This document shows, piece by piece, positions 1 to 64,000 of a stretch of 64,000 nucleotides of DNA; within the stretch, counting starts at the first letter, position 1; each line of letters starts with the position of its first letter. The DNA is from an uncultured Bacteroidales bacterium (GTDB lineage Bacteria > Bacteroidota > Bacteroidia > Bacteroidales > UBA10428). A program made the translations under genes and the position numbers. A model generated the notes under the pieces. The model saw only the letters and a list, made by a program, of their open reading frames with translations, ran no database searches and was not told the origin of the DNA. The DNA is taken from contig CAVPIY010000005.1 of assembly GCA_963705125.1 (NCBI GenBank), positions 20,793 through 84,792 of the forward strand. The letters are read 5' to 3'.

Positions 1-1165
1 ATTCATTGATCTGTGCAGTTTTAGGAAATACAAGGCTTTGATCCAGCAGGGTATAGAACTGTTCAGGCTGAATAGTGATCTTGTCGAGATAATGATTATC
101 CCCGAAACTGATGTTGATGGGAAGGCTGTGGATCTGGTAATGATCAATCATTTCCTGTGGAAGATCACAGGTGGAATCAGTAACCAGTGCAATTTTCCAT
201 TTACGGCGGTAAACCATTTCACTTTGCCGCACCATGTCATCGGCCTTTTGAAAGCTCAGGGTGCCATAATCTTTCAACTGAAAAAAAAATGCAGCCGGGT
301 CATTTGTATGCAGATGCAGGTGTTTTGCCTTGTCTGAGCCGGCGATTACAACTGAATCTCCATGACTGCCGAGTAACCGGGCAAGTGTTTGGTGATCGGC
401 TTTCACATCCTGAAGAATGGCTTCCGTGCAATAGCGTAAGGTAACCTCTTCCGGAATATGCTCGATTACGGGTTGCAGCTGAATGGCTTCAGTCCTGGAG
501 TGCAAAAGATGACGTATATTGCTGAGGGGCAGGAAATCAATTATTCCCCTGATAAACAGTACAAAGCCACTGGCTCCGGCATCCACCACGTTGGCCCGGG
601 CAAGTACGGCGAGTTTTTGCTTTGTTTCCGCCAGGGACCTTTCAAGTACCTGAACCGAGCTGGAAAGCAGTTTGACAAAATCACCTGATTTGTGGCGCTG
701 GCTATAGATATAATCCGCCCACTCGCGGATCACGGTAAGCATGGTCCCTTCCACCGGTGTGGCGATAGCCTCATACACATACCGTACGGCGTTTTTTATG
801 CTCTGTGCAAATTGACTGTATGTAACCGATTGGTATTCACCCGTCTCATTGCTGATACCATATAACAGCTGGGCGAAAATAATACCCGAATTGCCCCGGG
901 CATGGGTCATGGCGGCTTCGGCAATACGTCCGACTGTTACCTTGTAAGATTTATGGGGATGCACCATGCTGAAAACCGAACGAACCGTGGCTGCCATATT
1001 TGATCCGGTGTCTCCGTCGTTAACCGGAAAGACATTGATCCTGTTCAGCTCTGCCTGATTTTCAAGCAGTCTTTTCGTGCCCGCCATGAATGAATAATAC
1101 AAGCCCCGGCCATCAAGCTGAAGAACCGGTGGTGATCCTATTGTTTTCCTGCTCAGCTTTGCCAT
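1..1165 (-). CDS. DAK2 (DhaL/FakA-like) domain protein continuing in frame into a DegV (FakB-like) domain; N-terminal 388 codons only, ORF runs off the left edge
   Basis: Absent from the ORF track because it is open at the window edge. Manual minus-strand translation from the ATG (cat at 1163-1165) gives MAKLSRKTIGSPPVLQLDGRGLYYSFMAGTKRLLENQAELNRINVFPVNDGDTGSNMAATV... with the DhaL-type DGDTG motif. It continues ...RYCTEAILQDV...GSHGDSVVIAGSDKAKHLHLHTNDP, then KIALVTDSTCDLPQEMIDHYQIHSLPINISFGDNHYLDKITIQPEQFYTLL...PKTAQINE (DegV N-terminus). No stop occurs down to position 1. Confidence 0.8.
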   Translation of the reverse strand, partial: MAKLSRKTIGSPPVLQLDGRGLYYSFMAGTKRLLENQAELNRINVFPVNDGDTGSNMAATVRSVFSMVHPHKSYKVTVGRIAEAAMTHARGNSGIIFAQLLYGISNETGEYQSVTYSQFAQSIKNAVRYVYEAIATPVEGTMLTVIREWADYIYSQRHKSGDFVKLLSSSVQVLERSLAETKQKLAVLARANVVDAGASGFVLFIRGIIDFLPLSNIRHLLHSRTEAIQLQPVIEHIPEEVTLRYCTEAILQDVKADHQTLARLLGSHGDSVVIAGSDKAKHLHLHTNDPAAFFFQLKDYGTLSFQKADDMVRQSEMVYRRKWKIALVTDSTCDLPQEMIDHYQIHSLPINISFGDNHYLDKITIQPEQFYTLLDQSLVFPKTAQINE

Positions 1166-1172
1166 AGCATCC

Positions 1173-2333
1173 TTAATTCTTTTTCACCAAATCGAGCAGC
1201 TTGCTGTCGAGCTTATGCCCATTCCAGTCGGTGTATTCCACATCTTTTCGGTTTGAGTCCAGGATCCCAAAATCACCCCGGAAGTTCCAGAGTGCATATC
1301 CGATGCCGTTTTTGGCAAGGATATCGGTCACATCACCAAACCAGGCAAGAAATACTTCATGGGGTGTATTTCTCCAGCAGCCACATTCCCCGCAATGCAC
1401 CCCGACTCCCTTGCTCAGGAGGTCAATCCATGGCTTATAGAGTTCCTCAAGCTGTTCCCTCCCGAAATCCTTGCCATCCATTTTACCTGGCCATACCGGT
1501 TTCGGGGCCAATGAGGGATCCTTCCATACCCAGGGAGCCTGGTAATGCGAGATATAGTGCGGATAATAACCCCGGCAGCTCTGGGCTATATTCAGTTCTA
1601 TAAGCTCCGGCGTCACATCGCCTCCGACATTATTTCCGTCTGCTATGATCAGGTGATCGGGGTTGGCGGACCGGATAGCCTCAACGGCACCCTTTGCAAC
1701 CATTCTGTACAGCTCACCCGGAAGCGCACTGCTTTTGGAGAACTGATCATTCATATCTTCCCTGAAAGCCGGTTCATTCAGTAAATCGAAACTGATCTTT
1801 TGGCTTGAAACGTTCTTAAAGCGTTTGGCCCACATACCCCAGTGGAAATAAAATGCATCCTGAGCTTCCTTATCTTTCCATAAATTGAACGGCTCTGAAA
1901 AACCGGCATTTATGCAATATCCGGGCGCCCTGTGAAGGTTCAGGCAAACATGCAAACTGTACTTATGGGCAAGGAACACCAGCTTTTCGATCTCATCCAC
2001 CACTTTCTGGTCGATCTGACAGGTTTCCTCCCGGTTAATCTGCCTTGACCGGTCGAAATCGAGGTAACGCGGGTATGCCATGGGGATCCGGACAAAATCA
2101 AATCCCCAGTCTCTCATCCAGCGCAGATCATCTTCTGTAGTCCCGCCATGATTTCTGCCCGGGGAAGGGGAAAAATAATCCAGAAGATTAAAACCTTTCC
2201 AGCGGGGCAATGGATTTTTTACCCGTAAGGATTTATTCCCGGCAATAGCAGAACTTCCTGTTAAAGTGACTGCCGCAGCAGTTAAAGCGGTGTTTTTTAA
2301 GAAAATCCTCCGGTCAATCTTCGGTAAGTCCAT
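1173..2333 (-). CDS. Glycoside hydrolase family 5 (cellulase-family) enzyme with twin-arginine signal
   Basis: 386-aa ORF. It has a TAT-type leader (KIDRRIFLKNTALTAAAVTL) and the GH5 acid/base context ISFDLLNEP. The overall GH5-like sequence includes RIPMAYP and HVCLNLHRAPG. Confidence 0.8.
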   Translation of the reverse strand: MDLPKIDRRIFLKNTALTAAAVTLTGSSAIAGNKSLRVKNPLPRWKGFNLLDYFSPSPGRNHGGTTEDDLRWMRDWGFDFVRIPMAYPRYLDFDRSRQINREETCQIDQKVVDEIEKLVFLAHKYSLHVCLNLHRAPGYCINAGFSEPFNLWKDKEAQDAFYFHWGMWAKRFKNVSSQKISFDLLNEPAFREDMNDQFSKSSALPGELYRMVAKGAVEAIRSANPDHLIIADGNNVGGDVTPELIELNIAQSCRGYYPHYISHYQAPWVWKDPSLAPKPVWPGKMDGKDFGREQLEELYKPWIDLLSKGVGVHCGECGCWRNTPHEVFLAWFGDVTDILAKNGIGYALWNFRGDFGILDSNRKDVEYTDWNGHKLDSKLLDLVKKN

Positions 2334-2481
2334 GGCTGTGGTTTTTTTCTTTTACAAAAAGGTTTATCTCACATCAAAGATAGAAAGAACTTACCATAAA
2401 TAACATAAAAACCGGATTTCCGGGAATGCGAAAATACAAAAGCCTATAGTATAAATCCAAAGGTTTCCGTTTGATAACCGC

Positions 2482-3931
2482 TTACAGCAGCGGTGATAAA
2501 AGCCTGCCTATTCTTTCGGACAAATGCCTGAAGACGGGTTTTGAAATTCCATCATCCAGATTCAGTTTCTCCGCCTGCTGTAAATCGTTTTCAAAAAATC
2601 CGCACAACTGTTCAGCGAAGTCACTGGCATACACAATGGCATTTACTTCAAAGTTCAGGTCAAAACTGCGGTGGTCCATATTGGCAGTTCCCAATATTGA
2701 CATATGTTTGTCAACCACCATGGTCTTGGCGTGAATAAAGCCTTTTTTATAGATATATATTTCAACACCTGTCTTCAGCAGTTCATCGTAGTTCGACCAG
2801 GCCGCTGCATTTACCCAATATGAATCAGAAATTCCGGGGACGAGAATTTTCACATGAACGCCACCCATAACAGCTACTTTAATCGCATTGATTATACTTT
2901 CTCCGGGTACAAAATAGGGTGTGGTGAGCAGGATTTCATTCTTGGCCAGACTGATGGCCTTGAGAAATGACAGCATAATGGTTGAGGCAGGAGAATCCGG
3001 TCCACCGGCTGCAATCTGAACACTTACATCAGAGTCATACCGTATTTGATCATAATACAATCCATCCAGCTGGACAGACTGATTTGAGCAAAAATTCCAA
3101 TCACACAAAAAGGTATGCTGTAAATTGAGGATCCCGGGTCCGTCAATGCGAAGATGCGTATCCCGCCAGTAAAGTTTATCCGGTTCATCCGGGTTGTTAA
3201 TATAGCGGTCACTGATGTTGATACCCCCAACAAAACCACAATTACCATCCACAATGATGATTTTCCGGTGGTTCCGGTAATTAATCCGGTTGGCAAACAG
3301 CAACAGCCTCACCCGGTTGAAAGGATAGGCTTCCACACCTGCATTTTTTAATTCCTTCACTACCTTTTTACGGATTGACCTGCTCCCGAAATCATCATAT
3401 ATGAATCGGACTTCAACGCCCTGTTTTGCCTTTTGCATCAGAATATCCTTTATCTGATTGCCTATAATATCATCCTCATAAATATAGTATTCCAGATGAA
3501 TATGATGCTCTGCCTTTCTCAGGGTATCCAGGACCTCCGGAAATTTTTGTTCGCCATTTATCAATACCTTAACGGAATTACCATCGGTAAGTGGACTCAG
3601 ATGTGTCATTCATCAAAAGATTTACCATGCTTTTGCCATCACCAACCTCAAGTGCATTTTTTTTCAGGTTCCTTGCCGAATACGATATTATCCTTTCATT
3701 CAATTCTCTCAACTTTACCTCATCCTTTACCAATTTCTTGCTGTATATTAAACGCTTGCGATAATTTATGCCGAATACAAAATAGAAACCCATGCCCGCT
3801 ATTGGAATGAATATGGCAAGCAGCACATATGCAAGGGTTTTGGCGGAACTTTCGGTATCATAAATAATACGCAGGCAAACCAATGCCACTATGATGATGT
3901 AAACTATATCGGTGATCAGCGTGACATGCAT
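2482..3931 (-). pseudogene. cls: Cardiolipin synthase split into two overlapping ORFs by a frameshift (or a sequencing indel)
   Basis: ORF 3578..3931 encodes the typical N-terminal two-TM segment (LLAIFIPIAGMGFYFVFGINYRKR). ORF 2482..3609 is in another frame and carries both PLD HKD motifs (HRKIIIVDG, HAKTMVVD). The frames overlap at 3578-3609, around LLMND / THLSPLTDGNSV. Confidence 0.8.
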
Positions 3932-3985
3932 AGGAATCCGGTCATTCTGGGAATTTTGTTTTTTTAGAGAAGATCTGTCAGTAAA

Positions 3986-4441
3986 TTATCCGGTGCAACG
4001 TAAACAGTATCCCCGGTGAATACAAATAGTCCCGCTACATCCCGGGCAATGCCATTTTTCAAATTCCCGGCCCAGGAATGAGTCCATGCCTTCATCCCTG
4101 ATGTGTTCAAGGTTTTCAATCAGGCTGGTCTGGTATCTTGTCCGGTATCTTTTATCCAGTTGCTTCAACCGTCTGCAGGGATATTTTTCACAAGTGTAGC
4201 AAAAATCGGATCTTGTTTCTGCCAGCAAACTGCAATTGCGGATGATGCATTTCCGAATGTATCTCGATTTGTGCTCATCCATGAGCCTGCATCCGTAACA
4301 ATGGTTTTTTGATCTCAGGTAGGCCAGACAGGTGCCACAATTCATGCCGCAGGGAGCAATCAGCTCTTTGCTGAAGCCCTGCTCTGTTGTTGTATATTCA
4401 ATTTTATTCATGACAAAGACAAATCTCCCGGAATGGATCAA
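3986..4441 (-). CDS. Cys-rich DUF3795-family protein
   Basis: 151-aa ORF with many CxxC pairs (CGMNCGTCLAY, CYGCR, CYTCEKYPC, CPGCSGTIC) characteristic of DUF3795. The likelier start is MNKIEY at 4411. Confidence 0.6.
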   Translation of the reverse strand: MIHSGRFVFVMNKIEYTTTEQGFSKELIAPCGMNCGTCLAYLRSKNHCYGCRLMDEHKSRYIRKCIIRNCSLLAETRSDFCYTCEKYPCRRLKQLDKRYRTRYQTSLIENLEHIRDEGMDSFLGREFEKWHCPGCSGTICIHRGYCLRCTG

Positions 4442-4557
4442 TACAAATTTCTGAAATTAAATTTAATCATCCCTTTTGTAAATTCCTCATTTATGGATAA
4501 AATGAATTATGCACCTGAAAAAAATAATTAAAAACAAGCAATGTAATTTAAAAATTC

Positions 4558-4574
4558 TTACAATTGCATTGTAA
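4558..4574. promoter_or_regulatory. 7-bp inverted repeat TTACAAT-TGC-ATTGTAA upstream of the chorismate mutase gene (candidate operator or promoter element)
   Basis: Read directly from the sequence: ttacaat tgc attgtaa. It sits 34 nt upstream of the ATG at 4608 in an AT-rich intergenic region. Confidence 0.3.
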
Positions 4575-4607
4575 AATTATGCATTACCCTGGAATCACGC
4601 CTGTCCT

Positions 4608-4907
4608 ATGAAAATGCCGCACGAATGTAAAAGCATTGAGGAAGTACGTCTGCAAATTGATGAAATCGACCAGGTTATTATTGATTTGATCGGAAAGCGG
4701 TTTTCTTTTATCCGGGAAATTGTTAAGTATAAAAACACTGTTGATGAGGTAATTGCAAAAAACAGATTTCAGGCGGTTATCAGCGAACGAAGGGAAATGG
4801 CCATCAGCCATCATTTGGATCCTGATGTAATTGAAAATATATACAGGATTATGATGAAATATTTTATACAGGAACAGCTTGAATTGTTAAAGAAAAAACA
4901 AAAATAA
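4608..4907 (+). CDS. AroQ-class chorismate mutase (PchB-like small domain protein)
   Basis: 99-aa ORF. IEEVRLQIDEIDQVIIDLIGKRFSFIREIVKYK matches the CM_2 helical-bundle pattern (R..ID.ID..I..Ll..R). Confidence 0.75.
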   Translation: MKMPHECKSIEEVRLQIDEIDQVIIDLIGKRFSFIREIVKYKNTVDEVIAKNRFQAVISERREMAISHHLDPDVIENIYRIMMKYFIQEQLELLKKKQK

Positions 4908-4914
4908 TCCCAAC

Positions 4915-5868
4915 ATGTACAGAAAGGAAATTAAAGTCGTGGATTGTACTGTTCGAGATGGCGGTTTAATGAACAACTGGCATTTCAGTGATGACTTTGT
5001 AAGATCGGTTTACAACGCCTGTGTTGAGGCCGGGATAGATTATATGGAAATTGGCTACAAAAGCAGTGAAAAATCCTATTCACGAACAGACAACGGTCCC
5101 TGGAAATTCTGCGATGAAAAAGATGTCAGACGGATAGTCGGCGATAATAAAACCAATACCAGACTTTCGGTTATGGTTGATATCGGCAGGGTTGACCTCA
5201 ATGATATACCTGAAAAATCAAAAAGTGTCATTGATATGATACGGGTAGCCGCCTATGTTCACCAGATTGACAAAGCAATTGTCATGGCGGAACACTGCAT
5301 GAACAAGGGGTATGAAACAACCATTAATCTGATGGCAGTATCAAAAGTTAATGAGACTGAACTTGATGAAGCCCTTTTTGATGTTTCCAAATCGAAGGTC
5401 CCTGTATTTTATGTAGTGGATAGTTTTGGCAGTATGCATGGAGAACAGATTGAACTGATCACCAAAAAGTATATGGACTTGCTGAAGGGAAAAACAATCG
5501 GTATCCACGCACATAACAATATGCAGCTGGCCTTTTCCAATACAATTACTGCGATTATTCATGGTTGTAACATGCTGGACGCAACATTGCTGGGACTTGG
5601 AAGAGGTGCAGGGAATTGTCCGATCGAAATACTGATTGCCTTTTTGAAGAATCCTAAATACCGCTTATTGCCGCTATTTCAATCGATTCAGGACTATATT
5701 CTGCCCCTGCAGAAAAAAATTGACTGGGGCTATCATATTCCCTATCTCGTAACAGGGGCCATGAATGAGCATCCTAAGGAAGCCATGGACTGGATGGATT
5801 CAGATAAAAAAGATGATTTTGTCGGATTCCTGAAGCATATGCATGATAATTTCGCCATTCTGGAATAA
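4915..5868 (+). CDS. HMGL-like (DRE-TIM) aldolase / pyruvate carboxyltransferase-domain protein
   Basis: 317-aa ORF. The N-terminal VDCTVRDGG...DYMEIGY and the later HAHNN motif are typical of the HMGL-like aldolase family. It starts 7 nt after the chorismate mutase stop. Confidence 0.65.
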   Translation: MYRKEIKVVDCTVRDGGLMNNWHFSDDFVRSVYNACVEAGIDYMEIGYKSSEKSYSRTDNGPWKFCDEKDVRRIVGDNKTNTRLSVMVDIGRVDLNDIPEKSKSVIDMIRVAAYVHQIDKAIVMAEHCMNKGYETTINLMAVSKVNETELDEALFDVSKSKVPVFYVVDSFGSMHGEQIELITKKYMDLLKGKTIGIHAHNNMQLAFSNTITAIIHGCNMLDATLLGLGRGAGNCPIEILIAFLKNPKYRLLPLFQSIQDYILPLQKKIDWGYHIPYLVTGAMNEHPKEAMDWMDSDKKDDFVGFLKHMHDNFAILE

Positions 5869-5949
5869 TGCTTCCTCACACTATCAGACAAGTATTGATT
5901 GCGTCTGGCAGCCTCCGCTTTGATCAGGTATCTGTCACAAGTTGTCTGA

Positions 5950-6945
5950 TTATAAAACCAGCTTCAGTTTTGCCACTTCATCCGCAATGAAACCCAGATC
6001 TTCAGCTGAGAGATGAATATCAGTTGCCCGTGCGTTTTCAATGGCCTGTTCGGCATTCCGGGCCCCGACCAGGGCAATCGTAATCCCCGGCTGTTCAAGG
6101 GTCCACCTGATAACCAGCTGTCCCAGGGTAGCCTGTTTTTCCCGGGCCAAAGGTCTCAGTTTATCCAGAAACTGATTGACCAGCAAGATATTTTCATCGG
6201 AATAAAAAAAACTCCCCTTGCGTGAATCTCCTTTGTTAAACTGATGTCCGGGTTTGATCTTGCCTGTGAGCAAACCCCGTTGCAACGGACTGTAGGCAAT
6301 GATTGCCTTGTTGTATTGCAGGGTATAGGGGATCAACTCCTTTTCGATATCGCGCACCAACATACTATACGGAACCTGGTTTGAAGCCAGGGATGTTGTT
6401 TTTTCTGCTTCTGCCATCTGCGCTGCTGAATAGTTGCTGACCCCCGCTGCCCTGATCTTACCCTGCTGCATCAGCCGTGAAAGCGCTTCCATGGTCTCAG
6501 CCATGGGTGTGGTGTCATCTGGCCAATGAATCTGATACAGGTCGATATAATCCGTATTCATGCGCTTCAGGCTGTTCTCACACTCCAGGATGATACTTTC
6601 CCGTGAAGCCAGGGCATAAATATCAATGGGCCGGCCTGCATTGTCAGCGCTTTTAAAAAAAAGGCTGCCTTCCCGGGTATCCCATCGCAAGCCAAACTTG
6701 GTGAGTATCTGGATTTTTGACCGGTCCATCCCCCGGATGGCCTCCCCGGTAATCTCTTCACTCAAGCCCTGTCCATAAGCCGGTGCGGTATCAATAGATG
6801 TAACGCCATGTTCAACAGATACCCGAATGGCTTCCAAAGCCTCCCTTCTGTCTGCACCACCCCATAACCAGCCCCCGATAGCCCAGGCTCCGAAAGTAAT
6901 CACCGAAGCCTCCACACCTGATGTTCCCAATTGTCTTTTTTCCAT
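5950..6945 (-). CDS. Aldo/keto reductase
   Basis: 331-aa ORF with AKR hallmarks: FGAWAIGG, IDTAPAYGQG, YIDLYQIHWPD. Confidence 0.85.
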   Translation of the reverse strand: MEKRQLGTSGVEASVITFGAWAIGGWLWGGADRREALEAIRVSVEHGVTSIDTAPAYGQGLSEEITGEAIRGMDRSKIQILTKFGLRWDTREGSLFFKSADNAGRPIDIYALASRESIILECENSLKRMNTDYIDLYQIHWPDDTTPMAETMEALSRLMQQGKIRAAGVSNYSAAQMAEAEKTTSLASNQVPYSMLVRDIEKELIPYTLQYNKAIIAYSPLQRGLLTGKIKPGHQFNKGDSRKGSFFYSDENILLVNQFLDKLRPLAREKQATLGQLVIRWTLEQPGITIALVGARNAEQAIENARATDIHLSAEDLGFIADEVAKLKLVL

Positions 6946-6985
6946 GGTGTAAATTGTAATATTCAGGTAAATCTAATCAGTTTTT

Positions 6986-7987
6986 TTACGGAACCAGCAA
7001 TACTTTCCCGGCTGTCATACCCGAAAGATAGGTCCCCAATGCCTGGCCTGCCTCTTCCAGGGGGATCCTTGCCCGTACCGTTGTGGACAGTCCGGTCTTT
7101 ATCAATGCCCTGACCCGGAAAATATTCAGGAGTGTTTTCGCCAGACCAGCTTTCTTTAACCAAAGTCCCAGAAAAAATCCGGACACTTTCATATTGCCCG
7201 AAACCAGGGATCTGTAATCAATCTCCGGCTGCTCTCCCGAGAGGTTACCATATAACACCACTTCGCTGCCTGCGGGAATTACCTGCATGATTTCCCGGGT
7301 CAGTCTTCCCCCCACCGCATCAAAAACAAGGGTCGCATTCAATCTTCCGGACAGGAGGCGAAGGTCATCCTGGAAACTCCCCTCAGCACTATTCAGTAAA
7401 TATTGGGCACCCAGGTCTACGAGGACTTTTTTCTGTGCTTCATTTCTGATAATATGAATAACGGGAATTTTGCACTTTGTCCCAAGCATTTCAATGATAC
7501 GTCCAAGTGCACTGGCTGCTGCGGTATTGATGATGGCTGTATGCCTGCCGCGCCGCACCATATCAAAGAAAGCAACAGCGGTCAGGGGATTGACGATAAA
7601 CATGGCCCCCTGCTCATCGGAGATCCATTTGGGAAGTGGAATGCATCGTGCTGCGTGTGTGACCATGTATTCAGCCCAGGTACCACTTGCATTTCCTGCA
7701 GATGAACAAGCCACCCTTCTCCCGGTCCACAACCAGGGCAAAATACCCGGTCCACGTTCAACCACGGTTCCACATCCCTCAATCCCGGGGATGAAAGACC
7801 GCCTTTCTGCAGGCTCCGTCACACTTTTTATCCGGGCAAGGTCAGAAGGATTGATCGGTGCTGCCGCAATTTTCACAAGAACTTCACCATGCCCGGGACG
7901 GGGAACAGGAACATACCGCAGTGACAGATGCCCGTCATTTTCTGCAAGACACACAGCCTGCATCATTTCGGGTATTTTTGGTTTCAT
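6986..7987 (-). CDS. MDR-superfamily zinc-type alcohol dehydrogenase / quinone oxidoreductase-like protein
   Basis: 333-aa ORF. It has a GroES-like N-terminus (GEVLVKIAAAPINPSD) and a Rossmann segment (AIINTAAASALG). Confidence 0.75.
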   Translation of the reverse strand: MKPKIPEMMQAVCLAENDGHLSLRYVPVPRPGHGEVLVKIAAAPINPSDLARIKSVTEPAERRSFIPGIEGCGTVVERGPGILPWLWTGRRVACSSAGNASGTWAEYMVTHAARCIPLPKWISDEQGAMFIVNPLTAVAFFDMVRRGRHTAIINTAAASALGRIIEMLGTKCKIPVIHIIRNEAQKKVLVDLGAQYLLNSAEGSFQDDLRLLSGRLNATLVFDAVGGRLTREIMQVIPAGSEVVLYGNLSGEQPEIDYRSLVSGNMKVSGFFLGLWLKKAGLAKTLLNIFRVRALIKTGLSTTVRARIPLEEAGQALGTYLSGMTAGKVLLVP

Positions 7988-8107
7988 TTCACCGGATTTT
8001 GAGGGGTTATTCGGGTCTTTGGCTGATCAGCAAATTAACAAACCTTAAACTGGGATCAGATGCTTTGAAAACCAGCAAATATGATTTCATGCATACGGGG
8101 CATATAT

Positions 8108-8542
8108 CTATTGGAGATTTTCAACCCAGGGTTTTATAAAGAAGCCGGCGATCTTTCCCTGTTGATTCAGTACAACCCGTATCTCGAGTTTGTTTTCGTT
8201 TCCGAAGATGCCGCTGAATCTGTAAATCACCATTTTTGAATTGCTATCAGACCATACCTGTGCATAAGCAAGTGATTTAAATTCACCAAATCCGGATTTT
8301 ACCTGGGTATAAGCCTGCTTCTGTTTTTCAGCCGTCAACAGCCTGATCATATCATCTGTTGCTTCATCGGTATTAAACTGGTAATAACTGCCTGAAATTT
8401 GCTTCAAAAAATACGCATTGGCAAATTTCTTCGCAAATTCCATCTGCTTTGTATCAATACTTTTGTCATCTAGTTTCTTAAAATCCTGTCCGTTGATACC
8501 ATAGCATCCAATCAAGAGGAGGGCAAGAAATACGTTTTTCAT
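8108..8542 (-). CDS. Small secreted protein, DUF3887-like
   Basis: 144-aa ORF with a signal peptide (MKNVFLALLLIGCYGINGQ). The family assignment is from memory of the DUF3887 pattern and is weak. Confidence 0.4.
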   Translation of the reverse strand: MKNVFLALLLIGCYGINGQDFKKLDDKSIDTKQMEFAKKFANAYFLKQISGSYYQFNTDEATDDMIRLLTAEKQKQAYTQVKSGFGEFKSLAYAQVWSDSNSKMVIYRFSGIFGNENKLEIRVVLNQQGKIAGFFIKPWVENLQ

Positions 8543-8590
8543 GGCTTAAATTTTTTCATCCAATAACTTTCATAAATATAATAATTTACC

Positions 8591-8618
8591 TGTAACTTGT
8601 AACTTGTAACTTGTAACT
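8591..8618. repeat. Perfect heptamer tandem repeat (TGTAACT)x4
   Basis: Read directly: tgtaact tgtaact tgtaact tgtaact. It lies in the 78-nt gap between the pirin stop (8621) and the start of the DUF3887-like gene (8542). Confidence 0.9.
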
Positions 8619-8620
8619 AA

Positions 8621-9664
8621 CTATTTCCTTTCTTCCTTCCCGTCTGCATAGCGTGAAAACCTTCCCATTGACCACTCATGCACCATATCCGGACGCGGCC
8701 AGGGCCAGCCGCCAAAATGATTCTGATAAAAATCGCGGAAGGCCTGCTGTATTTCAGCATGGGAATTCATGACAAAGGGTCCGTGCTGTATCACCGGCTC
8801 GTTTATGGGACGGCCCTGTAGCAAGAGGAATTCACTGTCTGCGGGACCGTTTTCAATCAGTGCATCAAATTCCGGCAAAAGATCAACCGCCTGATAGGGT
8901 GAGACCTCTACCCCGGCGATAGTTGTCCCCTGACCCCTTGGATAGTAAAGAGTCCGGTTCACATCCGGTGAGGCAGGTGGGATTGTCCATTTGGCCTGGC
9001 CTTCCATTTTAATGATCCATATGGCAACTTCATTCTTCTCGTCTGCCGCCCAGGAATCCGGCGCAGGAGGAGGTGCTGAATTGTCCCTTATTTTCCCCGC
9101 AATGATCCGGACTTCCGTTGATTTACCCTTGTTGTCCTTCACCCTGAGTGCAGGGATATTCTCCGCCCACAACATGGCATAATGCGGTTTTACAAATTTC
9201 TTCGACCCGGGAAGATTGAGCCATATCTGAAACAATTCCAAACGGTTTTCACCCTCCCTGTTCAGCAGGGGGAACATCTCGCTGTGCTGCAGTCCGGCTC
9301 CGGCAGTCATCCATTGTACATCGCCATTTCCATACCTACCTGCCGCGCCATGTGAATCAGCATGATCAACGAGTCCCTTCAGCACCACGGTTACCGTTTC
9401 AAATCCACGGTGCGGGTGGGCCGGGAATCCGGGAATGGTATCTCCGTGATACATGCGCCATCCGTCTTTCACCGTAAAATCCTGTCCGATGTTCCTTCCT
9501 GCCAGAGAGGCAACGGGGCCCATGACTTCATTTCCGGCAGGGTAGTTATCCAGGTGATGAACACAGAAAAGAAAGGGGTCACGTGTTCCCCATACAAAAC
9601 CAAGCGGCTGTATACCTGTAATAATTTTGTTATACATATCCTGAATTTTAATTTGATACACCAT
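8621..9664 (-). CDS. Pirin-family (bicupin) protein
   Basis: 347-aa ORF with the cupin metal motif [16 protein letters not shown] plus [13 protein letters not shown]. The alternative start MYNK at 9637 would remove the overlap with the upstream gene. Confidence 0.85.
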
Positions 9665-10784
9665 TCATCCTGATCTTAACGATCTCTGATCTTGTTCCGA
9701 TCCTGATTGGAGCACCCCACAGGCCCAGGCCCGCAGAGACATATAAGTGAGTTTTTCCGGATTTGCGATAACCGTAGCCAAGGTCATATATCCGTGAAAC
9801 GATGTGGTTAAAGGGAAAAATCTGTCCGTTATGCGTGTGCCCGGATAAATGCAGGTCAATCTGGTTTTCAACGGACTCATCCAGTGTATGCGGCTGGTGA
9901 TCAAGCACGATCTTCGGGAGATCAGAATTTAAGCCGGACACCAGGGATGCCAGCGATTTCCGGTTTCTATTGGTTAAATCATCACGGCCGATGATGATGA
10001 TCCGGTCGGCCACGTTAACGGCCGTATCACGCAAGACATGCATCCCGGAACCTTTCAGAAAATCCAGCACCTTGTCTATTCCCGTATAATAATCATGATT
10101 TCCGGGAACGACATAAACACCATATTTGGCACGTAACCTGGCCAGGTCCTGACCCATTTTCTGTGATTCCACCGCACGATAACTGTGATCAAATATATCC
10201 CCTACAAGCAGAATAATATCCGGATTCTGGCTATTGATCAGATCAATCCATTTAACCAGCCGGCTTTTCCGGATAACATTTCCCAGATGCAGATCGCTGG
10301 CCGCGACGATGGTCAGTTCATGGTTACCGGAAACTTCCATCTTCGGGGTAAGATCGACGTCAACAACGGTGGGATTGGAGAACCGGATAAACCCGATAAG
10401 TGACATGCATCCAACGATAAGCATTACCCCACCAAAATACAAAAGCTTCACCTGGGGATAATTTGCGCTTACCCATGCCGGGTAGATATGGAAATAATGG
10501 TTGGCAACACGTAACAAATCCCCCAGGACAGCAGCAGAAATGAAAAAGAAAAACAGGATCATCCAGTATCCGCCTGCCTGCTCAAATACCATGGCAAGCC
10601 AGCCAGGCAGCTTATTGCCGGCAAAAATGGCGAGAAATATGGACAGGGACAGGACAAGGAAAATTCCCGTATAGATGGTTTGAAACAGCATTTTGTCCGG
10701 AATAGCCTGCCGGCCCCGGATAAAGAGGTATGCATTGAGAAGTATGAAGACTGAAAGGAATATCAGGAATCGGAAGAGGTTCAT
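9648..10784 (-). CDS. Membrane-anchored metallophosphoesterase (YkuE/calcineurin-like)
   Basis: 378-aa ORF. The N-terminal TM helices are followed by the phosphoesterase motifs SDLHLG, GDIFD, GNHD and GHTHNG. Confidence 0.85.
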
Positions 10785-10793
10785 TGGAGAAGG

Positions 10794-10817
10794 GGTTAGG
10801 TGTTTAGGTGTTTAGGT
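10794..10817. repeat. Short octamer tandem repeat (GTGTTTAG x2 plus partial flanking copies)
   Basis: Read directly: gggttag gtgtttag gtgtttag gtaaa, in the 42-nt gap between two minus-strand genes. Confidence 0.8.
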
Positions 10818-10826
10818 AAAGAAGTA

Positions 10827-11483
10827 TTATTTCTTTTGGGAGATGATGGGGGCTTTTTTCAGATATTCGGCAGTTTCCAGGCAATCAACCATGAATCGGG
10901 CAACAGCTTTACGGCTTATGAAAGCAGAATGATTGTCCTTATCGCCAACAGCTACATCCATCTCCTCTTCCTTGTTATTCAGACCAACCGGCCGGACAAT
11001 GGTCCAGTCCAGGTCAGAATTGATCAGCAGATTTTCCTGACCGTCATGGTCTGCATAGACAATCTTCAGGTTGGTATACCTGATCATCCATTTCATGATC
11101 AGGGGCATTGTATTATAAGAATCCCCCGCACCTGCCGCGGTTTCAACTACAATCCGTTTAATGCCTTTTTCCTTCATGACCGTTATGATATTTCTCATAC
11201 AATCGGTCATCAGCGTGGGCGGATTGATGACCTTTGCCCACAGACCGTCAGATTTCCTCGGATTATTCAAAGCACTCACAACGGTATCGCAACCCTGGAT
11301 TGCCTTTCTGATATCGATCATTTCAGTTGGAGTACCCTGGATCATCGTTAAGTTTTCTGACTCTAAACCGAGTTTTCCGGGATCACGAACCAGCGCTGTA
11401 ACATGGTATCCCTTCGACAGGGCATACCTTAATATCTGTTTGCCGGTTCTTCCGGAAGCGCCGAGTAGCAAAACATTCTTCAT
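10827..11483 (-). CDS. NAD(P)H-binding (NmrA/atypical SDR-like) protein
   Basis: 218-aa ORF starting with the Rossmann motif MKNVLLLGASGRTGKQIL. Confidence 0.75.
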   Translation of the reverse strand: MKNVLLLGASGRTGKQILRYALSKGYHVTALVRDPGKLGLESENLTMIQGTPTEMIDIRKAIQGCDTVVSALNNPRKSDGLWAKVINPPTLMTDCMRNIITVMKEKGIKRIVVETAAGAGDSYNTMPLIMKWMIRYTNLKIVYADHDGQENLLINSDLDWTIVRPVGLNNKEEEMDVAVGDKDNHSAFISRKAVARFMVDCLETAEYLKKAPIISQKK

Positions 11484-11522
11484 GGCTGATGTTTAACAAA
11501 TAACAACAAAGTTAATGAAAGG

Positions 11523-13895
11523 TTGAAAAAAATCCCCGGGTCACCCGGTTTCCCTGATCCGGATATGCTAATTTTAACCCCCATGGAAAAATTTCTGCAG
11601 GAACTTAACAGCGCACAATATGAGGCGGTTGTCAACATGACCGGCCCTTCCCTGGTCATTGCCGGAGCAGGATCGGGCAAGACCCGCGTGCTGACCTACC
11701 GGGTGGCATACCTGCTGAACCAGGGAGTCCGCCCAGGTGATATTATCTGTCTTACCTTTACCAACAAGGCAGCCCGGGAGATGAAGGAGCGTATCGCCCG
11801 GCTGGTAGGCGAGGAACTCTCAAGGTATGTATGGATGGGCACATTTCACAGCATTTTTGCCCGCATTCTGCGCACCGAATCGGAGTTCCTGGGATATCCC
11901 TCAACCTATACCATTTACGATACGATTGATTCCAAAAGTCTGGTCAAATCCATCATCCACGAAATGCAACTTGATGACCAGCGATATAAACCAGGTGAAG
12001 TGCTGGGCCGGATCTCCTGGGCAAAGAATAACCTGATTACCCCGCAGGGATATAAAAACCATGCCCAGATCACATCAAACGACAACATCACCCGCCGCCC
12101 GCAACTGGGTGAGATATACCAGTCCTATTGCATCCGCTGCAAAAAATCAGGTGCCATGGATTTTGACGACCTGCTGCTCAACACGAACATCCTGTTCCGT
12201 GATTTTCCGGCGATCCTTGTCAAATACCAGGAAAAATTCCGGTATGTGCTGGTGGATGAATACCAGGACACCAATCATGCACAGTATCTCATTGTCAATA
12301 AACTGGTTGCCCGGCACCACAACGTATGCGTGGTGGGAGATGACGCCCAGAGCATTTATTCCTTCCGGGGTGCAAGGATCGAGAACATCCTCCACTTCCA
12401 GAGCGATTATCCCGAACACAGGCTGTTCAAACTGGAGCAAAACTACCGGTCGACCAAAACCATAGTTGACGCGGCCAACAGCCTCATTGCCAAAAATAAC
12501 GGTCAGATCAGGAAGACCGTGTGGTCTGATAATGAAACCGGTCAGAAGCTCAGGGTGATCAGTTGCCTCACGGACATGGAAGAAGGATTCTTTGTTTCGA
12601 ACAGCATTCTTGACTCGAGTCTGTCGGACCAGCAGCAATTCAGTGATTTTGCCATTCTCTATCGTACCAATGCCCAGTCGAGGATCTTCGAAGAGGCCCT
12701 GCGCAAGCGCAATATTCCTTACCGCGTCTATGGCGGTGTATCTTTCTACCAGCGTAAAGAGATCAAGGATATGCTGGCCTATCTTCGCCTGGCGGTTAAC
12801 CAAAACGATGACGAAGCAATGAAACGCATCATCAACTATCCGGCCCGGGGTATTGGTGATGTGACAGTTGAGAAACTTGAAACCTATGCGGCAAAAGGGG
12901 GGATCAGCATCATGCAGGCCATTGATGACGCCGGCTTAGCCGGTCTCGGGATCAGCCGGGGCACAGTTGTCAAGCTCCAGGCCTTTGCCGGAATGATCAC
13001 CGGCTTCTCCCTGAAAGCAGCTGAAATGAATGCTTTTGAGGCGGTTACGCATATATCCATTGCTTCGGGCATCCGCAAAGATCTTTACAACGGGAATACA
13101 CCCGAAGAGCGCAGCCGGTACGAAAATCTGGAAGAATTGCTGAATGGCATCAAGGAATTCACGGAATCAGCCGTGAACGACAACAAAACCGCCACCCTCG
13201 TAGATTATCTGGAAAATGTATCCCTCCTCACCGATCTGGACAATGACAAACCCGGGGACAGGAACAAGGTTACCATAATGACCATGCATTCGGCCAAGGG
13301 ACTTGAATTTAACAATGTTTATATAGTTGGTGTAGAGGAAGAGCTGTTTCCGGCAAAAAGGTCATTCGAATCACCGGAAGAGATGGAGGAAGAACGGCGC
13401 CTCTTCTATGTAGCCATTACCAGAGCCCGTAAACGGGTATATATCAGCTTCGCCCAGAACCGGTACCGCTGGGGCACACCTTCTACCTGCCAGCCCAGCC
13501 GCTTTTTACAGGATATCGATACAAAATACCTTGAATTACCGGGGGAAAGTACGCCGCGACAAACGTTGAGGCGATATAGCCACGAGGATACCTGGGACAA
13601 CAACTATACAGCCAAATCCATGGCCAAACCCACCCCTGTCAAATCCATTCCTGTCACACAGAAGAAGCAGATCCTGATACGAAAGCCGGCCGATGCGGAT
13701 TTTATGCCCGATAATCCCGACCTTGTCCAGAGTGGTATGAAGGTGGAGCACAACCTCTTTGGCATCGGAAAGGTTCTGCAGATCGAGGGCATTTCACCCA
13801 ACCGGAAAGCCACTGTCTTTTTTCAGGAACAGGGGGAGGAGAAACAGCTGCTGCTGAAGTTTGCTAAACTGAGGATAGTGACGAGTAATGAGTGA
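11523..13895 (+). CDS. UvrD/PcrA/Rep-family ATP-dependent DNA helicase
   Basis: 790-aa ORF carrying Walker A (AGAGSGKTRVLT), motif II (VLVDEYQDTN), and the TMHSAKGLEF and FYVAITRAR motifs. The probable start is MEKFLQ at 11583. Confidence 0.9.
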   Translation: MKKIPGSPGFPDPDMLILTPMEKFLQELNSAQYEAVVNMTGPSLVIAGAGSGKTRVLTYRVAYLLNQGVRPGDIICLTFTNKAAREMKERIARLVGEELSRYVWMGTFHSIFARILRTESEFLGYPSTYTIYDTIDSKSLVKSIIHEMQLDDQRYKPGEVLGRISWAKNNLITPQGYKNHAQITSNDNITRRPQLGEIYQSYCIRCKKSGAMDFDDLLLNTNILFRDFPAILVKYQEKFRYVLVDEYQDTNHAQYLIVNKLVARHHNVCVVGDDAQSIYSFRGARIENILHFQSDYPEHRLFKLEQNYRSTKTIVDAANSLIAKNNGQIRKTVWSDNETGQKLRVISCLTDMEEGFFVSNSILDSSLSDQQQFSDFAILYRTNAQSRIFEEALRKRNIPYRVYGGVSFYQRKEIKDMLAYLRLAVNQNDDEAMKRIINYPARGIGDVTVEKLETYAAKGGISIMQAIDDAGLAGLGISRGTVVKLQAFAGMITGFSLKAAEMNAFEAVTHISIASGIRKDLYNGNTPEERSRYENLEELLNGIKEFTESAVNDNKTATLVDYLENVSLLTDLDNDKPGDRNKVTIMTMHSAKGLEFNNVYIVGVEEELFPAKRSFESPEEMEEERRLFYVAITRARKRVYISFAQNRYRWGTPSTCQPSRFLQDIDTKYLELPGESTPRQTLRRYSHEDTWDNNYTAKSMAKPTPVKSIPVTQKKQILIRKPADADFMPDNPDLVQSGMKVEHNLFGIGKVLQIEGISPNRKATVFFQEQGEEKQLLLKFAKLRIVTSNE

Positions 13896-14012
13896 AGAGT
13901 AATGAGCGGGTGAAGAGAGTTGGGCACGGGTTGTGAAACAGCCTGGATATAAAGGAATGACACACCCAAATCTCTTATCCCACCCGTTACTCGTTACCCG
14001 TTACTCGTTACT
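13880..14012. repeat. Long imperfect palindrome built from heptamer units (GAGTAAT/GAGTGAA ... GTTACTC/GTTACCC); possible terminator of the helicase gene
   Basis: The left arm is gacgagtaatgagtgaagagtaatgagcgggtgaagagagttgggcac. The right arm is cacccaaatctcttatcccacccgttactcgttacccgttactcgttact. By eye, the reverse complement of the right arm aligns to the left arm with mismatches and gaps. Confidence 0.6.
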
Positions 14013-14079
14013 GTAAAATAATGCCCGCATTATTTTGAAGTAGCCGAATTTTTACTATAGCTTTGTCAAAAATACAGTT

Positions 14080-14700
14080 ATGGATTACGATTACAACACA
14101 AGCCGGCCCAGGCTGATACTGCCTGAATATGGCAGGAATATCCAGAAAATGGTTGAACATATTATGTCGGTTGCTGACCGTGAAGAGAGAAACAGGCTGG
14201 CCCAGGCTGTTATCATCATCATGGGAAATATGAACCCGCACCTCCGCGATATCAACGATTTCAAACACAAATTGTGGGACCACCTGGCTATCATGTCGGA
14301 TTTCCAGCTCGATATTGACTATCCTTACGAGATTCCGCGACCCGAAGAATTTACCGAAAAACCCCGTCAGGTAAGTTATAACATAAAAGAGACCAAATAC
14401 AGGCATTATGGCCACATCGTGGAAAGCCTGATCACTGAGGCTGTGAAGCTGCCGGAAGGCGAAGATAAGGATACCCTTACCCGGCTAATCGCCAACCACA
14501 TGAAAAAATCCTACCTGACCTGGAACCGCGATTCGGTAACCGATGAGATCATTTTCAACGACCTGTTCGAAATATCAGGAAGGCGGCTGACTGTAAAGGA
14601 AGGGCTGAAGCTCAGCGATCAGAAAGACTTTCAGAAAGGAAAACAACAACAGCAACAGCGTAAACGCATGCAAATGCAGCAACGCAAAAAAATCCAGTAA
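14080..14700 (+). CDS. DUF4290-domain protein
   Basis: 206-aa ORF. The N-terminus is RLILPEYGRNIQKMVEHI...NRLAQAVIIIMGNMNP, and the tail is Gln/Lys-rich. It sits immediately upstream of murA, as is usual in Bacteroidota. Confidence 0.7.
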   Translation: MDYDYNTSRPRLILPEYGRNIQKMVEHIMSVADREERNRLAQAVIIIMGNMNPHLRDINDFKHKLWDHLAIMSDFQLDIDYPYEIPRPEEFTEKPRQVSYNIKETKYRHYGHIVESLITEAVKLPEGEDKDTLTRLIANHMKKSYLTWNRDSVTDEIIFNDLFEISGRRLTVKEGLKLSDQKDFQKGKQQQQQRKRMQMQQRKKIQ

Positions 14701-14717
14701 CCCCTCAGGGCCCTCCC

Positions 14718-16025
14718 ATGACTTCCTTCAGTGTAACCGGTGGCAGGCGGCTCAGTGGACAGATCACACCTCAGGGTGCAAAAAATGAAGCCTTACAGGT
14801 GATCTGTGCCACACTGCTGACTCCGGAGAAGGTGATCATCCACAATATTCCGGATATCCTGGACGTAAGGAATCTGATCGAGCTGATCGGATCACTTGGT
14901 GTTGAAGTGATCAGGCTCTCAGAGCACTCCTATAGTTTTACAGCACACGAAGTGAACATCGATTTCCTGCTTAACAATGAATTCAGGCAGCGAAGTGGCA
15001 GCCTGCGGGGCTCACTGATGATCATCGGTCCGCTTCTGGCCCGGTTTGGCAAGGGCTATATTCCGCGTCCGGGTGGCGATAAGATCGGCCGCAGACGGAT
15101 GGATACGCATATTAACGGATTGGTGAGCCTGGGTGCCACTTTTGATTATGAATATACCCAGGAGTTCTATAAATTACATGCCGAAAAACTCACCGGGTGC
15201 AACCTGCTGCTTGAAGAAGCTTCCGTTACCGGGACAGCAAATATTCTCATGGCTGCTGCACTGGCCAGGGGAAAAACCACCATTTACCATGCTGCCTGCG
15301 AACCTTATGTCCAGCAGCTTTGTCACATGCTCAACCGTATGGGCGCCAGGGTATCGGGTATCGGATCAAACCTGCTTGCCATTGATGGGGTGGATCACCT
15401 TGGAGGTTGTGAACACACCCTGTTGCCGGATATGATTGAGATTGGCTCATTTATTGGACTGGCAGCCATGACGCGCTCGGAGATTACCATAAAGAACGTG
15501 TCCTGGGAAAACCTCGGCATTATTCCGGCCGTGTTTCGCAGGATCGGAATTGCATTCGAACGGCGCGGAGATGATATTTATGTTCCGGGAAAGCCCCATT
15601 ATCAGGTGGATACTTTTATCGATGGCTCCATTCTCACCATTGACGATGCTCCCTGGCCGGGATTTACGCCCGATCTGATCAGCGTGGTTCTGGTGGTGGC
15701 AACCCAGGCCCGAGGCAGTGTATTGATACACCAGAAGATGTTCGAAAGCCGGCTTTTTTTCGTGGATAAGCTTATTGATATGGGCGCCCAGATCATACTG
15801 TGCGATCCGCACAGGGCTACCGTGATCGGGCAGGATAATAAAATAAAGCTTAGAGCTACAACCATGACCTCTCCCGATATCAGGGCCGGAGTGGCCTTGC
15901 TTATTGCAGCCCTTTCAGCTGAAGGCACCAGCATCATCCATAACATTGACCAGATTGACCGGGGTTATGAGCAGATAGATATCCGTCTTAATGCATTGGG
16001 TGCTGACATACACCGTATTGGATGA
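14718..16025 (+). CDS. murA: UDP-N-acetylglucosamine 1-carboxyvinyltransferase
   Basis: 435-aa ORF with QGAKNEALQVICATLL, PGGDKIGRRRMDTH and FTPDL..V motifs. Length is typical of MurA. Confidence 0.92.
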   Translation: MTSFSVTGGRRLSGQITPQGAKNEALQVICATLLTPEKVIIHNIPDILDVRNLIELIGSLGVEVIRLSEHSYSFTAHEVNIDFLLNNEFRQRSGSLRGSLMIIGPLLARFGKGYIPRPGGDKIGRRRMDTHINGLVSLGATFDYEYTQEFYKLHAEKLTGCNLLLEEASVTGTANILMAAALARGKTTIYHAACEPYVQQLCHMLNRMGARVSGIGSNLLAIDGVDHLGGCEHTLLPDMIEIGSFIGLAAMTRSEITIKNVSWENLGIIPAVFRRIGIAFERRGDDIYVPGKPHYQVDTFIDGSILTIDDAPWPGFTPDLISVVLVVATQARGSVLIHQKMFESRLFFVDKLIDMGAQIILCDPHRATVIGQDNKIKLRATTMTSPDIRAGVALLIAALSAEGTSIIHNIDQIDRGYEQIDIRLNALGADIHRIG

Positions 16026-16078
16026 CCCATATATTGCATTACCTGTTCATATCAGGGATTGAATAATAAGAATGTATC

Positions 16079-18088
16079 ATGTTTCTTTTTCTGGTTGTTT
16101 CCGTTCTGATCTTCACCATCTTAATTGTCCTGGTTAAGGAAAGGCACAAAGGTACAGTGGCATTATCCGGTGTACTGGTGAATGCAGTACTCAGCTCATC
16201 GATTGCCATTGGTGCCCTGCAGGGACATCCCTGGTCTGAAACGGTTCAAGGCGGGAATGTATTCGGAGAAATACCGATCAGGGTCGATGGACTTTCAGCC
16301 TGGTTCATCCTGCTGACCAATTTCACTATGATTACCGGAATCTTGTATGGCCGTCAATACCTGAAGAAATGCAATGCTCTGCCGGCAAACCTCAGTCTTC
16401 ATTATATTAGCTACATCCTGAATCAGGCAGCACTCACCGGTGTGTTCTTTATCCAGCACGGGCTGGCCTTTATCTGCACATGGGAGATCACAGCGCTGTC
16501 CGCCTTTATTATGGTGATCTTTGAACATGGCCGGATGGAAACACTGAAAGCCGGTATCAATTATCTGATCCAGTCACATATCAGCATCATCTTCCTTACC
16601 CTTGGCTTTATCTGGGTATATTCTTCCACCGGTTCATTCGATTTCTCAGCCATAAGCGATTACAGCAATGCGGGTGCACCGGAAGCCGGATTGATTTTGT
16701 TCCTTGCCTTTTTTGTCGGTTTTGCCATCAAGGCCGGTTTTGTACCCTTTCATACCTGGCTGCCACTTGCCCATCCCGCCGCACCCTCCCATGTTTCCGG
16801 TATCATGTCGGGTGTCATCATTAAGGCCGGAATTTATGGCATCCTGCGGATGCTTATGCTGATCCCTGATAATCATCTTGTGCTGGGTTATTGTATTCTC
16901 ATCATATCCTTTATCTCGGGTATTTATGGTGTCATGCTTGCTATTCTTCAGCATAATATTAAAAAACTATTGGCCTATCACAGCATTGAGAATATAGGCA
17001 TCATCGGTATCGGGATAGGCATTGGGGCCATCGGAACCGGACTGGGACAGCCCTTTCTGGCTTATGCCGGATATGGGGGGGCCCTGCTTCATACACTGAA
17101 CCATTCCCTGTTCAAATCCCTGCTGTTTTACAGCACCGGAAATGTTTACCAGGCCACCCATTCCGTTCATATTGAACACATGGGCGGACTGATCAAAAAA
17201 ATGCCCCGGACAGCCATTCTCTTTCTGTTAGCTGCACTGGCCATATGCGGACTTCCGCCCTTTAACGGTTTCATTTCCGAATTTCTCATTTATACCGGTC
17301 TGTACGGGGCAATGGGCACTCATCAAATATCAGCTGTTGTGATAGTCCTTGTCATCGGAGGTCTGGCCTTGATAGGTGGTCTGGCCCTGCTTTGCTTTAC
17401 CAAAGCATTCGGCATCATTTTCCTGGGAACAGCAAGAAACCGGCAAAGCGGTTTGGCTACGGAAGCCTCTTCAGCTATGATGTATCCCAATTATCTGGTA
17501 GCCCTTCTGATCATGATGATCGGACTGTTCCCCGGACTTTTCATCAACCTGCTCCAGAAACCGGTTGAGGGTCTTTCAGGCATTACACTGACCCTGCAAT
17601 ATTCCGAACTTACAGATCTGATGCAAAGGATCAGTTACTCCGTATGGGGTCTGATCCTGCTAACTGTTGTTCTGTTTTACATCCGGAAAATCGTGACCGG
17701 CAGGAAACCAGTCAACATGCAACCTACCTGGGGTTGCGGTTACACGACTGCATCACCTGCCATGCAATATACAGCCAATTCATTTGTGCGTTCTTATACC
17801 AAGCTCATCAAACCCCTTATTATCATGAATAAGACCAGGGATGAAATTCCGGATATCATCCCGGCCCCCATCCTGGCCGAAACGCATTATCACGACAAAA
17901 TTGAAACGGGTCTGATCGACTGGCCGGTAAGAAACCTGAAAGGATTTCTCAGGAGGTTTAAAATCCTCCAGAACGGCAGTGTACAGTTTTACGTGCTGTA
18001 TGGTGTGGTCTTTATTGCCATCAGCATTACCATACCGCTCATCTTTTTTGCAGGACAATACCTGATACAATTGCTGAAACAGTTATAA
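16079..18088 (+). CDS. HyfB/HycC-like antiporter-type membrane subunit (NuoL/M/N family) of a hydrogenase-related complex
   Basis: 669-aa polytopic ORF. It retains the conserved TM5 Glu (TWEITAL, Glu136 at 16484-16486) and the TM7 Lys context (AIKAGFVPFHTWLP, Lys218 at 16730-16732). The HyfB-type C-terminal extension is present (PTWGCGY...MQYTANSF). Confidence 0.85.
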   Translation: MFLFLVVSVLIFTILIVLVKERHKGTVALSGVLVNAVLSSSIAIGALQGHPWSETVQGGNVFGEIPIRVDGLSAWFILLTNFTMITGILYGRQYLKKCNALPANLSLHYISYILNQAALTGVFFIQHGLAFICTWEITALSAFIMVIFEHGRMETLKAGINYLIQSHISIIFLTLGFIWVYSSTGSFDFSAISDYSNAGAPEAGLILFLAFFVGFAIKAGFVPFHTWLPLAHPAAPSHVSGIMSGVIIKAGIYGILRMLMLIPDNHLVLGYCILIISFISGIYGVMLAILQHNIKKLLAYHSIENIGIIGIGIGIGAIGTGLGQPFLAYAGYGGALLHTLNHSLFKSLLFYSTGNVYQATHSVHIEHMGGLIKKMPRTAILFLLAALAICGLPPFNGFISEFLIYTGLYGAMGTHQISAVVIVLVIGGLALIGGLALLCFTKAFGIIFLGTARNRQSGLATEASSAMMYPNYLVALLIMMIGLFPGLFINLLQKPVEGLSGITLTLQYSELTDLMQRISYSVWGLILLTVVLFYIRKIVTGRKPVNMQPTWGCGYTTASPAMQYTANSFVRSYTKLIKPLIIMNKTRDEIPDIIPAPILAETHYHDKIETGLIDWPVRNLKGFLRRFKILQNGSVQFYVLYGVVFIAISITIPLIFFAGQYLIQLLKQL

Positions 18089-18090
18089 TC

Positions 18091-19005
18091 ATGCAAGTAC
18101 TAAGCCTGTTGCTGATCATCATGACCAGTCTGTTCTTTACCGGGATCGTCATCCGGGCAAAAAGCATATTCTCAGGCGGAAAGGGCCCCGGGATACTCCA
18201 GCCAATGCGGGACATAATCCGTTCATTCCGGAAAGGATCGGTTTTCAGCCAAACCAGCAGCATCATTTTTCAGCTGGCCCCTGTCATCTATTTTGCCAGC
18301 CTCCTCATGGCCATCCTGTTTATACCTTTTGGCAATCAGCCGGGGATCATTTCATTCAAGGGGGATTTTGTGCTGTTTGCCTATATACTTGCATTGGGTA
18401 AGTTCTTCATGATCATTGCAGCGCTCGATACAGGAAGCAGCTTCGAAGGCATGGGAGCCAGCAGGGAAGCTCTCTTCTCCATGCTGGTTGAACCTGCTTT
18501 TTTTATGCTTATGGGCTCACTGTCTCTGCTAACCGGATATACTTCCTTTGCGGGTATATTCAGTGCCCTGCATTTCGGCTCCTACACGTCTTACGGTATA
18601 GGCATTCTGGCTTCATTTGTGTTCATCACCATTGCACTCATTGAAAACAGCCGCATGCCGGTGGATGATCCGAAAACCCACCTGGAACTGACCATGGTGC
18701 ATGAAGTGATGATCCTCGATAACAGCGGATTCGACCTCGGACTGATCATGTATGCCATAAACCTCAAATTTGCCCTGTACGGGGCCATTATTGCCAATTT
18801 TTTTCTTACCCCCGGATTTCAGCTGTATTATTCCATTCCGATTTATATTGCGGTGCAGGTGGTTTTTGCTATCCTGGTCGGTGTAATCGAATCATTTTCC
18901 GCGCGGTTCAGGATGAATCACAACCCGCAGTTCATCCTGATGTTCACTTCCATCTCCCTGCTTATTTTCCTGGGTGTATTGCTGATGCTTGGTAAAATCA
19001 TATAA
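18091..19005 (+). CDS. HyfC/HycD-like (NuoH-family) membrane subunit
   Basis: 304-aa polytopic ORF starting 2 nt after the preceding stop. NuoH/HycD-like motifs are present (GPGILQP.RD, ENSRMPVDDPKTHLELTMVHE). Confidence 0.8.
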   Translation: MQVLSLLLIIMTSLFFTGIVIRAKSIFSGGKGPGILQPMRDIIRSFRKGSVFSQTSSIIFQLAPVIYFASLLMAILFIPFGNQPGIISFKGDFVLFAYILALGKFFMIIAALDTGSSFEGMGASREALFSMLVEPAFFMLMGSLSLLTGYTSFAGIFSALHFGSYTSYGIGILASFVFITIALIENSRMPVDDPKTHLELTMVHEVMILDNSGFDLGLIMYAINLKFALYGAIIANFFLTPGFQLYYSIPIYIAVQVVFAILVGVIESFSARFRMNHNPQFILMFTSISLLIFLGVLLMLGKII

Positions 19006-19016
19006 CCCGGATAACC

Positions 19017-19646
19017 ATGATTAACATTTTGCTGATAACCTTTACAATTACCCTCATATATATCGGCATGGCGAACCGGTTATTGACCTATATCCGGCTT
19101 ATCGCATTTCAGGGATTTCTGCTTTTCGGGGTGGCCTTTATTGAACTGATCGAGATCAATATGATAAACCTCATCTTTGTTCTGCTCGAGACCATTGTCA
19201 TCAAAGCCATTGCCATTCCGTTTTTCCTTAAATATATTCTCGACCGGAACAACATCACCCGGGAAGCTGAACCCTTTGTATCCAATTTCGTCTCTGTTGT
19301 CATCATAACAGGCATTATACTGGGATCATTTTTCCTGTCCGGCCTCGTGCAGGAAAACCAGGTCGGAAACATGTATTTCACCGTAGCTCTCTCCGCCCTG
19401 TTTACAGGTTTGTATATCATCATAACCCGGCGTAAGATCATCACACATGTTATGGGCTATATGGTCCTTGAAAACGGTGTTTTTGTCCTTTCCCTGGCTG
19501 TAGGGAGTAAAATGCCCATGGTGGTCAACACCGGTATCCTGCTGGATATTTTTGTAAGTGTGATCCTGCTTGGCATTTTCGCGGATAAAATCGGAGATGT
19601 ATTTGATGAACAAGATGTTGGACAGTTAAGAAACCTGAAAGACTGA
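19017..19646 (+). CDS. HyfE-like (NuoK-related) small membrane subunit
   Basis: 209-aa hydrophobic ORF. Its position and size match hydrogenase-4 component E. Confidence 0.7.
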   Translation: MINILLITFTITLIYIGMANRLLTYIRLIAFQGFLLFGVAFIELIEINMINLIFVLLETIVIKAIAIPFFLKYILDRNNITREAEPFVSNFVSVVIITGIILGSFFLSGLVQENQVGNMYFTVALSALFTGLYIIITRRKIITHVMGYMVLENGVFVLSLAVGSKMPMVVNTGILLDIFVSVILLGIFADKIGDVFDEQDVGQLRNLKD

Positions 19647-19651
19647 ACAAT

Positions 19652-21091
19652 ATGCATGATATGATAATGGGAATTTATTTATCGGGTTCACTGTTCATTG
19701 GCCTGTTGTTCTATTTTCTGAGAAACCATATCCCGCAGATCTTGCTTGCCGGTTCTTTCATTTTGCTGCAAAGTACCCTGGCTGTATATGAATACTTGCA
19801 TCCCGGCTTCACCCAGCTTGTCTATTTTACACCGGATGCCCTTGCCATTCTTTTCCTGGTCGTCATCAGCATTGTTTGTATCCCGGCGTTTTATCACAGT
19901 TTTGTCTATTTCTCAAAGCATCCCTATAAACCCCGTGAACAGGGTATGTATTTTGCTGCCATGGTGGTACTTACCGCATCCCTGAGTGCTGCCTATTTGT
20001 CCAATCACATCGGCCTCACCTGGGTATTCGTGGAGCTGACAACCCTGAGTGCATCTGCCCTGATCTATCACCGGCGGAACAAACTGACCCTCGAAGGCAC
20101 CTGGAAGTATATCTTTATCTGTTCCATCAGCATAACCCTGGTATTTATCGGCGTGTTGTTTGTCACTGTCGCCGTGCAACAGCAAGGAATACATGATCTG
20201 TTTTACAAAGACCTGTCTCTTCATGCCGGAAGCCTTAATGTATTCTGGCTTAAGCTTGCGTTCCTTTTCATTTTTACCGGATTTACGGCAAAGGCCGGAC
20301 TCGTGCCCATGTATACAGCCGGCATCGATGCGAAGGATAATGCCCCATACCCGGCTGCCGCCCTGCTGGCGAGTGTGCTGATGAACGTAGGCTTTATCGG
20401 TATTTTCCGGTTTTACGAGATTACAAGCCATACCGCCATTTTTAGATGGACCAACAACATCGTACTGATCTCCGCCCTGTTATCTGTATTTGTGGCTGCG
20501 GTTTATATGCTACGGGTCAAGAACATCAAAAGAATGATGGCCTATTCTGGTGTTGAACACATGGGAATCGTGATGCTTGGACTGGCTGCAGGCGGTATTG
20601 GCTATTATGCGGCCATTCTTCACCTGGTATTGCATTCCTTTGCCAAACCCGCGCTTTTCTTTCAGTTCGGACAAATATACAGGACTTACGGCAGCAAGAG
20701 TGTGTATGATGTGGGGAATTACTTCAAATACAACATGACCGGCGCGCTTGTCTTGTTGATCGCCTTTTTTGTGATCACTGCCATGCCACCCTCCGGCATG
20801 TTTGTGAGCGAATTTCTTGTTTTCCGGTCTTTGTTTGAGTCGGGAAACCTATGGGTGCTTATCATCGTGCTGATATTGCTTACCACCATCATCTGGGCCT
20901 TCGGGAAAAATGTTTTTAAAATGCTGTTCATCAAACCCATCGATTTTGATGACACCAAGGTTGAGCCTGTCCCGTTTTCGGAATCCATAAGCCAGTTTTT
21001 GCTTCTTGCCCTGGTGGTTTATTTAGGGCTGACTCCTCCGGATGAGCTGGTAGTCCTGATCCGGGAAGCCATTGGTACTTTGCCGCACTGA
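19652..21091 (+). CDS. HyfF-like antiporter-type membrane subunit (NuoM/N family)
   Basis: 479-aa polytopic ORF with a conserved Glu context (WVFVELTTLS) and a Lys context (FTAKAGLVP). Confidence 0.8.
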   Translation: MHDMIMGIYLSGSLFIGLLFYFLRNHIPQILLAGSFILLQSTLAVYEYLHPGFTQLVYFTPDALAILFLVVISIVCIPAFYHSFVYFSKHPYKPREQGMYFAAMVVLTASLSAAYLSNHIGLTWVFVELTTLSASALIYHRRNKLTLEGTWKYIFICSISITLVFIGVLFVTVAVQQQGIHDLFYKDLSLHAGSLNVFWLKLAFLFIFTGFTAKAGLVPMYTAGIDAKDNAPYPAAALLASVLMNVGFIGIFRFYEITSHTAIFRWTNNIVLISALLSVFVAAVYMLRVKNIKRMMAYSGVEHMGIVMLGLAAGGIGYYAAILHLVLHSFAKPALFFQFGQIYRTYGSKSVYDVGNYFKYNMTGALVLLIAFFVITAMPPSGMFVSEFLVFRSLFESGNLWVLIIVLILLTTIIWAFGKNVFKMLFIKPIDFDDTKVEPVPFSESISQFLLLALVVYLGLTPPDELVVLIREAIGTLPH

Positions 21092-21114
21092 TTCATGATA
21101 AAACAACTGCCACA

Positions 21115-22608
21115 ATGAATTCTTTATCAGTAAAAAATAACGAGTCAGTTCCCATATCGGATATCCCGGTCCTGCCTTACGATGATTTTCTGGAGATAAA
21201 TACAACCCGGGCCAAAGATGTATACGTTCACTGTGTGATCTACTTTGGCTGGCCGGCCGGTGAAAAGATCAGATTGTTCTGCTGCATGGCAGATGATGCG
21301 AAAGGAATTCTCATGATCTCTTCATCTGAAATAAAAAAAGGGGAAACTTATCCCTCGTTTACTGCAAAACATCTGGCCTTTCACCCTTTTGAACGGGAGA
21401 TGCACGAGATGCATGGGATTCAGTATGCGGATCATCCGTGGCTGAAACCCCTTCGTTTCCCGGCTTACCATGCGGGCAATGGGCTGTCGATGGCACAATA
21501 TCCTTTCTACCACATCGAGAGCGAGGAGCTGCACGAGGTGGGTGTTGGGCCGATCCATGCGGGGATCATTGAACCCGGGCATTTCCGCTTCATCTGCAAC
21601 GGGGAACAGATCCTGCACCTCGAGATACAACTGGGTTACCAGCACCGGGGTATCGAGCAACTTTTCCTCGATCGGAAAACCTTGCTGCAGCGCACAATTC
21701 TGGCCGAAAACATTGCCGGTGATTCGGTGGTGGGGCACACCACGGCCTTTGCCAATCTGTGGGAAAGCCTTTGCGGCTTTCTGCCGGATGACGATATTCT
21801 GTACGCCAGAACAGTGGCAGCCGAGCTGGAAAGAATAGCCATTCACACCGGTGACCTGAGCGCCATTTGCACAGATATTGCTTACCAGCTGGGAAGTTCG
21901 GTATTTGGCAGACTCCGGACACCGGTAATCAATACCTTTCAGGAATGGTGCGGTAACCGCCTGGCAAAGGGGATCATCCGGGCGGGCATGAACCGGTATC
22001 CGCTGAACCAAGTGATGGCTGATGCCCTCATCCGGCTGTTCGATAATTATGAACCCGATTTTAATGAAATGTACCAGCGAATGAAAACCCTGCCCAGTAT
22101 CCTGGCCCGGCTGGAAAGGACCGGCACTGTAACTGCGGATCACGCTGAACGGATTGGGGCCGTCGGGTTAGTCGCCAGGGCATCGGGCCTGATGCGTGAC
22201 ATCCGGTGGACACATCCCTATCTGCTTTACGGTCAGCTGCATCATCAGCCGATCATCAAGCACCATGGCGATGTATATTCAAGAACCCAGATCAGGAAGC
22301 AGGAGATCACCCAATCGATAAAGTATATGCGTGACCTGGTAAAGGAAATACCTGATTGTCTGACCGATGCAACGATCAAATCACCCCTGCCCGATTCATT
22401 CGTCATTTCCCTTACCGAAGGCTGGCGGGGCGAAATATGTCATTGTGCCATCACCAATGGATCAGGAGATCTTGCACTATATAAAATCAAAGACCCTTCA
22501 CTGCACAATTGGCTGGCCCTTGCACTGGCCGTCAGGAACAATGATATTTCTGATTTTCCGATCTGCAATAAAAGCTTTAACCTGAGCTATTGCGGGCACG
22601 ATTTATAG
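21115..22608 (+). CDS. HycE/HyfG/NuoCD-like large subunit lacking the NiFe-binding cysteine motifs
   Basis: 497-aa ORF with a NuoC-like N-terminus and a NuoD/HycE-like core (GPIHAGIIEPGHFRF, LGYQHRG). Where group-4 hydrogenases have R.CG.C...H, the sequence reads ENIAGDSVVGH (Ala201, Ser204, His208; 21715-21738). The C-terminus reads FNLSYCGHDL-stop instead of DPC..C..R/H plus an extension. Confidence 0.8.
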   Translation: MNSLSVKNNESVPISDIPVLPYDDFLEINTTRAKDVYVHCVIYFGWPAGEKIRLFCCMADDAKGILMISSSEIKKGETYPSFTAKHLAFHPFEREMHEMHGIQYADHPWLKPLRFPAYHAGNGLSMAQYPFYHIESEELHEVGVGPIHAGIIEPGHFRFICNGEQILHLEIQLGYQHRGIEQLFLDRKTLLQRTILAENIAGDSVVGHTTAFANLWESLCGFLPDDDILYARTVAAELERIAIHTGDLSAICTDIAYQLGSSVFGRLRTPVINTFQEWCGNRLAKGIIRAGMNRYPLNQVMADALIRLFDNYEPDFNEMYQRMKTLPSILARLERTGTVTADHAERIGAVGLVARASGLMRDIRWTHPYLLYGQLHHQPIIKHHGDVYSRTQIRKQEITQSIKYMRDLVKEIPDCLTDATIKSPLPDSFVISLTEGWRGEICHCAITNGSGDLALYKIKDPSLHNWLALALAVRNNDISDFPICNKSFNLSYCGHDL

Positions 22609-22656
22609 GACTTCCAGAAACTGTAACCATAGCCGCTAATAGAAAAAAACGAAACC

Positions 22657-23406
22657 ATGATCTCTGATATCAAGATATTAATCCATCAGGGGAAACAGTA
22701 TATACCCGATATAACCACGGCCGGCGTGCCCGGTATTTTCCGGGGAAGGCCTGTTATTTCATATGAAAAAACAGATGTGAACCAACTGGTGGAATTATGT
22801 CCCACCGGGGCCATCGCTCCTGATCCGTTGCGCATTGATCTGGGAAGATGTGTTTTCTGTGGCGAGTGCCAGTTTGCTTGCCCTTCCGGGATCACCTTCA
22901 CCAAAGATTATAAAATGGCTTCCTGTTCACGTGAAGACCTGATTATACATGAAGGCCGGAATGAACCCATAACCATCCGGCCTGAACAGGTCCGTAAAGA
23001 GATCCGTAGATATTTCGGGCGATCGCTTAAATTGCGTCAGGTTTCAGCAGGTGGTGACAACAGCTGTGAATGGGAGCTGAATGCTGCCGGGAATGTGAAT
23101 TTTGATATGGGGCGGTTTGGGATTGAATTTGTTGCTTCACCCCGCCATGCCGATGGTATTGTAATCACCGGACCCATTACCCGGAACATGTCGGAACCCT
23201 TACAAATATGTTATGATGCGGTGCCTCTTCCGAAAATTGTCATCCTGGCCGGTACCGATGCCATCAGCGGGGGTATTTTTGCCGGGAGTGGAGCGCTCGA
23301 CAGGTCATTTCTCGAAAGGTACCCTGTGGATCTTTATGTTCCGGGAAATCCGGTACACCCGCTCACTTTCATAAACGGAGTGCTCGGTTTAATCCGTACC
23401 GGATAA
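22657..23406 (+). CDS. Fusion of a degenerate ferredoxin-like (HycF/NuoI-like) domain with a HycG/NuoB-like small subunit lacking 3 of 4 cluster cysteines
   Basis: 249-aa ORF. The N-terminal part has a lone ELCPTGAI plus one full CVFCGECQFACP motif. The C-terminal part has NuoB/HycG signatures (RFGIEFVASPRHADGIVITG, PKIVILAG, ISGGIF, DLYVPG). The canonical Cys positions read Asp134 (23056-58), Cys137, Asp201 (23257-59) and Asn231 (23347-49). Confidence 0.8.
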   Translation: MISDIKILIHQGKQYIPDITTAGVPGIFRGRPVISYEKTDVNQLVELCPTGAIAPDPLRIDLGRCVFCGECQFACPSGITFTKDYKMASCSREDLIIHEGRNEPITIRPEQVRKEIRRYFGRSLKLRQVSAGGDNSCEWELNAAGNVNFDMGRFGIEFVASPRHADGIVITGPITRNMSEPLQICYDAVPLPKIVILAGTDAISGGIFAGSGALDRSFLERYPVDLYVPGNPVHPLTFINGVLGLIRTG

Positions 23407-24096
23407 CTGAATTAAATCGCCTATCCTGATCAGGTCAGCCTGATAATGCTTTTCAAGGATCATTCGGGGCAGATCAATTACCGGTCGTGCTGCCTTTTCA
23501 ATAATCGCGGTATCGGAAGTGGCAAGAACATCATAGGGCATATGTTTCAGGGCAAAATCGGCCGAACGGATCACCTGGCAGTTTCCCGCCAGGTGGCATT
23601 GTTCCAGCATGTCCCGGACAACCTGGGCATGTTTCTCACTGTGTGATACGGGAGAATCCAGAAATATATCCACGGAGGCAGGCTGCAAGGTTACCAGAAA
23701 ATCCATCAGCAGGGCAACACATTCACGGAAGGTGTTTTGATCCCGTAACCTGCCATGAAGCGAACCGGCGTCGCGCAGCAGATTATCGGTGGCGATAAAG
23801 GTAAAACGACCCAGCCGGTAGTTGAGCAGAGAAAATAGTACATTATAACCATCAACGGCCAGGGCAAGGCCTTTTGTTTCCTGTACAAGCCATGATTTTC
23901 TAATAGTTGATCTTTCACCGGAAGAAATTCCACGATAAAGCACCGTCCGTTGATCCCTGGTTAGCCTGTACCGGTCACCCACCAGCTTGATTGCCCCCCT
24001 TTCAGGATAATGCCGGTTCATCAGCCAGGCATAATCACGGCAGGCCTCCATGAAATCATTATTCAATAAATGCATTTTTTCATGCTTGAAGCACAA
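23389..24096 (-). CDS. Hypothetical protein, DUF434-like N-terminus with PIN/NYN-like C-terminal half
   Basis: 235-aa ORF. The LVGDRYRLTRDQRTVLYR segment recalls DUF434, and the C-terminal half has acidic-residue spacing reminiscent of PIN-like folds. The assignment is from memory only. Its 3' end overlaps the convergent small-subunit gene by 18 nt. Confidence 0.35.
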   Translation of the reverse strand: MCFKHEKMHLLNNDFMEACRDYAWLMNRHYPERGAIKLVGDRYRLTRDQRTVLYRGISSGERSTIRKSWLVQETKGLALAVDGYNVLFSLLNYRLGRFTFIATDNLLRDAGSLHGRLRDQNTFRECVALLMDFLVTLQPASVDIFLDSPVSHSEKHAQVVRDMLEQCHLAGNCQVIRSADFALKHMPYDVLATSDTAIIEKAARPVIDLPRMILEKHYQADLIRIGDLIQLSGTD

Positions 24097-24104
24097 TCAT
24101 GTCT

Positions 24105-26171
24105 CTACTTCCATTGAGGCCAGGAGACCACCGGGGCATAGTTTGATTCGTTGTACAGAGCTGGCCGTCGGGGAGCGTAAATCCGAGTCCCGGAATAAGG
24201 CCTGTCTTGCGTGTATATATAAATTGATTCCGTATCCCATACGATCAGTTCATCCCGGGGATCTCCGGTCAGGTCATGTGCGATCCAGGACAGGTCAGGA
24301 TGACCGTCGGCCGGGAACATCACCACCCTTCGCCCCCATCCGTCCACCAGGCCACCCTCCACCGTGTTCGGTGAAAGGAAGATGAATTCCGTGCCATCTC
24401 CGCGCCAGTTTACCGGCTGGACAGGAGAACCTGCATGGATCAGCTCGAAACTGGTAATCTCATCACCCGAACTCTTGTACAGGGTGATCAGTCCCGGTTC
24501 ACCCCAGTAGTTTATGTTGCAGAATTCCAGACCGGGCATGTCGGGCCGGAATTGCCCAACACTTGGCGTCTGTGCATGGCCCACACGGTGCTGCTTCAGG
24601 ATCCTTCCATCTCCGTCCAACAGCAGCACTCCGTCATCACTGCCACCGATGAAGATCTGTTCAGGGCCTCCGGTCAGTGTAAAGTCCCCGGCACAGATAC
24701 CATCGGCATGTTCTTCCATTTGTCCGTCGAGTGTCCACAGCAGCCTGCCTGTCGGATCGAATTTAGAGTACCCGATGTAGATCTCCTCTCTCCCATCCTT
24801 ATCGCTGTCCCGGAAAAGGGGGAAATGTCCCAGGTTGGCCGTGGCGGTCCAGAGCAGCTCGAAGCTGTTTGTGTAGGCCCAGAACCGCGTGTGGCGGTCC
24901 TTGATGATCACATCGAGCGGTTTGCCCTTTCCCTGCAGGTTGGCGAATGAGATGCAATCCACATTCAGGTAGGGAAGGTGGTCCCTGCGGTAGTAATGAT
25001 CATATTCAAGCCAGGACTTCTCATCCGGTAGGATGGTGGATGAAGGCACAGGGTAACGGGCCTTCTCCTTGCCGGTCCGACCCTCGAGTACCCGGATCCA
25101 CGGGCCTTGCGCCAGCACAACCTCAGCCTGGCCATCATCGTCAAGATCGTGTATCTGCACCGCCACGTCGTACGACACCCAGGCGTGCTCCGGATCGGGT
25201 TTGCCTTCCTGCCAGAGCATCTGACCGTCCTGATCCAGGGCGGTGAGACAGGTAATCTGGTTGTAGTTGCTGTTAAAGAAGGGCATGTTCTGCACAAGGA
25301 GAAAGTCAAGCCGTCCGTCACCGTCCAGGTCGCCCAACCGCAGTGCGCGCGCCACGCCGAAGCCTGGCGTTCGTATCCGCTTCCAAAGAACAGGTTGGGG
25401 ATTGTCACGCCGCAGGGTTGCGGTCTCTGCTTCCTGAGCCGCCTTTCGTGCGGTGAATTCCTCCCTGGCTTTGGCGGTGGCCGAGACCAGGACCTCATGA
25501 AAAGCAACCGGCGAAGTGGCGAAAAGTCCGATCTTCCCGCCGGAGTAGCGTTTGTCGGAAACATCGAAGATCTCGCGATCGTCTATCGAGCATCGGATTC
25601 GCGTTCCGGACGCTTCGACACGGAGCAAGTATACTCTCTCCGGATCGGTCGGGAAACGCCCGCTTGCAAGTTCGTGCCATCCGTCCTGACGGAAACCCTT
25701 CTCACCATCACGGTAACGGAGCGTTACCCGGTCTTCCTTGTCCAGACCAAACAGGTAATAGTGACGTCCATCCCGGTAACGGAACAGGATGCCGTTCAGG
25801 TCCTTACGGTTAAAGGGTGTAAGCCTGACCTCAAGTGTGTAGTCGCCCCAGAGTGGATCGCCATAACAGAGGATTGGATAGGTGAACTCATGGGTCCACA
25901 CCGATGAATTATACCCAAGGTACTGGAGCGTATGTTTTCCGTCTGATTCGAATACATTCCACTCCTCGGGCCCGCGGTTATTCACGATTTCCCAGCCGTC
26001 GGTGAACTGTCGCGGGACATAATGATATTCCGGGAAACCTTTTGCGGCAAAGTCCCCGAATCTTCCCGGTGACAGTCGTGAGAAGTCGCAAAATGCCAGG
26101 AGCGAATCGGCCGGGTCCGATGTCTGGTGAGCCGAAAAGGCCGCCAGTAAGCATACAATCCAGGTAATCAT
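24105..26171 (-). CDS. Secreted beta-propeller protein with repeated DxDxDG (FG-GAP/VCBS or PL11-like) calcium-type motifs and an N-terminal concanavalin/DUF1080-like jelly-roll
   Basis: 688-aa ORF with a signal peptide (MITWIVCLLAAFSA). Repeats include LGDLDGDGRLDFLLV, IHDLDDDGQAEVVLA, FRDSDKDGREEIYIG and HDLTGDPRDELIVWD. The N-terminal domain reads GDYTLEVRL...NGILFRYRDGRHYYLFGL. Confidence 0.5.
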   Translation of the reverse strand: MITWIVCLLAAFSAHQTSDPADSLLAFCDFSRLSPGRFGDFAAKGFPEYHYVPRQFTDGWEIVNNRGPEEWNVFESDGKHTLQYLGYNSSVWTHEFTYPILCYGDPLWGDYTLEVRLTPFNRKDLNGILFRYRDGRHYYLFGLDKEDRVTLRYRDGEKGFRQDGWHELASGRFPTDPERVYLLRVEASGTRIRCSIDDREIFDVSDKRYSGGKIGLFATSPVAFHEVLVSATAKAREEFTARKAAQEAETATLRRDNPQPVLWKRIRTPGFGVARALRLGDLDGDGRLDFLLVQNMPFFNSNYNQITCLTALDQDGQMLWQEGKPDPEHAWVSYDVAVQIHDLDDDGQAEVVLAQGPWIRVLEGRTGKEKARYPVPSSTILPDEKSWLEYDHYYRRDHLPYLNVDCISFANLQGKGKPLDVIIKDRHTRFWAYTNSFELLWTATANLGHFPLFRDSDKDGREEIYIGYSKFDPTGRLLWTLDGQMEEHADGICAGDFTLTGGPEQIFIGGSDDGVLLLDGDGRILKQHRVGHAQTPSVGQFRPDMPGLEFCNINYWGEPGLITLYKSSGDEITSFELIHAGSPVQPVNWRGDGTEFIFLSPNTVEGGLVDGWGRRVVMFPADGHPDLSWIAHDLTGDPRDELIVWDTESIYIYTQDRPYSGTRIYAPRRPALYNESNYAPVVSWPQWK

Positions 26172-26183
26172 ATTGAATTCTGT

Positions 26184-27173
26184 TTAAATACCGAAAACCC
26201 AGGAGGGCACCTCCATGCGGGCACCCTTTGTCGGATCAACGATCTGGTTGATTTTCAGCCGCCCTGTGAGACCAACCAGCATCCGGGCCTCATTTTCAGT
26301 GCGCCCGGTACGTTCCCTGAGCAGGTTGACCATATCATCCGTAGCCTGCCATGCTGCTTCTTCCAGGTCCTTATGAGCTCCGATTGTGGAGAAAGACTCG
26401 GCCCTGATGATCACGGGCCGTTCCGAGAGCGACCCGGGCAGCTTGCGGAATCTCACCAGGGCTTCGGCATCCGTTTCGATGCCCTGGCCTGTGATTTCCC
26501 CGTCGCCCTGAAGGGCATGGGCATCCCCCATGCCAACCAGTGCGCCTTCCACGCGGGCCTTGAAGACTACTGTGCTGCCGGCACGAACGTCCCTGCAGTC
26601 CATGTTCCCGCCTGTATCTCCCGGAGTGCGTGTATCAACGGTACCTTCGGCCGGGGCAACTCCGATCCCGCCCAGCATGGGCTCAAGCGGCAGTCGCAGC
26701 GTCGGCGAGAATAGGACATACCCGTCGAGTAATTCAAAGATCCTCCCGCTGCAGTAACCCCACTCACCAACCTTAATATCCAGGATGTCGATCGCAAGCA
26801 CGTCGCCCGGAGCAATACCCTCTACATAAACAGGTCCGGTCATCGGGTTAATAACTGCATCGGGTCCCGGCTCACAGAAAACACCATCACGGGTGACGAG
26901 CCCCGGCATGCCATGGGACATGTCAACCAGGACTACCTCACCGATCCTTACACGAAAGGCAGGTTCCATCATGGGATGCCACGTAGTGAAGTTCCGGTCG
27001 CGTGACAACCGGCGCACGCCTTCTGTTTGTGCAGCCTGAAGGAGGTTATCCTTAAAACCTGCGGTAACCGCAGGTGCGAAAAGCAAAGTCTTCATGAATT
27101 CGCTACGGTCCATATATTCAACTTCTTTCTTTTCCCTGCAATTTAACTGAATTTGACAGCATGTCAAAATCAA
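26184..27173 (-). CDS. Acetamidase/formamidase-family amidohydrolase
   Basis: 329-aa ORF. GPVYVEGIAPGDVLAIDILDI and GGNMDCRD are typical of FmdA/AmdA. The probable start is MDRSEF at 27113. Confidence 0.8.
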   Translation of the reverse strand: MILTCCQIQLNCREKKEVEYMDRSEFMKTLLFAPAVTAGFKDNLLQAAQTEGVRRLSRDRNFTTWHPMMEPAFRVRIGEVVLVDMSHGMPGLVTRDGVFCEPGPDAVINPMTGPVYVEGIAPGDVLAIDILDIKVGEWGYCSGRIFELLDGYVLFSPTLRLPLEPMLGGIGVAPAEGTVDTRTPGDTGGNMDCRDVRAGSTVVFKARVEGALVGMGDAHALQGDGEITGQGIETDAEALVRFRKLPGSLSERPVIIRAESFSTIGAHKDLEEAAWQATDDMVNLLRERTGRTENEARMLVGLTGRLKINQIVDPTKGARMEVPSWVFGI

Positions 27174-27274
27174 TAATCAAAAAAGAGCTAAAAGATGTTA
27201 CTTAGTAGCTGATCTTGAAAAATATGTAATAAAAGTATCTCATAAACTGTTAATAACTACCCAATTTTACTATA

Positions 27275-28579
27275 TTGGTGATTGGTTCCAATTTTAGTAA
27301 TATAACCTATTTATTAGTACCCCACATGAAAAATGAAGTCCTTGCCCTTTATGGAGGGCCCAAAACCATTGATAAGGAATTCCCCTGGCCGGTTTTTGAC
27401 CAGGCTGAAGTAGATGCTGTTGCCGGAGTTGTTCAATCGGGTGCCTGGGCAAACCCGAACTGCGACGGGCCGGTGGCTGAATTTGAAAAGGAGTTTGCCG
27501 CCTTCTGCGGAGCCAGCTACGCCATCGCCTGCGTCAATGGTTCTGTTGCTTTAAGGCTATCGCTAATGGCATGTGGCGTAAGGCCGGGCGATGAGGTGAT
27601 CATTCCCCCCTATACGTTCATTGCCACGGCATCCATTGTGGCGGAAGCGAATTGTGTTCCGGTTTTTGCTGATATTGAGCCCGATACTTACAACCTCGAC
27701 CCATCTGCCGTGGAAAAGGCGATTACCCCGCGAACACGGGCCATCATCCCGGTTCATTTTGCCGGCCAGGCCTGTAATATGGATGCCATTTCGGAAATAG
27801 CAAAAAGGTACGGGCTAAAGGTGATTGAGGATGCCTGCCATGGGCACGGCGGTGAATACAAGGGAAGGAAGCTGGGAAGCATTGGCGATGCCGGGTGTTT
27901 CAGCTTTCAATCTTCCAAGAATCTTACAAGTGGTGAGGGAGGGATTGTGATCACCAGCGATGAAAAAATAGCAAACATGGTGGATTCCCTACGAAATGTG
28001 GGTCGCGTAAAAGGAGGCCAATGGTATGAGCACCATTTCCTGGGATGCAATTATCGGATAACCCAGCTTCAGACTGTGCTATTGTCACATCAGCTGAAGC
28101 GCCTGGATGAGCAGACCCGCAGGCGGAATGAGAATGGCTTGTATCTGAACACCCTGCTTGAAAAAATACCCGGCATCAGACCCATGACGAGAGGGCATGG
28201 CGAAACCATGCATACTTACCATCTTTATATCTTCCGGTATGACAAATCGTATTTCGGCAATCTGCCGAAAAAGGAGTTTGCTGGCATGCTGGCTGCGGAA
28301 GGGGTGCCTTCGTTTATGGGATATCCTGAACCACTTTATAAACAGCCTGTATTCCAACAGAAGAATTTTATGTGCTATGCAATTCCTGAATACGTGGACT
28401 ATGCCGGGGTTTGTTGTCCGGTTACCGAAAAGGCCTGCTATGAAGAAGCGGTCTGGATCATGCAGCATGCCATGCTGGGGACCAGGGAGGATATGGAAAA
28501 ATTCGCTGCAGCCATCCTAAAGATACAACGGGTCGTGACCAGTAATAATCAAATACATGGCATGCCGGTTGGCCGGTGA
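27275..28579 (+). CDS. DegT/DnrJ/EryC1/StrS-family PLP-dependent aminotransferase
   Basis: 434-aa ORF. CVNGSVALRL, DEVIIPPYTFIATA and FSFQSSKNLTSGEGG (PLP-lysine context) are present. The probable start is MKNEVL at 27326. Confidence 0.85.
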   Translation: MVIGSNFSNITYLLVPHMKNEVLALYGGPKTIDKEFPWPVFDQAEVDAVAGVVQSGAWANPNCDGPVAEFEKEFAAFCGASYAIACVNGSVALRLSLMACGVRPGDEVIIPPYTFIATASIVAEANCVPVFADIEPDTYNLDPSAVEKAITPRTRAIIPVHFAGQACNMDAISEIAKRYGLKVIEDACHGHGGEYKGRKLGSIGDAGCFSFQSSKNLTSGEGGIVITSDEKIANMVDSLRNVGRVKGGQWYEHHFLGCNYRITQLQTVLLSHQLKRLDEQTRRRNENGLYLNTLLEKIPGIRPMTRGHGETMHTYHLYIFRYDKSYFGNLPKKEFAGMLAAEGVPSFMGYPEPLYKQPVFQQKNFMCYAIPEYVDYAGVCCPVTEKACYEEAVWIMQHAMLGTREDMEKFAAAILKIQRVVTSNNQIHGMPVGR

Positions 28580-28681
28580 TGTAGTATGAGACCGGCAGTA
28601 TACTGAGGTAGCAGAACCCGGATTTGCTTAAACAAGTCAGAATGATTTTTGACTTGATGTCCGGATCAGACGGATTTTGAC

Positions 28682-30907
28682 GTGCCTAATAAGAAAACAA
28701 TGAATACCATGAAAAAATCAAACCTTCTGCTGTTGATTTTGGTGCCGGTTCTTATTTCCTGTTCCGGCAGGAATGTTACGCATTATGTCGATCCCAATAT
28801 CGGCGGTGTTGCCCCGCTACTGACCACAAAAAATCCCACGGTCCACCGGCCGAATAGCATGGTGCGGGTTTTTCCGGTCACCAAGCCCGGCCTGAACGAC
28901 CGCTACCTGAGCGACCGGATCTACGGATTTGCCCTGAATATGCCTGCCTACCGGATGGGACATGTTACAGAGCTGATGCCCCTCAGTGGTAAATTAGCAG
29001 TCGACCGGGATGTATATGCCTCGCTGTATGATCACGACCTGGAAGAGGTCCATCCCTGGTATCATAAGGTGTTACTGGAGGATTCCAATATAGAAGCTGA
29101 ATGGACAACCACGGAACGTACTGTATTGTACCGCTTTACATTTAGCAATCCGGATACCGGCTACATCCTCTTCCGCTCCGGCAGGAAAGCCAGATTTGAA
29201 ATTAAGGGAGGGGCAATTCTGGGATGGGAGGAATTCGGTAAGGCCCGGCAGTATTTTTATGCCGAATTCAGCCAGCGCTTTGATACATCGGGATCCTTCG
29301 GCTCGGGTGACGAAAAAGGAATATATATCAGATTCGATAAGCCTGCAAAGCCCGTTGAAGTGCGGGCAGGCCTTTCTTTTATCGATGAAGACCAGGCTGC
29401 CCGGAATTTAAAAAAGGAGGCAGGCAGCAAAAGCTTCGAAGCCATCCGGGATGAGAGCCACAAGATCTGGACTGATGCACTGGGCAGGATCAGGGTGTCA
29501 GGCGGTATCGAACGGCAAAAAAGGATCTTTTATACTTCACTTTACCGCTGCATGGAACGGATGGTCAAAATATCGGAAGACGGCCACTATTTCAGCGCCT
29601 ATGACGGACAGGTACATGATGATGAAGGACGTCCCTTTTTCGCAGATGACTGGCTCTGGGATACCTACCGCTCCCTTCACCCGCTGATGCTGATTCTTGA
29701 TCCTGCCAAACAGGCGGACATGATCGAATCATATGTCCGCATGTATGAACAAAGCGGCTGGGTGCCCGGATTCCCTCAGGTCAACGGTGATTTCCCGGCC
29801 ATGATCGGGTTTCATTCGGCAGCCCTGGTGTGGGATACCTGGCAAAAGAACGTTCGGAATTTTTCGGTCGGAAAGGCATATGAGGGATTGAAAAAGAATG
29901 CCATGGAGGCTACCATGCTGCCCTGGCGAACCGGTCCCAAGTGTTCGCTCGACAGTTTTTATCACACCCATGGCTGGTATCCGGCGCTTCCGGAAGACAG
30001 CACGGAAACAGTACCGCTGGTGGATGGTTTTGAAAAGCGTCAAGCTGTTGCAGTTACGCTGGAACACAGTTATGACGACTGGTGTCTGGCCCAGATTGCC
30101 AAAGCCCTTGGTAAAGAAGCTGATTATGAATATTTCACGAAACGGTCCCGGAATTATCGCAACGTTTTTAATCCGGCAACCGGTTTTATGGCCCCCAAAA
30201 TGGCGGATGGCAGATGGGTGGAGCCCTTCGATCCGCAATTGTCGGGCGGTGTGGGAAGTCGCATGTATTTTGCCGAAAACAATGCATGGACCTGGAATTT
30301 CAGTGTGCAGCATGATATCCCCGGCCTGATTGAACTGCTGGGAGGGAAGGATGCTTTTGTAAAAAGGCTGGATGACCTGTTCAATGAACCTACCCGGATA
30401 TCGAAATGGCAGTTCATGGGACAGTTCCCGGATGCAACCGGACTGAACGGCATGTTTGTCGCGGGGAACGAACCTTCCTTTCATATACCCTACCTGTATA
30501 ACTATGCCGGACAGCCCTGGAGAACACAACGCCGGATCCGGGAGATCATGGATATGTGGTTTGACGACCGTCCGCCAGGCATTCCCGGTGATGAGGATGG
30601 CGGCGGCCTTTGCTCGTGGTATGTATTCTCTGCCATGGGTTTCTTCCCGGTCACTCCCGGAAGCGGTGAATATGCCATTGGCAGTCCTTTGTTCGAATCG
30701 GTGAAAATTCAGCTGCCCAATGGTAAAACTTTTTCCGTTATCGCCCGGAATTGTTCACGGAAGAATAAATACATCCAATCGGCCCGGCTCAATGGACAGC
30801 TCCTGAACAAACCTTTTGTCAGACATTCAGATATCGTTCAGGGCGGGAAACTGGTCCTGGTGATGGGCGAAAGGCCGAATAAGGAATGGGGTATTAATCC
30901 TGAATAA
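28682..30907 (+). CDS. Glycoside hydrolase family 92 (alpha-mannosidase-like) lipoprotein
   Basis: 741-aa ORF with a lipoprotein-type leader (LLLILVPVLISCSG) and GH92 signatures (NEPSFHIPYLYNY, GDEDGGGLCSWYVFSAMGFFPVTPG). Confidence 0.9.
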   Translation: MPNKKTMNTMKKSNLLLLILVPVLISCSGRNVTHYVDPNIGGVAPLLTTKNPTVHRPNSMVRVFPVTKPGLNDRYLSDRIYGFALNMPAYRMGHVTELMPLSGKLAVDRDVYASLYDHDLEEVHPWYHKVLLEDSNIEAEWTTTERTVLYRFTFSNPDTGYILFRSGRKARFEIKGGAILGWEEFGKARQYFYAEFSQRFDTSGSFGSGDEKGIYIRFDKPAKPVEVRAGLSFIDEDQAARNLKKEAGSKSFEAIRDESHKIWTDALGRIRVSGGIERQKRIFYTSLYRCMERMVKISEDGHYFSAYDGQVHDDEGRPFFADDWLWDTYRSLHPLMLILDPAKQADMIESYVRMYEQSGWVPGFPQVNGDFPAMIGFHSAALVWDTWQKNVRNFSVGKAYEGLKKNAMEATMLPWRTGPKCSLDSFYHTHGWYPALPEDSTETVPLVDGFEKRQAVAVTLEHSYDDWCLAQIAKALGKEADYEYFTKRSRNYRNVFNPATGFMAPKMADGRWVEPFDPQLSGGVGSRMYFAENNAWTWNFSVQHDIPGLIELLGGKDAFVKRLDDLFNEPTRISKWQFMGQFPDATGLNGMFVAGNEPSFHIPYLYNYAGQPWRTQRRIREIMDMWFDDRPPGIPGDEDGGGLCSWYVFSAMGFFPVTPGSGEYAIGSPLFESVKIQLPNGKTFSVIARNCSRKNKYIQSARLNGQLLNKPFVRHSDIVQGGKLVLVMGERPNKEWGINPE

Positions 30908-30959
30908 AACATCAATTACACCACATAAAAGAAATAATAGGCAGGATATGTTGGTTCGC

Positions 30960-30984
30960 CTGTATGATCTTCCCGATCATACAG
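30960..30984. terminator. 10-bp perfect stem, 5-nt loop hairpin between convergent genes (candidate bidirectional terminator)
   Basis: Read directly: ctgtatgatc ttccc gatcatacag. It lies 53 nt after the GH92 stop and 10 nt beyond the abiEii stop. Confidence 0.5.
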
Positions 30985-30993
30985 CGCTTGTCG

Positions 30994-31779
30994 TTAATTC
31001 ATTTCCTGAATAAATTCTCCAATAGAGAGAATACGCTTACTGTTTGCTTTATTAAAAAGCAAATGCTCAAAATCTTTCATCTTCTTATTCAAATCTACCG
31101 ATTTCAACATTCCGGCAGTTACAGCTTTGAGTTCCTCCAGGTTATGAATGCCGCGCTGTAACGACAAAAAGTCATAGTCAGGTTTTGTAAATGCCAGCAG
31201 AAACATAGCATCATAAAAATCACGGCCTTTCTGTCGCGAAATCATGGCCGATAGTTTCATCGCACATATAGCTTCATCTGTTGGTACAGGAAAAGAGAAA
31301 TAGAATCCACAACCTTTGATATTGACCATTGCTTGTTTGTAAATAATTTGTTGATCCTGACCTTCGATTTTAATCAAAAAACGTTCTTCTTTATGTCCTG
31401 ATAATCCTAAATCAAAAAGGAGTTCAGGAAAATGAATATTTCTCCGGTACGCTTGTAACCTTTCATTTTCCCTGTCTCTTATTTCAACATGCATTCCATT
31501 CCGATGCAAAAACTGTAAAATAGCATCCGTCATCTCCATAAATTCATCTTTCGATAAAGCTTTACAATCAAAGTCCAAATCTTCTGAAAACCTGTCAATA
31601 CCCTTTACCAGCCGAAGGTTAGTTCCACCAATAAAAGTAATTTTTCGAATGTAAGGAGTTGTTGACAAAAAATCGAGAATAAGCAATTGCAAATACTCCT
31701 TTAGCATGAATTTCTGATACAATGCATTATCTCTCCATCTTTCAGGAAAATAGTTCTTTATGATTTCTAATTGTATCAT
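30994..31779 (-). CDS. abiEii: AbiEii/AbiGii-family nucleotidyltransferase toxin (type IV TA / abortive infection)
   Basis: 261-aa ORF with an NTase-fold N-terminus (FIGGTNLRLVKGIDRFSEDLDFD) typical of AbiEii. Its ATG overlaps the upstream gene's stop by 4 nt (ATGA). Confidence 0.8.
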   Translation of the reverse strand: MIQLEIIKNYFPERWRDNALYQKFMLKEYLQLLILDFLSTTPYIRKITFIGGTNLRLVKGIDRFSEDLDFDCKALSKDEFMEMTDAILQFLHRNGMHVEIRDRENERLQAYRRNIHFPELLFDLGLSGHKEERFLIKIEGQDQQIIYKQAMVNIKGCGFYFSFPVPTDEAICAMKLSAMISRQKGRDFYDAMFLLAFTKPDYDFLSLQRGIHNLEELKAVTAGMLKSVDLNKKMKDFEHLLFNKANSKRILSIGEFIQEMN

Positions 31780-32393
31780 AATTTATAGCTTTTTTTCAGG
31801 CTATCTAATCTTTTTCTCAGTGCATTGTTTTTAAATAAAAGAGCATAAGCCTCCATTTGATTAAGGTCAAAATTGTCTTTCATAAAATCTTCATCCAAAC
31901 GTAGCTCTTCCAATTCCTTTTCAGTATTATAGAAGGGAAAGAGATAGAGCAAATCAAGGAGTGCTTTTTCAGGCCTTGCAAGTTGCACTGTTCTTCCATT
32001 CGCAATGGGTTTGAGGTCATAGCCGAACATCAGGTCCTCACGTACACTTTTATAAGAAAACACTCCAAAATCGTTATTAAAGCTGGTTGTTTTCAGTGAG
32101 CAGACGCTAGTTATTTGCAACACAGCTTCCGGTATCATTCCATAAAATGCCAGGGCGGTTTGCAGACTAACATAGGATGGCCGATAGATACGATTGGCAA
32201 AATACAGGGCCAAATCGGGATTGCTCTTGTATTCGGGAAAAGTATAATAACCTTGTCTAAGTCGCACCAGCAAACCCTTCTGTGTCCATCGCACAAAATT
32301 GTTCCTATCGAAATTTGGTTGCCAGGCATACACTTGATTGATGCTAAAACAAGCTAAATCGAACATTTTATTTCTAAATTCTAAATAATTCAT
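31776..32393 (-). CDS. abiEi: AbiEi-family antitoxin / transcriptional regulator
   Basis: 205-aa ORF. The N-terminal winged-helix-like segment is FSINQVYAWQPNFDRNNFVRWTQKGLLVRLRQGYYTF, and the C-terminal AbiEi_4-like part is PSYVSLQTALAFYGMIPE. It is translationally coupled to abiEii. Confidence 0.8.
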   Translation of the reverse strand: MNYLEFRNKMFDLACFSINQVYAWQPNFDRNNFVRWTQKGLLVRLRQGYYTFPEYKSNPDLALYFANRIYRPSYVSLQTALAFYGMIPEAVLQITSVCSLKTTSFNNDFGVFSYKSVREDLMFGYDLKPIANGRTVQLARPEKALLDLLYLFPFYNTEKELEELRLDEDFMKDNFDLNQMEAYALLFKNNALRKRLDSLKKSYKL

Positions 32394-32432
32394 GATGCAT
32401 CATATTTCTATTATGCATCAAATATAATGCAT
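32392..32432. promoter_or_regulatory. Three ATGCAT palindromic hexamers, the first within a 12-bp perfect palindrome ATGATGCATCAT overlapping the abiEi start codon; candidate AbiEi operator
   Basis: Read directly: catgatgcatcatatttctattatgcatcaaatataatgcattt. The hexamers are at 32395-32400, 32413-32418 and 32427-32432. Confidence 0.35.
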
Positions 32433-32661
32433 TTCAGAAACAAAATGAAAGATAAAGCAAAAAAACTTTAACATAGTTTAAAAGCTCTAAAATCATGAAG
32501 TCCTGACCACATTTAGCCGACAATATTTAAATTAGCAGATATTGGAGATGAATATACATATAACTCTGGCAGGCAATAGTTATTTTGCACCGGCAAAATG
32601 TGGTAAAGAAAGATAACTTTTACATATTGTTTCCTTTTCAGGTTGTATTTCAGCCTTATTT

Positions 32662-32693
32662 GAAGCCCCTCGCAGCAAGCTGCGAGGAGCTTC
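32662..32693. repeat. REP-like hairpin (15-bp arms, one mismatch)
   Basis: Read directly: gaagcccctcgcagc aa gctgcgaggagcttc, in the 523-nt AT-rich intergenic region. Confidence 0.6.
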
Positions 32694-32916
32694 AATTTGT
32701 CTTGATATTGATCATTTCTAGTAAAAACCACCAGATATTTTAATTCTCCCTAAAATTCAAGGTACCCGGGTGTTTTTCCTTCTGTTTTATACATTCTCAT
32801 CCAATGATAGCCTGAATATAGCGTTTTTCCTTAATCTTTTATACTTTTAACTTGTGGCGCAGGTGCTCACCCATTAACTTCCAGTTGATCGGTATAAACA
32901 AAAATGTTTATTACAT

Positions 32917-35900
32917 ATGAAACCAAAACTGCTGCTTGTTTTAATCTCTTTTGGCTCCCTTTGCCATGCCCAGGTGAAACTATCCGTGGAGAAGATCATC
33001 ATTCCAACCTATGAGACCAAGCCTCCGGACAGGGTGCCGCTGTTCTACCGTTCGGAGGAGGTACAGCTCGCTGAAAGGCACATTTATCCCTATCCCTATT
33101 TTGATGTGCAGTCTGCCGGAAAGGTCGACAAGGAGTATACAGCTGTTATCCTGGAAAATGAATTCCTCAGGATTTGCATCACACCCGAATTGGGCGGACG
33201 GATCTACTATGCAATGGATAAGACAAACGGGTATGATATCATTTATTACAATCACGTGATCAAGCCGGCCCTGATCGGCACCCTGGGGGCCTGGACATCG
33301 GGCGGGGTGGAATGGAATACACCGCACCACCACAGGGCAACCAGCCTGCTTCCGGTAGATTTTACCATCGAAGAACATGCCGACGGAAGCAAGACCGTGT
33401 GGGTGGGAGAATATGAAAAAAGGTGCAGGACAAGGTGGCTTGTAGGTCTTACCCTGGAGCCGGGCAGGGCATACGTGAAAAAGGAATTTAGAAGCCTGGA
33501 CGTCACTCCCTTCCAATACCCTGCCTTGTTCTTTGCCAATGTGGCGGTGCAGGTAAACGACAATTATCAGTTTTTTCTCGCACCTGATATTGACATGGTG
33601 AATTTCCACAACATGACGGAATTTGCCCGGTGGCCCGTGCTTAATCAGGTATATCAATCCATGGACTATATTCACGGAGAGGACCTTTCCTGGTGGAATG
33701 CCGCCAGGCAACCCGTTTCCTTTTTTGCCACAAAACCCGGCATGGATTTCATGGGGGGCATCGATCACGGAAAGAATGCCGGCATTGTTCTGACTGGCGA
33801 TCACCGGATCTTCAAGGGACAGAAGATCTGGAACTGGGGGAAGAATGAGGTTCAGCGCGTGTGGGACGAGAAGCTGACAGATACGGACGGACCATATGCT
33901 GAACTTATGATGGGCTTCTATTCCGACAACCAGCCCGATTATAACTTCGTCGCCCCTTTCGAGACCAAATACGGCACCATGTACCTGTATGGGATCAAAG
34001 GTATGAGCGCTCTGAAACAGGCCAACAAAGACTTTGTCGTCAACCTCGATCTGAAAGACCGGAAAGCCCTGATACAGATAAACTCCACTTCCGTTCAGAA
34101 AGAGGTGAAAATAGTCCTTTCCTCAAAGGATAAAGTCATTTTTGAGGAGAAAGTGGAACTATCACCCAAAAATCCCTATCAGAAGACGGTTGATATCAAT
34201 GGTGAAATCCAGGCCGAAGACCTGAGACTGTCCCTATGGGGCCCTGACAATACCGAACTAATCAGCTGGCAGAAAAAACCGGCACTGAACGAGCCCTTCC
34301 CACCGACCTATCAGGATCCGAAGGATCCCGGAGAATACAAAACCAGCCAGGAATTGTTCTTTGCCGGATTAAAGATTGAACAGTTCGGCAATACCCATTT
34401 CGACTATATGAAGTATTATGAAGCAGCGCTTAAGCTCAATCCTGATGATGTGATGACAAATACCCAGATAGGTACCATATACCTGAAAAGGGGTGAATAT
34501 GCCCTGGCTGAAGAACATCTGAAAAGAGCAGTGGCCATCGTAACAGGCAACCATAAGAAAGCACAGGATGCCACTTCGCTCTTCTACCTGGGTCTTTGTT
34601 ACCTGAATCAGGGAAGGACCGATGAAGCACTGGACATGCTCTATCGTTCAACATGGAACTATCAGTGGACCTCGGCCGGATATACCCTGGTTGCCCGGGT
34701 GGAAGGAAGCAGGGGAAACTGGGACAAAGCACTTGATGCCGCCGACAGGGCATGCAAGGCAAATACGCAGAATATTGAGGCACTTCTGGCCAAAGCCATC
34801 GTGCTGCGCCAGCAGGGGGAATATGAACAGGCGTTGAATAAGATAAATGAGGCTCTTGCAGTCGATCCGCTTAGTTTCATAGCCATGAATGAACTGAGGT
34901 TATTAAGCACCCATATTCCTGTCGGCATGAATACCGAAACCTGCCGGGCTTCATTGGTGAATCATCTTCGTACGGAACCTTATAACTATATTGAAACTGC
35001 TACCCGGTACAGCAGTTTCGGCCTTTACGATGAAGCTGCAGAGGTGATGGATTTGGCTGCCGGATCTGCCGAAACTTCACTGAATGCCTATCCCATGGTG
35101 TATTATCACCTGGGGATGTACCAGGCACTATCCGGAAAGCAGGCTAAAGCGGAACAGGCTTTTCAAAAAGCTTCCCGGCTTCCCGTTGATCTTTGCTTCC
35201 CTTATGGTGACGAGTCTGTCAGGGTCCTCAGATATGCGATCGAAATAAATGCAGGAGATGCCACGGCATACTATCTCCTGGGAAATGCCCTGGCCGACAA
35301 TCAGCAGGAAGAAGCACTAAATAACTGGAAAATGGCAGCCCGGCTAAAACCGGACGAAGCGATCATTTACCGGAATATGGCTTACATCCAGGCCAACCAC
35401 CAGCGCAACATGACGGATGCACTTACCAATATTATGAAGGCCGTTACCCTGAACCCTTTAGAACCACGCTATTTCGCAGAGGCCAATCTGTATATGTCCT
35501 ATGAAAGCTTCACCCCGCAGCAGTTATCGGAATTTCTTGCCCGATATAACAAAATTGCAAAAGACATGACTGATTTTCAGCTGATGACGGTTAAGCTGAA
35601 CAATTACAACGTCCGGTATGACAAGTCCATTGAACTGCTGAAGAAAATGAATTACCATATCATGGAGGGTGCATCGTTCAATCCGCATGTGTACTGGTTT
35701 GATGCCTGGCTTCAAACTGGCATACAGCAGATGAAAAGAAAAAAATACAAAGAGGCGGAACAGAGCTTCATGAAAGCTATGGAGTTCCCTGCCAACCTGG
35801 AAGCCGAGCGTGACGCAAAGATCGGCATTGCCTGGTATTACCTGGGAATGAACAGCAGACTTTCCAACAATCCCCAACAGGCGGAAAACTATTTTACCAA

Positions 35901-36267
35901 AATGACGGATTATACCTTCAGTAAGGGATGGGGAGCCGGTGATTTCCCCGAGCTCGATTATTATAAAGCGCTGGCCTCCCTTGAACTGGGTGGGGATAGA
36001 GCCACCGCTGAGGAAATGTTCCGGAAACTGATCACGGAAGGGGAAAACCGGTTGGCCAACCTGGCAGATGAATCCCATTCAGCCAGGATCTACCTCCTGG
36101 AGGATGATCTGGGCCGGAAAAGCAGGCGGGTATCTTCCTTTTACATACAGGGTCTGGGGTATCTGGGCCTGGGCGACAGTGACAAGGCTCGCCAGTATTT
36201 TGAAAAGGCCCTGGAGGTTGATCCGCTCGGCATAGACCCGAAACTGATGCTTGAGTCAATTCAATAA
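32917..36267 (+). CDS. DUF5107-domain protein with C-terminal TPR repeats
   Basis: 1116-aa ORF with a signal peptide. The N-terminal segment (EKIIIPTYETKPPDRVPLFY...YPYPYFD) is typical of DUF5107. Multiple TPR-like repeats follow in the C-terminal 600 aa. Confidence 0.7.
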   Translation: MKPKLLLVLISFGSLCHAQVKLSVEKIIIPTYETKPPDRVPLFYRSEEVQLAERHIYPYPYFDVQSAGKVDKEYTAVILENEFLRICITPELGGRIYYAMDKTNGYDIIYYNHVIKPALIGTLGAWTSGGVEWNTPHHHRATSLLPVDFTIEEHADGSKTVWVGEYEKRCRTRWLVGLTLEPGRAYVKKEFRSLDVTPFQYPALFFANVAVQVNDNYQFFLAPDIDMVNFHNMTEFARWPVLNQVYQSMDYIHGEDLSWWNAARQPVSFFATKPGMDFMGGIDHGKNAGIVLTGDHRIFKGQKIWNWGKNEVQRVWDEKLTDTDGPYAELMMGFYSDNQPDYNFVAPFETKYGTMYLYGIKGMSALKQANKDFVVNLDLKDRKALIQINSTSVQKEVKIVLSSKDKVIFEEKVELSPKNPYQKTVDINGEIQAEDLRLSLWGPDNTELISWQKKPALNEPFPPTYQDPKDPGEYKTSQELFFAGLKIEQFGNTHFDYMKYYEAALKLNPDDVMTNTQIGTIYLKRGEYALAEEHLKRAVAIVTGNHKKAQDATSLFYLGLCYLNQGRTDEALDMLYRSTWNYQWTSAGYTLVARVEGSRGNWDKALDAADRACKANTQNIEALLAKAIVLRQQGEYEQALNKINEALAVDPLSFIAMNELRLLSTHIPVGMNTETCRASLVNHLRTEPYNYIETATRYSSFGLYDEAAEVMDLAAGSAETSLNAYPMVYYHLGMYQALSGKQAKAEQAFQKASRLPVDLCFPYGDESVRVLRYAIEINAGDATAYYLLGNALADNQQEEALNNWKMAARLKPDEAIIYRNMAYIQANHQRNMTDALTNIMKAVTLNPLEPRYFAEANLYMSYESFTPQQLSEFLARYNKIAKDMTDFQLMTVKLNNYNVRYDKSIELLKKMNYHIMEGASFNPHVYWFDAWLQTGIQQMKRKKYKEAEQSFMKAMEFPANLEAERDAKIGIAWYYLGMNSRLSNNPQQAENYFTKMTDYTFSKGWGAGDFPELDYYKALASLELGGDRATAEEMFRKLITEGENRLANLADESHSARIYLLEDDLGRKSRRVSSFYIQGLGYLGLGDSDKARQYFEKALEVDPLGIDPKLMLESIQ

Positions 36268-36296
36268 CACCCGTAATCAAATATCGGCTGACAAAC

Positions 36297-38419
36297 ATGA
36301 TAGTACGTTCTATTCTATCCCTGATTTTCCTGGTATCCATTTTCTTTTCCGGATGTCAGCCCAAGCAGGGCGAACTTTATATCGCACCTTACGGTGACGA
36401 CAGCAATTCCGGAACATTGGAAAAACCTTTCCTGACACCGGAACGGGCCCGTGATGCCGCACGTGAAATGAGAAAAGCCGGCACGATTCCGGCAGGGAGG
36501 TCTGACCATCTGGTTACGCGGTGGTGATTATACCCGGACAATAACCCTGGATCTGAATGAGGATGATTCCGGAACACCTGAAGCGCCTATCATATGGCGG
36601 GCTTATGCCAACGAACGTGTAAGAATGCTCGGCGGACAAGTGATCAAGGATTTTCAGCCGCTCAAGGATGAGGCTGTGCGGGAGAGACTGGATGAAACTG
36701 CAAGAGACAAGGTACTTGTTGCTGATTTGAGCACACAGGGTATCCTGGACTATGGCCTGCTGCAGTCGCGCGGATTCGGCAGACCAACTGTGCCCGCTCA
36801 CGGAGAGGTCTTCTTTGATGGTATGCCTATGACGCTGGCTCGCTGGCCCAATACAGGCAGCTGGGAGCTTATTGCGGACTTCCCCCACAAGAAGGCATGG
36901 ATGATGGCCATGGTACGACCATCGGATCACTCACGGCCGGTTTCTTCTATACAGGCGATCGTCCGGGTCGCTGGAAGGACCACGGCAATATCTGGCTGCA
37001 TGGTTATTGGGCATATGATTGGGCCAACAGTTACGAAAAGGTCGCCGAATTGGACACTGCACACCGCTTTCTCCGGACAGAAGCACCTTACGGACATTAT
37101 GGATTTGGCAAGGGACAACGGTTCTACTTCCTGAACATCCTGGAAGAACTTGATGAACCCGGAGAATGGTTTGTTGACAGCAGGCTGGTAAGCTCTATTT
37201 CTGGCCTCCTGGACCGCTTGATTCAGGTGAGGTACTTTTCTCCATGCTGGAACAGCCCCTGATCAGACTCACAAATGCAAGCCATGTCACTTTTCGTGGC
37301 ATTGTATTCGAGGCCGCCCGGGGCAATGCGATTGAAATCAACGGCGGTGAAGGAAATCTTGTGACAGGTTGCCTGATCCGCAATACCGGGAACTGGGCGG
37401 TAATCTCGATCTCCGGAGGCAGGAATCACGGGGTACGTAGTTGCGATATATCGGATACCGGTGACGGCGGCGTTACAATGGATGGCGGCGACCGCCAGAC
37501 ACTGACGCCCGGGAATCACTATGTGGAAAACTGCCACTTCCAGCGACTGGGACGCTGGTCAAAATGCTATGTTCCGGCCGTCTCCATGACCGGAGTCGGG
37601 CTGCGTGCCTCACACAACCTCATCCATGATCACCCGCATTGTGCGATCCTTTTCTGGGGTAATGATCATATCATTGAATTCAACGATATCCATCATGTTG
37701 CCCTTGAAACGGGTGATGTGGGAGCCATCTATACAGGCCGTGATTACTCCTTCCGGGGTAATCAAGTCCGGAACAATTACATCCATGAGACCGGCGGTGT
37801 GGGCATGGGTTCCATGGGCGTGTATATGGATGACTGTATTAGCGGCACGGAAGTATCCGGCAATATCTTCTACAAGGTTCATTGGGCCATGTTCATCGGC
37901 GGCGGGCGTGATCACCGTGTTGAGAACAATCTGTTTGTAGACTGTGATCCGGCTGTACGTGCCGACGGCCGGGGCCTTGATCCGAAACCGGTTTGGTACG
38001 GCATGGTGAATGATCTCATGCGCAAACGCCTGCAGGATGTACCCGCTGACCTTTACCGTGAACGTTATCCGGCAATGAAAACCCTTGACCGGTATTATGG
38101 TAAACCTGACAGTGAACCTATTATTGGTGAAGCCTTCAAGGGTATTCCCCCCGAAGGCAATGCCATTGTCCGAAATGTTTGTTTCGGCAAATGGAAGGAG
38201 ATTGCCTGGTTTGCAGATGAGAAGCTATTTGACATCCGCGATAATTTTGTGACAGAGGACCTGAGCCAGATCGGCGGCCCTGAAACCGGTTTCCGGCTTC
38301 CGGAAAATTCACCGCTCTGGGAAACGGGATTTAAACCGATCCCGTTTGACCGGATCGGCCTGCAGGAGGACAATGACCGGATACAACTTGAAAAAATGCA
38401 CAAGCTCAAGAACCCATGA
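36297..38419 (+). pseudogene. Right-handed parallel beta-helix repeat lipoprotein broken by three frameshifts (or sequencing indels)
   Basis: Four ORF pieces in frames 3, 1, 3 and 2 read through as one protein. Piece 1 is the lipoprotein leader FFSGCQPKQGELYIAPYGDDSNSG...IPAG. Piece 2 is GLTIWLRGGDYTRTITL...WELIADFP. Piece 3 is QEGMDDGHGTTIGSL...EWFVDSR. Piece 4 is GKLYFWPPGPLDSGEVLFSMLEQPLIRLTNASHVTFRGIVFE... The shifts are near 36495-36498, 36882-36886 (C5 run) and 37181-37184. Confidence 0.8.
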
Positions 38420-38579
38420 GTGAATCTTGATCCAACCACAGGCAGTGAAATAAATAAGACCAGGCCATGCGTGGTTGTTTCGCCTGATGAGATGAACAAG
38501 CATTTACGGACCATTGTAATCGCTCCATTGACCACAAGTTCTGAAACATGAACCAATAAGGGTATTATTTGTTAATTGA
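38396..38579 (+). pseudogene. MazF/PemK-family toxin remnant (in-frame TGA at codon 8, 3' frameshift and truncation)
   Basis: Manual translation gives MHKLKNP-TGA-VNLDPTTGSEINKTRPCVVVSPDEMNKHLRTIVIAPLTTSSET-stop. The core matches the PemK/MazF N-terminal half (W.VNLDPT.GSE..KTRPCV.VSP.EMN..L.T..VAPLTS). No C-terminal half is present before the next gene. Confidence 0.65.
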
Positions 38580-39027
38580 AAAAAAATCTAACAAGAAAAA
38601 CATGGAAACAATAACTGTTAATTATTGGGCTATAGCATCAGGAGCCATTCTGTCAATGATCATTGGTGCAATATGGTATGGACCCCTTTTCGGAAAAAAG
38701 TGGATGGAAATTGCAGGAGTGAATCCTGCTGATGAAGAAGCAAGAAAGAAAATGCAAAAGTCGGCAGGACCCCTGTATGCCGTCCAATTTTTGCTGACCC
38801 TTTTTCAGGTTCTGGTTCTTGCACACCTGGTGGCCGATACCAAAATTGCCGGTGGTCTTGAACGGTCACTTTGGATATGGGCAGCCTTTGTTATTCCAAC
38901 CCTGGCAGGGGCTGTTATGTGGACGAACGAAAGCACTAAGTTGAAATGGTCTCGTTTCCTCATTCAGGGCGGATATCAGTTGGTGATCTTTGTTGTGTTT
39001 GGTTTGCTGTTGCAGTTTTGGAAGTAA
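38569..39027 (+). CDS. DUF1761-family membrane protein
   Basis: 152-aa ORF. INYWAIASGAILSMIIGAIWYGPLFGKKWMEIAG is typical of DUF1761. The probable start is METITV at 38602. Confidence 0.7.
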   Translation: MLIEKKSNKKNMETITVNYWAIASGAILSMIIGAIWYGPLFGKKWMEIAGVNPADEEARKKMQKSAGPLYAVQFLLTLFQVLVLAHLVADTKIAGGLERSLWIWAAFVIPTLAGAVMWTNESTKLKWSRFLIQGGYQLVIFVVFGLLLQFWK

Positions 39028-39051
39028 ATCCGAAATCTTAAAACGAAACCC

Positions 39052-40393
39052 TTATATCCCGGCAACCACCACGCCATCAATTACCAGGCTGGGAAATCTG
39101 GCCTGGCTGTATTGCCAGGGATCATTGGCCACTTCAACGAGTTTATTCCAGAATTTGAGATGGTTATCGGCAATGTTCATCTCAGCCACATTCTGAACAA
39201 ACTGGCCCTTGTCGAACAGTTTTCCAATAATGCCAACCGAGAAATCACCTGTGGTGGAATTGGAATTTCCGCCGATATAATCGGTGATCAGGATGCAGCG
39301 CCCCAGATCTTTGATGATCTCATCGACACTGCGGGTACCCGGTGGAATGATCAGGTTGGTAATCGATCCTGAAGTGGGTTCCCAGCCCAGTTTACGGCTG
39401 TAATACCAGTCGATCAGGAATTCATTTAGTCTACCTTCGATAATGAGATCCCGTTTCCTGGTCGGGAATCCGTCACTGTCATATAGCCTGGATCCGAGTC
39501 CCCTGATCAGAAAAGGATCTTCCTGAATTGTAAGCAATTTGCTGCCGATTGTCTGGTTTTTTTTATCGGCCAGGAAGGACCGCTTTTGTTGTATGCTTCC
39601 GCCTGACATGGGATCAAAAAGTCCGCTCAATACCCGCGCTGCACCACGGTTCTCAAGAATCACAGGGAGAGTTTCGGTGGCTATTTTTGTGCCTCCCATG
39701 AGATCCAGCGTTCTTTTGGCCGCTGTTTTGCCTATATCCTCAAGTGATGGAAGATCATCACGATACCGGCACCCGATCCAATGACTTCCGGCCGGACGCC
39801 GGTCACCTTCATCCTGTGCAGTCATGGTCGCACCGGTCCAATATACCGTCGTGCGGCTTGAGCCTTCAAAACCATTGCTGGTTATCACGAATTCTTCAAA
39901 GGTTTCATCGTATTCTCCTGCTTCAACTGAGATAACCTTGTCTTTCCCCTCCTGCAGACAGGCATCCTCCACTGTTCTTTGCCATGGCATGGCGTTCTTC
40001 AGCGGAAAGCTGTGATTGTGCCGGATCGGCAAGTTGCAGATCGCTGGTTGATCTTCCGGCATAGTATTTCGGATCCGGAAGTGTCCGGAACGGATCTTCT
40101 TCCATGATCCTGGCATTGTCAATCAGGTCGGTAATAAATCCGGTAAGGGTCGATTTGCGAAAATCGGGCGTGGATTTTCCTGCAAATCTGTTGTTGACAA
40201 AGACTTCGAGATACAGGCCCTGTGTGGTGGCCTCCTTGATGACCTCCGGCTTGCGATCGCGATAATTAATTTCAACAAAGCGTCGTTTTGAAATACTTAC
40301 TTTGCAATCGTTTGCTCCTGCCTGTCTGGTCTGGTCAATTACCCAGCCGGCCAGTTCCCGGAATTCCTGTTGCTGATCTATTTTGTACCTCAT
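39052..40393 (-). pseudogene. pmbA: PmbA/TldE-family metalloprotease partner split by one frameshift (or sequencing indel)
   Basis: The N-terminal ORF 39923..40393 ends ...SAEERHAMAK. The C-terminal ORF 39052..40122, in another frame, continues TVEDACLQEGKDKVISVEAG... The junction is near 39975 at an A-rich stretch (gcaaagaaca on the coding strand). Confidence 0.8.
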
Positions 40394-41961
40394 GACTGGC
40401 CTCCTTTCTGCTGGGTACCCCCAACGGTTAATGATTTAACGAGACAGGTCGGCATTCCGAAGGATACAGGAACTCCCTGTCCGTTTTTGCCACATTGTCC
40501 GGCGCCTCCGTAATACATTTCGAGATCGTTGGCTGCCATAGTAATATTGGCAAGCATCTTGGGACCGTTCCCCATGATGTTTACATCTTTGATCGGGGAA
40601 GTGAGTTTGCCATTTTCAATCATTCGTCCCTGTGAAACATAGAAAGCAAAATCACCTTCGCCGATTTTCACCTGGCCGTTGCTGACATCCTCAACATAAA
40701 TGCCATTGCCGGCTTGTTTGATCACATCATCCGGAGTTGCACTGCCTCCCAGCATGTAGGTATTGCGCATGCGTGGCATGGGATAATTCTGAAAGTCCTG
40801 TCTGCGACCGTTACCGGTTGGCTCAACGCCATAATGTTTTGCAGAAATCCTATCGTGCAGGTAGCTGGTAAGAATACCGTTTTCAACCATCATGGTCTTT
40901 TTACCCGGTATTCCTTCATCATCAACGTTGATACTGCCGGCAAGGTTCATGTTTGTTGCATCGTCAATGATGGTGATGAAAGGCTCTGCCACTTTCTTGC
41001 CCAGCATGGTACTGTAAGTGGAGATATTCTTCCGGTTGAAGTCCGCTTCCATACCATGGCCAATGGCTTCATGCAGCAGAATGCCCGTGACCCCGGGGCC
41101 CAGAACAACAGGCATCTCACCTGCAGGTGGCTGGATGGCATCGAATAGTTTTAGTGCATTATTCACTGCTTTAGATGAGACCTGGTTAATCAAATCGTCG
41201 GTATAATAGGAAAAATCGCGGCGACCACCCAGATTCCAGAATGATTGTTCACGTTTCCCATTTCTTTCAGCCACAACCGAAGCATATATGAACCCGGATG
41301 GAATAAGGTCTTCCGCCATAACGCCATCACTGGTTACTATCATGATACGTTTAACATTATTGGAAAAGCCGGCATTGACCTTAATAACTTCCTTGGAAAG
41401 GCCAAAACATTTTTGATTAATCGTTTGAAGCAGTGGCAACTTGGTCTTCGCAGGTATACCATTAAAATCAGCAGCGACAGGGTAATAATTTCCGGCTTTT
41501 GGTCTGGAGAAGGAACCAGCCACAGGAGTGGCATTCACGTTGCACAAGGTAGAAGCTGTGGCAGAAGCTGATAACATGGATTCCTCAGTAAGTTCCTGGG
41601 TAAAACCATACCCGATCTGGTCACCTTTCACCGTTCGGATCCCCACACCAAGGGAGATGTCGCCATAGGACTGGTTGACCTTGCCGTCTTCAAGTCCCAG
41701 ATAATTGGAAACCGTAAATTCAAAATACAGATCGGCAAAATCGCCACCTTTCGACAGGGCTTTTGCAAGCAACTTGTGGCAAAGGGTTTCATCAATCCCG
41801 AATTCTTTCAGGAAGTAATTGCTGGATGGCTGTGCCTTCAACCACATGCCAGCTTCAACTTCGGGGAGCAATAACATCGCACCACCCGCCATGGCAGTGC
41901 CACGAATAAATTTTCTTCTAGGTATGGGTTTCATTTTGTGTGTTTGGTATATTGTATGCAC
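40390..41961 (-). CDS. tldD: TldD-family metalloprotease with twin-arginine signal
   Basis: 523-aa ORF with a TAT leader (IPRRKFIRGTAMAGGAMLLLP) and the HEAIGHGMEADF zinc motif. It overlaps pmbA by 4 nt. Confidence 0.88.
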   Translation of the reverse strand: MHTIYQTHKMKPIPRRKFIRGTAMAGGAMLLLPEVEAGMWLKAQPSSNYFLKEFGIDETLCHKLLAKALSKGGDFADLYFEFTVSNYLGLEDGKVNQSYGDISLGVGIRTVKGDQIGYGFTQELTEESMLSASATASTLCNVNATPVAGSFSRPKAGNYYPVAADFNGIPAKTKLPLLQTINQKCFGLSKEVIKVNAGFSNNVKRIMIVTSDGVMAEDLIPSGFIYASVVAERNGKREQSFWNLGGRRDFSYYTDDLINQVSSKAVNNALKLFDAIQPPAGEMPVVLGPGVTGILLHEAIGHGMEADFNRKNISTYSTMLGKKVAEPFITIIDDATNMNLAGSINVDDEGIPGKKTMMVENGILTSYLHDRISAKHYGVEPTGNGRRQDFQNYPMPRMRNTYMLGGSATPDDVIKQAGNGIYVEDVSNGQVKIGEGDFAFYVSQGRMIENGKLTSPIKDVNIMGNGPKMLANITMAANDLEMYYGGAGQCGKNGQGVPVSFGMPTCLVKSLTVGGTQQKGGQS

Positions 41962-42215
41962 TAAAGTAGAAACATTTCAGGGATAATGGAACAGAAATAA
42001 AGTATTTATATCATTTAAATCCACATACTTTTAATTATCAACTCTTCATTTGCTTTTCTGCATATTTAAAAAAGATTTTCTAGATTTGATGTCCCTAAAC
42101 AGAGCAACATTCGGAAATCGGATTTGGCATCCGGATATGTCGGAATTTGATTAAATTTATGCTTTGATTTATCTACCATTTTATTTATGCTTACCATAAA
42201 CTAAAATCTTCAATT

Positions 42216-43703
42216 ATGAACAATAAGAAAAAATCGGGAATCAGCCGCAGGGAATTCCTGGGCAATACGGCCAAAGCTGCTGCCGTATTTACCATCATTC
42301 CCAGCCATGTTGTCAGCGGACTGGGTTATAAAGCCCCAAGCGATAAGCTGAACATTGCCGGTATTGGTGTTGGCGGAATGGGTTCTGCCAATCTGGAAAA
42401 CCTGAAAAGTGAAAACATTGTAGCACTTTGTGATGTAGACTGGGCTTATTCAGCTGACTGTTTCAAAACTTATCCGAATGCCAAAAAATACTGGGACTGG
42501 CGGGTTATGTTCGATGAAATGAAAAATTCCATCGATGCCGTGGTTGTTGCCACAGCCGACCACACCCATGCCATCACGGCATCCACCGCCATGACTTTGG
42601 GAAAACACGTCTATGTGCAAAAACCTCTGACTCATTCTGTTTATGAATCAAGGCTACTCACCAAACTGGCTGCAAAACATAAAGTTGCCACGCAGATGGG
42701 TAATCAGGGCAGTTCTGGCGAGGGTGTCAGACAGACCTGCGAGTGGATCTGGGCAGGTGAAATAGGTGAGATTAAAAAGGTTGAATCCTTCACTGACCGC
42801 CCCATCTGGCCACAGGGCCTTAATCGTCCGGAACAGGGACATTGGGTTCCTGAAACGCTGAACTGGGACCTCTTTATCGGCCCTGCTCCGATGCGTCCGT
42901 ACAATTCCATCTATCATCCCTGGAACTGGCGCGGCTGGTGGGATTTCGGCACCGGTGCACTGGGCGACATGGCCTGCCATATCCTGCATCCTGTTTTCAA
43001 GGGATTACGTCTGCAATACCCCACCCGGGTTCAGGGCAATTCCACCTTGCTGTTAACGGATTGCGCCCCCAATGCTGAATATGTGAAATTCATTTTCCCG
43101 GCCCGTCAGGGTCTGAAAACGGACAAGATCAAATTCCCCGAAGTGGAAGTTACCTGGTCCGATGGCGGTATCAAACCCATGTTCCCGAACGGCTGGCCTG
43201 CCGGAAGAGACATGAATGATGGCGGTGGCGGTGTTCTGTTCCACGGAACCAAGGATACCCTGGTTTGCGGTTGCTATGGCAAAGATCCCTGGCTGCTTTC
43301 GGGCAGGGTGCCAACCACGCCCAAAACGCTGCGCCGGGTTGAAGCCAGTCATGAAATGGACTGGGTAGCTGCCTGCAAGCAATCACCCGAATCCCGGGTT
43401 GAACTATCCTCTCCGTTCAGTGAAGCAGGACCTTTCAACGAAATGGTTGTCATGGGTGTTCTCGCCGTTCGCCTGCAGGGACTGAACAAGGAACTCACCT
43501 GGGACGGCCCGAACATGCAGTTTACCAATCTCACAGATACTGAGACTGTAAAGATCTGCATCGAAGATGCCTTCTCCATACATGACGGACATCCGACATT
43601 CAATAAAAAGTGGACTGATCCGATGCCGGCAAAAGCCTTCGCTACCGAACTGATCAATCATACATACAGAAAAGGCTGGTCATTGCCCGCAATGCCTGCC
43701 TAG
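42216..43703 (+). CDS. Gfo/Idh/MocA-family oxidoreductase with twin-arginine signal
   Basis: 495-aa ORF with a TAT leader (ISRREFLGNTAKAAAVFTII) and a Rossmann segment (LNIAGIGVGGMG...VALCDVD). Confidence 0.85.
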   Translation: MNNKKKSGISRREFLGNTAKAAAVFTIIPSHVVSGLGYKAPSDKLNIAGIGVGGMGSANLENLKSENIVALCDVDWAYSADCFKTYPNAKKYWDWRVMFDEMKNSIDAVVVATADHTHAITASTAMTLGKHVYVQKPLTHSVYESRLLTKLAAKHKVATQMGNQGSSGEGVRQTCEWIWAGEIGEIKKVESFTDRPIWPQGLNRPEQGHWVPETLNWDLFIGPAPMRPYNSIYHPWNWRGWWDFGTGALGDMACHILHPVFKGLRLQYPTRVQGNSTLLLTDCAPNAEYVKFIFPARQGLKTDKIKFPEVEVTWSDGGIKPMFPNGWPAGRDMNDGGGGVLFHGTKDTLVCGCYGKDPWLLSGRVPTTPKTLRRVEASHEMDWVAACKQSPESRVELSSPFSEAGPFNEMVVMGVLAVRLQGLNKELTWDGPNMQFTNLTDTETVKICIEDAFSIHDGHPTFNKKWTDPMPAKAFATELINHTYRKGWSLPAMPA

Positions 43704-43743
43704 TACCGTAACTCCCAATAATAACTTAAATTCATATTCACCT

Positions 43744-44538
43744 ATGAAAAAACTAATTGTTGCTGTTATCCTGATTGGTCTGGCCATTTCAGGCAGTCAG
43801 GTTTTCTATTCCTGTAAATCCGGCGGTAAAGGCGCCGATACCCTAAATGCTGATACTATGGCTGTAGTGGATTCAAATAATATGCTCTCTGCCAAGGAAC
43901 AGGCAGAAGGCTGGATTCTCATGTTCGACGGTAAAACCACAACGGGTTGGCGTGGATATAACAAACCGGCCTTCCCTGATTCCGGATGGGCCGTGGAAGA
44001 TGGTGCCATACGTTGTGTTGCTTCCGGTTTGGGCGAAGCCGGAGGCGCTGGCGGAGATATTATCTACGATCGCAAGTTCAAGGATTTCGACCTGAAAATT
44101 GACTGGAAAATATCCCCGGGCGGTAACAGCGGTATATTTTACCTGGCACAGGAAATCCCGAATGAACCGGTGTGGAAATCGGCTCCTGAAATGCAGGTAC
44201 TCGACAATACCACGCATCCGGATGCCCGACTGGGCAAGGATGGTAATCGCCAGGCCGGATCTCTTTACGACCTGATACCGGCTGTTCCGCAAAATGCAAA
44301 ACCTGTGGGCGAGTGGAACCAGTCCGAAATCCTGGTTTACCAGGGTACCGTTGTTCATTTTATGAACGGTGAAAAAGTGCTGGAATACCATATTGGCACG
44401 CCCGACTGGAACAAGATGATCAAGGCCAGCAAATTCAAGGAATTCCCTGAATTCGGCAAATACCTGGAAGGATATATCAGCCTGCAGGACCATGGTAATG
44501 ACGTGTGGTACAGAAATATCAAAATAAAATCCATGTAA
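43744..44538 (+). CDS. DUF1080 (3-keto-disaccharide hydrolase-like) secreted protein
   Basis: 264-aa ORF with a signal peptide. GWRGYNK...GWAVEDGAI...YDRKFKDFDLKIDWKISPGGNSGIFY...LQDHGNDVWYRNIKIK matches the DUF1080 pattern. Confidence 0.8.
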   Translation: MKKLIVAVILIGLAISGSQVFYSCKSGGKGADTLNADTMAVVDSNNMLSAKEQAEGWILMFDGKTTTGWRGYNKPAFPDSGWAVEDGAIRCVASGLGEAGGAGGDIIYDRKFKDFDLKIDWKISPGGNSGIFYLAQEIPNEPVWKSAPEMQVLDNTTHPDARLGKDGNRQAGSLYDLIPAVPQNAKPVGEWNQSEILVYQGTVVHFMNGEKVLEYHIGTPDWNKMIKASKFKEFPEFGKYLEGYISLQDHGNDVWYRNIKIKSM

Positions 44539-44578
44539 GTCTTATCCTCAGAAAGAAAAAGGAGGCCGATGGGAGTGC

Positions 44579-45310
44579 ATGACTTCTTATCTGCCTCTTT
44601 TTTTTATCAATAATCTTTCCGGCTTTATGCAATCCGTCAAATTCCTGGATCTCGGGCGAAAGGATTACAAAGAAACCTGGGACCTCCAGCAGCAGGTCCA
44701 TCAGAAACTGGTCAGGAAAAAGACCGGATCAAATGATCCGGAGGCTATGCCTTACCTTTTTTTTGTAGAACACCCCCATGTTTATACCCTGGGTAAAAGC
44801 GGTCAGGAAAACAACCTGCTCATACAGCCTCCTTTTCTTGAATCCATTAGGGCTACCTATTACCGTACCGACCGGGGCGGTGACATTACCTATCATGGTC
44901 CGGGCCAGATCGTCGGTTATCCTGTGCTGGACCTGGACATGTTTGGCCTGGGGGTGAAAAAATACATCCATAAGCTGGAAGAAGCAATTATTCAGACGCT
45001 GGATGATTCGGGGATCAGGTCATTCCGGCTCGAAAGTGCCACGGGAGTCTGGCTGGGAAACAAGGATGATTCTCACGTAAGGAAAATATGCGCCATCGGT
45101 GTCAGGATCAGCCGCGGCATTACCATGCACGGCTTTGCACTGAATGTCAACACCGATCTGAGCTACTTCAGTCATATCAATCCCTGTGGCTTTACTGACA
45201 AGGGGGTGACCTCCATGCAAAAGGAAAAGGGCAGCATCCAGGACATGGATGCCATAAAAACACTTCTATTGCAACACCTCATCCTGCAATTCGGAATCCG
45301 GCTGGTATAA
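44579..45310 (+). CDS. lipB: Lipoyl(octanoyl) transferase
   Basis: 243-aa ORF. EHPHVYTLGKSG, RGGDITYHGPGQ and KICAIGV match LipB. The probable start is MQSVKF at 44627. Confidence 0.9.
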   Translation: MTSYLPLFFINNLSGFMQSVKFLDLGRKDYKETWDLQQQVHQKLVRKKTGSNDPEAMPYLFFVEHPHVYTLGKSGQENNLLIQPPFLESIRATYYRTDRGGDITYHGPGQIVGYPVLDLDMFGLGVKKYIHKLEEAIIQTLDDSGIRSFRLESATGVWLGNKDDSHVRKICAIGVRISRGITMHGFALNVNTDLSYFSHINPCGFTDKGVTSMQKEKGSIQDMDAIKTLLLQHLILQFGIRLV

Positions 45311-45319
45311 ACTCAAGGA

Positions 45320-46231
45320 CTAAATCAGGATTCTGCGCCTGGGTTTTGTTCCTGGCACCATTATATGAAGTGCTTCGGGGACTACCCTGACCTTCAGGGG
45401 ACCCCTGAGTGTCATGGGTTCACCATCCAGGTGAATGGTGATCCTGCTATGCCCCTTTCGTTTTAAACTGGCCTTTTTCACCCGCATCACCTCCAGAAAT
45501 GGACTCTGGTCAATATTCTTGAAAAATAACCTGAGCCCCATCGTAATGGTCGAGGTCCTTGGAAAAGGCCTCAGAATGCAAAGATCAAGCATTCCATCAT
45601 TTATAACTGCATTGGGTGCTATATAGGCATTGTTCCCGTACTGCCCTGCATTGGCAAATGTCACCAGGAAAGCCTTTAATTTGATCTTTTTGTGATTTGT
45701 TTTCAGGATATAAGTCTTTGGCGAGTAGTTGATATATTGGTGAATTGTAGCCCGAACATAACTCAGCATACCACGCCTGCTGTCGCGGGAGAATTTTTTT
45801 CCGACCGAAGCATCAAAACCGGTTCCACAGGTACAGAAGAAATATTTCCCGTTTACTTTCCCGACATCAATTATCAGGTCTTTATGACTTTGTAGCAAGG
45901 TCAGGGCTTCAGGAACCTGCAAGGGTATCCCCAGATGACGGGCCAATCCGTTACCCGATCCTGCCGGGATAATTCCAAGTCTGCAATGGGTATTGACCAG
46001 AGCAGAAGCCACCTCATTCACCGTACCGTCACCCCCGACAGCGACAATCCATTTCAGTCCCTGCTTCACTTTTTCAAGGGCTATGTTAAACGCATGACCC
46101 GGAGATTCTGTGAAATATATTTCAAATAATTCAGGAGATATTTGCTGCCGGATACTTTCCAGGATGAATTCCTTTTGCCTTGAACCGGCAATGGGATTGA
46201 TAATGAAAATAATCTTGCTGTCTGGCTGCAT
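45320..46231 (-). CDS. Diacylglycerol-kinase-family lipid kinase (YegS/BmrU-like)
   Basis: 303-aa ORF with IINPIAGS and VAVGGDGTVNEV motifs. Confidence 0.85.
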   Translation of the reverse strand: MQPDSKIIFIINPIAGSRQKEFILESIRQQISPELFEIYFTESPGHAFNIALEKVKQGLKWIVAVGGDGTVNEVASALVNTHCRLGIIPAGSGNGLARHLGIPLQVPEALTLLQSHKDLIIDVGKVNGKYFFCTCGTGFDASVGKKFSRDSRRGMLSYVRATIHQYINYSPKTYILKTNHKKIKLKAFLVTFANAGQYGNNAYIAPNAVINDGMLDLCILRPFPRTSTITMGLRLFFKNIDQSPFLEVMRVKKASLKRKGHSRITIHLDGEPMTLRGPLKVRVVPEALHIMVPGTKPRRRILI

Positions 46232-46263
46232 GACGGATATGGATTAGAAAAAACAAATTATTT

Positions 46264-47427
46264 ATGTATGAAATTTATCAAATTTTCTTTATAAAGTCCC
46301 GTTTTTATGTAAAATGGATAATATCCGCTAAATTTGTCTACGTGAAATTGATTTACCCGAATTGCATGCGTGTTTCTAAGTCGGCCTATCTCCTGTTACT
46401 CATCCTGCTCCTTCTGCTGAATCCTGATTTACCGGGTCAGCCCGGCGGCAAGGCATTTCAGTTTCTCGAAGTGACCAATTCAGCAAGGGTTGCTGCCCTG
46501 GGCGGTGAAGTCGTGGCCCTGCATGATACTGACCTGGATTTGCCGTTCCATAATCCTGCCTTGCTGAATGCAGATATGCATCACAACCTTGCATTGAACT
46601 ATGTAAATTATTTCGCCGGGATTAACTACGGTTATGCATCAGCTGCATCGAATATGGGTAAAGGAACAATAGCAGGGGCTATACATTACCTGAATTACGG
46701 CAAGTTCCAGGGCGCTGATGAAAACGGAATGCTGACCGGGACTTTCAGGGCTGCCGACTATTCGGTTAACGTTATATATGCCAGGCCTTTGGACTCACTA
46801 TGGGCCATAGGACTTACCCTGAAATCCATTTTCTCCGATCTGGAATCCTATAATTCAACAGCTATAGCTGTGGATGCCGGAATTACTTACCATAATCCCG
46901 GTTCCAACTTCACTGCAGCACTGGTCATGAGAAATGCGGGCTGGCAGGTGAAATCGTATTACCCGAATGGTGCCCATGAACCGTTGCCATTTCACATTGC
47001 GATGGGTATTTCACAGGGGCTCAAATATGCACCCCTGACATTTTTTGTTGTGGCAGATCATTTGGAGAGATGGGATCTTCGGTATACAACCCAGGCAGAT
47101 AAAGAAAAAGAAGAAGATCCGTTCACGGGTGAAACTGCCTCTGAAAGCAATTTCGATGTATTTATTGATCAGTTTATGCGTCATGTTATTGTGGGCACGG
47201 AGGTCAACCTGGGTAAGAACCTTGTGTTGCGGGCTGGCTATAACTACAGGCGCAGGCAGGAATTAAAAGTTGATACAAAGCCCAGAATGGTTGGCTTTTC
47301 CTGGGGCATTGGTATAAAAGTTTCGAAATTCCGCATCAGTTACGGCCGCCCGGCCTATCACCTTGCCGGAGGCGGGAATTATTTTTCTTTCAGCATGAAC
47401 CTGGATGAATTCAGTAAAAAGCTCTGA
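46264..47427 (+). CDS. porQ: Type IX secretion system outer-membrane protein PorQ
   Basis: 387-aa ORF. FQFLEVTNSARVAALGG...PFHNPALL matches the PorQ N-terminal pattern, and the gene sits upstream of cmk. The probable start is MRVSKS at 46366. Confidence 0.75.
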   Translation: MYEIYQIFFIKSRFYVKWIISAKFVYVKLIYPNCMRVSKSAYLLLLILLLLLNPDLPGQPGGKAFQFLEVTNSARVAALGGEVVALHDTDLDLPFHNPALLNADMHHNLALNYVNYFAGINYGYASAASNMGKGTIAGAIHYLNYGKFQGADENGMLTGTFRAADYSVNVIYARPLDSLWAIGLTLKSIFSDLESYNSTAIAVDAGITYHNPGSNFTAALVMRNAGWQVKSYYPNGAHEPLPFHIAMGISQGLKYAPLTFFVVADHLERWDLRYTTQADKEKEEDPFTGETASESNFDVFIDQFMRHVIVGTEVNLGKNLVLRAGYNYRRRQELKVDTKPRMVGFSWGIGIKVSKFRISYGRPAYHLAGGGNYFSFSMNLDEFSKKL

Positions 47428-48139
47428 CCTTATGCCGGAAAAGAGAAATTCCATTATTGCCATTGATGGTTATTCCTCATGCGGAAAGAGTACTTTTGCC
47501 CGACTCATCGCACAGGAACTTGGGTATGTGTATATCGACAGCGGTGCCATGTACCGCTCTGTTGCACTGTACTGCCTCGAAAACGGCATCATTTCGGATA
47601 AATTGATCAATATTCCCCGCTTGCTGGCAGAACTTGACCGGATCGATATCCGTTTCAACCTTAATCCTGTTTCAGGTATGCAGGAAACCTGGTTAAACGG
47701 GCTCAATGTCGAAGAAAAGATCAGGGGAATAGAAGTCTCTGCCGTGGTAAGCAACATCAGTCAGATTGGCGAGGTCCGTGGTAAAATGGTCTGCCATCAG
47801 CGTGAAATCGGGAAGAGTGGTGGCGTTGTTATGGATGGCCGTGATATCGGAACGGTTGTTTTCCCTGATGCAAAACTGAAGATTTTCATGACGGCCGATC
47901 CGGACATACGGGCAAAGCGAAGGTATGACGAGCTGAACCAAAAGGGAACACATGTTGCCCTTCCTGATATTGCCGAAAACATCCGGATGCGCGACCGCGA
48001 AGATGAGAACAGGCCGGTAAGTCCGCTTCGTAAAGCGGATAACGCACTGGTTCTGGACAACAGTTACATGACCGTGGCGGAACAAATGGACTGGTTCCGG
48101 GAGAAATGGAAAAACCTGTATGATAAACATGGAAGTTGA
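47405..48139 (+). CDS. cmk: (d)CMP kinase
   Basis: 244-aa ORF with IAIDGYSSCGKST (P-loop), YIDSGAMYR and DGRDIGTVVFPDA. The probable start is at 47432. Confidence 0.9.
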   Translation: MNSVKSSDLMPEKRNSIIAIDGYSSCGKSTFARLIAQELGYVYIDSGAMYRSVALYCLENGIISDKLINIPRLLAELDRIDIRFNLNPVSGMQETWLNGLNVEEKIRGIEVSAVVSNISQIGEVRGKMVCHQREIGKSGGVVMDGRDIGTVVFPDAKLKIFMTADPDIRAKRRYDELNQKGTHVALPDIAENIRMRDREDENRPVSPLRKADNALVLDNSYMTVAEQMDWFREKWKNLYDKHGS

Positions 48140-49004
48140 AATTGATCCCCTCGCTGGTTTTTGCTTTGGTGTAACCCAGGTTGTAAACAAGGCCGAGGAA
48201 ATTATCAGAAAATATGGTCAGCTATTCTGCCTGGGTGAAATCGTCCATAACCAGAAGGAGATTGAAAGACTGGAAAGACTGGGCCTTAAGACCATAACCT
48301 ATGCAGAATTCCTGAAACTTTCCGATTGTCGGGTGCTGATCAGGGCACACGGGGAACCACCCGAGACATACCGGCATGCAGAAAAGAACAACATCGAACT
48401 CATCGATGGCACCTGTCCCATTGTACTCAGGCTTCAAAGCCGCATAAAAAAAGATTTTAATGACCATTCTGACTCCGGTTCCCAAATCGTGATCTTTGGC
48501 AAAAAAGACCATGCCGAGGTCAGGGGACTGGCCGGACAAACCCGCTACCAAACCGTGATCATTGAATCAGAAGATGACCTTGACAGGATTGATTTCACAC
48601 AGGCCGTGCACCTCTATGCGCAAACTACCATGAATCCTGAGAAATACAGTCATCTGAAAAAAAAGATTCTGCAGAAGTCTGCAAACGCCGGAGCAGATCC
48701 CTCATCTGTACAGTGTACACAGTCTATTTGCGGTCAGGTATCCGGCAGGATTCCCCGGTTGAAGAAATTTTGCTCGGGTCATGACCTGATCCTTTTTGTA
48801 AGCTATGTACAGAGCTCAAATGGGAAAGTGCTTTTTGGTCAGTGCAAATCGGTGAATGAAAACTCCTATTTTGTTTCCAATATCCACGAAGTCAGACCCG
48901 AATGGTTTATTAATGCCCTTCATGTGGGCATCACCGGGGCTACATCAACACCCCGCTGGCTGCTCGAGGAATTTGCAAACTATATTCCGCAGATTCTTTC
49001 ATAA
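48120..49004 (+). CDS. ispH: 4-hydroxy-3-methylbut-2-enyl diphosphate reductase
   Basis: 294-aa ORF with AGFCFGV, GEIVHN, DGTCP and ITGATSTP motifs. Confidence 0.9.
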   Translation: MINMEVEIDPLAGFCFGVTQVVNKAEEIIRKYGQLFCLGEIVHNQKEIERLERLGLKTITYAEFLKLSDCRVLIRAHGEPPETYRHAEKNNIELIDGTCPIVLRLQSRIKKDFNDHSDSGSQIVIFGKKDHAEVRGLAGQTRYQTVIIESEDDLDRIDFTQAVHLYAQTTMNPEKYSHLKKKILQKSANAGADPSSVQCTQSICGQVSGRIPRLKKFCSGHDLILFVSYVQSSNGKVLFGQCKSVNENSYFVSNIHEVRPEWFINALHVGITGATSTPRWLLEEFANYIPQILS

Positions 49005-49027
49005 CCCCATAAACAGGACACAGGAAA

Positions 49028-51082
49028 ATGATCTGCTATGCTGATGTCATCCTGCCTCTCCCGGTTGCTGGTGAATTTACCTATCGGGTGGATAGCGAGG
49101 CAAACCGGGTCAAGGCGGGGATGCGAGTATCGGTGCAGTTTGGCAGGAAAAAAAACTATACAGCCCTTGTACACAGAATCCATTCCCGTAAACCGAAAGG
49201 ATATGAGGTTAAAAGTATTTTGTCATTGCTGGATGACAAGCCCGTTGTAAATGAACAGCAGTTCAGGTTATGGAAATGGATCAGTGAATATTATATGTGC
49301 ACCCTGGGCGAAGTATACAAGGCTGCCTTACCCTCCGGCCTGAAGTTCAAGAAAGAGGATCCATTGACTACCCGCGATGATAATCATCTTCAGAAACGCA
49401 GGTTGAAAAGAAAACCTGTACAGGAAAGGGGTGAATTAATTATTGCAAAACAAGCCGAATTGAGTTCTGCCCAACAGCAGGCTCTGCAAGAGATCCGGGA
49501 TTCCTTCATAAAGACGGATGTGGTATTGCTGCATGGTGTGACCTCCAGTGGTAAAACTGAGATCTACATTCAACTGATCAATGAAACGCTGAAACAAGGC
49601 AAACAGGTATTATACCTGCTTCCCGAAATTGCCCTTACAGCCCAGATCATGTACAGGCTGCAATCTGCTTTCGGGCAGGAAGTAGCGGTTTATCACTCAA
49701 AATTCTCTGATAAAGAACGGGAGGAGACCTGGAAGAAATTACTGGATCCCGGACCCGGTGAACAGATCCGGATTGTTCTCGGGGCGCGTTCATCCATTTT
49801 CCTGCCCCTCAGCAATGCCGGACTGATCATCGTTGATGAGGAACACGAAAACACCTATAAGCAGTTTGACCCCGCACCGCGCTACCATGCCCGTGATACA
49901 GCCATTATGCTTGCCCGTTTTCACGGAGCCAGGGTAGTGCTGGGTACTGCAACACCATCCGTGGAGACCTATTACAATTGCAGGTCAGGCAAATATTCTC
50001 TTGTGGAACTCACCGATCGCTTCGGTGACGTTGAACTTCCTGAAATACAGGTGGTAAATACCCGGGAACTGAAACGGAAAAAACGGATGCAATCCCATTT
50101 TTCCCCTGCCTTGCTTGAGGCCATCACGCAGGCATTGAACAACCATGAACAGATCATTCTATTCCAGAACAGGCGTGGATTCTCCCTTTTTATCGAATGT
50201 GGAGAATGCGGTGAAATACCACGCTGCCGTTACTGTGATGTAAGCCTGACCTACCACAAAATCAGCAACCGGCTTACCTGTCATTACTGCAGCTGTGGTA
50301 TACCTGTTCCTAATATCTGCGCGGTCTGCGGCAGTCCTGCCTTAAAAATGCAGGGTTTTGGAACGGAAAAGATCGAAGAGGAAATAGCCCGATACTTTCC
50401 TGAAGCACGTGTTGCAAGGATGGACCTGGATTCGACCCGGCGCCGGAAATCCTATGAACAAATCATTGCCCGGTTCGAACTGCATGAATCGGATATCCTT
50501 GTCGGAACTCAAATGGTATCCAAAGGCCTCGATTTTGAACATGTCAGGCTGGTGGGCATCGTAAATGCAGATACTATGCTGAATTATCCCGATTTCCGCG
50601 CACATGAAAGGAGTTACCAGCTAATGGCCCAGGTAAGCGGACGCGCTGGCCGGAAAGGTAAAAGGGGCCTGGTCATCATTCAGACATCTGACCATCAACA
50701 CCCGGTTATCGATAAAGTAGTGCAGAATGATTTCAGCGGCTTATACAGGTCCCAGCTTGAAGAACGCAGGAAATTCCAATACCCCCCTTTCTGCAGGCTG
50801 ATTGAGATAACGCTCAGGCATCGTGAGCGGGATTTGCTGGATAAGGCCGCTGAATTCCTCGCCCAGAGACTTAAACAGTATACCTCCGAAAAAATACTTG
50901 GACCAGAGTACCCGCTTGTAAGTCGCATACAAAACCTGTATCTCAAAACCCTGCTGGTTAAAACTGAAAAGAGTGCATCCCTTCCTTCAGTAAAAAACCA
51001 GATTATCTTTCTCCTGACTGAACTATCTGAACATCCCATGTTCCGCTCGGTCACCCATGTTGTTGATGTAGATCCTTATTAA
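49028..51082 (+). CDS. priA: Primosomal protein N' (replication restart helicase)
   Basis: 684-aa ORF. It has the ADVILPLP N-terminus, Walker A GVTSSGKTE, the DEEH box, and the Cys-rich zinc region (CGECGEIPRCRYCDVSLTYH...CHYCS...CAVCGS). Confidence 0.9.
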   Translation: MICYADVILPLPVAGEFTYRVDSEANRVKAGMRVSVQFGRKKNYTALVHRIHSRKPKGYEVKSILSLLDDKPVVNEQQFRLWKWISEYYMCTLGEVYKAALPSGLKFKKEDPLTTRDDNHLQKRRLKRKPVQERGELIIAKQAELSSAQQQALQEIRDSFIKTDVVLLHGVTSSGKTEIYIQLINETLKQGKQVLYLLPEIALTAQIMYRLQSAFGQEVAVYHSKFSDKEREETWKKLLDPGPGEQIRIVLGARSSIFLPLSNAGLIIVDEEHENTYKQFDPAPRYHARDTAIMLARFHGARVVLGTATPSVETYYNCRSGKYSLVELTDRFGDVELPEIQVVNTRELKRKKRMQSHFSPALLEAITQALNNHEQIILFQNRRGFSLFIECGECGEIPRCRYCDVSLTYHKISNRLTCHYCSCGIPVPNICAVCGSPALKMQGFGTEKIEEEIARYFPEARVARMDLDSTRRRKSYEQIIARFELHESDILVGTQMVSKGLDFEHVRLVGIVNADTMLNYPDFRAHERSYQLMAQVSGRAGRKGKRGLVIIQTSDHQHPVIDKVVQNDFSGLYRSQLEERRKFQYPPFCRLIEITLRHRERDLLDKAAEFLAQRLKQYTSEKILGPEYPLVSRIQNLYLKTLLVKTEKSASLPSVKNQIIFLLTELSEHPMFRSVTHVVDVDPY

Positions 51083-51093
51083 CACAAACAACG

Positions 51094-51750
51094 ATGATCA
51101 TCATTGCACTAACTGATATTCATGCACGGATAAAAGCCATCACCGAACTCGCCGGAAAACTCAGATCCGCTGATCTTTTGCTGCTTTGCGGGGACATTAC
51201 CCACTTTGGGCATAAAAAAGAAATGGCAGACATTCTACAGCTTATCCGCGGGATCAAACCGGCTGTAATGGCTGTTTCCGGAAACTGCGATCACCCCGAT
51301 GCCGAAAAATACCTCATGGAGGAAAATCTGTCCCTGAATGGGGTATGTAAAATGTTTTGTGGCTATACACTGTTCGGACTTAGCGGATCCTTGCCCTGTC
51401 CTGGCAGAACACCCCAGGAATATGATGAGGAAGAATTTAAGGTCCTGTTAGCCGGTATGGTAATTCCCGCCGAAAATCCATTGTTGATGGTATCACACCA
51501 GCCTCCTTACGGAACCCTGAATGACCAGGTTTCTCCGGGCTTTCATGTCGGCAGCAAAGCCATCCGGAACTTCATTGAAAAACAACAGCCCCTGATCTGC
51601 TTCACCGGCCATATCCACGAAGGGACAGGCATTGACCATATCAGAAATACGGCTGTGGTAAATCCGGGTCCGGCCGGAACCGGCAAATATGTCCTGGCTG
51701 AAATCACAGACGGGATAGTAGAAAAACTGGAAATCAATCATGCCCGTTAA
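51094..51750 (+). CDS. Metallophosphoesterase-family protein
   Basis: 218-aa ORF with LTDIH, CGDITHFG, GNCD and GHIHEG motifs. Confidence 0.75.
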   Translation: MIIIALTDIHARIKAITELAGKLRSADLLLLCGDITHFGHKKEMADILQLIRGIKPAVMAVSGNCDHPDAEKYLMEENLSLNGVCKMFCGYTLFGLSGSLPCPGRTPQEYDEEEFKVLLAGMVIPAENPLLMVSHQPPYGTLNDQVSPGFHVGSKAIRNFIEKQQPLICFTGHIHEGTGIDHIRNTAVVNPGPAGTGKYVLAEITDGIVEKLEINHAR

Positions 51751-51772
51751 ATAGTATATTAATCCAATTATA

Positions 51773-52570
51773 GTGATGCTGAAAAGAGTAAAGTACATCC
51801 TCAGTCTGTTCGGGCTGCTATTTCTGGCAGACAGGATCCGTTTCCGGGTTCATCACTGGATTACATCAGAAAAACGTACAAAATTCCGGAATGACAATCC
51901 GGATGTGAAACTTCCTCCGGATTACCTGATCTATGAGTCATTCAGACTGGATTACCATAAGTATTATTTTGGAGGACGGGAAACCGCAAACTGGATAATC
52001 GGTCATTTGGGGAAATATCTGCCCCTTGAAAATATCAGGATCCTTGACTGGGGTTGCGGTCCTGCAAGGGTGGCCAGACATCTGCCTGATTTGCTGAAGA
52101 CTGACTGTGAGATCTTTGGAACTGATTTCAACCCGGCCTCCATACAATGGAACCGGGAAAACATTCCTCAGGTGAATTTCTCCCTGAACAAGCTCGAACC
52201 TCCATTGCCCTATTCCGGACATTTCTTTGATGCCGTATATGGTATTTCTATTTTTACCCATCTATCCGAGAAGCTGCACTATGCCTGGTTTGCTGAACTG
52301 GTCAGGATTACGAGGACAGGGGGAATTATTCTTCTGACCATGCAGGGCCGGGCATTTACCGGAAAACTGACTCCTTCCGAACTGGAGATTTTTGATCAGG
52401 ACAGGATTGTGGTCAGGGGACATGCCAAAATCGGGCATAGAACCTATTCCGCTTTCCATCCCGAAAAATTTGTGCGGGAACTGACGAAAGATCACTCAAT
52501 TGCCGGATTTGTACCAGGAGGTGTATCAAACGGCCAGCCTATTCAGGATGTCTGGATAATCAGGGTTTAG
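51773..52570 (+). CDS. Class I SAM-dependent methyltransferase
   Basis: 265-aa ORF with SAM-binding motif I (ILDWGCGPARVARHL). Confidence 0.75.
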   Translation: MMLKRVKYILSLFGLLFLADRIRFRVHHWITSEKRTKFRNDNPDVKLPPDYLIYESFRLDYHKYYFGGRETANWIIGHLGKYLPLENIRILDWGCGPARVARHLPDLLKTDCEIFGTDFNPASIQWNRENIPQVNFSLNKLEPPLPYSGHFFDAVYGISIFTHLSEKLHYAWFAELVRITRTGGIILLTMQGRAFTGKLTPSELEIFDQDRIVVRGHAKIGHRTYSAFHPEKFVRELTKDHSIAGFVPGGVSNGQPIQDVWIIRV

Positions 52571-52605
52571 CGCAATATACTGTTGCATAATTATGCGTAA
52601 GTGTA

Positions 52606-53163
52606 TTATAGGATATATGGGATAAACATTCTGGTTCTTTTCATGTATTCCAGATACTGGTCTCCAAAATAGGCAATGCATTCTTTTTCATCATATCGTG
52701 ATGTAAGGTAAAGCATGATTGTGGAAACGAGGGCGACAGTTAGCAGGCCGGTCGCGGGATGTTTAAAAAAGATCCCCCAGGTCAGGAAGATCAGGGAGGC
52801 ATATAGCGGATGACGGATGTACTTGTATATACCCGTATCAATGAGTTGCGTGGTTTTTTCAAATCCGAACAGAGTTTCTGCATTGCGTGAGCGGTCAATT
52901 TTTCCTTCCCTGGCAAACCTCATGATCCCGGTTATTACCAGATAGGCAGCAAGGATCAGGAGGATCCAGGCAATGATCTGGTTAAAACTCAGGGGATCTG
53001 AAAACCAGTATCTGTAATTGCTTACCGCCAGCCACAGGATTCCTTCCCAGGCAAAAAAACGATAGAATCCATGACTTCTGGTATGGAACAAGGTCCTCCA
53101 CGAAACAGCGATAATCGGAACACTCAATAACACGAATATGATAATTTTCTCCATGGCTAACAT
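52606..53163 (-). CDS. Isoprenylcysteine carboxyl methyltransferase (ICMT/PEMT)-family membrane protein
   Basis: 185-aa polytopic ORF with GIYKYIRHPLYASLIF. Confidence 0.7.
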   Translation of the reverse strand: MLAMEKIIIFVLLSVPIIAVSWRTLFHTRSHGFYRFFAWEGILWLAVSNYRYWFSDPLSFNQIIAWILLILAAYLVITGIMRFAREGKIDRSRNAETLFGFEKTTQLIDTGIYKYIRHPLYASLIFLTWGIFFKHPATGLLTVALVSTIMLYLTSRYDEKECIAYFGDQYLEYMKRTRMFIPYIL

Positions 53164-53312
53164 TGGTTTATTCCTCTACAGGATTTTTACCGGTTGCAGA
53201 GTTACGGTCGTTGAATTTCATATGTAGAGACTACCCGGGCTATAACAAAGATAATCAGAAATTAAGAATATTTTTTACCTTTAACGGAGCATTCATTCAT
53301 GAAATATTTGAT

Positions 53313-55004
53313 ATGAACCAATTAATTGAATGCGTCCCGAATTTCAGCGAAGGACGTGACATGCAAGTAATAAACCGGATAACGGACGAAATTGAAAAAG
53401 TGGAAGGCATAAAACTTCTGGACATAGACCCGGGTAAAGCCACAAACCGCACCGTGGTCACTTTTGTCGGCGAGCCGGTAGCTGTTTGTGAGGCTGCTTT
53501 CCGCGCTGTAAAAAAGTCATCGGAACTGATCGACATGGGCAGGCATCATGGTGCCCATCCCCGGTTCGGTGCCACCGATGTATGCCCGCTGGTGCCTGTA
53601 GCCAATATCTCCATGGAAGAAGTCGCCGCTTATGCCCGAAAGCTTGCCCGCCGGATCGGGGAAGAACTGCAAATTCCGGTCTATTGTTATGAGTTTGCTG
53701 CCTCTGAAGAGAAACGCCGGAATCTGGCCAATTGCAGACAGGGTGAATATGAGGGACTTGCCAAGAAAATGTCATCTTCTGACTGGAAACCTGATTTCGG
53801 GCCATCGGTCTGGGATGACCAGATTGCCCGCACAGGAGCCACAGCAGTCGGAGCCAGGAATTTCCTCATTGCCTATAATGTTAATCTGAATACCACTTCC
53901 ATACGCCGTGCAAATGCGGTTGCCTTTGATATCCGCGAAAAAGGACGGATCAAACGCGAGGGAGATCCTGTAACGGGAAGGATTGTATATGATGCTGCCG
54001 GCGAACCTGTTTATGAACCCGGCCTGCTGAAAGCCGTGAAAGCCATTGGCTGGTATATTGAAGAGTACGGCATTGCCCAGATATCCATCAACCTGACAGA
54101 CCTGAATGTTTCTCCTCTCCACAAGGTCTTTGACATCGCCTGTGAGTGTGCTGCAGCCCGTGGACTGCGGGTGACCGGCTCCGAGCTGGTGGGCATGGTC
54201 CCCCTGGGTGCTATGCTTGATGCCGGAAAATACTTCCTGCAAAAACAACAGCGGTCGGCCGGAATCCCGGAAAAGGAGATTGTCAGGATCGCAGTGAAAT
54301 CACTTGGCCTGGATGACCTGGCACCCTTCGATCCGGAAAAAAAGATCCTAGAATATCTGCTCAGGGATAAATCAACCAGGAAACTGGTGGATATGAGTCT
54401 TTTCGACTTTGCCGATGAAACTTCTTCTGAATCACCGGCTCCCGGCGGGGGTTCCATTTCAGCATACATGGGGGTGCTGGGTGCGTCCCTGGCCACCATG
54501 GTGGCCAACCTTTCATCGCATAAAGCCGGATGGGATGCCCGCTGGCAGGAGTTCTCCGATCATGCGGAGAAGGGCATGATGATCCAGCAGAACCTTCTGA
54601 AACTGGTGGATGAGGATACGCAGGCCTTTAACCGGGTGATGAAAGCCCTGGGCATGCCGAAAGGCAACGAGACTGAAAAAGCTGACCGTAAACAGGCCCT
54701 GCAGGCAGCCACCCGTCATGCAACGGAAGTGCCGCTGGCAGTCATGCGACAGGTCTTAGATTCCTTCATACTGATAAAAGCCATGGCTGAAACCGGTAAT
54801 CCCAGTTCCGTTTCTGATGCCGGAGTAGGCGCGTTGTGTGCACGCAGCGCGGTAATGGGGGCCTTCCTGAATGTAAAGATCAATGCAGCCGGGCTTGACG
54901 ATAAGGAATTCGTCAGTCAGGTACTGGCCGAAGGAAGGGAGATGGAATCGGCAGCGATCCGGCACGAGGAGGAGATATTGGGGATCGTTAATAAGAAGAT
55001 TTGA
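53313..55004 (+). CDS. ftcD: Bifunctional glutamate formimidoyltransferase / formimidoyltetrahydrofolate cyclodeaminase
   Basis: The ORF is listed from 53163, but the conserved start is MNQLIECVPNFSEGRD at 53313. The N-terminal FT domain (HPRFGATDVCP) is followed by a C-terminal cyclodeaminase domain (PAPGGGSISAYMGVLGASL). Confidence 0.88.
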   Translation: MNQLIECVPNFSEGRDMQVINRITDEIEKVEGIKLLDIDPGKATNRTVVTFVGEPVAVCEAAFRAVKKSSELIDMGRHHGAHPRFGATDVCPLVPVANISMEEVAAYARKLARRIGEELQIPVYCYEFAASEEKRRNLANCRQGEYEGLAKKMSSSDWKPDFGPSVWDDQIARTGATAVGARNFLIAYNVNLNTTSIRRANAVAFDIREKGRIKREGDPVTGRIVYDAAGEPVYEPGLLKAVKAIGWYIEEYGIAQISINLTDLNVSPLHKVFDIACECAAARGLRVTGSELVGMVPLGAMLDAGKYFLQKQQRSAGIPEKEIVRIAVKSLGLDDLAPFDPEKKILEYLLRDKSTRKLVDMSLFDFADETSSESPAPGGGSISAYMGVLGASLATMVANLSSHKAGWDARWQEFSDHAEKGMMIQQNLLKLVDEDTQAFNRVMKALGMPKGNETEKADRKQALQAATRHATEVPLAVMRQVLDSFILIKAMAETGNPSSVSDAGVGALCARSAVMGAFLNVKINAAGLDDKEFVSQVLAEGREMESAAIRHEEEILGIVNKKI

Positions 55005-55005
55005 T

Positions 55006-55069
55006 GATTTATTGATTTGCTGCGCCCACCGAAGCCTTGGCGAAGGTTGGCGCAGCAAATCAATAAATC
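55006..55069. terminator. 21-bp perfect inverted repeat between convergent ftcD and hutI (bidirectional terminator / REP-like element)
   Basis: Read directly: gatttattgatttgctgcgcc (55006-55026) and ggcgcagcaaatcaataaatc (55049-55069), with a 22-nt GC-rich loop. The right arm overlaps the hutI stop. Confidence 0.7.
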
Positions 55070-56292
55070 ACCCTTCTTCCCCTCTTCCACACCATCTCAG
55101 GCATCATCCCCCCCTGGTTATACAGGATTTCCCTGTAATCCCTGCATGGGAAGGCAATAAAATCGGCCATTAATCCGGGTTTCAAAGCACCGCGCTCGGG
55201 CAGGCGAAGCGCACTGGCAGCCCGGCATGTGATGGCAGCCAGGGTTTCAGCCATGGTGAGCTTTTCGTATGCGCCCAGCACGGCAGCCTGCATAAGCAGG
55301 TTTCCCATAGGCGCGGAACCCGGATTCCAATCCGAGGCAATAACGAGCGGAGCGCCTGCATCAAGCAGTTTCCTGGCAGGGGCGAAATTCATGCCCAGTC
55401 CGAGTGAAGCGCCAGGCAAGGCAACCGGAATTACATGACTGCCTGCCAGCATGGCAATATCTTCATCAGAACTGGCCTCGAGGTGATCGGCGCTCAGGGC
55501 TCCGACCTCAACTGCCAGATGGGATCCGCCAGGTTTAAACTGGTCGGCATGCACCACCACATCGAATCCCATTTCCTTTGCCCCGGACAGGTAATGAAGT
55601 GCATCCTTTGGGTTAAATGCTCCCTCATCCACATAAATGTCAACCCTATGGCTTAATTGCTCAGTCCTTATCTTAGGCAACAATTCCCTGATCAGATAAT
55701 GGAGGTATTCGCTTGATGAACCCGCAAAATCCGTGGGTTTGATATGCGCGGCCAGGCAGGTCGGCACAAGATCAGTCCGGGTTATATCATTTGCGCAATG
55801 TATGGCCTTCAGCATCTTCCTTTCAGCATCAGTACTTAATCCATACCCGCTTTTAACCTCCACCGTTGTAACACCCTGGTGCAGTAATCTTTCTGCCCTT
55901 GAGGCAGTAAGTTCCGACAGTTCCTCTATACTTGCTTCACGGGTCTTGGTAACTGTGCTCCAGATCCCTCCTCCCCGGCTCGCGATGTCAAGATACGAAT
56001 ATCCTGAAAGTCGCATCGCGTAATCCCCTGCCCTGGAACCGGCCCAGCACAGATGTGTGTGGACGTCAATCAGACCCGGGATGATTACATGATCCCCGAC
56101 AACCGGTTCCACATCTGAGGTCAGGCTTTTCATTTCCCTGAAAGTTCCCACGGCTTCAATCACCCCGTTATTTACCAGTATGCCGGCATGATCCACGATT
56201 TCGAGCTGATCATCGGAAAGCGGACCTTTGTTTGGTAGGCCATCCATGGTTAAAAGCTGGGAGAACGGACCGATTAATTTGAGTTTATTCAT
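55060..56292 (-). CDS. hutI: Imidazolonepropionase
   Basis: 410-aa intact ORF with PGLIDVHTHL, the HADQ context (VVVHADQF) and an amidohydrolase fold pattern. Confidence 0.9.
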   Translation of the reverse strand: MNKLKLIGPFSQLLTMDGLPNKGPLSDDQLEIVDHAGILVNNGVIEAVGTFREMKSLTSDVEPVVGDHVIIPGLIDVHTHLCWAGSRAGDYAMRLSGYSYLDIASRGGGIWSTVTKTREASIEELSELTASRAERLLHQGVTTVEVKSGYGLSTDAERKMLKAIHCANDITRTDLVPTCLAAHIKPTDFAGSSSEYLHYLIRELLPKIRTEQLSHRVDIYVDEGAFNPKDALHYLSGAKEMGFDVVVHADQFKPGGSHLAVEVGALSADHLEASSDEDIAMLAGSHVIPVALPGASLGLGMNFAPARKLLDAGAPLVIASDWNPGSAPMGNLLMQAAVLGAYEKLTMAETLAAITCRAASALRLPERGALKPGLMADFIAFPCRDYREILYNQGGMMPEMVWKRGRRVIY

Positions 56293-56294
56293 TT

Positions 56295-57968
56295 TTATAA
56301 ATTAAACTTCTTTTTGTTAGCGATGGCTTCCTCATACCCCGCATCTGCATGCCGGTATATTCCCATGGCCGGATCATTATGGAGCACCCGGGAAAGGCAG
56401 GCGGCAGCCCTCTTTGTGCCATCGGCCACCACCACCATGCCGGCATGCTGGGAATAACCTATGCCCACCCCTCCGCCATGATGAAAGGATACCCAGGTAG
56501 CACCGCCACTCGTATTGGCCATCAGGTTCAGCAATGGCCAGTCGGAAATTGCATCACTTCCGTCCTTCATTCCCTCGGTCTCCCGGTATGGCGATGCCAC
56601 AGAACCGCAGTCGAGGTGATCACGGCCGATCACGATCGGGGCCTTTAACCTGCCTGATTTAACCAGTTCATTGAAAATAAGTCCGGCCTTTTCCCGTTCT
56701 CCCATCCCCAGCCAGCAAATCCTGGCAGGCAGACCCTGACAGGATATCTTCTTTTCCGCCTCCTTCAGCCAGTTGATCAGGTGCGTGTCATTTGGGAAAG
56801 CTTCCATCAGGGCATCGTCAGTCACCAGGATATCTTCGGGATCACCCGACAAAGCAACCCACCGGAAGGGACCCTTGCCCTGGCAAAATAACGGACGGAT
56901 AAATTCAGGCACAAATCCCGGGTAGTATAAGCATCGGCTTCCCCTCCCTGCCTGGCAAATTCGCGCAGGTTATTGCCATAGTCGAATACCACACTGCCCT
57001 GTTTTTTCATCTCGAGCATAAATCCCACATGACGGGCCATACTTTTCAGGGATCTCAACCGGTACTCAGCAGGATTCTCTTTTCGCATCGCCATTGCTTT
57101 TTCCAGCGTGATCCCGGCCGGAACGTAACCATTCAGCGGATCATGGGCAGAAGTCTGATCCGTCAGTACGTCCGGAATTAATCCCTCATTCAGCATTTCT
57201 TCCAATACATCACCAATATTGCCTACCAATCCGACCGACAAGGGCTTTCCCTTTTCCATCGACTGCATGATGATGTGTTTTGCTTCCGTGTAATTATCGG
57301 TCATCTTATGAATATATTGTGTCTGCAGCCGCTTCCTGATCCTTTCCGGATCAACGTCCACCCCCAGAAAAGTATATCCTGCCATGGTTGCAGCCAGAGG
57401 CTGAGCTCCGCCCATACCGCCAAGACCACCTGACACCAGTAACTTGCCATGGGTTTTCCCCTCGAAATATTTTCGGCCACATTCGGCAAAAGTTTCGTAA
57501 GTTCCCTGCAAAATGCCCTGAGAACCGATATATATCCAGCTGCCGGCCGTCATCTGCCCATACATGATCAAACCACGTTCCTTTAGCTTGTTCAAAGTAA
57601 TCCCAGTTTGCCCATGCAGGAACCAGGTTGCTGTTTGCAATCAATACCCTGGGCGCTTCGGTATGTGAACGGATAATTCCCACGGGTTTACCCGACTGGA
57701 TGAGCAGGCTCTGATCATCATGCAGTGTGAGCAGGCTTCTGATAATCTCCTGTAAGGCCTCGGGATTACGGGCTGCCTGTCCGGTTCCCCCATATACGAT
57801 CAATTCGGCCGGATTCTCAGCCACTCCGGGATTCAGGTTGTTGAGCAGCATCCGCAATGGTGCTTCAGTCTGCCAGCTCAGTGCATGCAGGGTATTGCCG
57901 ACCGGGGCCCTGTAATTCGGATGAGTGGCATAGTTTTTAATAAATTCCGAATAATTCATGGGTCTCAT
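56295..57968 (-). pseudogene. hutU: Urocanate hydratase split into three ORFs by two single-base indels
   Basis: Piece 57351..57968 ends its true frame at ...[15 protein letters not shown]. Piece 56822..57640 reads [35 protein letters not shown]...GGEADAY. Piece 56295..56912 reads [32 protein letters not shown]... The junctions are near 57585-57600 and 56920-56930. Confidence 0.88.
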
Positions 57969-59508
57969 TTTTTAAATCTGTTTTCAGCTCAAGGGCCAAT
58001 GCGGATGTAAGTGAAGTGAGCTCACGCTGCTGCACGATCTGAATGGCCGATTGGATATAATCTCCCAGGAATACATCCTGATCAATATGCGGAATGCTTT
58101 GCCGCACATGTTCATGGCAGGCATTGATCAGGGGACCTGACTTCAGCGGTTTGCGGAAATCGAAACCCTGGGCTGCACAGAATAATTCGATTCCCAGAAT
58201 CTTCTCCAGGTTATCAACAATTTGCAAAGCCTTCCGGGCACTTATCGAACCCATACTGACGTGATCTTCCTGCCCGAGTGAAGTGGGTATGCTGTCTGCA
58301 CTGGCCGGGAAGCAGAGTGATTTGTTCTCGCTTGCCAGAGCAGCGGTTGTGTATTGTGGGATCATAAAACCTGAGTTCAGCCCGGTTTCTTTCATCAGTA
58401 ATTTGGGGAGGCCTTCGATTGTATCCATAAGCGAAAGATAAATCCGGCGGTCGGCGATATTCCCCAGTTCGGATGCTGCCAGTGCGGCATAATCGAGCGG
58501 CAGGGCCAGGGGCTGTCCATGGAAATTGCCTCCGCTGATGGCTTTATCCTTGCTGAAAACAATCGGATTATCGGTCACTGAGTTCAGTTCGGTGGACAGC
58601 AATTGCTTCAAATGCAGATAAGCATTTCGGGAGGCTCCGTGCACCTGGGGAATACATCGCAGGGAATACGGATCCTGCACCCTGCTGCAATTCCGGTGCG
58701 ATTGAACGATTTCAGAATCTACCGATCAGGGTTCGCATCCGTTCAGCCACATATTGCGTGCCTTCATAAGGCCTGAGCGCATGCAGGTCCGGATCGAATG
58801 CCTTTACCGATCCCAGCATGGCCTCCAGGTTCATGGCTGCCACGATGTCGGCGTGGTCAAGACAATTCTGGAATCGTTCAGCGAACTGTACCGCATGGGC
58901 TGCAATGAACTGTGTGCCATTGATCAGGGCCAGCCCTTCTTTTGGCCCCAGTTCAAGGGGAGAAAGACCGTGCCATTGACAGGAAATCTGCAGCAGGTAT
59001 GGTTTCCCCGTGATAAAAGACACGGCCATACCCGATGAGGGGCAGGAACAAATGCGCCAGGGGAGCCAGGTCTCCTGATGCACCGACAGATCCCTGTGCG
59101 GGAACACAGGGAATGATATTCTGTTCGATATGCCAGCAGATCCGGTTGATTGTTGCGGGCGAAATGCCTGAATAACCCATGGCCAGGGAATGTACTTTCA
59201 GGATCATCATGAGCCGGCTGATCTCAACGGGAATAATATCACCCACCCCCACAGCATGACTAAGCAGACAGGTTATGCTGCAGTTTGCGGGTATCCTCGT
59301 CCGAAATCAGGGTGGTACATAATGGCCCGAAGCCGGTATTGATCCCGTAAACGATATTTCTGCCGGATACAATCTGTTCAACCTCGGCCCGGTTTTTTTG
59401 AATCCGTGCTGCCACTTCAGCGGTAATTTCCGCCTGAATTTTCCCCCTGCTGATATCCAGAGCAAGTCCGGGGGTCAGTCTGTCAATGCCATAGCGGAAT
59501 GTCATCAT
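57937..59508 (-). pseudogene. hutH: Histidine ammonia-lyase split into four ORFs by three single-base indels
   Basis: The pieces read through as MMTFRYGIDRL...KLQHNL, then LLSHAVGVGD...GSVGASGDLAPLAHL (MIO-forming ASG), then ...ADFLSM, then HGLSPLELGPKEGLALINGTQF...RTLIGR, then SEIVQSHRNCSRVQDPYSLRCIPQVHGA... The junctions are near 59262, 58985 and 58712. Confidence 0.88.
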
Positions 59509-59821
59509 GTTATTAGTAAATTTAGTCAATTGATTAAAATAACACCAAACAAGGAACATCGATCTTAGAATAATGAAGTAATTCTTCGTCATTCATCATT
59601 CGGCGTTCCTTGTTCGATGTTGGTTCAATCAGCACATTTCTGAAGCTTATAAAAACTCATCGCAACTAAAATATTAATTATTACTCTCTAAAGAATGACA
59701 TTTCTGTACCAATTGAACCGACTTTACACTGCCAAATATCATATTCCGGCATGGCCAAAATCACTAACTTTCGTTGATTTTCGTTGTTGTTATAACTAAG
59801 CTACATTTCAAAACTTTTTTT

Positions 59822-61179
59822 ATGGCCGTCAAGAACATTATCATTATCGGTGCTGCAGGAAGAGATTTCCACAATTTCAACACATGTTTCAGGGATAATC
59901 CCGATTACCGGGTGGTTGCCTTTACAGCCGCCCAGATACCCGATATTGCCGGCCGTAAATATCCCGGCAGAATTGCAGGAAGTCTGTATCCTGATGGCAT
60001 TCCGATCTATGCGGAGGCCGATCTCGAAAAGCTGATCAAAGAACTAAAGTGGATGAATGCGTATTTTCATACAGCGATATACCCTATAGCACGAGTCATG
60101 CACATCGGTGCCCGCGTAAATGCAGCAGGCGCTGATTTTACCCTGCTGGGTGCAGGAAAGAATATGCTGAAAAGCAAAAAGCCCGTGGTGGCCGTAGGGG
60201 CTGTCCGCACAGGCTGCGGCAAATCACAGACCTCCCGCCGGGTGATCGAGATCCTGATGAAAATGGGACTGAAGGTAGTTGCTGTAAGGCATCCGATGCC
60301 CTATGGCAATATTGTGGAACAAAAAGTGCAGCGTTATGCCACACTGGATGACCTGGTGCAACACAAATGTACCATTGAGGAAATGGAAGAGTATGAACCC
60401 CATGTGTCCCGGGGCAATGTGATCTATGCAGGTGTTGATTACCAGGCCATCCTCACGGCCGCTGAAAACGATCCCGACGGTTGCGATGTGATCCTCTGGG
60501 ATGGCGGCAACAACGACTTCCCCTTTTATAAGCCCGATCTGACCATCACAGTGACCGATCCCCACAGGGCCGGCCATGAACTTTCTTATTATCCTGGCGA
60601 AGTAACACTGCGACTGGCGGACGTGTGTGGTGATCAATAAAATTGACACTTCCTCCCCCGAAAACATACAAACCGTACGTGAAAACATCACCTATGCCAA
60701 TCCGAAGGCCATGGTTATTGATGCCGCATCCCCCATCACGGTGGATAAGCCCGGAACTGATCCGGGGCAAAGCATGCCTGGCTATCGAGGATGGTCCCAC
60801 CCTCACCCATGGCGAGATGAAAATTGGTGCCGGAACGGTAGCTGCCATGAAATGGGGCGCCAGCAAGCCTGGTTGATCCCAGGCCTTATGCGGTGGGAAG
60901 GATCAAAGAAACCTTCCAGACCTATCCTGGTATCGGTACCCTGTTGCCTGCCATGGGATATGGAAAGCAACAGGTATGCCGACCTGGAAAAGACCATCAA
61001 CGCCACCCCCTGCGATGTCGTTGTGATTGGCACCCCCATTGACCTGAACCGGATTGTGAAGATCAGTCAAACCTACAGTCCGGGTTACCTATGAACTTCA
61101 GGAAATTGGCTCACCCAATCTGCAAATGGTGCTGGAGGAATTTGTGAATAAGATCAGGAAACGAATAGTGAAAAACTAA
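59822..61179 (+). pseudogene. Cyclic 2,3-diphosphoglycerate synthetase-like P-loop protein, heavily frameshifted (about seven indels)
   Basis: It starts MAVKNIIIIGAAGRDFHNF and has the P-loop GAVRTGCGKSQTS. The coding sense hops between frames 2, 3, 1, 2, 3 and 2: ...LRLADV / VINKIDTSSPENIQ...VDKP / ELIRGKACLAIEDGPTLTHGEMKIGAGTVAAMKWGA / VDPRPYAVGRIKETFQTYPGIGTLLPAMGYGKQQV / YADLEKTINATPCDVVVIGTPIDLNRIVKI / VRVTYELQEIGSPNLQMVLEEFVNKIRKRIVKN-stop. There is also an internal out-of-frame patch at 60040-60085, where VDECVFSYSDIPY is readable in another frame. The family name is from memory. Confidence 0.6.
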
Positions 61180-61210
61180 AAACGAAAAGTAACTAATAAA
61201 AGTCTATATT

Positions 61211-61341
61211 GAGTCCACTCCGAAAAGTCCAAACGTCATTGCGAAGGAGCAATGCAACTGAAGCAATCTACTGCAGATGAGCAGATTGCTTCGCTACGCT
61301 CGCAATGACGCGATGCCTTGTAGACTTTTCGGAGTGGACTC
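61211..61341. repeat. Nested palindromic REP/MITE-like element (131 nt)
   Basis: The outer arms are a 19-bp perfect pair, gagtccactccgaaaagtc (61211-61229) and gacttttcggagtggactc (61323-61341). The inner arms are cgtcattgcga / tcgcaatgacg and gaagcaatc / gattgcttc. The core gattgcttcgctacgctcgcaatgacg resembles a repeat I recall seeing in many Bacteroidota genomes. Confidence 0.75.
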
Positions 61342-61377
61342 ATTTTTAATTTTTCATTTTTAATTATTCATTGTAAA

Positions 61378-61896
61378 ATGGAATATTACGACCTTATCCG
61401 CTCCCGTGAAAGCATCCGGGATTATGATCCTGAAAGACCCGTATCACGGTCTCACATTGGAAAAAATTCTCGAAGCAGGACGCATTGCCCCTCAGCTTGT
61501 AACAATCAACCCTGGAAATTCCTGGTGATCGGATCTCCCGGCATGCTTGAAAAGGTAAGAGCTTGTTATCATCGCCAATGGTTCAAGGACGCTCCCCAGA
61601 TTCTGGTCGTGGTGGGATTAAAGGATAATGCCTGGGTGCGGGGATATGACGGATATACTTCCCTTGAAACTGATATTGCAATCACCTTCACACACCTGAT
61701 CCTCGCCGCTGAAAATGAAGGTGTGGGCACCTGCTGGATTGAAGCCTATGATCCCGCCATCCTCAGAGAGGCACTTGATCTTGATGAAAACCAGGAAGTA
61801 TACAGTATAACCCCGCTGGGTTATCCCAGACCAGGTTTTGTAAAAAAAGGCGATAAGAAAAGAAAGCCGCTGGAGGAAATCGTCAGTTACATATAA
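61378..61896 (+). CDS. Nitroreductase-family protein with an internal about-45-nt out-of-frame patch (two compensating indels)
   Basis: 172-aa uninterrupted ORF. Residues about 24-38 (SHIGKNSRSRTHCP) are nonsense relative to the family, while the +1 frame over the same bases reads TLEKILEAGRIAP, the conserved nitroreductase segment. The frame is regained at a C4 run before SACNNQPWKFLVI. Confidence 0.8.
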   Translation: MEYYDLIRSRESIRDYDPERPVSRSHIGKNSRSRTHCPSACNNQPWKFLVIGSPGMLEKVRACYHRQWFKDAPQILVVVGLKDNAWVRGYDGYTSLETDIAITFTHLILAAENEGVGTCWIEAYDPAILREALDLDENQEVYSITPLGYPRPGFVKKGDKKRKPLEEIVSYI

Positions 61897-61916
61897 TGAA
61901 ACCTGACTGATCTCTA

Positions 61917-62658
61917 TCACATTTCCATCGCCAGCACCTGCAGTATCGTTTTTTTGCCGGGCCTGTATTCCCCGTTTGGATCGAAGTTCCATTCCCAGGT
62001 TTGTTTGCTGCGGTTTGTCCGGTAGCAAAACCTGGAGCAATTCCGATGATTCTGCCTGTCCTCCGGTAAGATCAATATTTGTTTCCCGGATATCGGTCAC
62101 CAGGCATGATTTGTCCGGCTCCAGCAATTCAAGATGTGCCTGTTGTAAAAGCCGGTTGATCTTTTCAACTTCTTCCCGGGTATAGGGAATATGTTGCTGA
62201 AGATAGCCGGTGATCATTACGCCGATCTGGCTCAGTAAGTTCAGGGATATGACATAATCGGGAACTTCATCTGCCCTGAATTTTGCGTTGCAGAAACTCT
62301 CCGGAGATGCTTTTTTACCCGTTCGTCTGTATTGCCTGACCGCCTTCCAGACATTTACCATGCCACTCCCTGTAATATCAACTGAAATTGCGGAAACATT
62401 GTTGTATTTACTGAGCCTATGAATTACCTGGGCAGGATGTAAGGCATCATAAAGCCATACATGACCAGATACCGCTGCCAGCTCTTCAAGCGGAAGATCC
62501 AGCAACCAACCGCTGCCCAGCACGGCGAGATTTTTAATTTTCTTTCCCGAAACTGCATTGGCTATAAATGCCCTGGTGCGGGCAAGGTGTTCATCCCAGG
62601 CGCCATCAACCTGAATATACCTGTCGATCAGACCCTGACATTCTGATTGGAAACCCAT
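61917..62658 (-). pseudogene. Hypothetical Rossmann-like protein (possible methyltransferase fold), 3' end displaced by a frameshift near 62005
   Basis: The listed ORF 61618..62658 runs antisense through the nitroreductase gene. An alternative frame gives WEWNFDPNGEYRPGKKTILQVLAMEM-stop ending at 61917, which avoids the overlap. The N-terminus has a KNLAVLGSGWLLDLP glycine-rich loop. Confidence 0.45.
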
Positions 62659-62871
62659 CCTGCGTCAGGACATGAGCTGGTATTTGTTTTTCATACCGGA
62701 TATTATTGTCAAAATGCAACTGTTTCAACATGAATGACGTCACTGCAATTTTCAGGACCAGATAATAAGTTGCCGGAATTTTCCGCTATTCTGTTGACAA
62801 AAATACACCCAAAAATCCGACGGGGTAAAATATTTTGATAATTTCGATCGCAATAAATAACCCAAAAAGCA

Positions 62872-63213
62872 ATGAAACCATTCAAATCCGGCGCTATCCT
62901 GGCTGCCTGGCTGTTGCGAATAACCTTGCTATGGTTTGTATACGTATATTATTTCAATACATTTCCCGGATTCAATCTGAAGGACTTTGCCTTTTATATG
63001 CATACAGGATATATCCTGTTCGCAGTTCTTTTACTTGCCGGGGGATTTATGCAAAAACCTGCCCTCACTGTATTATCAGGTCTGGCTATTTTTATACTGC
63101 CCATCGCCCAGCTTATCCGGGAATTTCCTGACGAACCCGGTAAAGTACTTTTGCTGTACCTGCTGCCCTTATCGGTTGGTTTTTACTTCTTTACTGGTGG
63201 AAATAACAGCTGA
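62872..63213 (+). CDS. Small hydrophobic membrane protein, unknown function
   Basis: 113-aa ORF with about four predicted TM segments by eye. No recognisable motif. Confidence 0.45.
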   Translation: MKPFKSGAILAAWLLRITLLWFVYVYYFNTFPGFNLKDFAFYMHTGYILFAVLLLAGGFMQKPALTVLSGLAIFILPIAQLIREFPDEPGKVLLLYLLPLSVGFYFFTGGNNS

Positions 63214-63324
63214 ATTTGTTTAATAAATCAGATTACCGCGAATGAATTGAACCGGTAAAATATTTATCTTTGGCTATATGGCACATTCTTTGCACTTTTA
63301 TAAGCCAAAAAGGTCGCCTCGAAT

Positions 63325-63924
63325 ATGAATAAAGTAATAATATTAACCCTGCAGCTGTTGCTTTCAGGAATTTTTGCAATAGCGCAAACGGTAACCCAAA
63401 CGGCAGTTCCACATGATACGATCTTTAAGCTTAACGGATCTGTCTTGCCGGTGGATGTTACAACGGTTACACCTACCTATGTCAGTTTTATATTTCCTGG
63501 TAAAACTGAAGAATATACAATTGAACGGAAAGAGGTTCACAAGATCGTTTACAAGACAGGGAAAATCGATATTCTCAACAAAGCTGCATTTGAATTGCTT
63601 GATGACAGCATGTGGGAAGCCGTATGGATCACTGAGGATAAAAAGGAGGTTGGTGATCTGTATATGCTCGGAGAAATTGAGGCCCGTTCCCCATCCAGTG
63701 CCCGAAGTCCCTCTGCTGCAAAGAAGGGTGCCATTATTAAGCTGAAGAAGAAGGCTGCCAATTTGAAGGGTACACTCATTCTTGTAACCCGCAAGGAAAC
63801 CTCTGGTGGCTATGGCGAATATCCCGGGTATTACATAAAGGGCCTTGCCTATGGTCCTGAACCGCCTGTTGAAGAAGCTGCCCCTGAAACCAGAGGTGTA
63901 CCGGTAAAAGATGCCGGCATGTGA
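63325..63924 (+). CDS. Secreted hypothetical protein
   Basis: 199-aa ORF with a signal peptide (MNKVIILTLQLLLSGIFAIAQ) and a Pro/Glu-rich tail. No recognisable family. Confidence 0.5.
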   Translation: MNKVIILTLQLLLSGIFAIAQTVTQTAVPHDTIFKLNGSVLPVDVTTVTPTYVSFIFPGKTEEYTIERKEVHKIVYKTGKIDILNKAAFELLDDSMWEAVWITEDKKEVGDLYMLGEIEARSPSSARSPSAAKKGAIIKLKKKAANLKGTLILVTRKETSGGYGEYPGYYIKGLAYGPEPPVEEAAPETRGVPVKDAGM

Positions 63925-64000
63925 GGTCCTGGGATCAGTAAATTATCAAAAGAATCCGTATACCAGGTCCTGCAATCTGTCTTCATCCCGCCAGCCTGTA

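Follow-up and report, generated by a model that had tools for sequence, protein, structure and literature searches.

The ehr operon lies on the forward strand between positions 16,079 and 23,406 of the window, the 64,000-nucleotide stretch of an uncultured Bacteroidales contig analyzed here, and comprises six intact ORFs. The first gene, ehrA (16079..18088, 669 aa), encodes a HyfB/NuoL-type antiporter-like subunit. It is followed by ehrB (18091..19005, 304 aa), for a NuoH/HycD-like subunit that links the membrane arm to the peripheral arm; ehrC (19017..19646, 209 aa), for a small HyfE-like membrane subunit whose C-terminal half is NuoK-like; and ehrD (19652..21091, 479 aa), for a HyfF/NuoN-type antiporter-like subunit. 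The two peripheral subunits are both fusions. EhrL (21115..22608, 497 aa) joins a NuoC-like to a NuoD/HycE-like part, and EhrS (22657..23406, 249 aa) joins a ferredoxin-like (HycF/NuoI) to a NuoB/HycG-like part. By ORF coordinates, the successive gaps are 2, 11, 5, 23 and 48 nt. The operon is flanked upstream by murA and downstream by a convergent DUF434/DUF5616 gene (Pfam, NCBIfam). A Pfam scan that covered about 55 of the 58 non-overlapping window ORFs of at least 90 aa found no hyp, hycI, formate dehydrogenase or NuoEFG-type genes. An earlier note, made from the sequence alone, had described the Hyf/Hyc-like gene order with these gaps, the murA and DUF434-like flanks, and the lack of maturation and electron-input genes in the window, and each of these is borne out.

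The membrane arm retains the residues expected of an ion-translocating machine. EhrA matches Pfam PF00361 at 2.7e-56, and its top NCBIfam match is hydrogenase 4 subunit B, although at 473 bits it is under the 667-bit cut-off, as the NCBIfam matches of all ehr subunits are under their curated cut-offs. EhrA residues E136 (16484-16486), K218 (16730-16732), K249 (16823-16825) and E401 (17279-17281) align to E144, K234, K265 and E407 of NuoM and are invariant in 58/58 orthologues. EhrB matches PF00146 (9e-30), and when it is aligned with HycD, HyfC and NuoH, its DTGSSFEGMGASREA motif and its TM5-6 loop motif PVDDPKTHLEL...DNSG stand out as near-invariant across the family. EhrC matches the NCBIfam HyfE model at 5e-18 and Pfam Oxidored_q2 over residues 119-183, and conserves membrane carboxylates, namely the Glu in MVLENG and the Asp in LLD. 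EhrD matches PF00361 at 1e-39, with hydrogenase 4 subunit F as its top NCBIfam match. Its residues E128, K214, N245 (N263 in HyfF) and E387 are invariant in 74/74 orthologues. Across the alignments, the charged residues canonical for antiporter, E-channel and NuoK-type sites are all invariant.

The best PDB matches of EhrL are HycE of E. coli hydrogenase-3, or FHL (HycC-G; 7Z0S_E, 1e-32), and MbhL (6CFW_L, 5e-30). In alignments with E. coli HycE and HyfG, the positions of the HycE NiFe ligands C241, C244, C531 and C534 are occupied by A201 (21715-21717), S204 (21724-21726), S491 (22585-22587) and G494 (22594-22596). The protein ends at D496-L497, without a C-terminal extension. D203 (21721-21723), S491 and G494 are present in 79/79 orthologues, and position 203 is Asp or Glu throughout the clade of Cys-less large subunits but Ala, Val or Ile in true hydrogenases. 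The pocket residues E153 (21571-21573), D203, H208, R438, E440, H443 and D496 are very strongly conserved. EhrL also keeps the hydrogenase motifs EPGHFR, HRGIE and RG..H, and its GPIHAGIIEPGHFRF loop, a coupling element of the beta1-beta2 type, is invariant.

EhrS contains Pfam Fer4 and Oxidored_q6 domains and matches MbhJ (1e-23), HycG (9e-20) and NuoI (1e-7) in the PDB. Its sole complete [4Fe-4S] ligand set, of the medial N6b type, consists of C48, C65, C68 and C71 (22798..22869). Ferredoxin motif 1 keeps only C48, motif 2 reads C65-x2-C68-x2-C71(-x3-C75), and there is no distal CxxCxxC motif. The four medial cysteines are invariant in 76/76 orthologues and are retained by every other Ehr small subunit examined, whereas 65 of the 76 have Phe in place of C75, a lost-cluster ligand. 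At the former proximal (N2-type) site (23056..23358), the cysteines of MbhJ, HycG, HyfI and NuoB align to D134 (23056-23058), C137 (23065-23067), D201 (23257-23259) and N231 (23347-23349), near H234 (23356-23358). Across the 76 orthologues, D134 and H234 are found in all, D201 and N231 in 75 each, and C137 in 69.

Alignment to hydrogenase and Nuo subunits therefore confirms what had been judged by eye: that both NiFe cysteine pairs are gone from the large subunit, that Asp, Asp and Asn replace three of the four proximal cysteines of the small subunit, that the ferredoxin-like module has ligands for only one cluster, and that Glu136 and Lys218 of the antiporter-like subunit persist, so that ion-translocation residues are kept while the electron relay is lost. 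Calling the subunits redox-dead is slightly overstated: the four medial-cluster cysteines are invariant in the subclade, so the complex is not entirely cofactor-free. The fusion of HycF- and HycG-like parts, which the earlier note had singled out, is no Bacteroidota peculiarity, since the same fusion occurs in distant Ehr operons. It is the normal form of the Ehr small subunit.

The locus is very probably an ehrA-B-C-D-L-S operon for an Ehr complex, short for energy-converting or Ech-hydrogenase-related, which has a Hyf/Ech-like chassis and belongs to the complex I superfamily. It represents a derived subclade, known from Bacteroidota and Ignavibacteriota, in which the distal and proximal [4Fe-4S] clusters have gone in addition to the NiFe site, whose loss is common to all Ehr complexes. 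EhrL groups with the large Cys-less clade, apart from bona fide hydrogenases, and the assignment to Ehr made in the earlier note stands. That note credited the name to Marreiros and colleagues, about 2013. The class name is right, but the usage is older: the account in PMC7894505 traces 'Ech-hydrogenase-related', at second hand, to the Geobacter literature (Coppi). The class itself is already known, and what is new here is the Fe-S-depleted variant of the subclade. Ehr complexes are described as non-hydrogenases of unknown role (PMC6349859, PMC10284858, PMC5037454, PMC7894505). Geobacter sulfurreducens GSU0739-45 (EhrA-1, A-2, B, C, D, L, S) has the subunit set and order of the window operon, and its large subunit likewise lacks the NiFe cysteines (PMC7894505, PMC6349859, PMC10284858). 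It comprises seven genes with two ehrA copies, compared with one ehrA among six genes in the window (PMC7894505). Seven genes with two HyfB-like copies is also the commonest form among the window's close relatives. The window's subclade lacks both distal and proximal clusters, whereas other Ehr lineages examined have all 12 Fe-S cysteines; the Geobacter complex is compared by its published description.

Known relatives place these losses in context. The operon matches the HyfB-C-(D)-E-F-G-H-I-like order of E. coli hydrogenase-4 (HyfB-I). In contrast to E. coli hydrogenase-3 and -4, the window operon lacks the NiFe ligands, the proximal and distal clusters, and the C-terminal extension for HycI-type processing, and it fuses the HycF-like to the HycG-like and the NuoC-like to the NuoD-like parts; the window also lacks HyfA/HycB and an FdhF partner. 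The nearest bona fide [NiFe] hydrogenases in the database (representatives P0210, P0212, P0237 and P0240) are about 34-37% identical and share the operon order. Their large subunits end in ...DR or ...DL without an extension, as EhrL does, and have KSFNL before the C-terminal ligand pair. However, they carry all four NiFe cysteines, have Ala or Val where EhrL has Asp203, and encode the ferredoxin-like (114 aa) and the NuoB-like (158 aa) protein in two genes, with all Fe-S cysteines. With complex I (Nuo/Nqo), homology extends from EhrA/D, B, C, L and S to NuoL/M/N, H, K, C+D and I+B. In contrast, EhrS lacks cluster N2, the operon has no NuoA/J or NuoE/F/G, and the quinone ligands are gone, with G202 and I152 of EhrL at the positions of Nqo4 Tyr87 and His38. 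The NCBIfam Nuo matches are all far under the cut-offs.

Within Bacteroidota, the Fe-S-depleted variant is both widespread and tightly conserved. Orthologues with 60-90% identity occur in at least 80 species-level genomes, which represent two phyla and several orders. Compared with the window proteins, EhrL averages 64% identity, EhrS 70% and EhrA to EhrD 54-70%, and the peripheral subunits are conserved as much as the membrane subunits. Because the substitutions at ligand sites are near-invariant in 76-79 orthologues, when only about 32% of all columns are near-invariant, they are not due to chance. The clade whose EhrS lacks both proximal and distal clusters (wire-cut) has 96% neighbor-joining bootstrap support. 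It is nested in an Ehr clade, itself supported at 100%, in which the proximal cysteines are retained by all other members. Loss of the Fe-S wire is not general to Ehr, but defines a derived subclade, with polarity toward loss. A sister clade has Cys at all four proximal positions (14/14 sequences), and sister lineages with all 12 Fe-S cysteines exist. Several sister lineages that keep the medial and proximal clusters have independently lost the distal one. Rikenellaceae have D/V/E/A at the four proximal positions, and L109, with N/C/D/A, represents a repeated or a different loss of the proximal cluster. Between wire-cut and wire-intact sister EhrS, conserved positions differ only at ligand sites and S136, while 77 other positions are conserved in both, which suggests that the relay is not needed for the conserved function. 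No conserved neighbor or partner gene adjoins the operon in 80 + 24 loci.

Because electrons cannot reach the former active site, the complex is most likely not a redox-driven pump. An unlikely alternative is that it is still a redox enzyme, in which the lone medial-type [4Fe-4S] cluster, exposed once the distal one is lost, takes electrons directly from ferredoxin or flavodoxin. The acceptor would be a substrate or a non-cysteinyl metal bound by Asp134, Asp201, Asn231 and perhaps His234, and this chemistry would drive pumping as in Ech, Mbh or Mbs. The invariance of the medial ligands, within the subclade and beyond it, argues for this reading. Direct electron entry at the medial cluster may also be normal, because several sister lineages without the distal motif keep the medial and proximal clusters, and Asp, Asp, Asn and His are plausible metal-ion ligands. 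However, C137 is not invariant, Rikenellaceae have Val at its position, the operon is not linked to genes for an electron donor or acceptor, and we know of no precedent for a cubane cluster on at most one Cys plus Asp, Asp and Asn. Established structures also put the gap between the medial site and the pocket at likely more than 20 Å. Each relay cluster of FHL is less than 14 Å from the next (PMC9474812), so with the proximal cluster gone, the EhrL pocket is two relay steps from the medial site. The Pyrococcus MBS/Mbx sulfane-sulfur reductase (PDB 6U8Y), a member of the superfamily that also lost the NiFe site, offers a possible analogy, since its pocket and proximal cluster were repurposed and an Fe-S cluster is itself catalytic (PMC7684303). 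MBS keeps three [4Fe-4S] clusters, of which the proximal one is the catalyst, and has Mrp-type small subunits (PMC7684303); its match to EhrL is weak (1.5e-8). Loss of metal ligands could also mark a hydrogenase operon in decay that no longer functions, but the conservation data effectively refute this: the ORFs are intact, identity is high across two phyla, and the substituted residues are themselves near-invariant. By contrast, hutU and hutH elsewhere in the window are each split into three ORFs.

It is quite unlikely that the complex is a gradient-driven catalyst, in which the membrane arm would harness proton-motive force for non-redox chemistry, or for the handling of a ligand, at one or more carboxylate-lined pockets. 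Conceivable forms of it would be vectorial CO2/bicarbonate conversion, by analogy with cyanobacterial NDH-1 Cup modules or DAB complexes, and the loading and release of a cation or metal. The invariant EhrL loop, EhrB TM5-6 loop and pocket residues fit such a catalyst, as do Asp203, the signature of the whole Cys-less clade, and a peripheral arm as conserved as the membrane arm. However, the operon proteins contain no detected carbonic-anhydrase-like or other catalytic domain, transporter or enzyme genes are not linked (SulP-type genes are near only 4/80 loci), and a substrate cannot be inferred from sequence. A sensor that reports proton-motive force or redox/O2 state as a conformational signal from the lone cluster, without net transport, is improbable. 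Retention of one cluster without partner enzymes is in keeping with sensing, and a Crp-family regulator is divergent and upstream in 9/80 loci. This Crp-like protein lacks FNR-type cysteines, there is no conserved signaling partner, and a sensor built from six or seven subunits, two or three of them full antiporter modules with intact pumping residues, would be costly.

The best explanation overall, which we favor tentatively, is that this Ehr variant would be a gradient-driven ion translocator independent of an electron relay, with the former catalytic arm gating or regulating it. As to mechanism, a non-redox ion translocator on the Ehr chassis is possible, and is proposed with some more reserve. 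The Glu/Lys chain of EhrA and EhrD, the E-channel-type residues of EhrB and EhrC, and the beta1-beta2-type loop of EhrL might couple the passage of ions through the membrane arm to shifts in conformation or protonation where the two arms meet. Existing ion gradients would provide the power, and the complex could exchange cations for protons or offer protons a gated path. Gene content, ligand losses and their conservation, the phylogenetic polarity and the lack of conserved partner genes are observed here, whereas all that is said of transport, of which ion moves and of what the cluster does is inferred. The Mrp cation/proton antiporter, whose antiporter-like subunits have the Glu/Lys pattern of Ehr and receive no redox input (PMC9568556), is the functional analogy that we favor, with the differences that Mrp lacks NuoB/C/D/H/I-like peripheral or linker subunits and that no homologue of the Mrp/Mbh/Mbs-type small subunits (MrpE/F/G/B) is recognizable in the operon. 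The latter counts against the proposal: the Na+ path is assigned to these small subunits (PMC7684303), which leaves no evident Na+ route of the classical Mrp type in the operon.

The remodeled pockets of the proposed translocator might form a cytoplasmic ion vestibule or gate. One such pocket would be in EhrL, lined by E153 and D203, and the other at the former cluster site of EhrS, with its two carboxylates and Asn. Conservation of the EhrL pocket is more like that of an active site than of a passive cap, which also counts against the proposal. The lone [4Fe-4S] cluster could have a structural or redox/O2-sensing role, but the invariance of its ligands could instead mean that redox chemistry persists. 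The EhrS carboxylate pair could bind a divalent cation or stand in for the missing cluster by supplying its -2 charge. The charge-mimic idea is weakened because L109 has just one carboxylate at this site.

The locus belongs to the Ehr type, which is already known. Its operon lies on the plus strand and begins with ehrA (16079-18088, 669 aa), which encodes a HyfB-like antiporter subunit whose best match is hydrogenase-4 subunit B. This gene is followed by ehrB (18091-19005, 304 aa, NuoH/HycD-like), ehrC (19017-19646, 209 aa, HyfE-like with a NuoK-type segment), ehrD (19652-21091, 479 aa, antiporter-like, best match HyfF), ehrL (21115-22608, 497 aa, a fusion of NuoC-like and NuoD/HycE-like parts), and ehrS (22657-23406, 249 aa, a fusion of 4Fe-4S-ferredoxin-like and NuoB/HycG-like parts). 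These assignments come from Pfam and NCBIfam. The intergenic gaps, from 5' to 3', are 2, 11, 5, 23, and 48 nucleotides; an earlier note, made from the sequence alone, had given the same six genes and exactly these gaps. Every NCBIfam match of the six Ehr proteins scores far below the curated cut-off, so none of them is an ordinary Hyf, Hyc, or Nuo subunit. Upstream of the operon are murA and a DUF4290 gene, and downstream is a convergent DUF434/DUF5616 gene; Pfam and NCBIfam recover both of the flanks named earlier, murA and a DUF434-like gene. The 3' ends of the downstream gene and ehrS overlap by 18 nucleotides (23389-23406), so that an intrinsic terminator would not fit between the two genes.

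Since the mid-2000s, Ehr complexes have been listed as hydrogenase look-alikes whose function is unknown. Ehr first stood for Ech-hydrogenase-related and later for energy-converting hydrogenase-related. This name and the designations of the subunits as EhrA-1, A-2, B, C, D, L, and S, which we follow here, come from GSU0739-45 of Geobacter sulfurreducens, all subunits of which are commoner on formate, with function not shown (PMC7894505). Later genome studies report Ehr in many phyla as group-4-like complexes without NiFe cysteines and with unknown roles, and some of them speculate on formate dehydrogenase partners (PMC6349859, PMC10284858, PMC7304191, bioRxiv 10.1101/765248). HydDB explicitly leaves out Ehr as non-hydrogenases (PMC5037454). 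The Ehr reading proposed in the earlier note is supported by the Cys-less EhrL, by the subunit order (EhrA, B, C, D, L, S), which is the same in distant Ehr loci, and by a Cys-less clade in a neighbor-joining tree. Full-text searches turned up no account of Ehr small subunits without Fe-S clusters, and none of Ehr in Bacteroidota. As far as can be checked, the variant in the window, in which two of three Fe-S clusters are lost, is widespread, strongly conserved, and previously undescribed, although Marreiros et al. 2013 might already note the EhrS cysteine loss.

The best matches of EhrL among all PDB sequences are E. coli HycE (7Z0S_E, 1e-32) and Pyrococcus MbhL (6CFW_L, 5e-30). Despite this homology to group 4 [NiFe] hydrogenases, both CxxC NiFe-binding motifs are absent from EhrL, and this pattern is kept in 79 orthologues. 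In the PDB-search alignment, RVCGICGFAH of HycE corresponds to NIAGDSVVGH of EhrL, and DPCYSCTDR corresponds to NLSYCGHDL. When EhrL is aligned by MAFFT with HycE and HyfG of E. coli, A201, S204, S491, and G494 fall opposite HycE C241, C244, C531, and C534, which bears out the earlier observation that the large subunit lacks the NiFe cysteine pairs. Residues D203, S491, and G494 are found in all 79 orthologues; at position 201 the orthologues have Ala, Thr, or Ser, and at position 204 they have Thr or Ser. With D496-L497 as its last residues, the protein has no C-terminal extension for processing. Structural work has established Tyr87 and His38 of Thermus Nqo4 as the quinone-binding Tyr and His of NuoD, and the PDB-search alignment puts G202 and I152 of EhrL at these positions. 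To judge by its sequence, EhrL also has no complex-I-type quinone site.

Two other groups of EhrL residues were considered as metal sites. H39, C40, C56, and C57 (window 21229-21285), which lie in the NuoC-like N-terminal domain, do not vary among the 79 orthologues from the Fe-S-poor family. The sister group that keeps the proximal-cluster cysteines has Arg at position 39 and a variable residue at position 56, and the Rikenellaceae version has the set in part. As neither the wider clade nor the Rikenellaceae version conserves them, these residues were rejected as a general replacement metal site. C161, C442, C484, and C493 were rejected as an obligatory site because C442 varies across the clade and position 493 is Cys in 59 of 79 orthologues.

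EhrS most closely resembles MbhJ (1e-23) and HycG (9e-20) among PDB entries. The four cysteines of the proximal, N2-type cluster correspond to D134, C137, D201, and N231, in keeping with the previous statement that three of the four are lost. Asp134 is present in 76/76 orthologues, C137 in 69/76, D201 in 75/76, N231 in 75/76, and H234 in 76/76, against a near-invariant share of approximately 32% across all columns. An Asp-ligated cubane at the former N2 site is unlikely, because at most one Cys is left there and that one is not invariant. The ferredoxin-like part lacks the first CxxCxxC and retains C48-Pro and C65-x2-C68-x2-C71-x3-C75. By the ligand-swapping rule established for 2x[4Fe-4S] ferredoxins, C48, C65, C68, and C71 make up one complete cluster set, which we take, from the Thermus Nqo9 ligand scheme, to be that of the medial, N6b-type cluster adjoining the proximal site. 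Each of these four cysteines is present in 76/76 orthologues; position 75 is Cys in 5/76 and Phe in 65/76. No other complete set was found in the ferredoxin-like module, which had been described earlier as keeping the ligands of one cluster.

The complex differs from several known systems other than Ehr. Group 4 [NiFe] hydrogenases (Hyf/Hyc/Ech/Mbh) have four NiFe Cys ligands in the large subunit, a four-Cys proximal [4Fe-4S] cluster, and two clusters in the ferredoxin-like subunit, whereas EhrL is without the NiFe ligands and EhrS has D134/C137/D201/N231 and one ferredoxin-type set. In respiratory complex I (NDH-1), NuoB holds cluster N2 with tandem Cys, whereas EhrS has other residues in place of the N2 ligands. 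Complex I also has NuoA and NuoJ, for neither of which a gene is present here, and the Ehr proteins miss the complex I NCBIfam cut-offs (141 versus 360 bits for NuoD, 82 versus 116 for NuoB, and 53 versus 305 for NuoH). The Mrp antiporter is a seven-subunit set, MrpA-G, without NuoB/D-type peripheral subunits, whereas Ehr has MrpA/D-like and NuoK/MrpC-like parts plus EhrL and EhrS; the conserved Glu/Lys transport residues of Mrp are nevertheless present in Ehr. MBS/Mbx contains three [4Fe-4S] clusters, of which the three-Cys proximal one is the catalyst (PMC7684303), an arrangement that EhrS does not have.

The membrane arm retains its key residues, as placed by alignment with E. coli NuoL/M/N, HycC, and HyfB/D/F. 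In EhrA, E136, K218, K249, and E401 align with NuoM E144, K234, K265, and E407 and are invariant in 58 orthologues; Glu136 and Lys218 had been correctly picked out earlier in the antiporter-like subunit. The equivalent residues of EhrD are E128, K214, N245, and E387, which are invariant in 74 orthologues, and N245 corresponds to HyfF N263. EhrB has the HycD-type motif DTGS.F...GASREA, and its TM5-6 loop, PVDDPKTHLEL...DNSG, is modified yet invariant in the family. Both NuoK-type membrane carboxylates are present in EhrC. Pump residues, coupling loops, and pocket residues are all under strong selection in the window's Ehr group.

The 64-kb window has 58 non-overlapping ORFs with a length of 90 aa or more, and Pfam detected no hyp, hycI, formate dehydrogenase, or NuoEFG-type gene among the approximately 55 of them that were scanned, in agreement with the earlier note, which had seen no hyp, hycI, formate dehydrogenase, or other electron-input gene there. 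The neighbors of ehr in the window have carbohydrate, housekeeping, and histidine-utilization functions. Clustering of flanking ORFs from 80 genome and 24 metagenome loci gave no conserved partner gene beside the operon, and synteny with murA and DUF4290 is limited to the six closest relatives. The commonest neighbor is a Crp-family regulator with cNMP-binding and HTH_Crp_2 domains, present at 9 of the 80 loci (for example, 416-1165 of L066, a locus from a relative's genome). It is divergent and immediately upstream of ehr in five loci, does not occur in the window, and lacks FNR-type cysteines.

Homologues of EhrL number in the thousands in a word-indexed search. The top 120 are 64% to 90% identical to the window's protein and come mostly from metagenome-assembled genomes of Bacteroidales and other Bacteroidota, under inconsistent names that include "Ni,Fe-hydrogenase III large subunit", "NADH-quinone oxidoreductase subunit C" (or "C/D"), and "hypothetical protein". 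A scan of one genome per species yielded at least 587 confirmed matches. The best 80 of these are 60% to 78% identical and belong to Bacteroidales, Prolixibacteraceae, Lentimicrobiaceae, Rikenellaceae, Saprospiraceae, Chitinophagales, Cyclobacteriaceae, Flavobacterium, the isolate Arcticibacter eurypsychrophilus, Ignavibacteriaceae, and Melioribacteraceae. Gene order is kept throughout these 80 loci. Of the 58 loci whose 5' part is covered, 43 have seven genes, with a second HyfB-like gene, ehrA1, preceding ehrA, and the six-gene form occurs in the window and about 15 others, including the Arcticibacter and Ignavibacteriota loci; members of the family therefore differ in how many antiporter modules they have. 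Mean identities to the window's proteins are 54% for EhrA, 70% for EhrB, 64% for EhrC, 61% for EhrD, 64% for EhrL, and 70% for EhrS, so the peripheral subunits are constrained at least as strongly as the membrane subunits.

Two loci have unusual arrangements. The Bacteroidales metagenome-assembled genome contig JAFPZF010000018.1 (locus L117) carries at 10001-11503 an orphan gene for a 500-aa EhrL-like protein that is approximately 50% identical to the window's EhrL, has no NiFe cysteines, and shares its C-terminal KSFDLSYCGHDL. This gene is directly 3' of mutS, and other ehr genes are absent within 10 kb on either side. Metagenome contig Ga0209417_1000050 (locus L107, 4895-19492) contains two tandem Ehr-type operons, the first of which ends with a shortened small subunit.

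An exhaustive HMMER search of 50%-identity cluster representatives gave 545 at E <= 1e-30. The four NiFe Cys are absent in 108 of the 113 nearest full-length representatives (32% to 52% identity), and almost all of these Cys-less proteins have Ser and Gly at the C-terminal pair. Position 203 is Asp, rarely Glu, across the whole Cys-less group, and Ala, Val, or Ile in the five true CCCC hydrogenases of the set and in HycE and HyfG. The six genes, including the one for a fused ferredoxin and NuoB small subunit, recur in a distant Ehr (37% identity), which keeps all 12 Fe-S cysteines, and Ehr at 41% and 49% identity likewise keep all cysteines; in the closest true hydrogenase, the ferredoxin-like and NuoB-like genes are separate. 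Among the representatives that were looked up, the D/x/D/N proximal state occurs only in L088, a further Ehr-type locus at 52% identity. The clade of the 49% representative was recovered by scanning metagenomes with it; in this clade, the proximal ligands are Cys in 14/14, the distal CxxCxxC is lost in about five, and the medial ligands are always kept. The lineage of another Ehr-type locus, L109, has N/C/D/A at the proximal positions, and the Rikenellaceae version, which comes from a cluster with 336 members, combines D/V/E/A with intact medial cysteines.

In a neighbor-joining tree of large subunits (100 bootstraps, without a named reference Ehr sequence such as that of Geobacter), the window's family and L088 form a clade with 96% support. 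This clade is nested within a Cys-less Ehr clade (100% support) whose other members have proximal cysteines, and loss of the proximal cluster is thus derived. True hydrogenases are basal to the Ehr clade, HycE and HyfG lie further out, and NuoCD is also outside; the window's EhrL therefore stands apart from true hydrogenases and Nuo proteins, in line with the case made earlier against a hydrogenase. The conserved positions of EhrS differ from those of the sister group that keeps proximal cysteines only at D134/C, S136/G, D201/C, and N231/C, and 77 are common to both. For EhrL, 128 conserved positions are common, including E153, D203, H208, R438, E440, H443, S491, G494, and D496, and 15 differ.

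In FHL, MBH, MBS, and complex I, three clusters less than 14 Å apart carry electrons to a pocket at the junction of the large, small, and NuoH-like subunits (PMC9474812, PMC7684303). Because the entry and exit clusters are lost in the window's Ehr, electron relay to the pocket is implausible. We argue that the conserved function of this Ehr group is independent of through-electron transfer, because Fe-S clusters have been shed repeatedly in neighboring lineages, the other conserved positions of EhrS are unchanged when the ligand sites and S136 are set aside, and the operon has no linked donor gene in any lineage. If through-electron transfer is not needed, the favored reading is that the complex acts as a gradient-driven ion translocator, which could be a cation/proton exchanger or a gated proton path, and the former catalytic arm might serve as a vestibule, gate, or regulator. 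The carboxylate pair at EhrS positions 134/201, which is D/D in the window's family and L088 and D/E in Rikenellaceae, may replace the -2 charge of the oxidized [4Fe-4S](Cys)4 center. Alternatively, the pair may bind a divalent cation that fills the former cluster cavity. The invariant medial cluster could be structural or could sense redox state or O2. Flavobacterium, Chitinophagales, and Arcticibacter are aerobic lineages. In FHL, it is the proximal cluster and the NiFe site that are labile to oxygen (PMC9474812), so replacing both would be sensible in a family with such members.

The translocator reading has two weak points. The ehr operon has no recognizable small subunits of the Mrp type, to which the Na+ path is assigned in Mrp, MBH, and MBS (PMC7684303), and the conservation of the EhrL pocket is active-site-like in degree. 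Perhaps the complex is instead a redox enzyme that uses the lone cluster, possibly together with a non-cysteinyl metal at the Asp/Asp/Asn site, but we regard this as unlikely. It is less likely still that the proton-motive force powers chemistry or the handling of a ligand at the acidic pockets, and a sensor of proton-motive force or redox state would be distinctly improbable. Almost no weight falls on a decaying relic or pseudogene of a hydrogenase operon: the ehr ORFs are intact and 60% to 90% identical across orders, unlike hutU and hutH in the same window, which are each split into three ORFs, and conservation effectively rules this reading out. Tentatively, and with more doubt than confidence, this Ehr subclade may give the complex I superfamily its first natural case of conformational ion translocation coupled to a partner other than electron transfer. 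The partner would be pure ion exchange, or else non-redox chemistry or cation binding at carboxylate-lined pockets that may have taken the place of the NiFe site (Asp203) and the N2-type cluster (Asp134/Asp201/Asn231). If this is true, the repeated independent shedding of Fe-S clusters in neighboring Ehr lineages would imply that an electron relay has no part in how the entire clade works.

It has long been asked how proton pumps far from the junction of complex I are driven by the redox chemistry there. In the window's subclade, pump and coupling loops are under strong purifying selection and the electron wire is cut, so the conformational machinery can be studied apart from redox chemistry, and the value of the locus is that of a tractable natural "wire-less" relative of complex I. 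The variant is widespread, and because its carriers include one or more cultured isolates (Arcticibacter eurypsychrophilus) as well as Rikenellaceae of animal guts, it is open to genetics, metal analysis, and cryo-EM. Ehr proteins are also routinely mis-annotated as hydrogenase or Nuo subunits, which can distort metabolic reconstructions of metagenome-assembled Bacteroidota genomes.

Several other features of the window were observed. On the minus strand at 56295-59592, the three overlapping ORFs of hutU (urocanase) correspond to its N-terminal, Rossmann, and C-terminal domains, and the three ORFs of hutH (histidine ammonia-lyase) cover profile positions 6-70, 168-251, and 267-466. The splitting reflects either frameshifted pseudogenes or local assembly errors. 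The adjoining hutI-like and formiminotransferase-cyclodeaminase genes are intact. Also adjoining the hut fragments, at 59774-61094 on the plus strand, are overlapping ORFs of 288 and 155 aa that have no Pfam match and look like one frameshifted gene. An AbiEii-family nucleotidyltransferase toxin gene lies on the minus strand at 30994-32393, and the 205-aa ORF that overlaps and precedes it, which has no Pfam match, probably encodes an AbiEi-type antitoxin.

Follow-up and report, generated by a model that had tools for sequence, protein, structure and literature searches.

What is left for a large subunit of the hydrogenase and complex I type to do once all four cysteines of its NiFe site are gone? 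The question is raised by the fifth gene of a tight six-gene operon, ehrA-B-C-D-L-S (16079-23406, with gaps of 2-48 bp), in a 64-kb stretch of DNA from an uncultured Bacteroidales bacterium, hereafter called the window. The product of this gene is almost certainly EhrL, the large subunit of the Ehr (energy-converting-hydrogenase-related) membrane complex. Ehr complexes lack the CxxC motifs, and their function is given as unknown (PMC10284858; PMC12342949); HydDB treats Ehr as a non-H2 homologue and leaves it out of the hydrogenases. A Cys-less large subunit alone is the textbook hallmark of Ehr, and in this respect the window adds one more member to a named class. The features on which the following argument rests are collected in Table 1.

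Table 1. Genes of the ehr operon and sites of interest in the window.
Feature	Positions	Strand	Evidence or remark
EhrA, HyfB/NuoL-type antiporter-like subunit, 669 aa	16079..18088	+	PF00361 2.7e-56; HyfB model 1.7e-141, below that model's cut-off
EhrB, NuoH/HycD-type membrane subunit, 304 aa	18091..19005	+	PF00146 9e-30
EhrC, HyfE-type membrane subunit, 209 aa	19017..19646	+	HyfE model NF008556 5e-18; NuoK-like C-terminal part, PF00420
EhrD, HyfF/NuoN-type antiporter-like subunit, 479 aa	19652..21091	+	PF00361 1e-39; HyfF model 1.6e-64
EhrL, NuoC/NuoD-fusion large subunit without NiFe ligands, 497 aa	21115..22608	+	gene under study
EhrL, clade-specific H39-C40 ... C56-C57 ... D61 in the NuoC-like domain	21229..21297	+	kept in 80-81/81 close relatives
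EhrL, former N-terminal NiFe motif N199-I-A201-G202-D203-S204-V-V-G-H208	21709..21738	+	aligns with HycE R-V-C241-G-I-C244-G-F-A-H248
EhrL, former C-terminal NiFe motif and natural end, C484-N-K-S-F-N-L-S491-Y-C493-G494-H-D-L497-stop	22564..22608	+	aligns with HycE I-G-S-L-D-P-C531-Y-S-C534-T-D-R537
EhrS, half NuoI/HycF-type ferredoxin domain fused to NuoB/HycG-type domain, 249 aa	22657..23406	+	PF01058 2e-19; Fer4 7e-7
EhrS, retained [4Fe-4S] ligands C48 ('CP' Cys of first ferredoxin motif) and C65-x2-C68-x2-C71	22798..22869	+	kept in 76/76 sequences
EhrS, former proximal (N2-type) site D134-x2-C137 ... D201 ... N231	23056..23349	+	aligns with HycG C48, C51, C115, C145 and with MbhJ and NuoB ligands

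The closest solved relative of EhrL is the E. coli hydrogenase subunit HycE (PDB 7z0s_E, E=1e-32), and the AF2 model of EhrL (pLDDT 92.6) superposes on HycE with a TM of 0.90 and on E. coli NuoCD with a TM of 0.86. In the profile comparison suggested by an earlier note on this DNA, EhrL matches PF00346 and PF00329 and has no match to PF00374, even at E<=1; HycE and the Cys-bearing relatives P0210 and P0212 do match PF00374. The ligand columns were set by alignment to 7z0s_E and by MAFFT with E. coli reference sequences, and mapping onto HycE and MbhL bears them out. HycE 'DRVCGICGFAH' pairs with EhrL 'ENIAGDSVVGH', and HycE 'DPCYSCTDR' with 'NLSYCGHDL', so that the four NiFe Cys columns hold A201, S204, S491 and G494 and all four ligands are replaced. 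This is what the earlier note had read from the letters, and its details stand: Ala201 (gcc, 21715-17) and Ser204 (tcg, 21724-26) at the N-terminal columns, a conserved His208 (here read as cac, 21736-38), a C-terminus SFNLSYCGHDL followed by TAG (22573-22608), Ser491 and Gly494 at the first and second C-terminal columns with C493 one residue ahead of the latter, and the framework motifs EPGHFRF and LGYQHRG. The Arg (R438) and His residues (H443, H208) of the hydrogenase catalytic site are retained in the alignment.

The last residue of EhrL, L497, lies opposite HycE R537; the protein stops at the end of mature HycE and is thus without a C-terminal extension. The earlier statement that it stops where mature hydrogenase large subunits end and has no cleavage peptide holds, but the trait is common to some true hydrogenases: CxxC-bearing group-4 relatives from the same search (P0210, P0212, P0237, P0240, P0262, P0265) likewise stop at '..C.DR' or '..C.DL', and we rejected the missing extension as a diagnostic. 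We also rejected the idea that a new Cys-rich metal site had taken over in the L pocket. C484 and C493 vary to S, A, N or I in distant members and were for this reason dropped as universal ligands, and the L pocket shows no ligand triad of the Zn type that all members conserve.

The replacements are shared far beyond this genome. Among 121 close homologues, position 201 is A, S or T and position 204 is T or S (119/121); S491 and G494 are each kept in 120, the C-terminal extension is absent in 120, and G202, D203 and H208 occur in all 121. No close relative carries the Cys ligands, whose presence there the earlier note had taken as a sign of recent loss or sequencing error. The 'GD[ST]' signature is found in almost all of 150 representatives (50% identity), 'KSF[ND]LSY.G.DL' followed by the protein end is conserved throughout the Cys-less family, and the Cys replacements recur in the genomes of at least 587 species and in thousands of database proteins. 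One unsaturated orthologue pair gives a dN/dS of 0.054 for EhrL, and comparisons with the window sequence give 0.05-0.09. With substitutions conserved among relatives and a dN/dS of about 0.05, the view of EhrL as a conserved divergent HycE/NuoD-type protein under purifying selection, and not a decayed one, is upheld. Across all six operon genes dN/dS ranges from 0.02 to 0.12, and all six are under strong purifying selection.

Beyond this hallmark, the small subunit provides what is particular to the locus. The first CxxCxxC of the ferredoxin domain is absent from EhrS, and where the window has C75, at the last of the eight ferredoxin Cys columns, 65/76 EhrS sequences have F. The four cysteines that remain, C48, C65, C68 and C71, presumably bind one cluster in a 2x[4Fe-4S] ferredoxin fold, which we take to be the counterpart of N6b, the medial cluster of complex I. 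At the former proximal site, D134 is present in 76/76, C137 in 69/76, D201 in 75/76 and N231 in 75/76 EhrS sequences. Judged by these ligands, the proximal and distal [4Fe-4S] clusters of EhrS are gone here and the medial cluster alone is left. Among more distant Ehr loci, 53 have C-C-C-C at the proximal columns, and most of those inspected retain the full eight-Cys ferredoxin domain. A one-cluster Ehr variant may have been described before.

A neighbour-joining tree of 99 sequences, built as a quick distance tree without support values, unites all Cys-less large subunits in one group with the CxxC-bearing representatives outside, and in the same tree the one-cluster clade, mostly from Bacteroidota, is monophyletic and nested within three-cluster Ehr. 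A single conserved operon type holds three, two or one Fe-S clusters according to lineage. The L-pocket signature is the same in all of them and the L motifs are identical in one-cluster and three-cluster Ehr; since the signature persists despite the loss of clusters, the role of the pocket in the one-cluster clade cannot rest on electrons delivered by the chain. Three-cluster Ehr have 0-2% Cys at the columns of EhrL C40, C56 and C57. The hosts of the one-cluster form include anaerobic and aerobic Bacteroidota, lifestyles that we assume from taxon names, and cultured Bacteroidota carry the cassette, for example Arcticibacter eurypsychrophilus MJ9-5 (L021). In a search started from a three-cluster member, the named matches all belong to Myxococcota, Deltaproteobacteria and Acidobacteriota.

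Gene order was compared at 160 loci, 80 from genomes and 80 from metagenomes. The order A-B-C-D-L-S, mostly with a second A, is kept as far as the contigs reach, with one exception (L130). No conserved redox-partner gene such as formate dehydrogenase or NuoEF lies beside the cassette in these 80 genome and 80 metagenome loci; murA and DUF434/DUF5616 adjoin it in the closest relatives only. Homologues of hyp and hycI gave no tblastn match in the 64-kb window or at the 160 related loci, and neither a carbonic-anhydrase-like domain nor carbon-fixation neighbours were found at the loci. A gene for an HTH-EIIA protein stands upstream of many cassettes of the three-cluster type, but neither the window nor its clade has it, and it therefore tells nothing direct about this locus.

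The membrane arm appears complete in its charged residues. In EhrA, E136, K218, K249, H338, H342, K346 and E401 align with canonical residues of NuoL/M/HyfB and are kept in 59-60/60 relatives, and EhrB conserves the charged residues common to NuoH, HycD and HyfC (D41, E134, D192, E199, D210, R272, R274) in 67/67 sequences. E152 and D177 of EhrC are invariant and align with HyfE E159 and D184, and EhrD has E128, K214, N245 (N as in HyfF) and E387 in 76/76 sequences. Most relatives have a second EhrA copy (A1) upstream, which is absent from the window.

We propose that an ancient remodelling turned the NiFe pocket into what would be a cofactor-free polar site, composed of G202-D203-S/T204, H208, K486, S487, S491, Y492, D496 and the C-terminal L497. 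As this polar pocket is common to all Ehr, the complex would be unable to make or use H2, and very probably no H2 chemistry takes place in it. With the distal and proximal clusters lost, electrons from the cytoplasm would find the route to the L pocket interrupted, and electron transfer through the arm is likely to be absent in the one-cluster clade. Every canonical Lys, Glu and His of complex-I/Mrp-type ion translocation is present in the membrane arm, and the complex may translocate ions (H+ and/or Na+/K+) without being driven by electrons passing through the arm. For the L/S head this would mean the part of a conformational cap or gate, and for the single cluster a structural or sensory role. 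That the complex acts as a secondary cation or proton transporter is something we infer as a real possibility, somewhat short of an even chance. The explanation as a whole, an Ehr complex that does not use H2 and translocates ions without redox drive, is on balance probable.

Some observations sit uneasily with parts of this picture. Mrp antiporters do without an L/S head and have the MrpB/C/E/F/G subunits that are absent here, which speaks against a transporter. A mere cap would not obviously need the strict conservation of D203, H208, R438, H443, K486, Y492 and D496, nor that of the four cysteines of the remaining cluster.

Among the other explanations, a redox-driven ion pump is the first to consider. 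A partner encoded elsewhere, such as a ferredoxin or a formate dehydrogenase ('FDH-Ehr'), would feed the remaining [4Fe-4S] cluster, which would pass electrons to a quinone or another acceptor at or near the L/S/B interface. We hold it to be unlikely: the one-cluster clade has neither the distal cluster, for entry, nor the proximal one, for exit, no conserved redox gene adjoins the cassette, and the column of the quinone-binding Tyr of NuoD is Gly. A gap of more than 20 A, beyond the range of physiological electron transfer, separates the medial cluster of complex I from the pocket, and the same distance would weigh against a pump of this kind. In its favour, none of the four ligands of the remaining cluster varies, and three-cluster Ehr has a complete chain. 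An FDH-Ehr hypothesis has also been proposed (PMC6349859), and growth of Geobacter on formate goes along with a higher abundance of Ehr subunits (PMC7894505), both of which fit such a pump. It also tells against our preferred explanation that genes for partner enzymes could lie in other parts of the genome and that the near-invariant D-x-x-C...D...N site might bind a metal that restores the redox path.

The same invariant ligands, on a cluster without electron-transfer neighbours, would also suit a redox- or O2-gated ion conductor, in which the lone [4Fe-4S] senses the redox state and switches a passive cation or proton transporter. The intact membrane machinery and the occurrence in presumably both anaerobic and aerobic Bacteroidota are consistent with such a switch. 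A structural role accounts for the same conservation, however, and three-cluster Ehr would require a different logic, which makes this explanation quite improbable. Further down stands a non-redox reaction in the L pocket, for example CO2/bicarbonate interconversion of the CupA-NDH-1 or DAB kind, or some other hydration or decarboxylation, coupled to ion translocation. The pocket signature occurs in all Ehr with or without the Fe-S chain, so that the role of the pocket would be independent of electrons, and PF00361 subunits coupled to CO2 hydration offer precedents. Against this, the pocket has no universal Zn-type triad, C493 and C484 vary in distant members, and the loci show no carbonic-anhydrase-like domain or carbon-fixation neighbours; we regard a reaction of this kind as very unlikely. 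A decaying hydrogenase gene, or a sequencing or assembly error, has nothing in its favour beyond the missing cysteines and was rejected as scarcely credible in view of an intact ORF in a tight operon, the at least 587 species genomes, the low dN/dS and a high-confidence fold. Equally incredible is a [NiFe] hydrogenase that works with unusual ligands. Although R438, H443 and H208 are retained, the single Cys near the site (C493) is replaced by S or A in many members of the family, there is no proximal cluster, no maturation gene was found nearby, PF00374 gives no match, and the literature counts Ehr among non-hydrogenases (PMC10284858; PMC12342949; HydDB).

The preferred reading, an ion translocator without redox drive, would have consequences beyond Ehr. 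The one-cluster clade would then be a natural redox-dead machine of the complex-I/hydrogenase type, with its head, NuoH-type and antiporter-like subunits kept in hundreds of species, a view that we advance tentatively and consider rather doubtful. If ions are still translocated, the head of this superfamily must have an electron-free function, such as gating or a ligand- or gradient-driven conformational coupling, and new sites for binding ions or ligands would be formed by the invariant residues D134/C137/D201/N231 and D203/T204/K486/Y492/D496. The series of cluster numbers over a constant L pocket constrains the 20-year-old question of the role of Ehr. The cultured carriers would provide a tractable system for the study of head-to-ion-translocation coupling without redox chemistry in complex-I-type machines.

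The closest known system is Ehr itself. Its G. sulfurreducens gene cluster is reportedly the subject of work by Coppi in 2005, and the Ehr class is said to have been treated by Marreiros et al. in 2013. The published Ehr layout comprises a NuoC-NuoD fusion, a NuoI-NuoB fusion and HyfB-, HyfF-, NuoH- and HyfE-like subunits (PMC6349859 supplementary note 4), and the G. sulfurreducens cluster consists of the seven loci GSU0739-45, with EhrA-1, EhrC, EhrL and EhrS named (PMC7894505); Ehr is also reported from Nitrospira, Margulisbacteria, CPR bacteria and Methylacidiphilum. The window shares with these a large subunit without any NiFe Cys, both fusions and the same four types of membrane subunit. 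It differs in the single Fe-S cluster of its clade, against a proximal cluster retained at 53 other loci and all three clusters in most of those inspected, and in having six genes, not seven, because the first HyfB-like gene is missing.

The membrane subunits of the window find their best matches in HyfB, HyfC/HycD, HyfE and HyfF of E. coli hydrogenase-4 and -3 (Hyf/Hyc; FHL, PDB 7Z0S). The window complex has neither the CxxC...CxxC NiFe ligands of Hyc and Hyf nor their C-terminal peptide, which HycI cleaves off. Hyc and Hyf carry their clusters on separate proteins, HycF/HyfH with two and HycG/HyfI with the proximal one, which is not so in the window, and their partners HycB, FdhF and Hyp are absent here. 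Both MBH and MBS contain three [4Fe-4S] clusters and an Mrp-type Na+ module (MbhA-G), in contrast to the one cluster and the lack of MrpB/C/E/F/G-like genes in the window complex. P. furiosus MBH (PDB 6CFW) nevertheless supplies the best solved relative of EhrS (MbhJ, 1e-23, followed by HycG, 9e-20) and the second-best of EhrL (MbhL, 5e-30), and its sulfur-reducing relative Mbx/MBS is cited as a complex of hydrogenase ancestry that has given up H2 production (PMC6349859).

With complex I, the window complex shares the fold of L and the ion-translocation residues, and NuoD, like EhrL, is without NiFe ligands and ends at the '..DR/DL' position. Complex I differs in having N2 and the quinone-binding Tyr and His: the N2 ligands are D/C/D/N in the window and the Tyr column is Gly. 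NuoB C129 and C158, which we take to be N2 ligands, align with EhrS D201 and N231, and E. coli NuoCD Y273, presumably the quinone-binding Tyr, with EhrL G202. The complex I genes NuoA, E, F, G and J are absent from the window operon.

Mrp antiporters, finally, have PF00361 subunits with the same Glu/Lys pattern and set a precedent for ion translocation without redox input. The MrpA/D-type pattern (TM5 Glu, TM7/TM8 Lys, TM12 Lys/Glu) is seen in EhrA (E136, K218, K249, E401) and EhrD (E128, K214, E387). None of MrpB, C, E, F and G is encoded in the operon, whose six genes are all accounted for by homology to HyfB, NuoH, HyfE, HyfF, NuoCD and NuoI-B. Mrp has no NuoB/NuoD/NuoH-like head, unlike the window complex. 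With this head present and the MrpB/C/E/F/G subunits absent, the complex may thus work like Mrp without belonging to the Mrp family.

Among all PDB chains, the best matches of the large subunit EhrL (phmmer) are E. coli HycE (7z0s_E, 1e-32) and P. furiosus MbhL (6cfw_L, 5e-30), with NuoD/NDUFS2 behind both. Both this search and a MAFFT alignment to the HycE, HyfG and NuoCD sequences of the E. coli MG1655 record pair E198-N-I-A201-G-D203-S204-V-V-G-H208 with D-R-V-C241-G-I-C244-G-F-A-H248 of HycE, and N489-L-S491-Y-C493-G494-H-D496-L497 with D-P-C531-Y-S-C534-T-D-R537. All four ligand columns therefore hold residues other than Cys, C493 being one position off the last, and the replacement of the NiFe ligands proposed in the earlier note from sequence alone is borne out. 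Its codons for Ala201 (gcc, 21715-17), Ser204 (tcg, 21724-26) and His208 (cac, 21736-38) read as it gave them, as does the C-terminus, K-S-F-N-L-S-Y-C-G-H-D-L followed by TAG (22606-08). Profile comparison agrees: PF00346 and PF00329 match EhrL, whereas PF00374, which matches HycE and the Cys-bearing relatives, gives no match even at E<=1. EhrL ends exactly where mature HycE does. The missing C-terminal extension is thus real, but the absence of a HycI-type peptide is not enough to identify a non-hydrogenase, since the six nearest true CxxC...CxxC group-4 hydrogenase representatives (P0210, P0212, P0237, P0240, P0262 and P0265) also lack it and end in '..C.DR' or '..C.DL'.

At least 8000 of 5.8 billion proteins match EhrL. 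In the best 120 of these (64-90% identity, about 500 aa) plus the window's own protein, E198, G202, D203 and H208 do not vary, position 201 takes Ala, Ser or Thr, position 204 is Thr or Ser (119/121), and a near-invariant 'KSF[ND]LSYCGHDL' closes the protein in 120 of the 121. Selection on ehrL is purifying, with a Nei-Gojobori dN/dS of 0.054 for the unsaturated pair of related loci L001-L002 (dS 0.87) and of 0.05-0.09 against the window, where dS is saturated; values across all six operon genes are 0.02-0.12. An AlphaFold2 model (41-sequence alignment; pLDDT 92.6, pTM 0.93) has HycE as its best structural match (TM 0.90), followed by E. coli NuoCD (0.86) and MbhL. Homologue conservation, dN/dS and the model together uphold the view of a conserved divergent protein, and rule out chance or decay as the source of its Cys loss. 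A 273-aa antisense ORF inside ehrL is most likely a by-product of coding-strand codon usage, and nothing points to a gene.

A scan with one genome per GTDB species confirmed at least 587 loci. Nearly all of those listed belong to Bacteroidota (Bacteroidales, Prolixibacteraceae, Lentimicrobiaceae, Saprospiraceae, Chitinophagales, Cyclobacteriaceae), including a cultured carrier, Arcticibacter eurypsychrophilus MJ9-5, and a few are Ignavibacteria, Acidobacteriota or Omnitrophica MAGs. An exhaustive phmmer search of 1.84 billion cluster representatives returned 4865 matches, 545 of them below 1e-30. Among the best 150 of the 4865 (28-55% identity), nearly all full-length proteins carry 'GD[ST]' and end in 'KSFNLSY[CSA]G.DL', with carriers in Sulfurospirillum, a Thermoplasmatota archaeon and Candidatus Aquicultor. 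A further 80 loci, with EhrL at 38-65% identity, came from scanning metagenomes with a diverse seed alignment; the gene order is the same in 79 of them as far as each contig reaches, the exception being L130, and two HyfB-like genes are frequent.

Coordinates of the ehr operon, its former and remaining ligand sites and adjoining features (window positions)
Feature	Position	Strand	Remark
murA-ehrA junction	16025-16079		
HyfB/NuoL-like subunit (EhrA)	16079-18088		
NuoH/HycD-like subunit (EhrB)	18091-19005		
HyfE-like subunit (EhrC)	19017-19646		
HyfF/NuoN-like subunit (EhrD)	19652-21091		
EhrL ORF	21115-22608	+	497 aa
H39-C40...C56-C57...D61 of EhrL	21229-21297		
Antisense ORF inside ehrL	21322-22143	-	273 aa
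Ferredoxin (NuoI/HycF-type) and NuoB/HycG-type domain fusion (EhrS)	22657-23406		249 aa
C48/C65/C68/C71 of EhrS	22798-22869		
Former proximal site, D134	23056-58		
Former proximal site, C137	23065-67		
Former proximal site, D201	23257-59		
Former proximal site, N231	23347-49		
DUF434/DUF5616 gene	23389-24096	-	

ehrL is the fifth gene of the operon, whose genes are closely packed, 2-48 bp apart. The NCBIfam scores of the operon proteins all fall under curated cut-offs, and therefore no dedicated model exists. Layout and lost Cys coincide with the published description of Ehr, a hydrogenase-related class without the NiFe Cys, with NuoC-NuoD and NuoI-NuoB fused and with HyfB, HyfF, NuoH and HyfE homologues (PMC6349859 and its supplementary note 4). 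The protein is thus EhrL, a member of this class, and the loss described in the earlier note is a hallmark of already known biology. HydDB explicitly excludes Ehr, as homologues without H2 metabolism (PMC5037454), and papers of 2023 and 2025 still give its function as unknown (PMC10284858; PMC12342949). The PDB holds no Ehr structure, the best identity to EhrL being 22-25%.

Two tandem HyfB-like genes occur in most Bacteroidota relatives, including the closest, L001-L005 (for instance L001:1000-2931); the window, L006 and L021 (Arcticibacter) have only one, and murA directly abuts ehrA in the window. The 3' end of ehrS overlaps by 18 bases with a convergent DUF434/DUF5616 gene; L001 and L003-L006 keep this arrangement, more distant relatives do not. 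Many three-cluster cassettes are directly preceded by a PtsN-like gene with HTH_17 and PTS_EIIA_2 domains (L149:1292-1963 and some 20 other metagenome loci, such as L130:3301-3969 and L094:1247-1885). Neither the window nor its clade has this gene, which may offer a regulatory clue to what Ehr does.

The small subunit EhrS has lost more. Its alignment places D134, C137, D201 and N231 in the proximal-cluster Cys columns of MbhJ, HycG and NuoB, and relatives keep them in 76/76, 69/76, 75/76 and 75/76 cases, respectively. The ferredoxin domain has no first CxxCxxC, and 65 of the 76 sequences carry Phe in the column of the eighth Cys. All 76 keep C65-x2-C68-x2-C71 together with C48, which is the first motif's 'CP' Cys; as in the 2x[4Fe-4S] ferredoxin fold, these four would bind one cluster. 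We take this cluster to be N6b-like and medial, next to N2 in complex I. EhrS of the window thus lacks ligands for the proximal (N2-type) and the distal [4Fe-4S] cluster and keeps those of a putative medial one alone. By comparison, the proximal site reads C-C-C-C in 53 of the 67 small subunits from metagenomes, and the full eight-Cys ferredoxin domain, hence three clusters, is present in most of the 18 inspected. Some are intermediate: in L088 and L093 nothing but the first CxxCxxC is missing, and L108 carries C-A-S-W in the proximal columns. Ferredoxin Cys are also lost in L118, L135 and L137, within three-cluster lineages. These separate partial losses suggest repeated erosion of the electron chain.

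A quick neighbour-joining tree of large-subunit sequences sets all Cys-less proteins apart, as one group, from true hydrogenases. In it, the window's one-cluster clade (the D-C-D-N group, mostly Bacteroidota) is monophyletic, with 24 tips and two partial contigs nested within three-cluster Ehr. The two groups share their EhrL signatures and differ consistently at eight secondary positions only. The window's clade has gained a near-invariant H39-C40...C56-C57...D61 in the NuoC-like part of EhrL, absent in three-cluster Ehr, which may be a small metal or structural site.

E. coli NuoL/M/N, HycC and HyfB/D/F served as alignment references for EhrA and EhrD of the membrane arm. EhrA keeps E136, K218, K249, H338, H342, K346 and E401 in 59-60 of 60 sequences; from the E. 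coli enzymes, we take E136 to be the TM5 Glu, K218 the TM7 Lys, K249 the TM8 Lys and E401 a TM12 residue. EhrD keeps E128, K214, N245 (as in HyfF) and E387 in 76/76, the NuoH-like subunit D41, E134, D192, E199, D210, R272 and R274, common to NuoH, HycD and HyfC, and the HyfE-like subunit E152 and D177. The residues for ion translocation are in place, and strong purifying selection acts on all six genes.

In the window's clade, EhrL is without NiFe ligands and EhrS without proximal and distal cluster ligands. With entry and exit clusters both missing, electrons could not be relayed to the EhrL pocket, so a redox-driven pump is unlikely in this clade. The pocket signature is unchanged between three-cluster and one-cluster lineages, which argues for a pocket role independent of the Fe-S chain. 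Our tentative preference, held at somewhat below even probability, is for a cation/proton translocator, which would operate in the manner of Mrp, the EhrL/EhrS head serving as a conformational cap or gate and the remaining cluster as a structural element or sensor. An external partner feeding the lone cluster, whose ligands persist, is improbable; no conserved redox partner adjoining the cassette was found in the genome and metagenome loci. Redox gating, likewise compatible with a retained cluster, ranks slightly lower. Non-redox catalysis in the EhrL pocket is more doubtful still. Decay, against which selection speaks, and an unconventional hydrogenase, no maturation genes adjoining the cassette in the window and 160 related loci, have next to no probability. 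For the translocator with its cap, the main observation left unexplained is the near-invariance of D134, D201, N231 and the pocket residues.

On our evidence, the window's complex is a cofactor-poor Ehr variant with one cluster and six genes, of which the searchable literature, Marreiros et al. 2013 aside, yielded no description. The loss of Fe-S ligands in EhrS offers a natural test of which roles are open to Ehr complexes and which are not. The G. sulfurreducens ehr cluster, GSU0739-45 (PMC7894505), comprises seven loci, like the relatives' seven-gene cassette with two HyfB-like genes. Every defining feature of Ehr tested is present in the window's complex, as set against published descriptions rather than a named reference sequence, whereas tested defining features exclude it from the functional [NiFe]-hydrogenases and from complex I, and its likeness to Mrp is functional only.

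Follow-up and report, generated by a model that had tools for sequence, protein, structure and literature searches.

Introduction

Ehr complexes (Ech- or energy-converting hydrogenase-related) were reportedly named by Coppi in 2005 for GSU0739-0745 of Geobacter sulfurreducens, and Marreiros et al. are said to have surveyed them in 2013. They are widespread and, twenty years after they were named, still without an assigned function. The Geobacter subunits are designated EhrA-1, A-2, B, C, D, L and S (PMC8691401), and the large subunit is devoid of the CxxC motifs of the NiFe site. The literature examined by us treats only this missing NiFe site.

Among solved structures, the closest sequence relatives of the small subunit analyzed here are MbhJ, which together with MbhN belongs to the membrane-bound hydrogenase of Pyrococcus furiosus (6CFW), HycF and HycG of the Escherichia coli formate hydrogenlyase (7Z0S) and HyfH and HyfI of hydrogenase 4. 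HycF/HycG and HyfH/HyfI are separate proteins with three [4Fe-4S] clusters leading to a NiFe site, whereas in our case the two domains are fused in a single protein, one cluster is predicted and the NiFe site is missing; MbhJ, unlike our protein, has all four cysteines and an active NiFe partner. A three-cluster chain is also retained in the MBS/Mbx sulfane-sulfur reductase, in contrast to the protein described here. MBS (6U8Y) likewise derives from group-4 hydrogenases, has lost the NiFe site, contains Mrp-like subunits and is an example of a repurposed pocket, but its similarity to our protein is much weaker (E 1e-9). In complex I, the homologous domains NuoI and NuoB harbor the clusters N6a, N6b and N2. 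Mrp Na+/H+ antiporters lack a NuoH/NuoD/NuoB-like peripheral module; their antiporter-like subunits have TM5 Glu, TM7 Lys and TM12 Lys as canonical residues and occur together with the small subunits MrpB, C, E, F and G.

Here we describe an operon in a 64,000-nucleotide stretch of DNA from an uncultured Bacteroidales bacterium (the window). The Ehr context is not new, because the family had already been named and the degeneracy of the large subunit published. What appears to be new is the loss of the distal and the proximal cluster in an Ehr small subunit with fixed Asp/Asp/Asn, which differs from the Ehr accounts examined, where large-subunit degeneracy alone is described, the Geobacter complex being compared by description. 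The literature searched, to which Marreiros 2013 and Coppi 2005 did not belong, contained no mention of cluster loss in an Ehr small subunit, and a prior description is possible.

Results

A fused small subunit at the end of a predicted Ehr operon

The small-subunit gene starts with ATG, its translation is identical to that given in the initial annotation, and it closes a six-gene operon (16079-23406, Table 1). The proposed fusion of a ferredoxin-like with a NuoB-like domain proved to be real. Pfam assigned residues 136-243 to Oxidored_q6 (PF01058, NuoB 20 kDa family; E 2e-19, 70 bits, cut-off 27) and residues 59-78 to Fer4 (E 7e-7). In phmmer searches against the PDB, MbhJ (6cfw_J, E 1.2e-23) ranked ahead of HycG (7z0s_G, E 8.9e-20), followed by dozens of NDUFS7/NuoB chains. 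MbhJ was the top match by fold as well (Foldseek E 4e-10, TM 0.77 on target), with 6cfw_J and 7z0t_G as best matches. The N-terminal domain matched E. coli NuoI (E 6e-9), HycF (3e-6) and MbhN (6e-6). The AF2 model has a mean pLDDT of 70, with values below 50 for the ligand loop (residues 134-149).

Table 1. Features of the predicted Ehr operon in the window. Fractions give conservation in two sets of Bacteroidota homologues (n=121 and n=81).
Feature	Position	Strand	Remarks
EhrA-2/HyfB-like antiporter-like subunit, 669 aa	16079..18088	+	E136, K218, K249, H338/H342, K346 conserved
EhrB, NuoH/HycD-like subunit	18091..19005	+	TM5-6 loop IENSRMPVDDPKTHLE conserved
EhrC, HyfE-like membrane subunit	19017..19646	+	
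EhrD/HyfF-like antiporter-like subunit, 479 aa	19652..21091	+	E128, K214, K332 conserved
EhrL large subunit, NuoC+NuoD/HycE-like, 497 aa	21115..22608	+	without NiFe ligands
EhrL A201/S204	21715-21726	+	
EhrL S491/G494	22585-22596	+	
EhrS-type small subunit gene, NuoI/HycF-like + NuoB/HycG-like fusion	22657..23406	+	249 aa
N-terminal NuoI/HycF-like ferredoxin domain, aa 1-110	22657..22986	+	Pfam Fer4 and NuoI/HycF/MbhN alignments
C48, "CP" of former motif I, predicted fourth ligand of retained cluster	22798..22800	+	121/121 and 81/81
C65-x2-C68-x2-C71, three predicted ligands of retained N6b-equivalent cluster	22849..22869	+	invariant; aligned to NuoI motif II, Nqo9 residues 98-104
C75, vestigial ligand of lost distal cluster	22879..22881	+	Phe in most homologues
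NuoB/HycG/MbhJ-like domain, aa 125-245	23029..23391	+	PF01058, MbhJ match, Foldseek
D134-N-S-C137-E-W139, former CxxC of proximal cluster	23056..23073	+	Asp ligand 1 (GAC, 23056-58), variable Cys ligand 2 (TGT, 23065-67), bulky Trp adjacent
GIEFVASPRHAD, equivalent of HycG 69-80 / NDUFS7 coupling loop	23119..23154	+	almost invariant; query residue = HycG residue + 86
D201, former ligand 3	23257..23259	+	GAT; 120/121 and 81/81
N231, former ligand 4	23347..23349	+	AAT; 119/121 and 79/81

The operon has the group-4-like composition of Ehr (two to three antiporter-like subunits, a NuoH-like, a HyfE-like, a large and a small subunit), and set and order (NuoL-like, NuoH-like, HyfE-like, NuoN-like, large, small) resemble those of Geobacter. 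From sequence, the gene product is thus assigned to an Ehr membrane complex as its EhrS-type small subunit. The membrane subunits match the NCBIfam hydrogenase-4 B/E/F models best, with all NCBIfam scores under the curated cut-offs. An MrpA-G set without peripheral arm is not present, as only MrpA/D-like domains below cut-offs are found and the arm exists; unlike complex I, the operon has no NuoEFG input module, for which no genes were found in or beside it in 80 loci.

As in Geobacter, the large subunit has no NiFe cysteines. The residues A201/S204 and S491/G494 occupy the four NiFe Cys columns of HycE, and "NIAGDS" and "NLSYCG" replace the L1 (RxCGxC) and L2 (DPCxxC) motifs, both of which are required for a group 4 [NiFe] hydrogenase. 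Across 72 Bacteroidota genomes the four columns are non-Cys, save one Cys in 72 at position 204. The quinone-binding Tyr of complex I is likewise absent from EhrL according to our reading of the alignment. A new Cys-based site in EhrL (C161, C220, C279, C484, C493) was considered and rejected: only C161 is invariant, and the other four are Ser, Gly or Ala in 10-15% of the genomes and in L086 and L087.

The former proximal-cluster site carries Asp, Asp and Asn

HMMER alignments to MbhJ and HycG, gap-free around the ligands, agree in placing D134, C137, D201 and N231 at the four proximal-cluster Cys columns, as had been proposed by eye. The stretch "vsaggdnscewel" aligns with "vnsgscngcdiei" of MbhJ and "vdcggcngceiei" of HycG, "lagtdaisggif" with "aigacptggsvf" and "sygacgnsggif", and "vpgnpvhp" with "vpgcpprp" and "ipgcpptp", respectively. 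The four cysteines of a proximal/N2 [4Fe-4S] cluster are thus not present. Free variation of D134, D201 and N231, which would have spoken against a meaningful replacement, was not observed: D134 is kept in 121/121 and 81/81 homologues and, like D201 and N231, is near-fixed in about 200 Bacteroidota sequences. Because these positions are fixed in so many homologues, the ligand replacement goes far beyond chance.

Cys137, regarded in the initial annotation as the only surviving ligand, does lie at a ligand column, but it is not a meaningful survivor. Since the column varies (Ser, Asn or Thr in 5-9% of the close homologues; T/N/I/V/E/D in sister and parallel clades), we consider this residue a relic. 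Position 139 is A/L/V/S/M in proteins with four cysteines (CCCC), whereas it is mostly Trp or Met in Cys-less ones. These data bear on the idea that the site still holds an Fe-S cluster via Asp/Asp/Asn and Cys137, so that a shortened but working wire would serve a ferredoxin-dependent oxidoreductase with its substrate in the L pocket. The strong conservation of the medial cluster and the L pocket and the fact that relatives among the Ehr complexes have kept the CCCC site would suit such an enzyme, and [4Fe-4S] clusters with one Asp or His ligand occur, for example in P. furiosus ferredoxin. However, the single cysteine left is exchangeable as described above, the bulky Trp/Met beside the site suggests that protein fills the void, and we know of no cubane with three non-thiolate ligands. 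We regard an unconventional cluster at this site as very unlikely.

One cluster is predicted to remain in the ferredoxin domain

The motif RCVFCGECQFACP of the N-terminal domain aligns with the second NuoI motif RCIFCGLCEEACP, and the NuoI-specific sequence beyond this motif is also present (ITFTKDYKMASCSREDLI versus E. coli NuoI IQLTPDFEMGEYKRQDLV, E 6e-9). Instead of two full CxxCxxCxxxCP motifs, the domain contains motif II and the CP of motif I; the first three cysteines of motif I are missing and are present in the three-cluster relatives P0124 and P0126. All 121 + 81 homologues have C48, C65, C68 and C71, which suffice for one predicted [4Fe-4S] cluster, the medial one, which is equivalent to N6b of complex I; the lost sites correspond to N6a and, in the NuoB-like domain, to N2. 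This bears out the earlier proposal of exactly one cluster, built from a CxxCxxCxxxCP motif and a lone CP, with one correction: C75 is vestigial, the column being Phe in 106/121 and 61/81 homologues. On the canonical route the cluster indeed has no acceptor downstream, as the proximal site is Cys-less apart from the relic C137 and EhrL is without the four NiFe cysteines.

Distribution and stepwise cluster loss

About 200 Bacteroidota homologues (69-93% identity) were found in all major orders. In species-representative genomes, 498 stretches encode a relative (tblastn, E<=1e-3), and the best 80 of these 498 are 69-81% identical across Bacteroidota orders and include the cultured Chryseolinea serpens. 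The wider fused family, at the level of 50%-identity representatives, comprises 19 three-cluster, 16 medial plus proximal and about 13-18 medial-only proteins, with the medial cluster universal. Judged by its ligand pattern, our small subunit stands at the end of a reductive series of three, two and one clusters. Lineages seemingly without even the medial cluster (P0123, P0147, P0139, P0204, P0221) and many "CCCA/CCCL/CCRS" ligand patterns were discounted; their N- or C-termini are scrambled, as in frameshifted metagenome calls.

An Actinomycetota clade has fixed D (120/120), E (116/120), D (118/120) and S (118/120) at the ligand columns, together with W139 in 118/120. In a bootstrapped NJ tree with masked ligand columns and weak backbone support, a DSSD protein nests within a CCCC clade (98%), and the actinobacterial clade shares an 80% clade with many CCCC proteins, the query clade lying outside. 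This topology suggests that the proximal site was probably lost at least three times, with Asp at the first ligand each time; common ancestry could account for part of the shared D...W...D pattern, and in view of the weak NJ backbone the independence of the losses is less secure. Cys (TGY) to Asp (GAY) takes two nucleotide changes, and for this reason recurrent Asp is not an easy mutational outcome.

The recurrent selection of Asp in spite of this two-step path is one of the points in favor of a site for a cation or a mononuclear metal (Mg2+, Ca2+, Na+, Zn2+, Fe2+ or Mn2+) in place of the cubane, with D134, D201, N231 and residue 137 as candidate ligands and E138/E140 as helpers. Such an ion could serve as a structural staple or, if redox-active, relay electrons between the retained cluster and the pocket of L. 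Asp, Asp and Asn form a hard O-donor set, Cys137 is exchangeable for Ser, Thr or Asn, "GDNSCEWE ... GTDA" contains four acidic residues, and the Actinomycetota clade offers three carboxylates and Ser. On the other hand, the variation at position four (N/H/A/S/D) and position two (C/T/N to I/V) is loose for a defined coordination sphere, and Arg/His of the large subunit are equally conceivable partners of the carboxylates. A bound cation is possible, and we put it forward as a minority view.

A further alternative is that the peripheral arm is decaying and consists of neutral leftovers of a dead hydrogenase module on a working (or also dead) membrane antiporter. The stepwise cluster loss would be in line with this, Ehr of Geobacter is regarded as non-functional in one paper (PMC13194489), and one Draconibacterium MAG contains a second, membrane-only gene set without L/S. 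But the small subunit, 69-93% identical across orders, has 28% invariant columns and the replaced-ligand region among its most conserved parts. EhrL is 57-78% identical with invariant loops, and the operon genes in the window contain neither frameshifts nor stops. Furthermore, all Geobacter Ehr subunits have been found and are regulated in proteomes (PMC7894505). Decay is already strongly disfavored by these observations and is the least probable of the explanations.

Coupling elements and membrane arm

The loop equivalent to HycG 69-80 / NDUFS7, defined in PMC9474812, is almost invariant (Table 1), and "FVASPRHADG", containing the "SPRHAD" interface loop, is invariant in 81 sequences. The "SPRHAD" coupling loop and the fold are shared with HycF/HycG, and the coupling loops are common to complex I. 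The beta1-beta2 loop of EhrL, another part of the coupling apparatus, is invariant in 72 genomes. In the membrane arm, conservation in 55-67 genomes is at least 97% for the acidic motif of the ND1 loop and, in each of the two antiporter-like subunits, for the residues canonical in Mrp (TM5 Glu, TM7 Lys, TM12 Lys). Large-subunit partners of CCCC-type small subunits are also without all four NiFe cysteines. We looked for compensating charge changes in EhrL between partners of the CCCC and the Asp type and found, in a very small sample, one conservative V/I column that differs.

Discussion

We favor, with a probability of about one half, the reading that the former proximal site is a remodelled, selected and cluster-free site, that the canonical electron path is broken and that the complex probably translocates ions, its one cluster being structural or sensory. 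Ehr complexes descend from group-4 membrane hydrogenases and have lost the NiFe site, and an ancestral HycF+HycG-like fusion with distal, medial and proximal [4Fe-4S] clusters would have been reduced to the medial one. The proximal (N2-equivalent) site may then have been rebuilt from side chains under selection, with D134, D201 (E138 and E140 close by), N231 and the bulky W139 replacing cubane and thiolates. Two fixed carboxylates would restore the -2 charge of [Fe4S4(SCys)4]2- and Trp/Met would fill the volume, so that the interface of S, L and the NuoH-like subunit and the coupling loops could stay folded without an oxygen-labile cluster. The proximal site seems to be structurally critical, since in FHL damage to the proximal cluster leads to disordered interface loops and a loosened membrane arm (PMC9474812).

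In this remodelled form, the canonical path from ferredoxin via the NuoI clusters and the proximal cluster to the large-subunit pocket would be interrupted, and the complex is probably no longer an electron wire. Because of this interruption, the retained cluster may be structural or a redox sensor or gate. Based on the conserved membrane arm and coupling module, we consider Mrp-like cation/proton translocation the most likely function of the complex, with redox-independent ion translocation as the proposed common feature; an oxidoreductase role would be improbable.

Two observations weigh against this interpretation. The conservation of S, with a column mean of about 88% in its C-terminal domain, and of L is beyond the need of a passive scaffold and could mean novel chemistry, and the medial cluster is universally retained, so redox function could persist.

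A more detailed picture, rather doubtful in its entirety, is that coupling of the complex-I type might proceed in Ehr of Bacteroidota, and in parallel of Actinomycetota, with no chain for electron transfer. The former N2 site, lined by carboxylates, would serve as a fixed charge or as a binding site for a cation, and the one cluster left would be a redox switch. Via the intact coupling loops, ion flow would be gated by the redox state or by a ligand in the conserved L pocket, or would itself bring about a non-redox event there.

If whole phyla keep a version with one orphan cluster under strong selection, Ehr complexes are probably not conventional oxidoreductases. The one-cluster version keeps the membrane pumps and all coupling loops and sits between hydrogenases/complex I and Mrp antiporters. 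Such a natural "redox-dead" relative of complex I could separate conformational coupling from electron transfer, and with Chryseolinea serpens DSM 24574 as cultured carrier it is experimentally accessible.

With regard to gene neighborhood, no redox partner or other conserved neighbor gene was found across 80 loci. Genes for murA, DUF434/DUF5616, DoxX and GFO_IDH lie near the operon in one Bacteroidales subgroup only, and a Crp/Fnr-type regulator adjoins it in 6 of 80 loci.

A fused small subunit with one ferredoxin cluster

The ORF of the EhrS-type small subunit encodes a 249-amino-acid protein, in agreement with the translation and coordinates of the initial annotation. Pfam assigns residues 136-243 to Oxidored_q6 (NuoB 20-kDa family, E 2e-19) and detects one lone Fer4 motif at residues 59-78. 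A phmmer search of all PDB chains returned MbhJ of the P. furiosus membrane-bound hydrogenase as top match (6cfw_J, E 1.2e-23), followed by HycG of the E. coli formate hydrogenlyase (FHL; 7z0s_G, E 8.9e-20) and by NDUFS7/NuoB chains; Foldseek recovered the same chains with an AlphaFold2 model (mean pLDDT 70). In gap-free alignments to MbhJ and HycG, the CxxC columns hold D134 and C137, D201 stands at the third Cys and N231 at that of 'PGCPP'. The N-terminal 110 residues resemble NuoI/HycF/MbhN, and 'RCVFCGECQFACP' aligns with the second CxxCxxCxxxCP motif of E. coli NuoI, as does the following NuoI-specific stretch (E 6e-9). The Pfam and phmmer alignments bear out the earlier description of a HycF-like/HycG-like fusion with replaced ligands at the proximal (N2-equivalent) cluster.

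Ferredoxin folds of the 2x[4Fe-4S] type bind each cluster through three Cys of one motif and the 'CP' Cys of the other. C65/C68/C71 align with Nqo9 98/101/104 and with NuoI motif II of E. coli, and the C48-P pair closes motif I. C48 and C65/C68/C71 together correspond to the ligand set reported for cluster N6b (Sazanov and Hinchliffe 2006), the medial cluster adjoining N2, with N6a as the distal one on the input side. Motif I is still complete ('CADGCVECAEVCP') in the close relatives P0124 and P0126; P0127 has lost it and kept the four proximal-site Cys.

Operon and large subunit

The small-subunit gene is the last of a tightly packed six-gene operon, whose gene order is constant among related loci. 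None of the six proteins reaches its curated NCBIfam cut-off; the best models are hydrogenase-4 subunits B, E and F, NuoD and NuoB.

Positions of the operon genes and of further features in the window and in related loci (L)
Feature	Sequence	Position	Strand
HyfB/NuoL-like	window	16079-18088	
NuoH-like	window	18091-19005	
HyfE-like	window	19017-19646	
HyfF/NuoN-like	window	19652-21091	
NuoC+NuoD/HycE-like large subunit	window	21115-22608	
Large-subunit C-terminus	window	22564-22608	
Small subunit	window	22657-23406	+
murA/HyfB-like junction	window	16025-16079	
DUF434/DUF5616 gene	window	23389-24096	-
EhrA-1	L001	1445-3436	
Crp/Fnr-family regulator	L019	203-910	
Second membrane-subunit set	L060	10839-15842	
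Large subunit	L085	3729-5186	
Genes preceding the operon	L087	1-3027	

The large subunit (EhrL) has 'AENIAGDSVVGH' where HycE has 'SDRVCGICGFAH', and 'SFNLSYCGHDL' where HycE has 'SLDPCYSCTDR', so that all four NiFe-ligand columns are non-Cys. Judged by sequence, this operon with its NiFe-less large subunit fits the definition of an Ehr (Ech- or energy-converting-hydrogenase-related) complex. The family is already known and the degeneracy of its large subunit is textbook knowledge: the subunit list EhrA-1/A-2/B/C/D/L/S stems from Geobacter GSU0739-0745, and published accounts agree in describing the large subunit as lacking CxxC motifs and the complex as being of unknown function (PMC6349859, PMC7304191, PMC4378227, PMC10284858, PMC10432482, PMC7894505, PMC3569383). 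Small-subunit cysteines go unmentioned in these same papers. Compared with the accessible literature, the reduction of the fused small subunit to one cluster, the phylum-wide fixed Asp/Asp/Asn replacement and its parallel in Actinomycetota all appear to be new, although each may have been mentioned in the founding papers (Coppi 2005, Marreiros 2013).

Large subunits of this subfamily finish in the conserved 'DFPICNKSFNLSYCGHDL' in place of the NiFe DPCxxC motif, with N485, K486, S491, G494 and D496 kept in 71/72; C161 and the G202-D203 pair of the former L1 motif are invariant. A Cys-metal site at the C-terminus was rejected, since C484 and C493 are Ser in ~10-15% of genomes.

Conservation of the replaced ligands in Bacteroidota

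A protein database search gave at least 8000 candidates, and we used the 120 best of them (72-93% identical; Bacteroidales, Bacteroidota or Saprospirales where named). With one genome taken per species, a further scan located 498 stretches that code for a relative; the top 80 of these 498 are 69-81% identical and stem from Bacteroidales, Lentimicrobiaceae, Prolixibacteraceae, Chitinophagales, Saprospiraceae, Sphingobacteriales, Flavobacteriales and Cytophagales, including the cultured Chryseolinea serpens DSM 24574 among the latter.

Conservation of small-subunit residues in both sets
Residue	120 homologues + query	80 genomes + query
D134	121/121	81/81
D201	120/121	81/81
N231	119/121	79/81
C137	110/121, otherwise S, N, T	76/81
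C48, C65, C68, C71	100%	100%
C75	Phe in 106/121	Phe in 61/81

Free variation of the ligand positions, which the initial annotation had named as speaking against its reading, is found only at C137 and not at D134, D201 or N231. Across the 80 genomes and the query, mean column conservation of the C-terminal domain is ~88% and the 'AGGDNSCEWELNAAGNVNFDMGRFGIEFVASPRHADG' stretch is near-invariant. As far as alignments can show, the proximal site appears to be a selected, cluster-free rebuild, and we consider neutral decay, the last of the alternatives in our order of confidence, extremely improbable. An Fe-S cluster with unconventional ligands, which ranks second among them, is very unlikely. Ahead of both stands the earlier idea of a putative cation or mononuclear-metal site, with which the O-donor set D134/D201/N231 is compatible; we regard it as possible, if rather doubtful.

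Repeated loss of the proximal cluster

We searched 1.84 billion 50%-identity representatives, taking the ligand columns from the alignment. Counted as such representatives, the fused family comprises 19 three-cluster proteins, 16 with medial and proximal clusters, 6 with distal and medial clusters and an incomplete proximal site, and ~13-18 medial-only proteins; every credible full-length member has the medial cluster. Patterns of the Cys-less type at ligand columns 1-4 are DCDN, DTDN, DNDH, DIEA, DVEA and DVEH in the query clade, DEDS, DDDS, DIDD, DVDS and ECED in a second clade, and DSSD in a third lineage. A search seeded with the second clade returned 120 sequences, named Solirubrobacteraceae or Acidimicrobiales, with the ligands D (120/120), E (116/120), D (118/120) and S (118/120), W139 in 118/120 and the medial Cys in 120/120.

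In a neighbor-joining tree (200 bootstraps, ligand columns masked), the DSSD protein is nested inside a CCCC clade (98%), and the actinobacterial clade lies within an 80% clade holding many CCCC proteins, with the query clade outside. Although the backbone of the tree is weak, these placements indicate at least two, probably three independent losses of the proximal site. Each loss has Asp at ligand 1, despite the two nucleotide changes that lead from Cys to Asp, and position 139, two after ligand 2, is A/L/V/S/M in CCCC proteins versus mostly W/M in Cys-less ones. The CCCC-site small subunits of L003 and L087 are likewise partnered with NiFe-less large subunits, which argues that NiFe loss came before proximal-cluster loss.

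Many of the representatives in which ligand patterns are odd or ferredoxin Cys are missing (P0123, P0147, P0139, P0204, P0221, P0153, P0154, P0168, P0197, P0202 and others) have scrambled termini. They resemble products of frameshifted gene calls, and unfiltered counts of patterns in metagenome proteins therefore exceed the true diversity. The L087 small subunit keeps all three clusters, and upstream of its operon lie genes for an FAD/pyridine-nucleotide-disulfide oxidoreductase with Fer4 domains (HdrA-like), a Fer4 protein, OsmC and rhodanese, a candidate sulfur-linked redox partner of the form with all its clusters. The L085 large subunit, partner of an actinobacterial D/E/D/S small subunit, is far more degenerate, without the 'GPIHAGIIEPGH' histidines and the C-terminal CNKSF motif; here an antiporter-like gene lies 3' and not 5' of the small-subunit gene.

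An intact coupling interface without a proximal cluster

Membrane-subunit conservation was measured in 55-67 Bacteroidota genomes. The antiporter-like subunits keep the canonical TM5 Glu (E136, E128) and TM7 Lys (K218, K214), the TM8 Lys (K249) and the TM12 His/Lys (H338/H342/K346; H324/H328/K332) at >= 97%, as does the NuoH-like subunit its acidic TM5-6 loop 'IENSRMPVDDPKTHLE' and further Glu/Arg residues. The small-subunit counterpart of the HycG 69-80 'NDUFS7 loop' is invariant, and so is the 'VGVGPIHAGIIEPGHFRF' beta1-beta2 region of the large subunit in 72 genomes. In FHL, loops of the NDUFS7, beta1-beta2 and TM5-6 types form the coupling interface, damage to the NiFe site and the proximal cluster leaves these loops disordered and the membrane arm loosened, and each step of the cluster relay is < 14 A (PMC9474812).

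For the rebuilt proximal site we prefer a mechanism based on charge and volume. Two carboxylates would provide the -2 charge once borne by [Fe4S4(SCys)4]2-, and Asn/Ser together with Trp/Met would meet hydrogen-bonding and volume needs, so that the interface with EhrL and the NuoH-like subunit could stay ordered without an oxygen-labile cluster, which would suit the many aerobic carriers. Given the short FHL steps, the gap between the medial cluster and the EhrL pocket should, once the proximal centre is gone, be too wide for physiological tunnelling. The retained medial cluster may then be structural or a redox sensor, and the complex an ion translocator that has kept its coupling module. The one-cluster small subunit speaks against electron transfer as the role of many Ehr complexes, which could offer a natural system for complex-I-type coupling without redox chemistry.

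Variation of Ehr loci

In the window, murA is directly followed by the 669-aa HyfB-like gene that opens the operon; missing here is the extra first antiporter-like gene EhrA-1 (~630-663 aa), which is present in about two thirds (~41/~57) of the sufficiently complete related loci; 6- and 7-gene operons both occur, even among murA-linked Bacteroidales loci. The convergent DUF434/DUF5616 gene overlaps the 3' end of the small-subunit gene by 18 bp, and this neighbour and the upstream murA are conserved only in one Bacteroidales subgroup (~10-13/80 loci). A Crp/Fnr-family regulator gene adjoins the operon in 6/80 loci, in four of them upstream on the opposite strand. In L060, from a Draconibacterium MAG, the small-subunit gene is immediately followed by a tandem repeat of the genes for the four membrane subunits (673, 304, 209 and 473 aa), and the large and small subunits are not duplicated.
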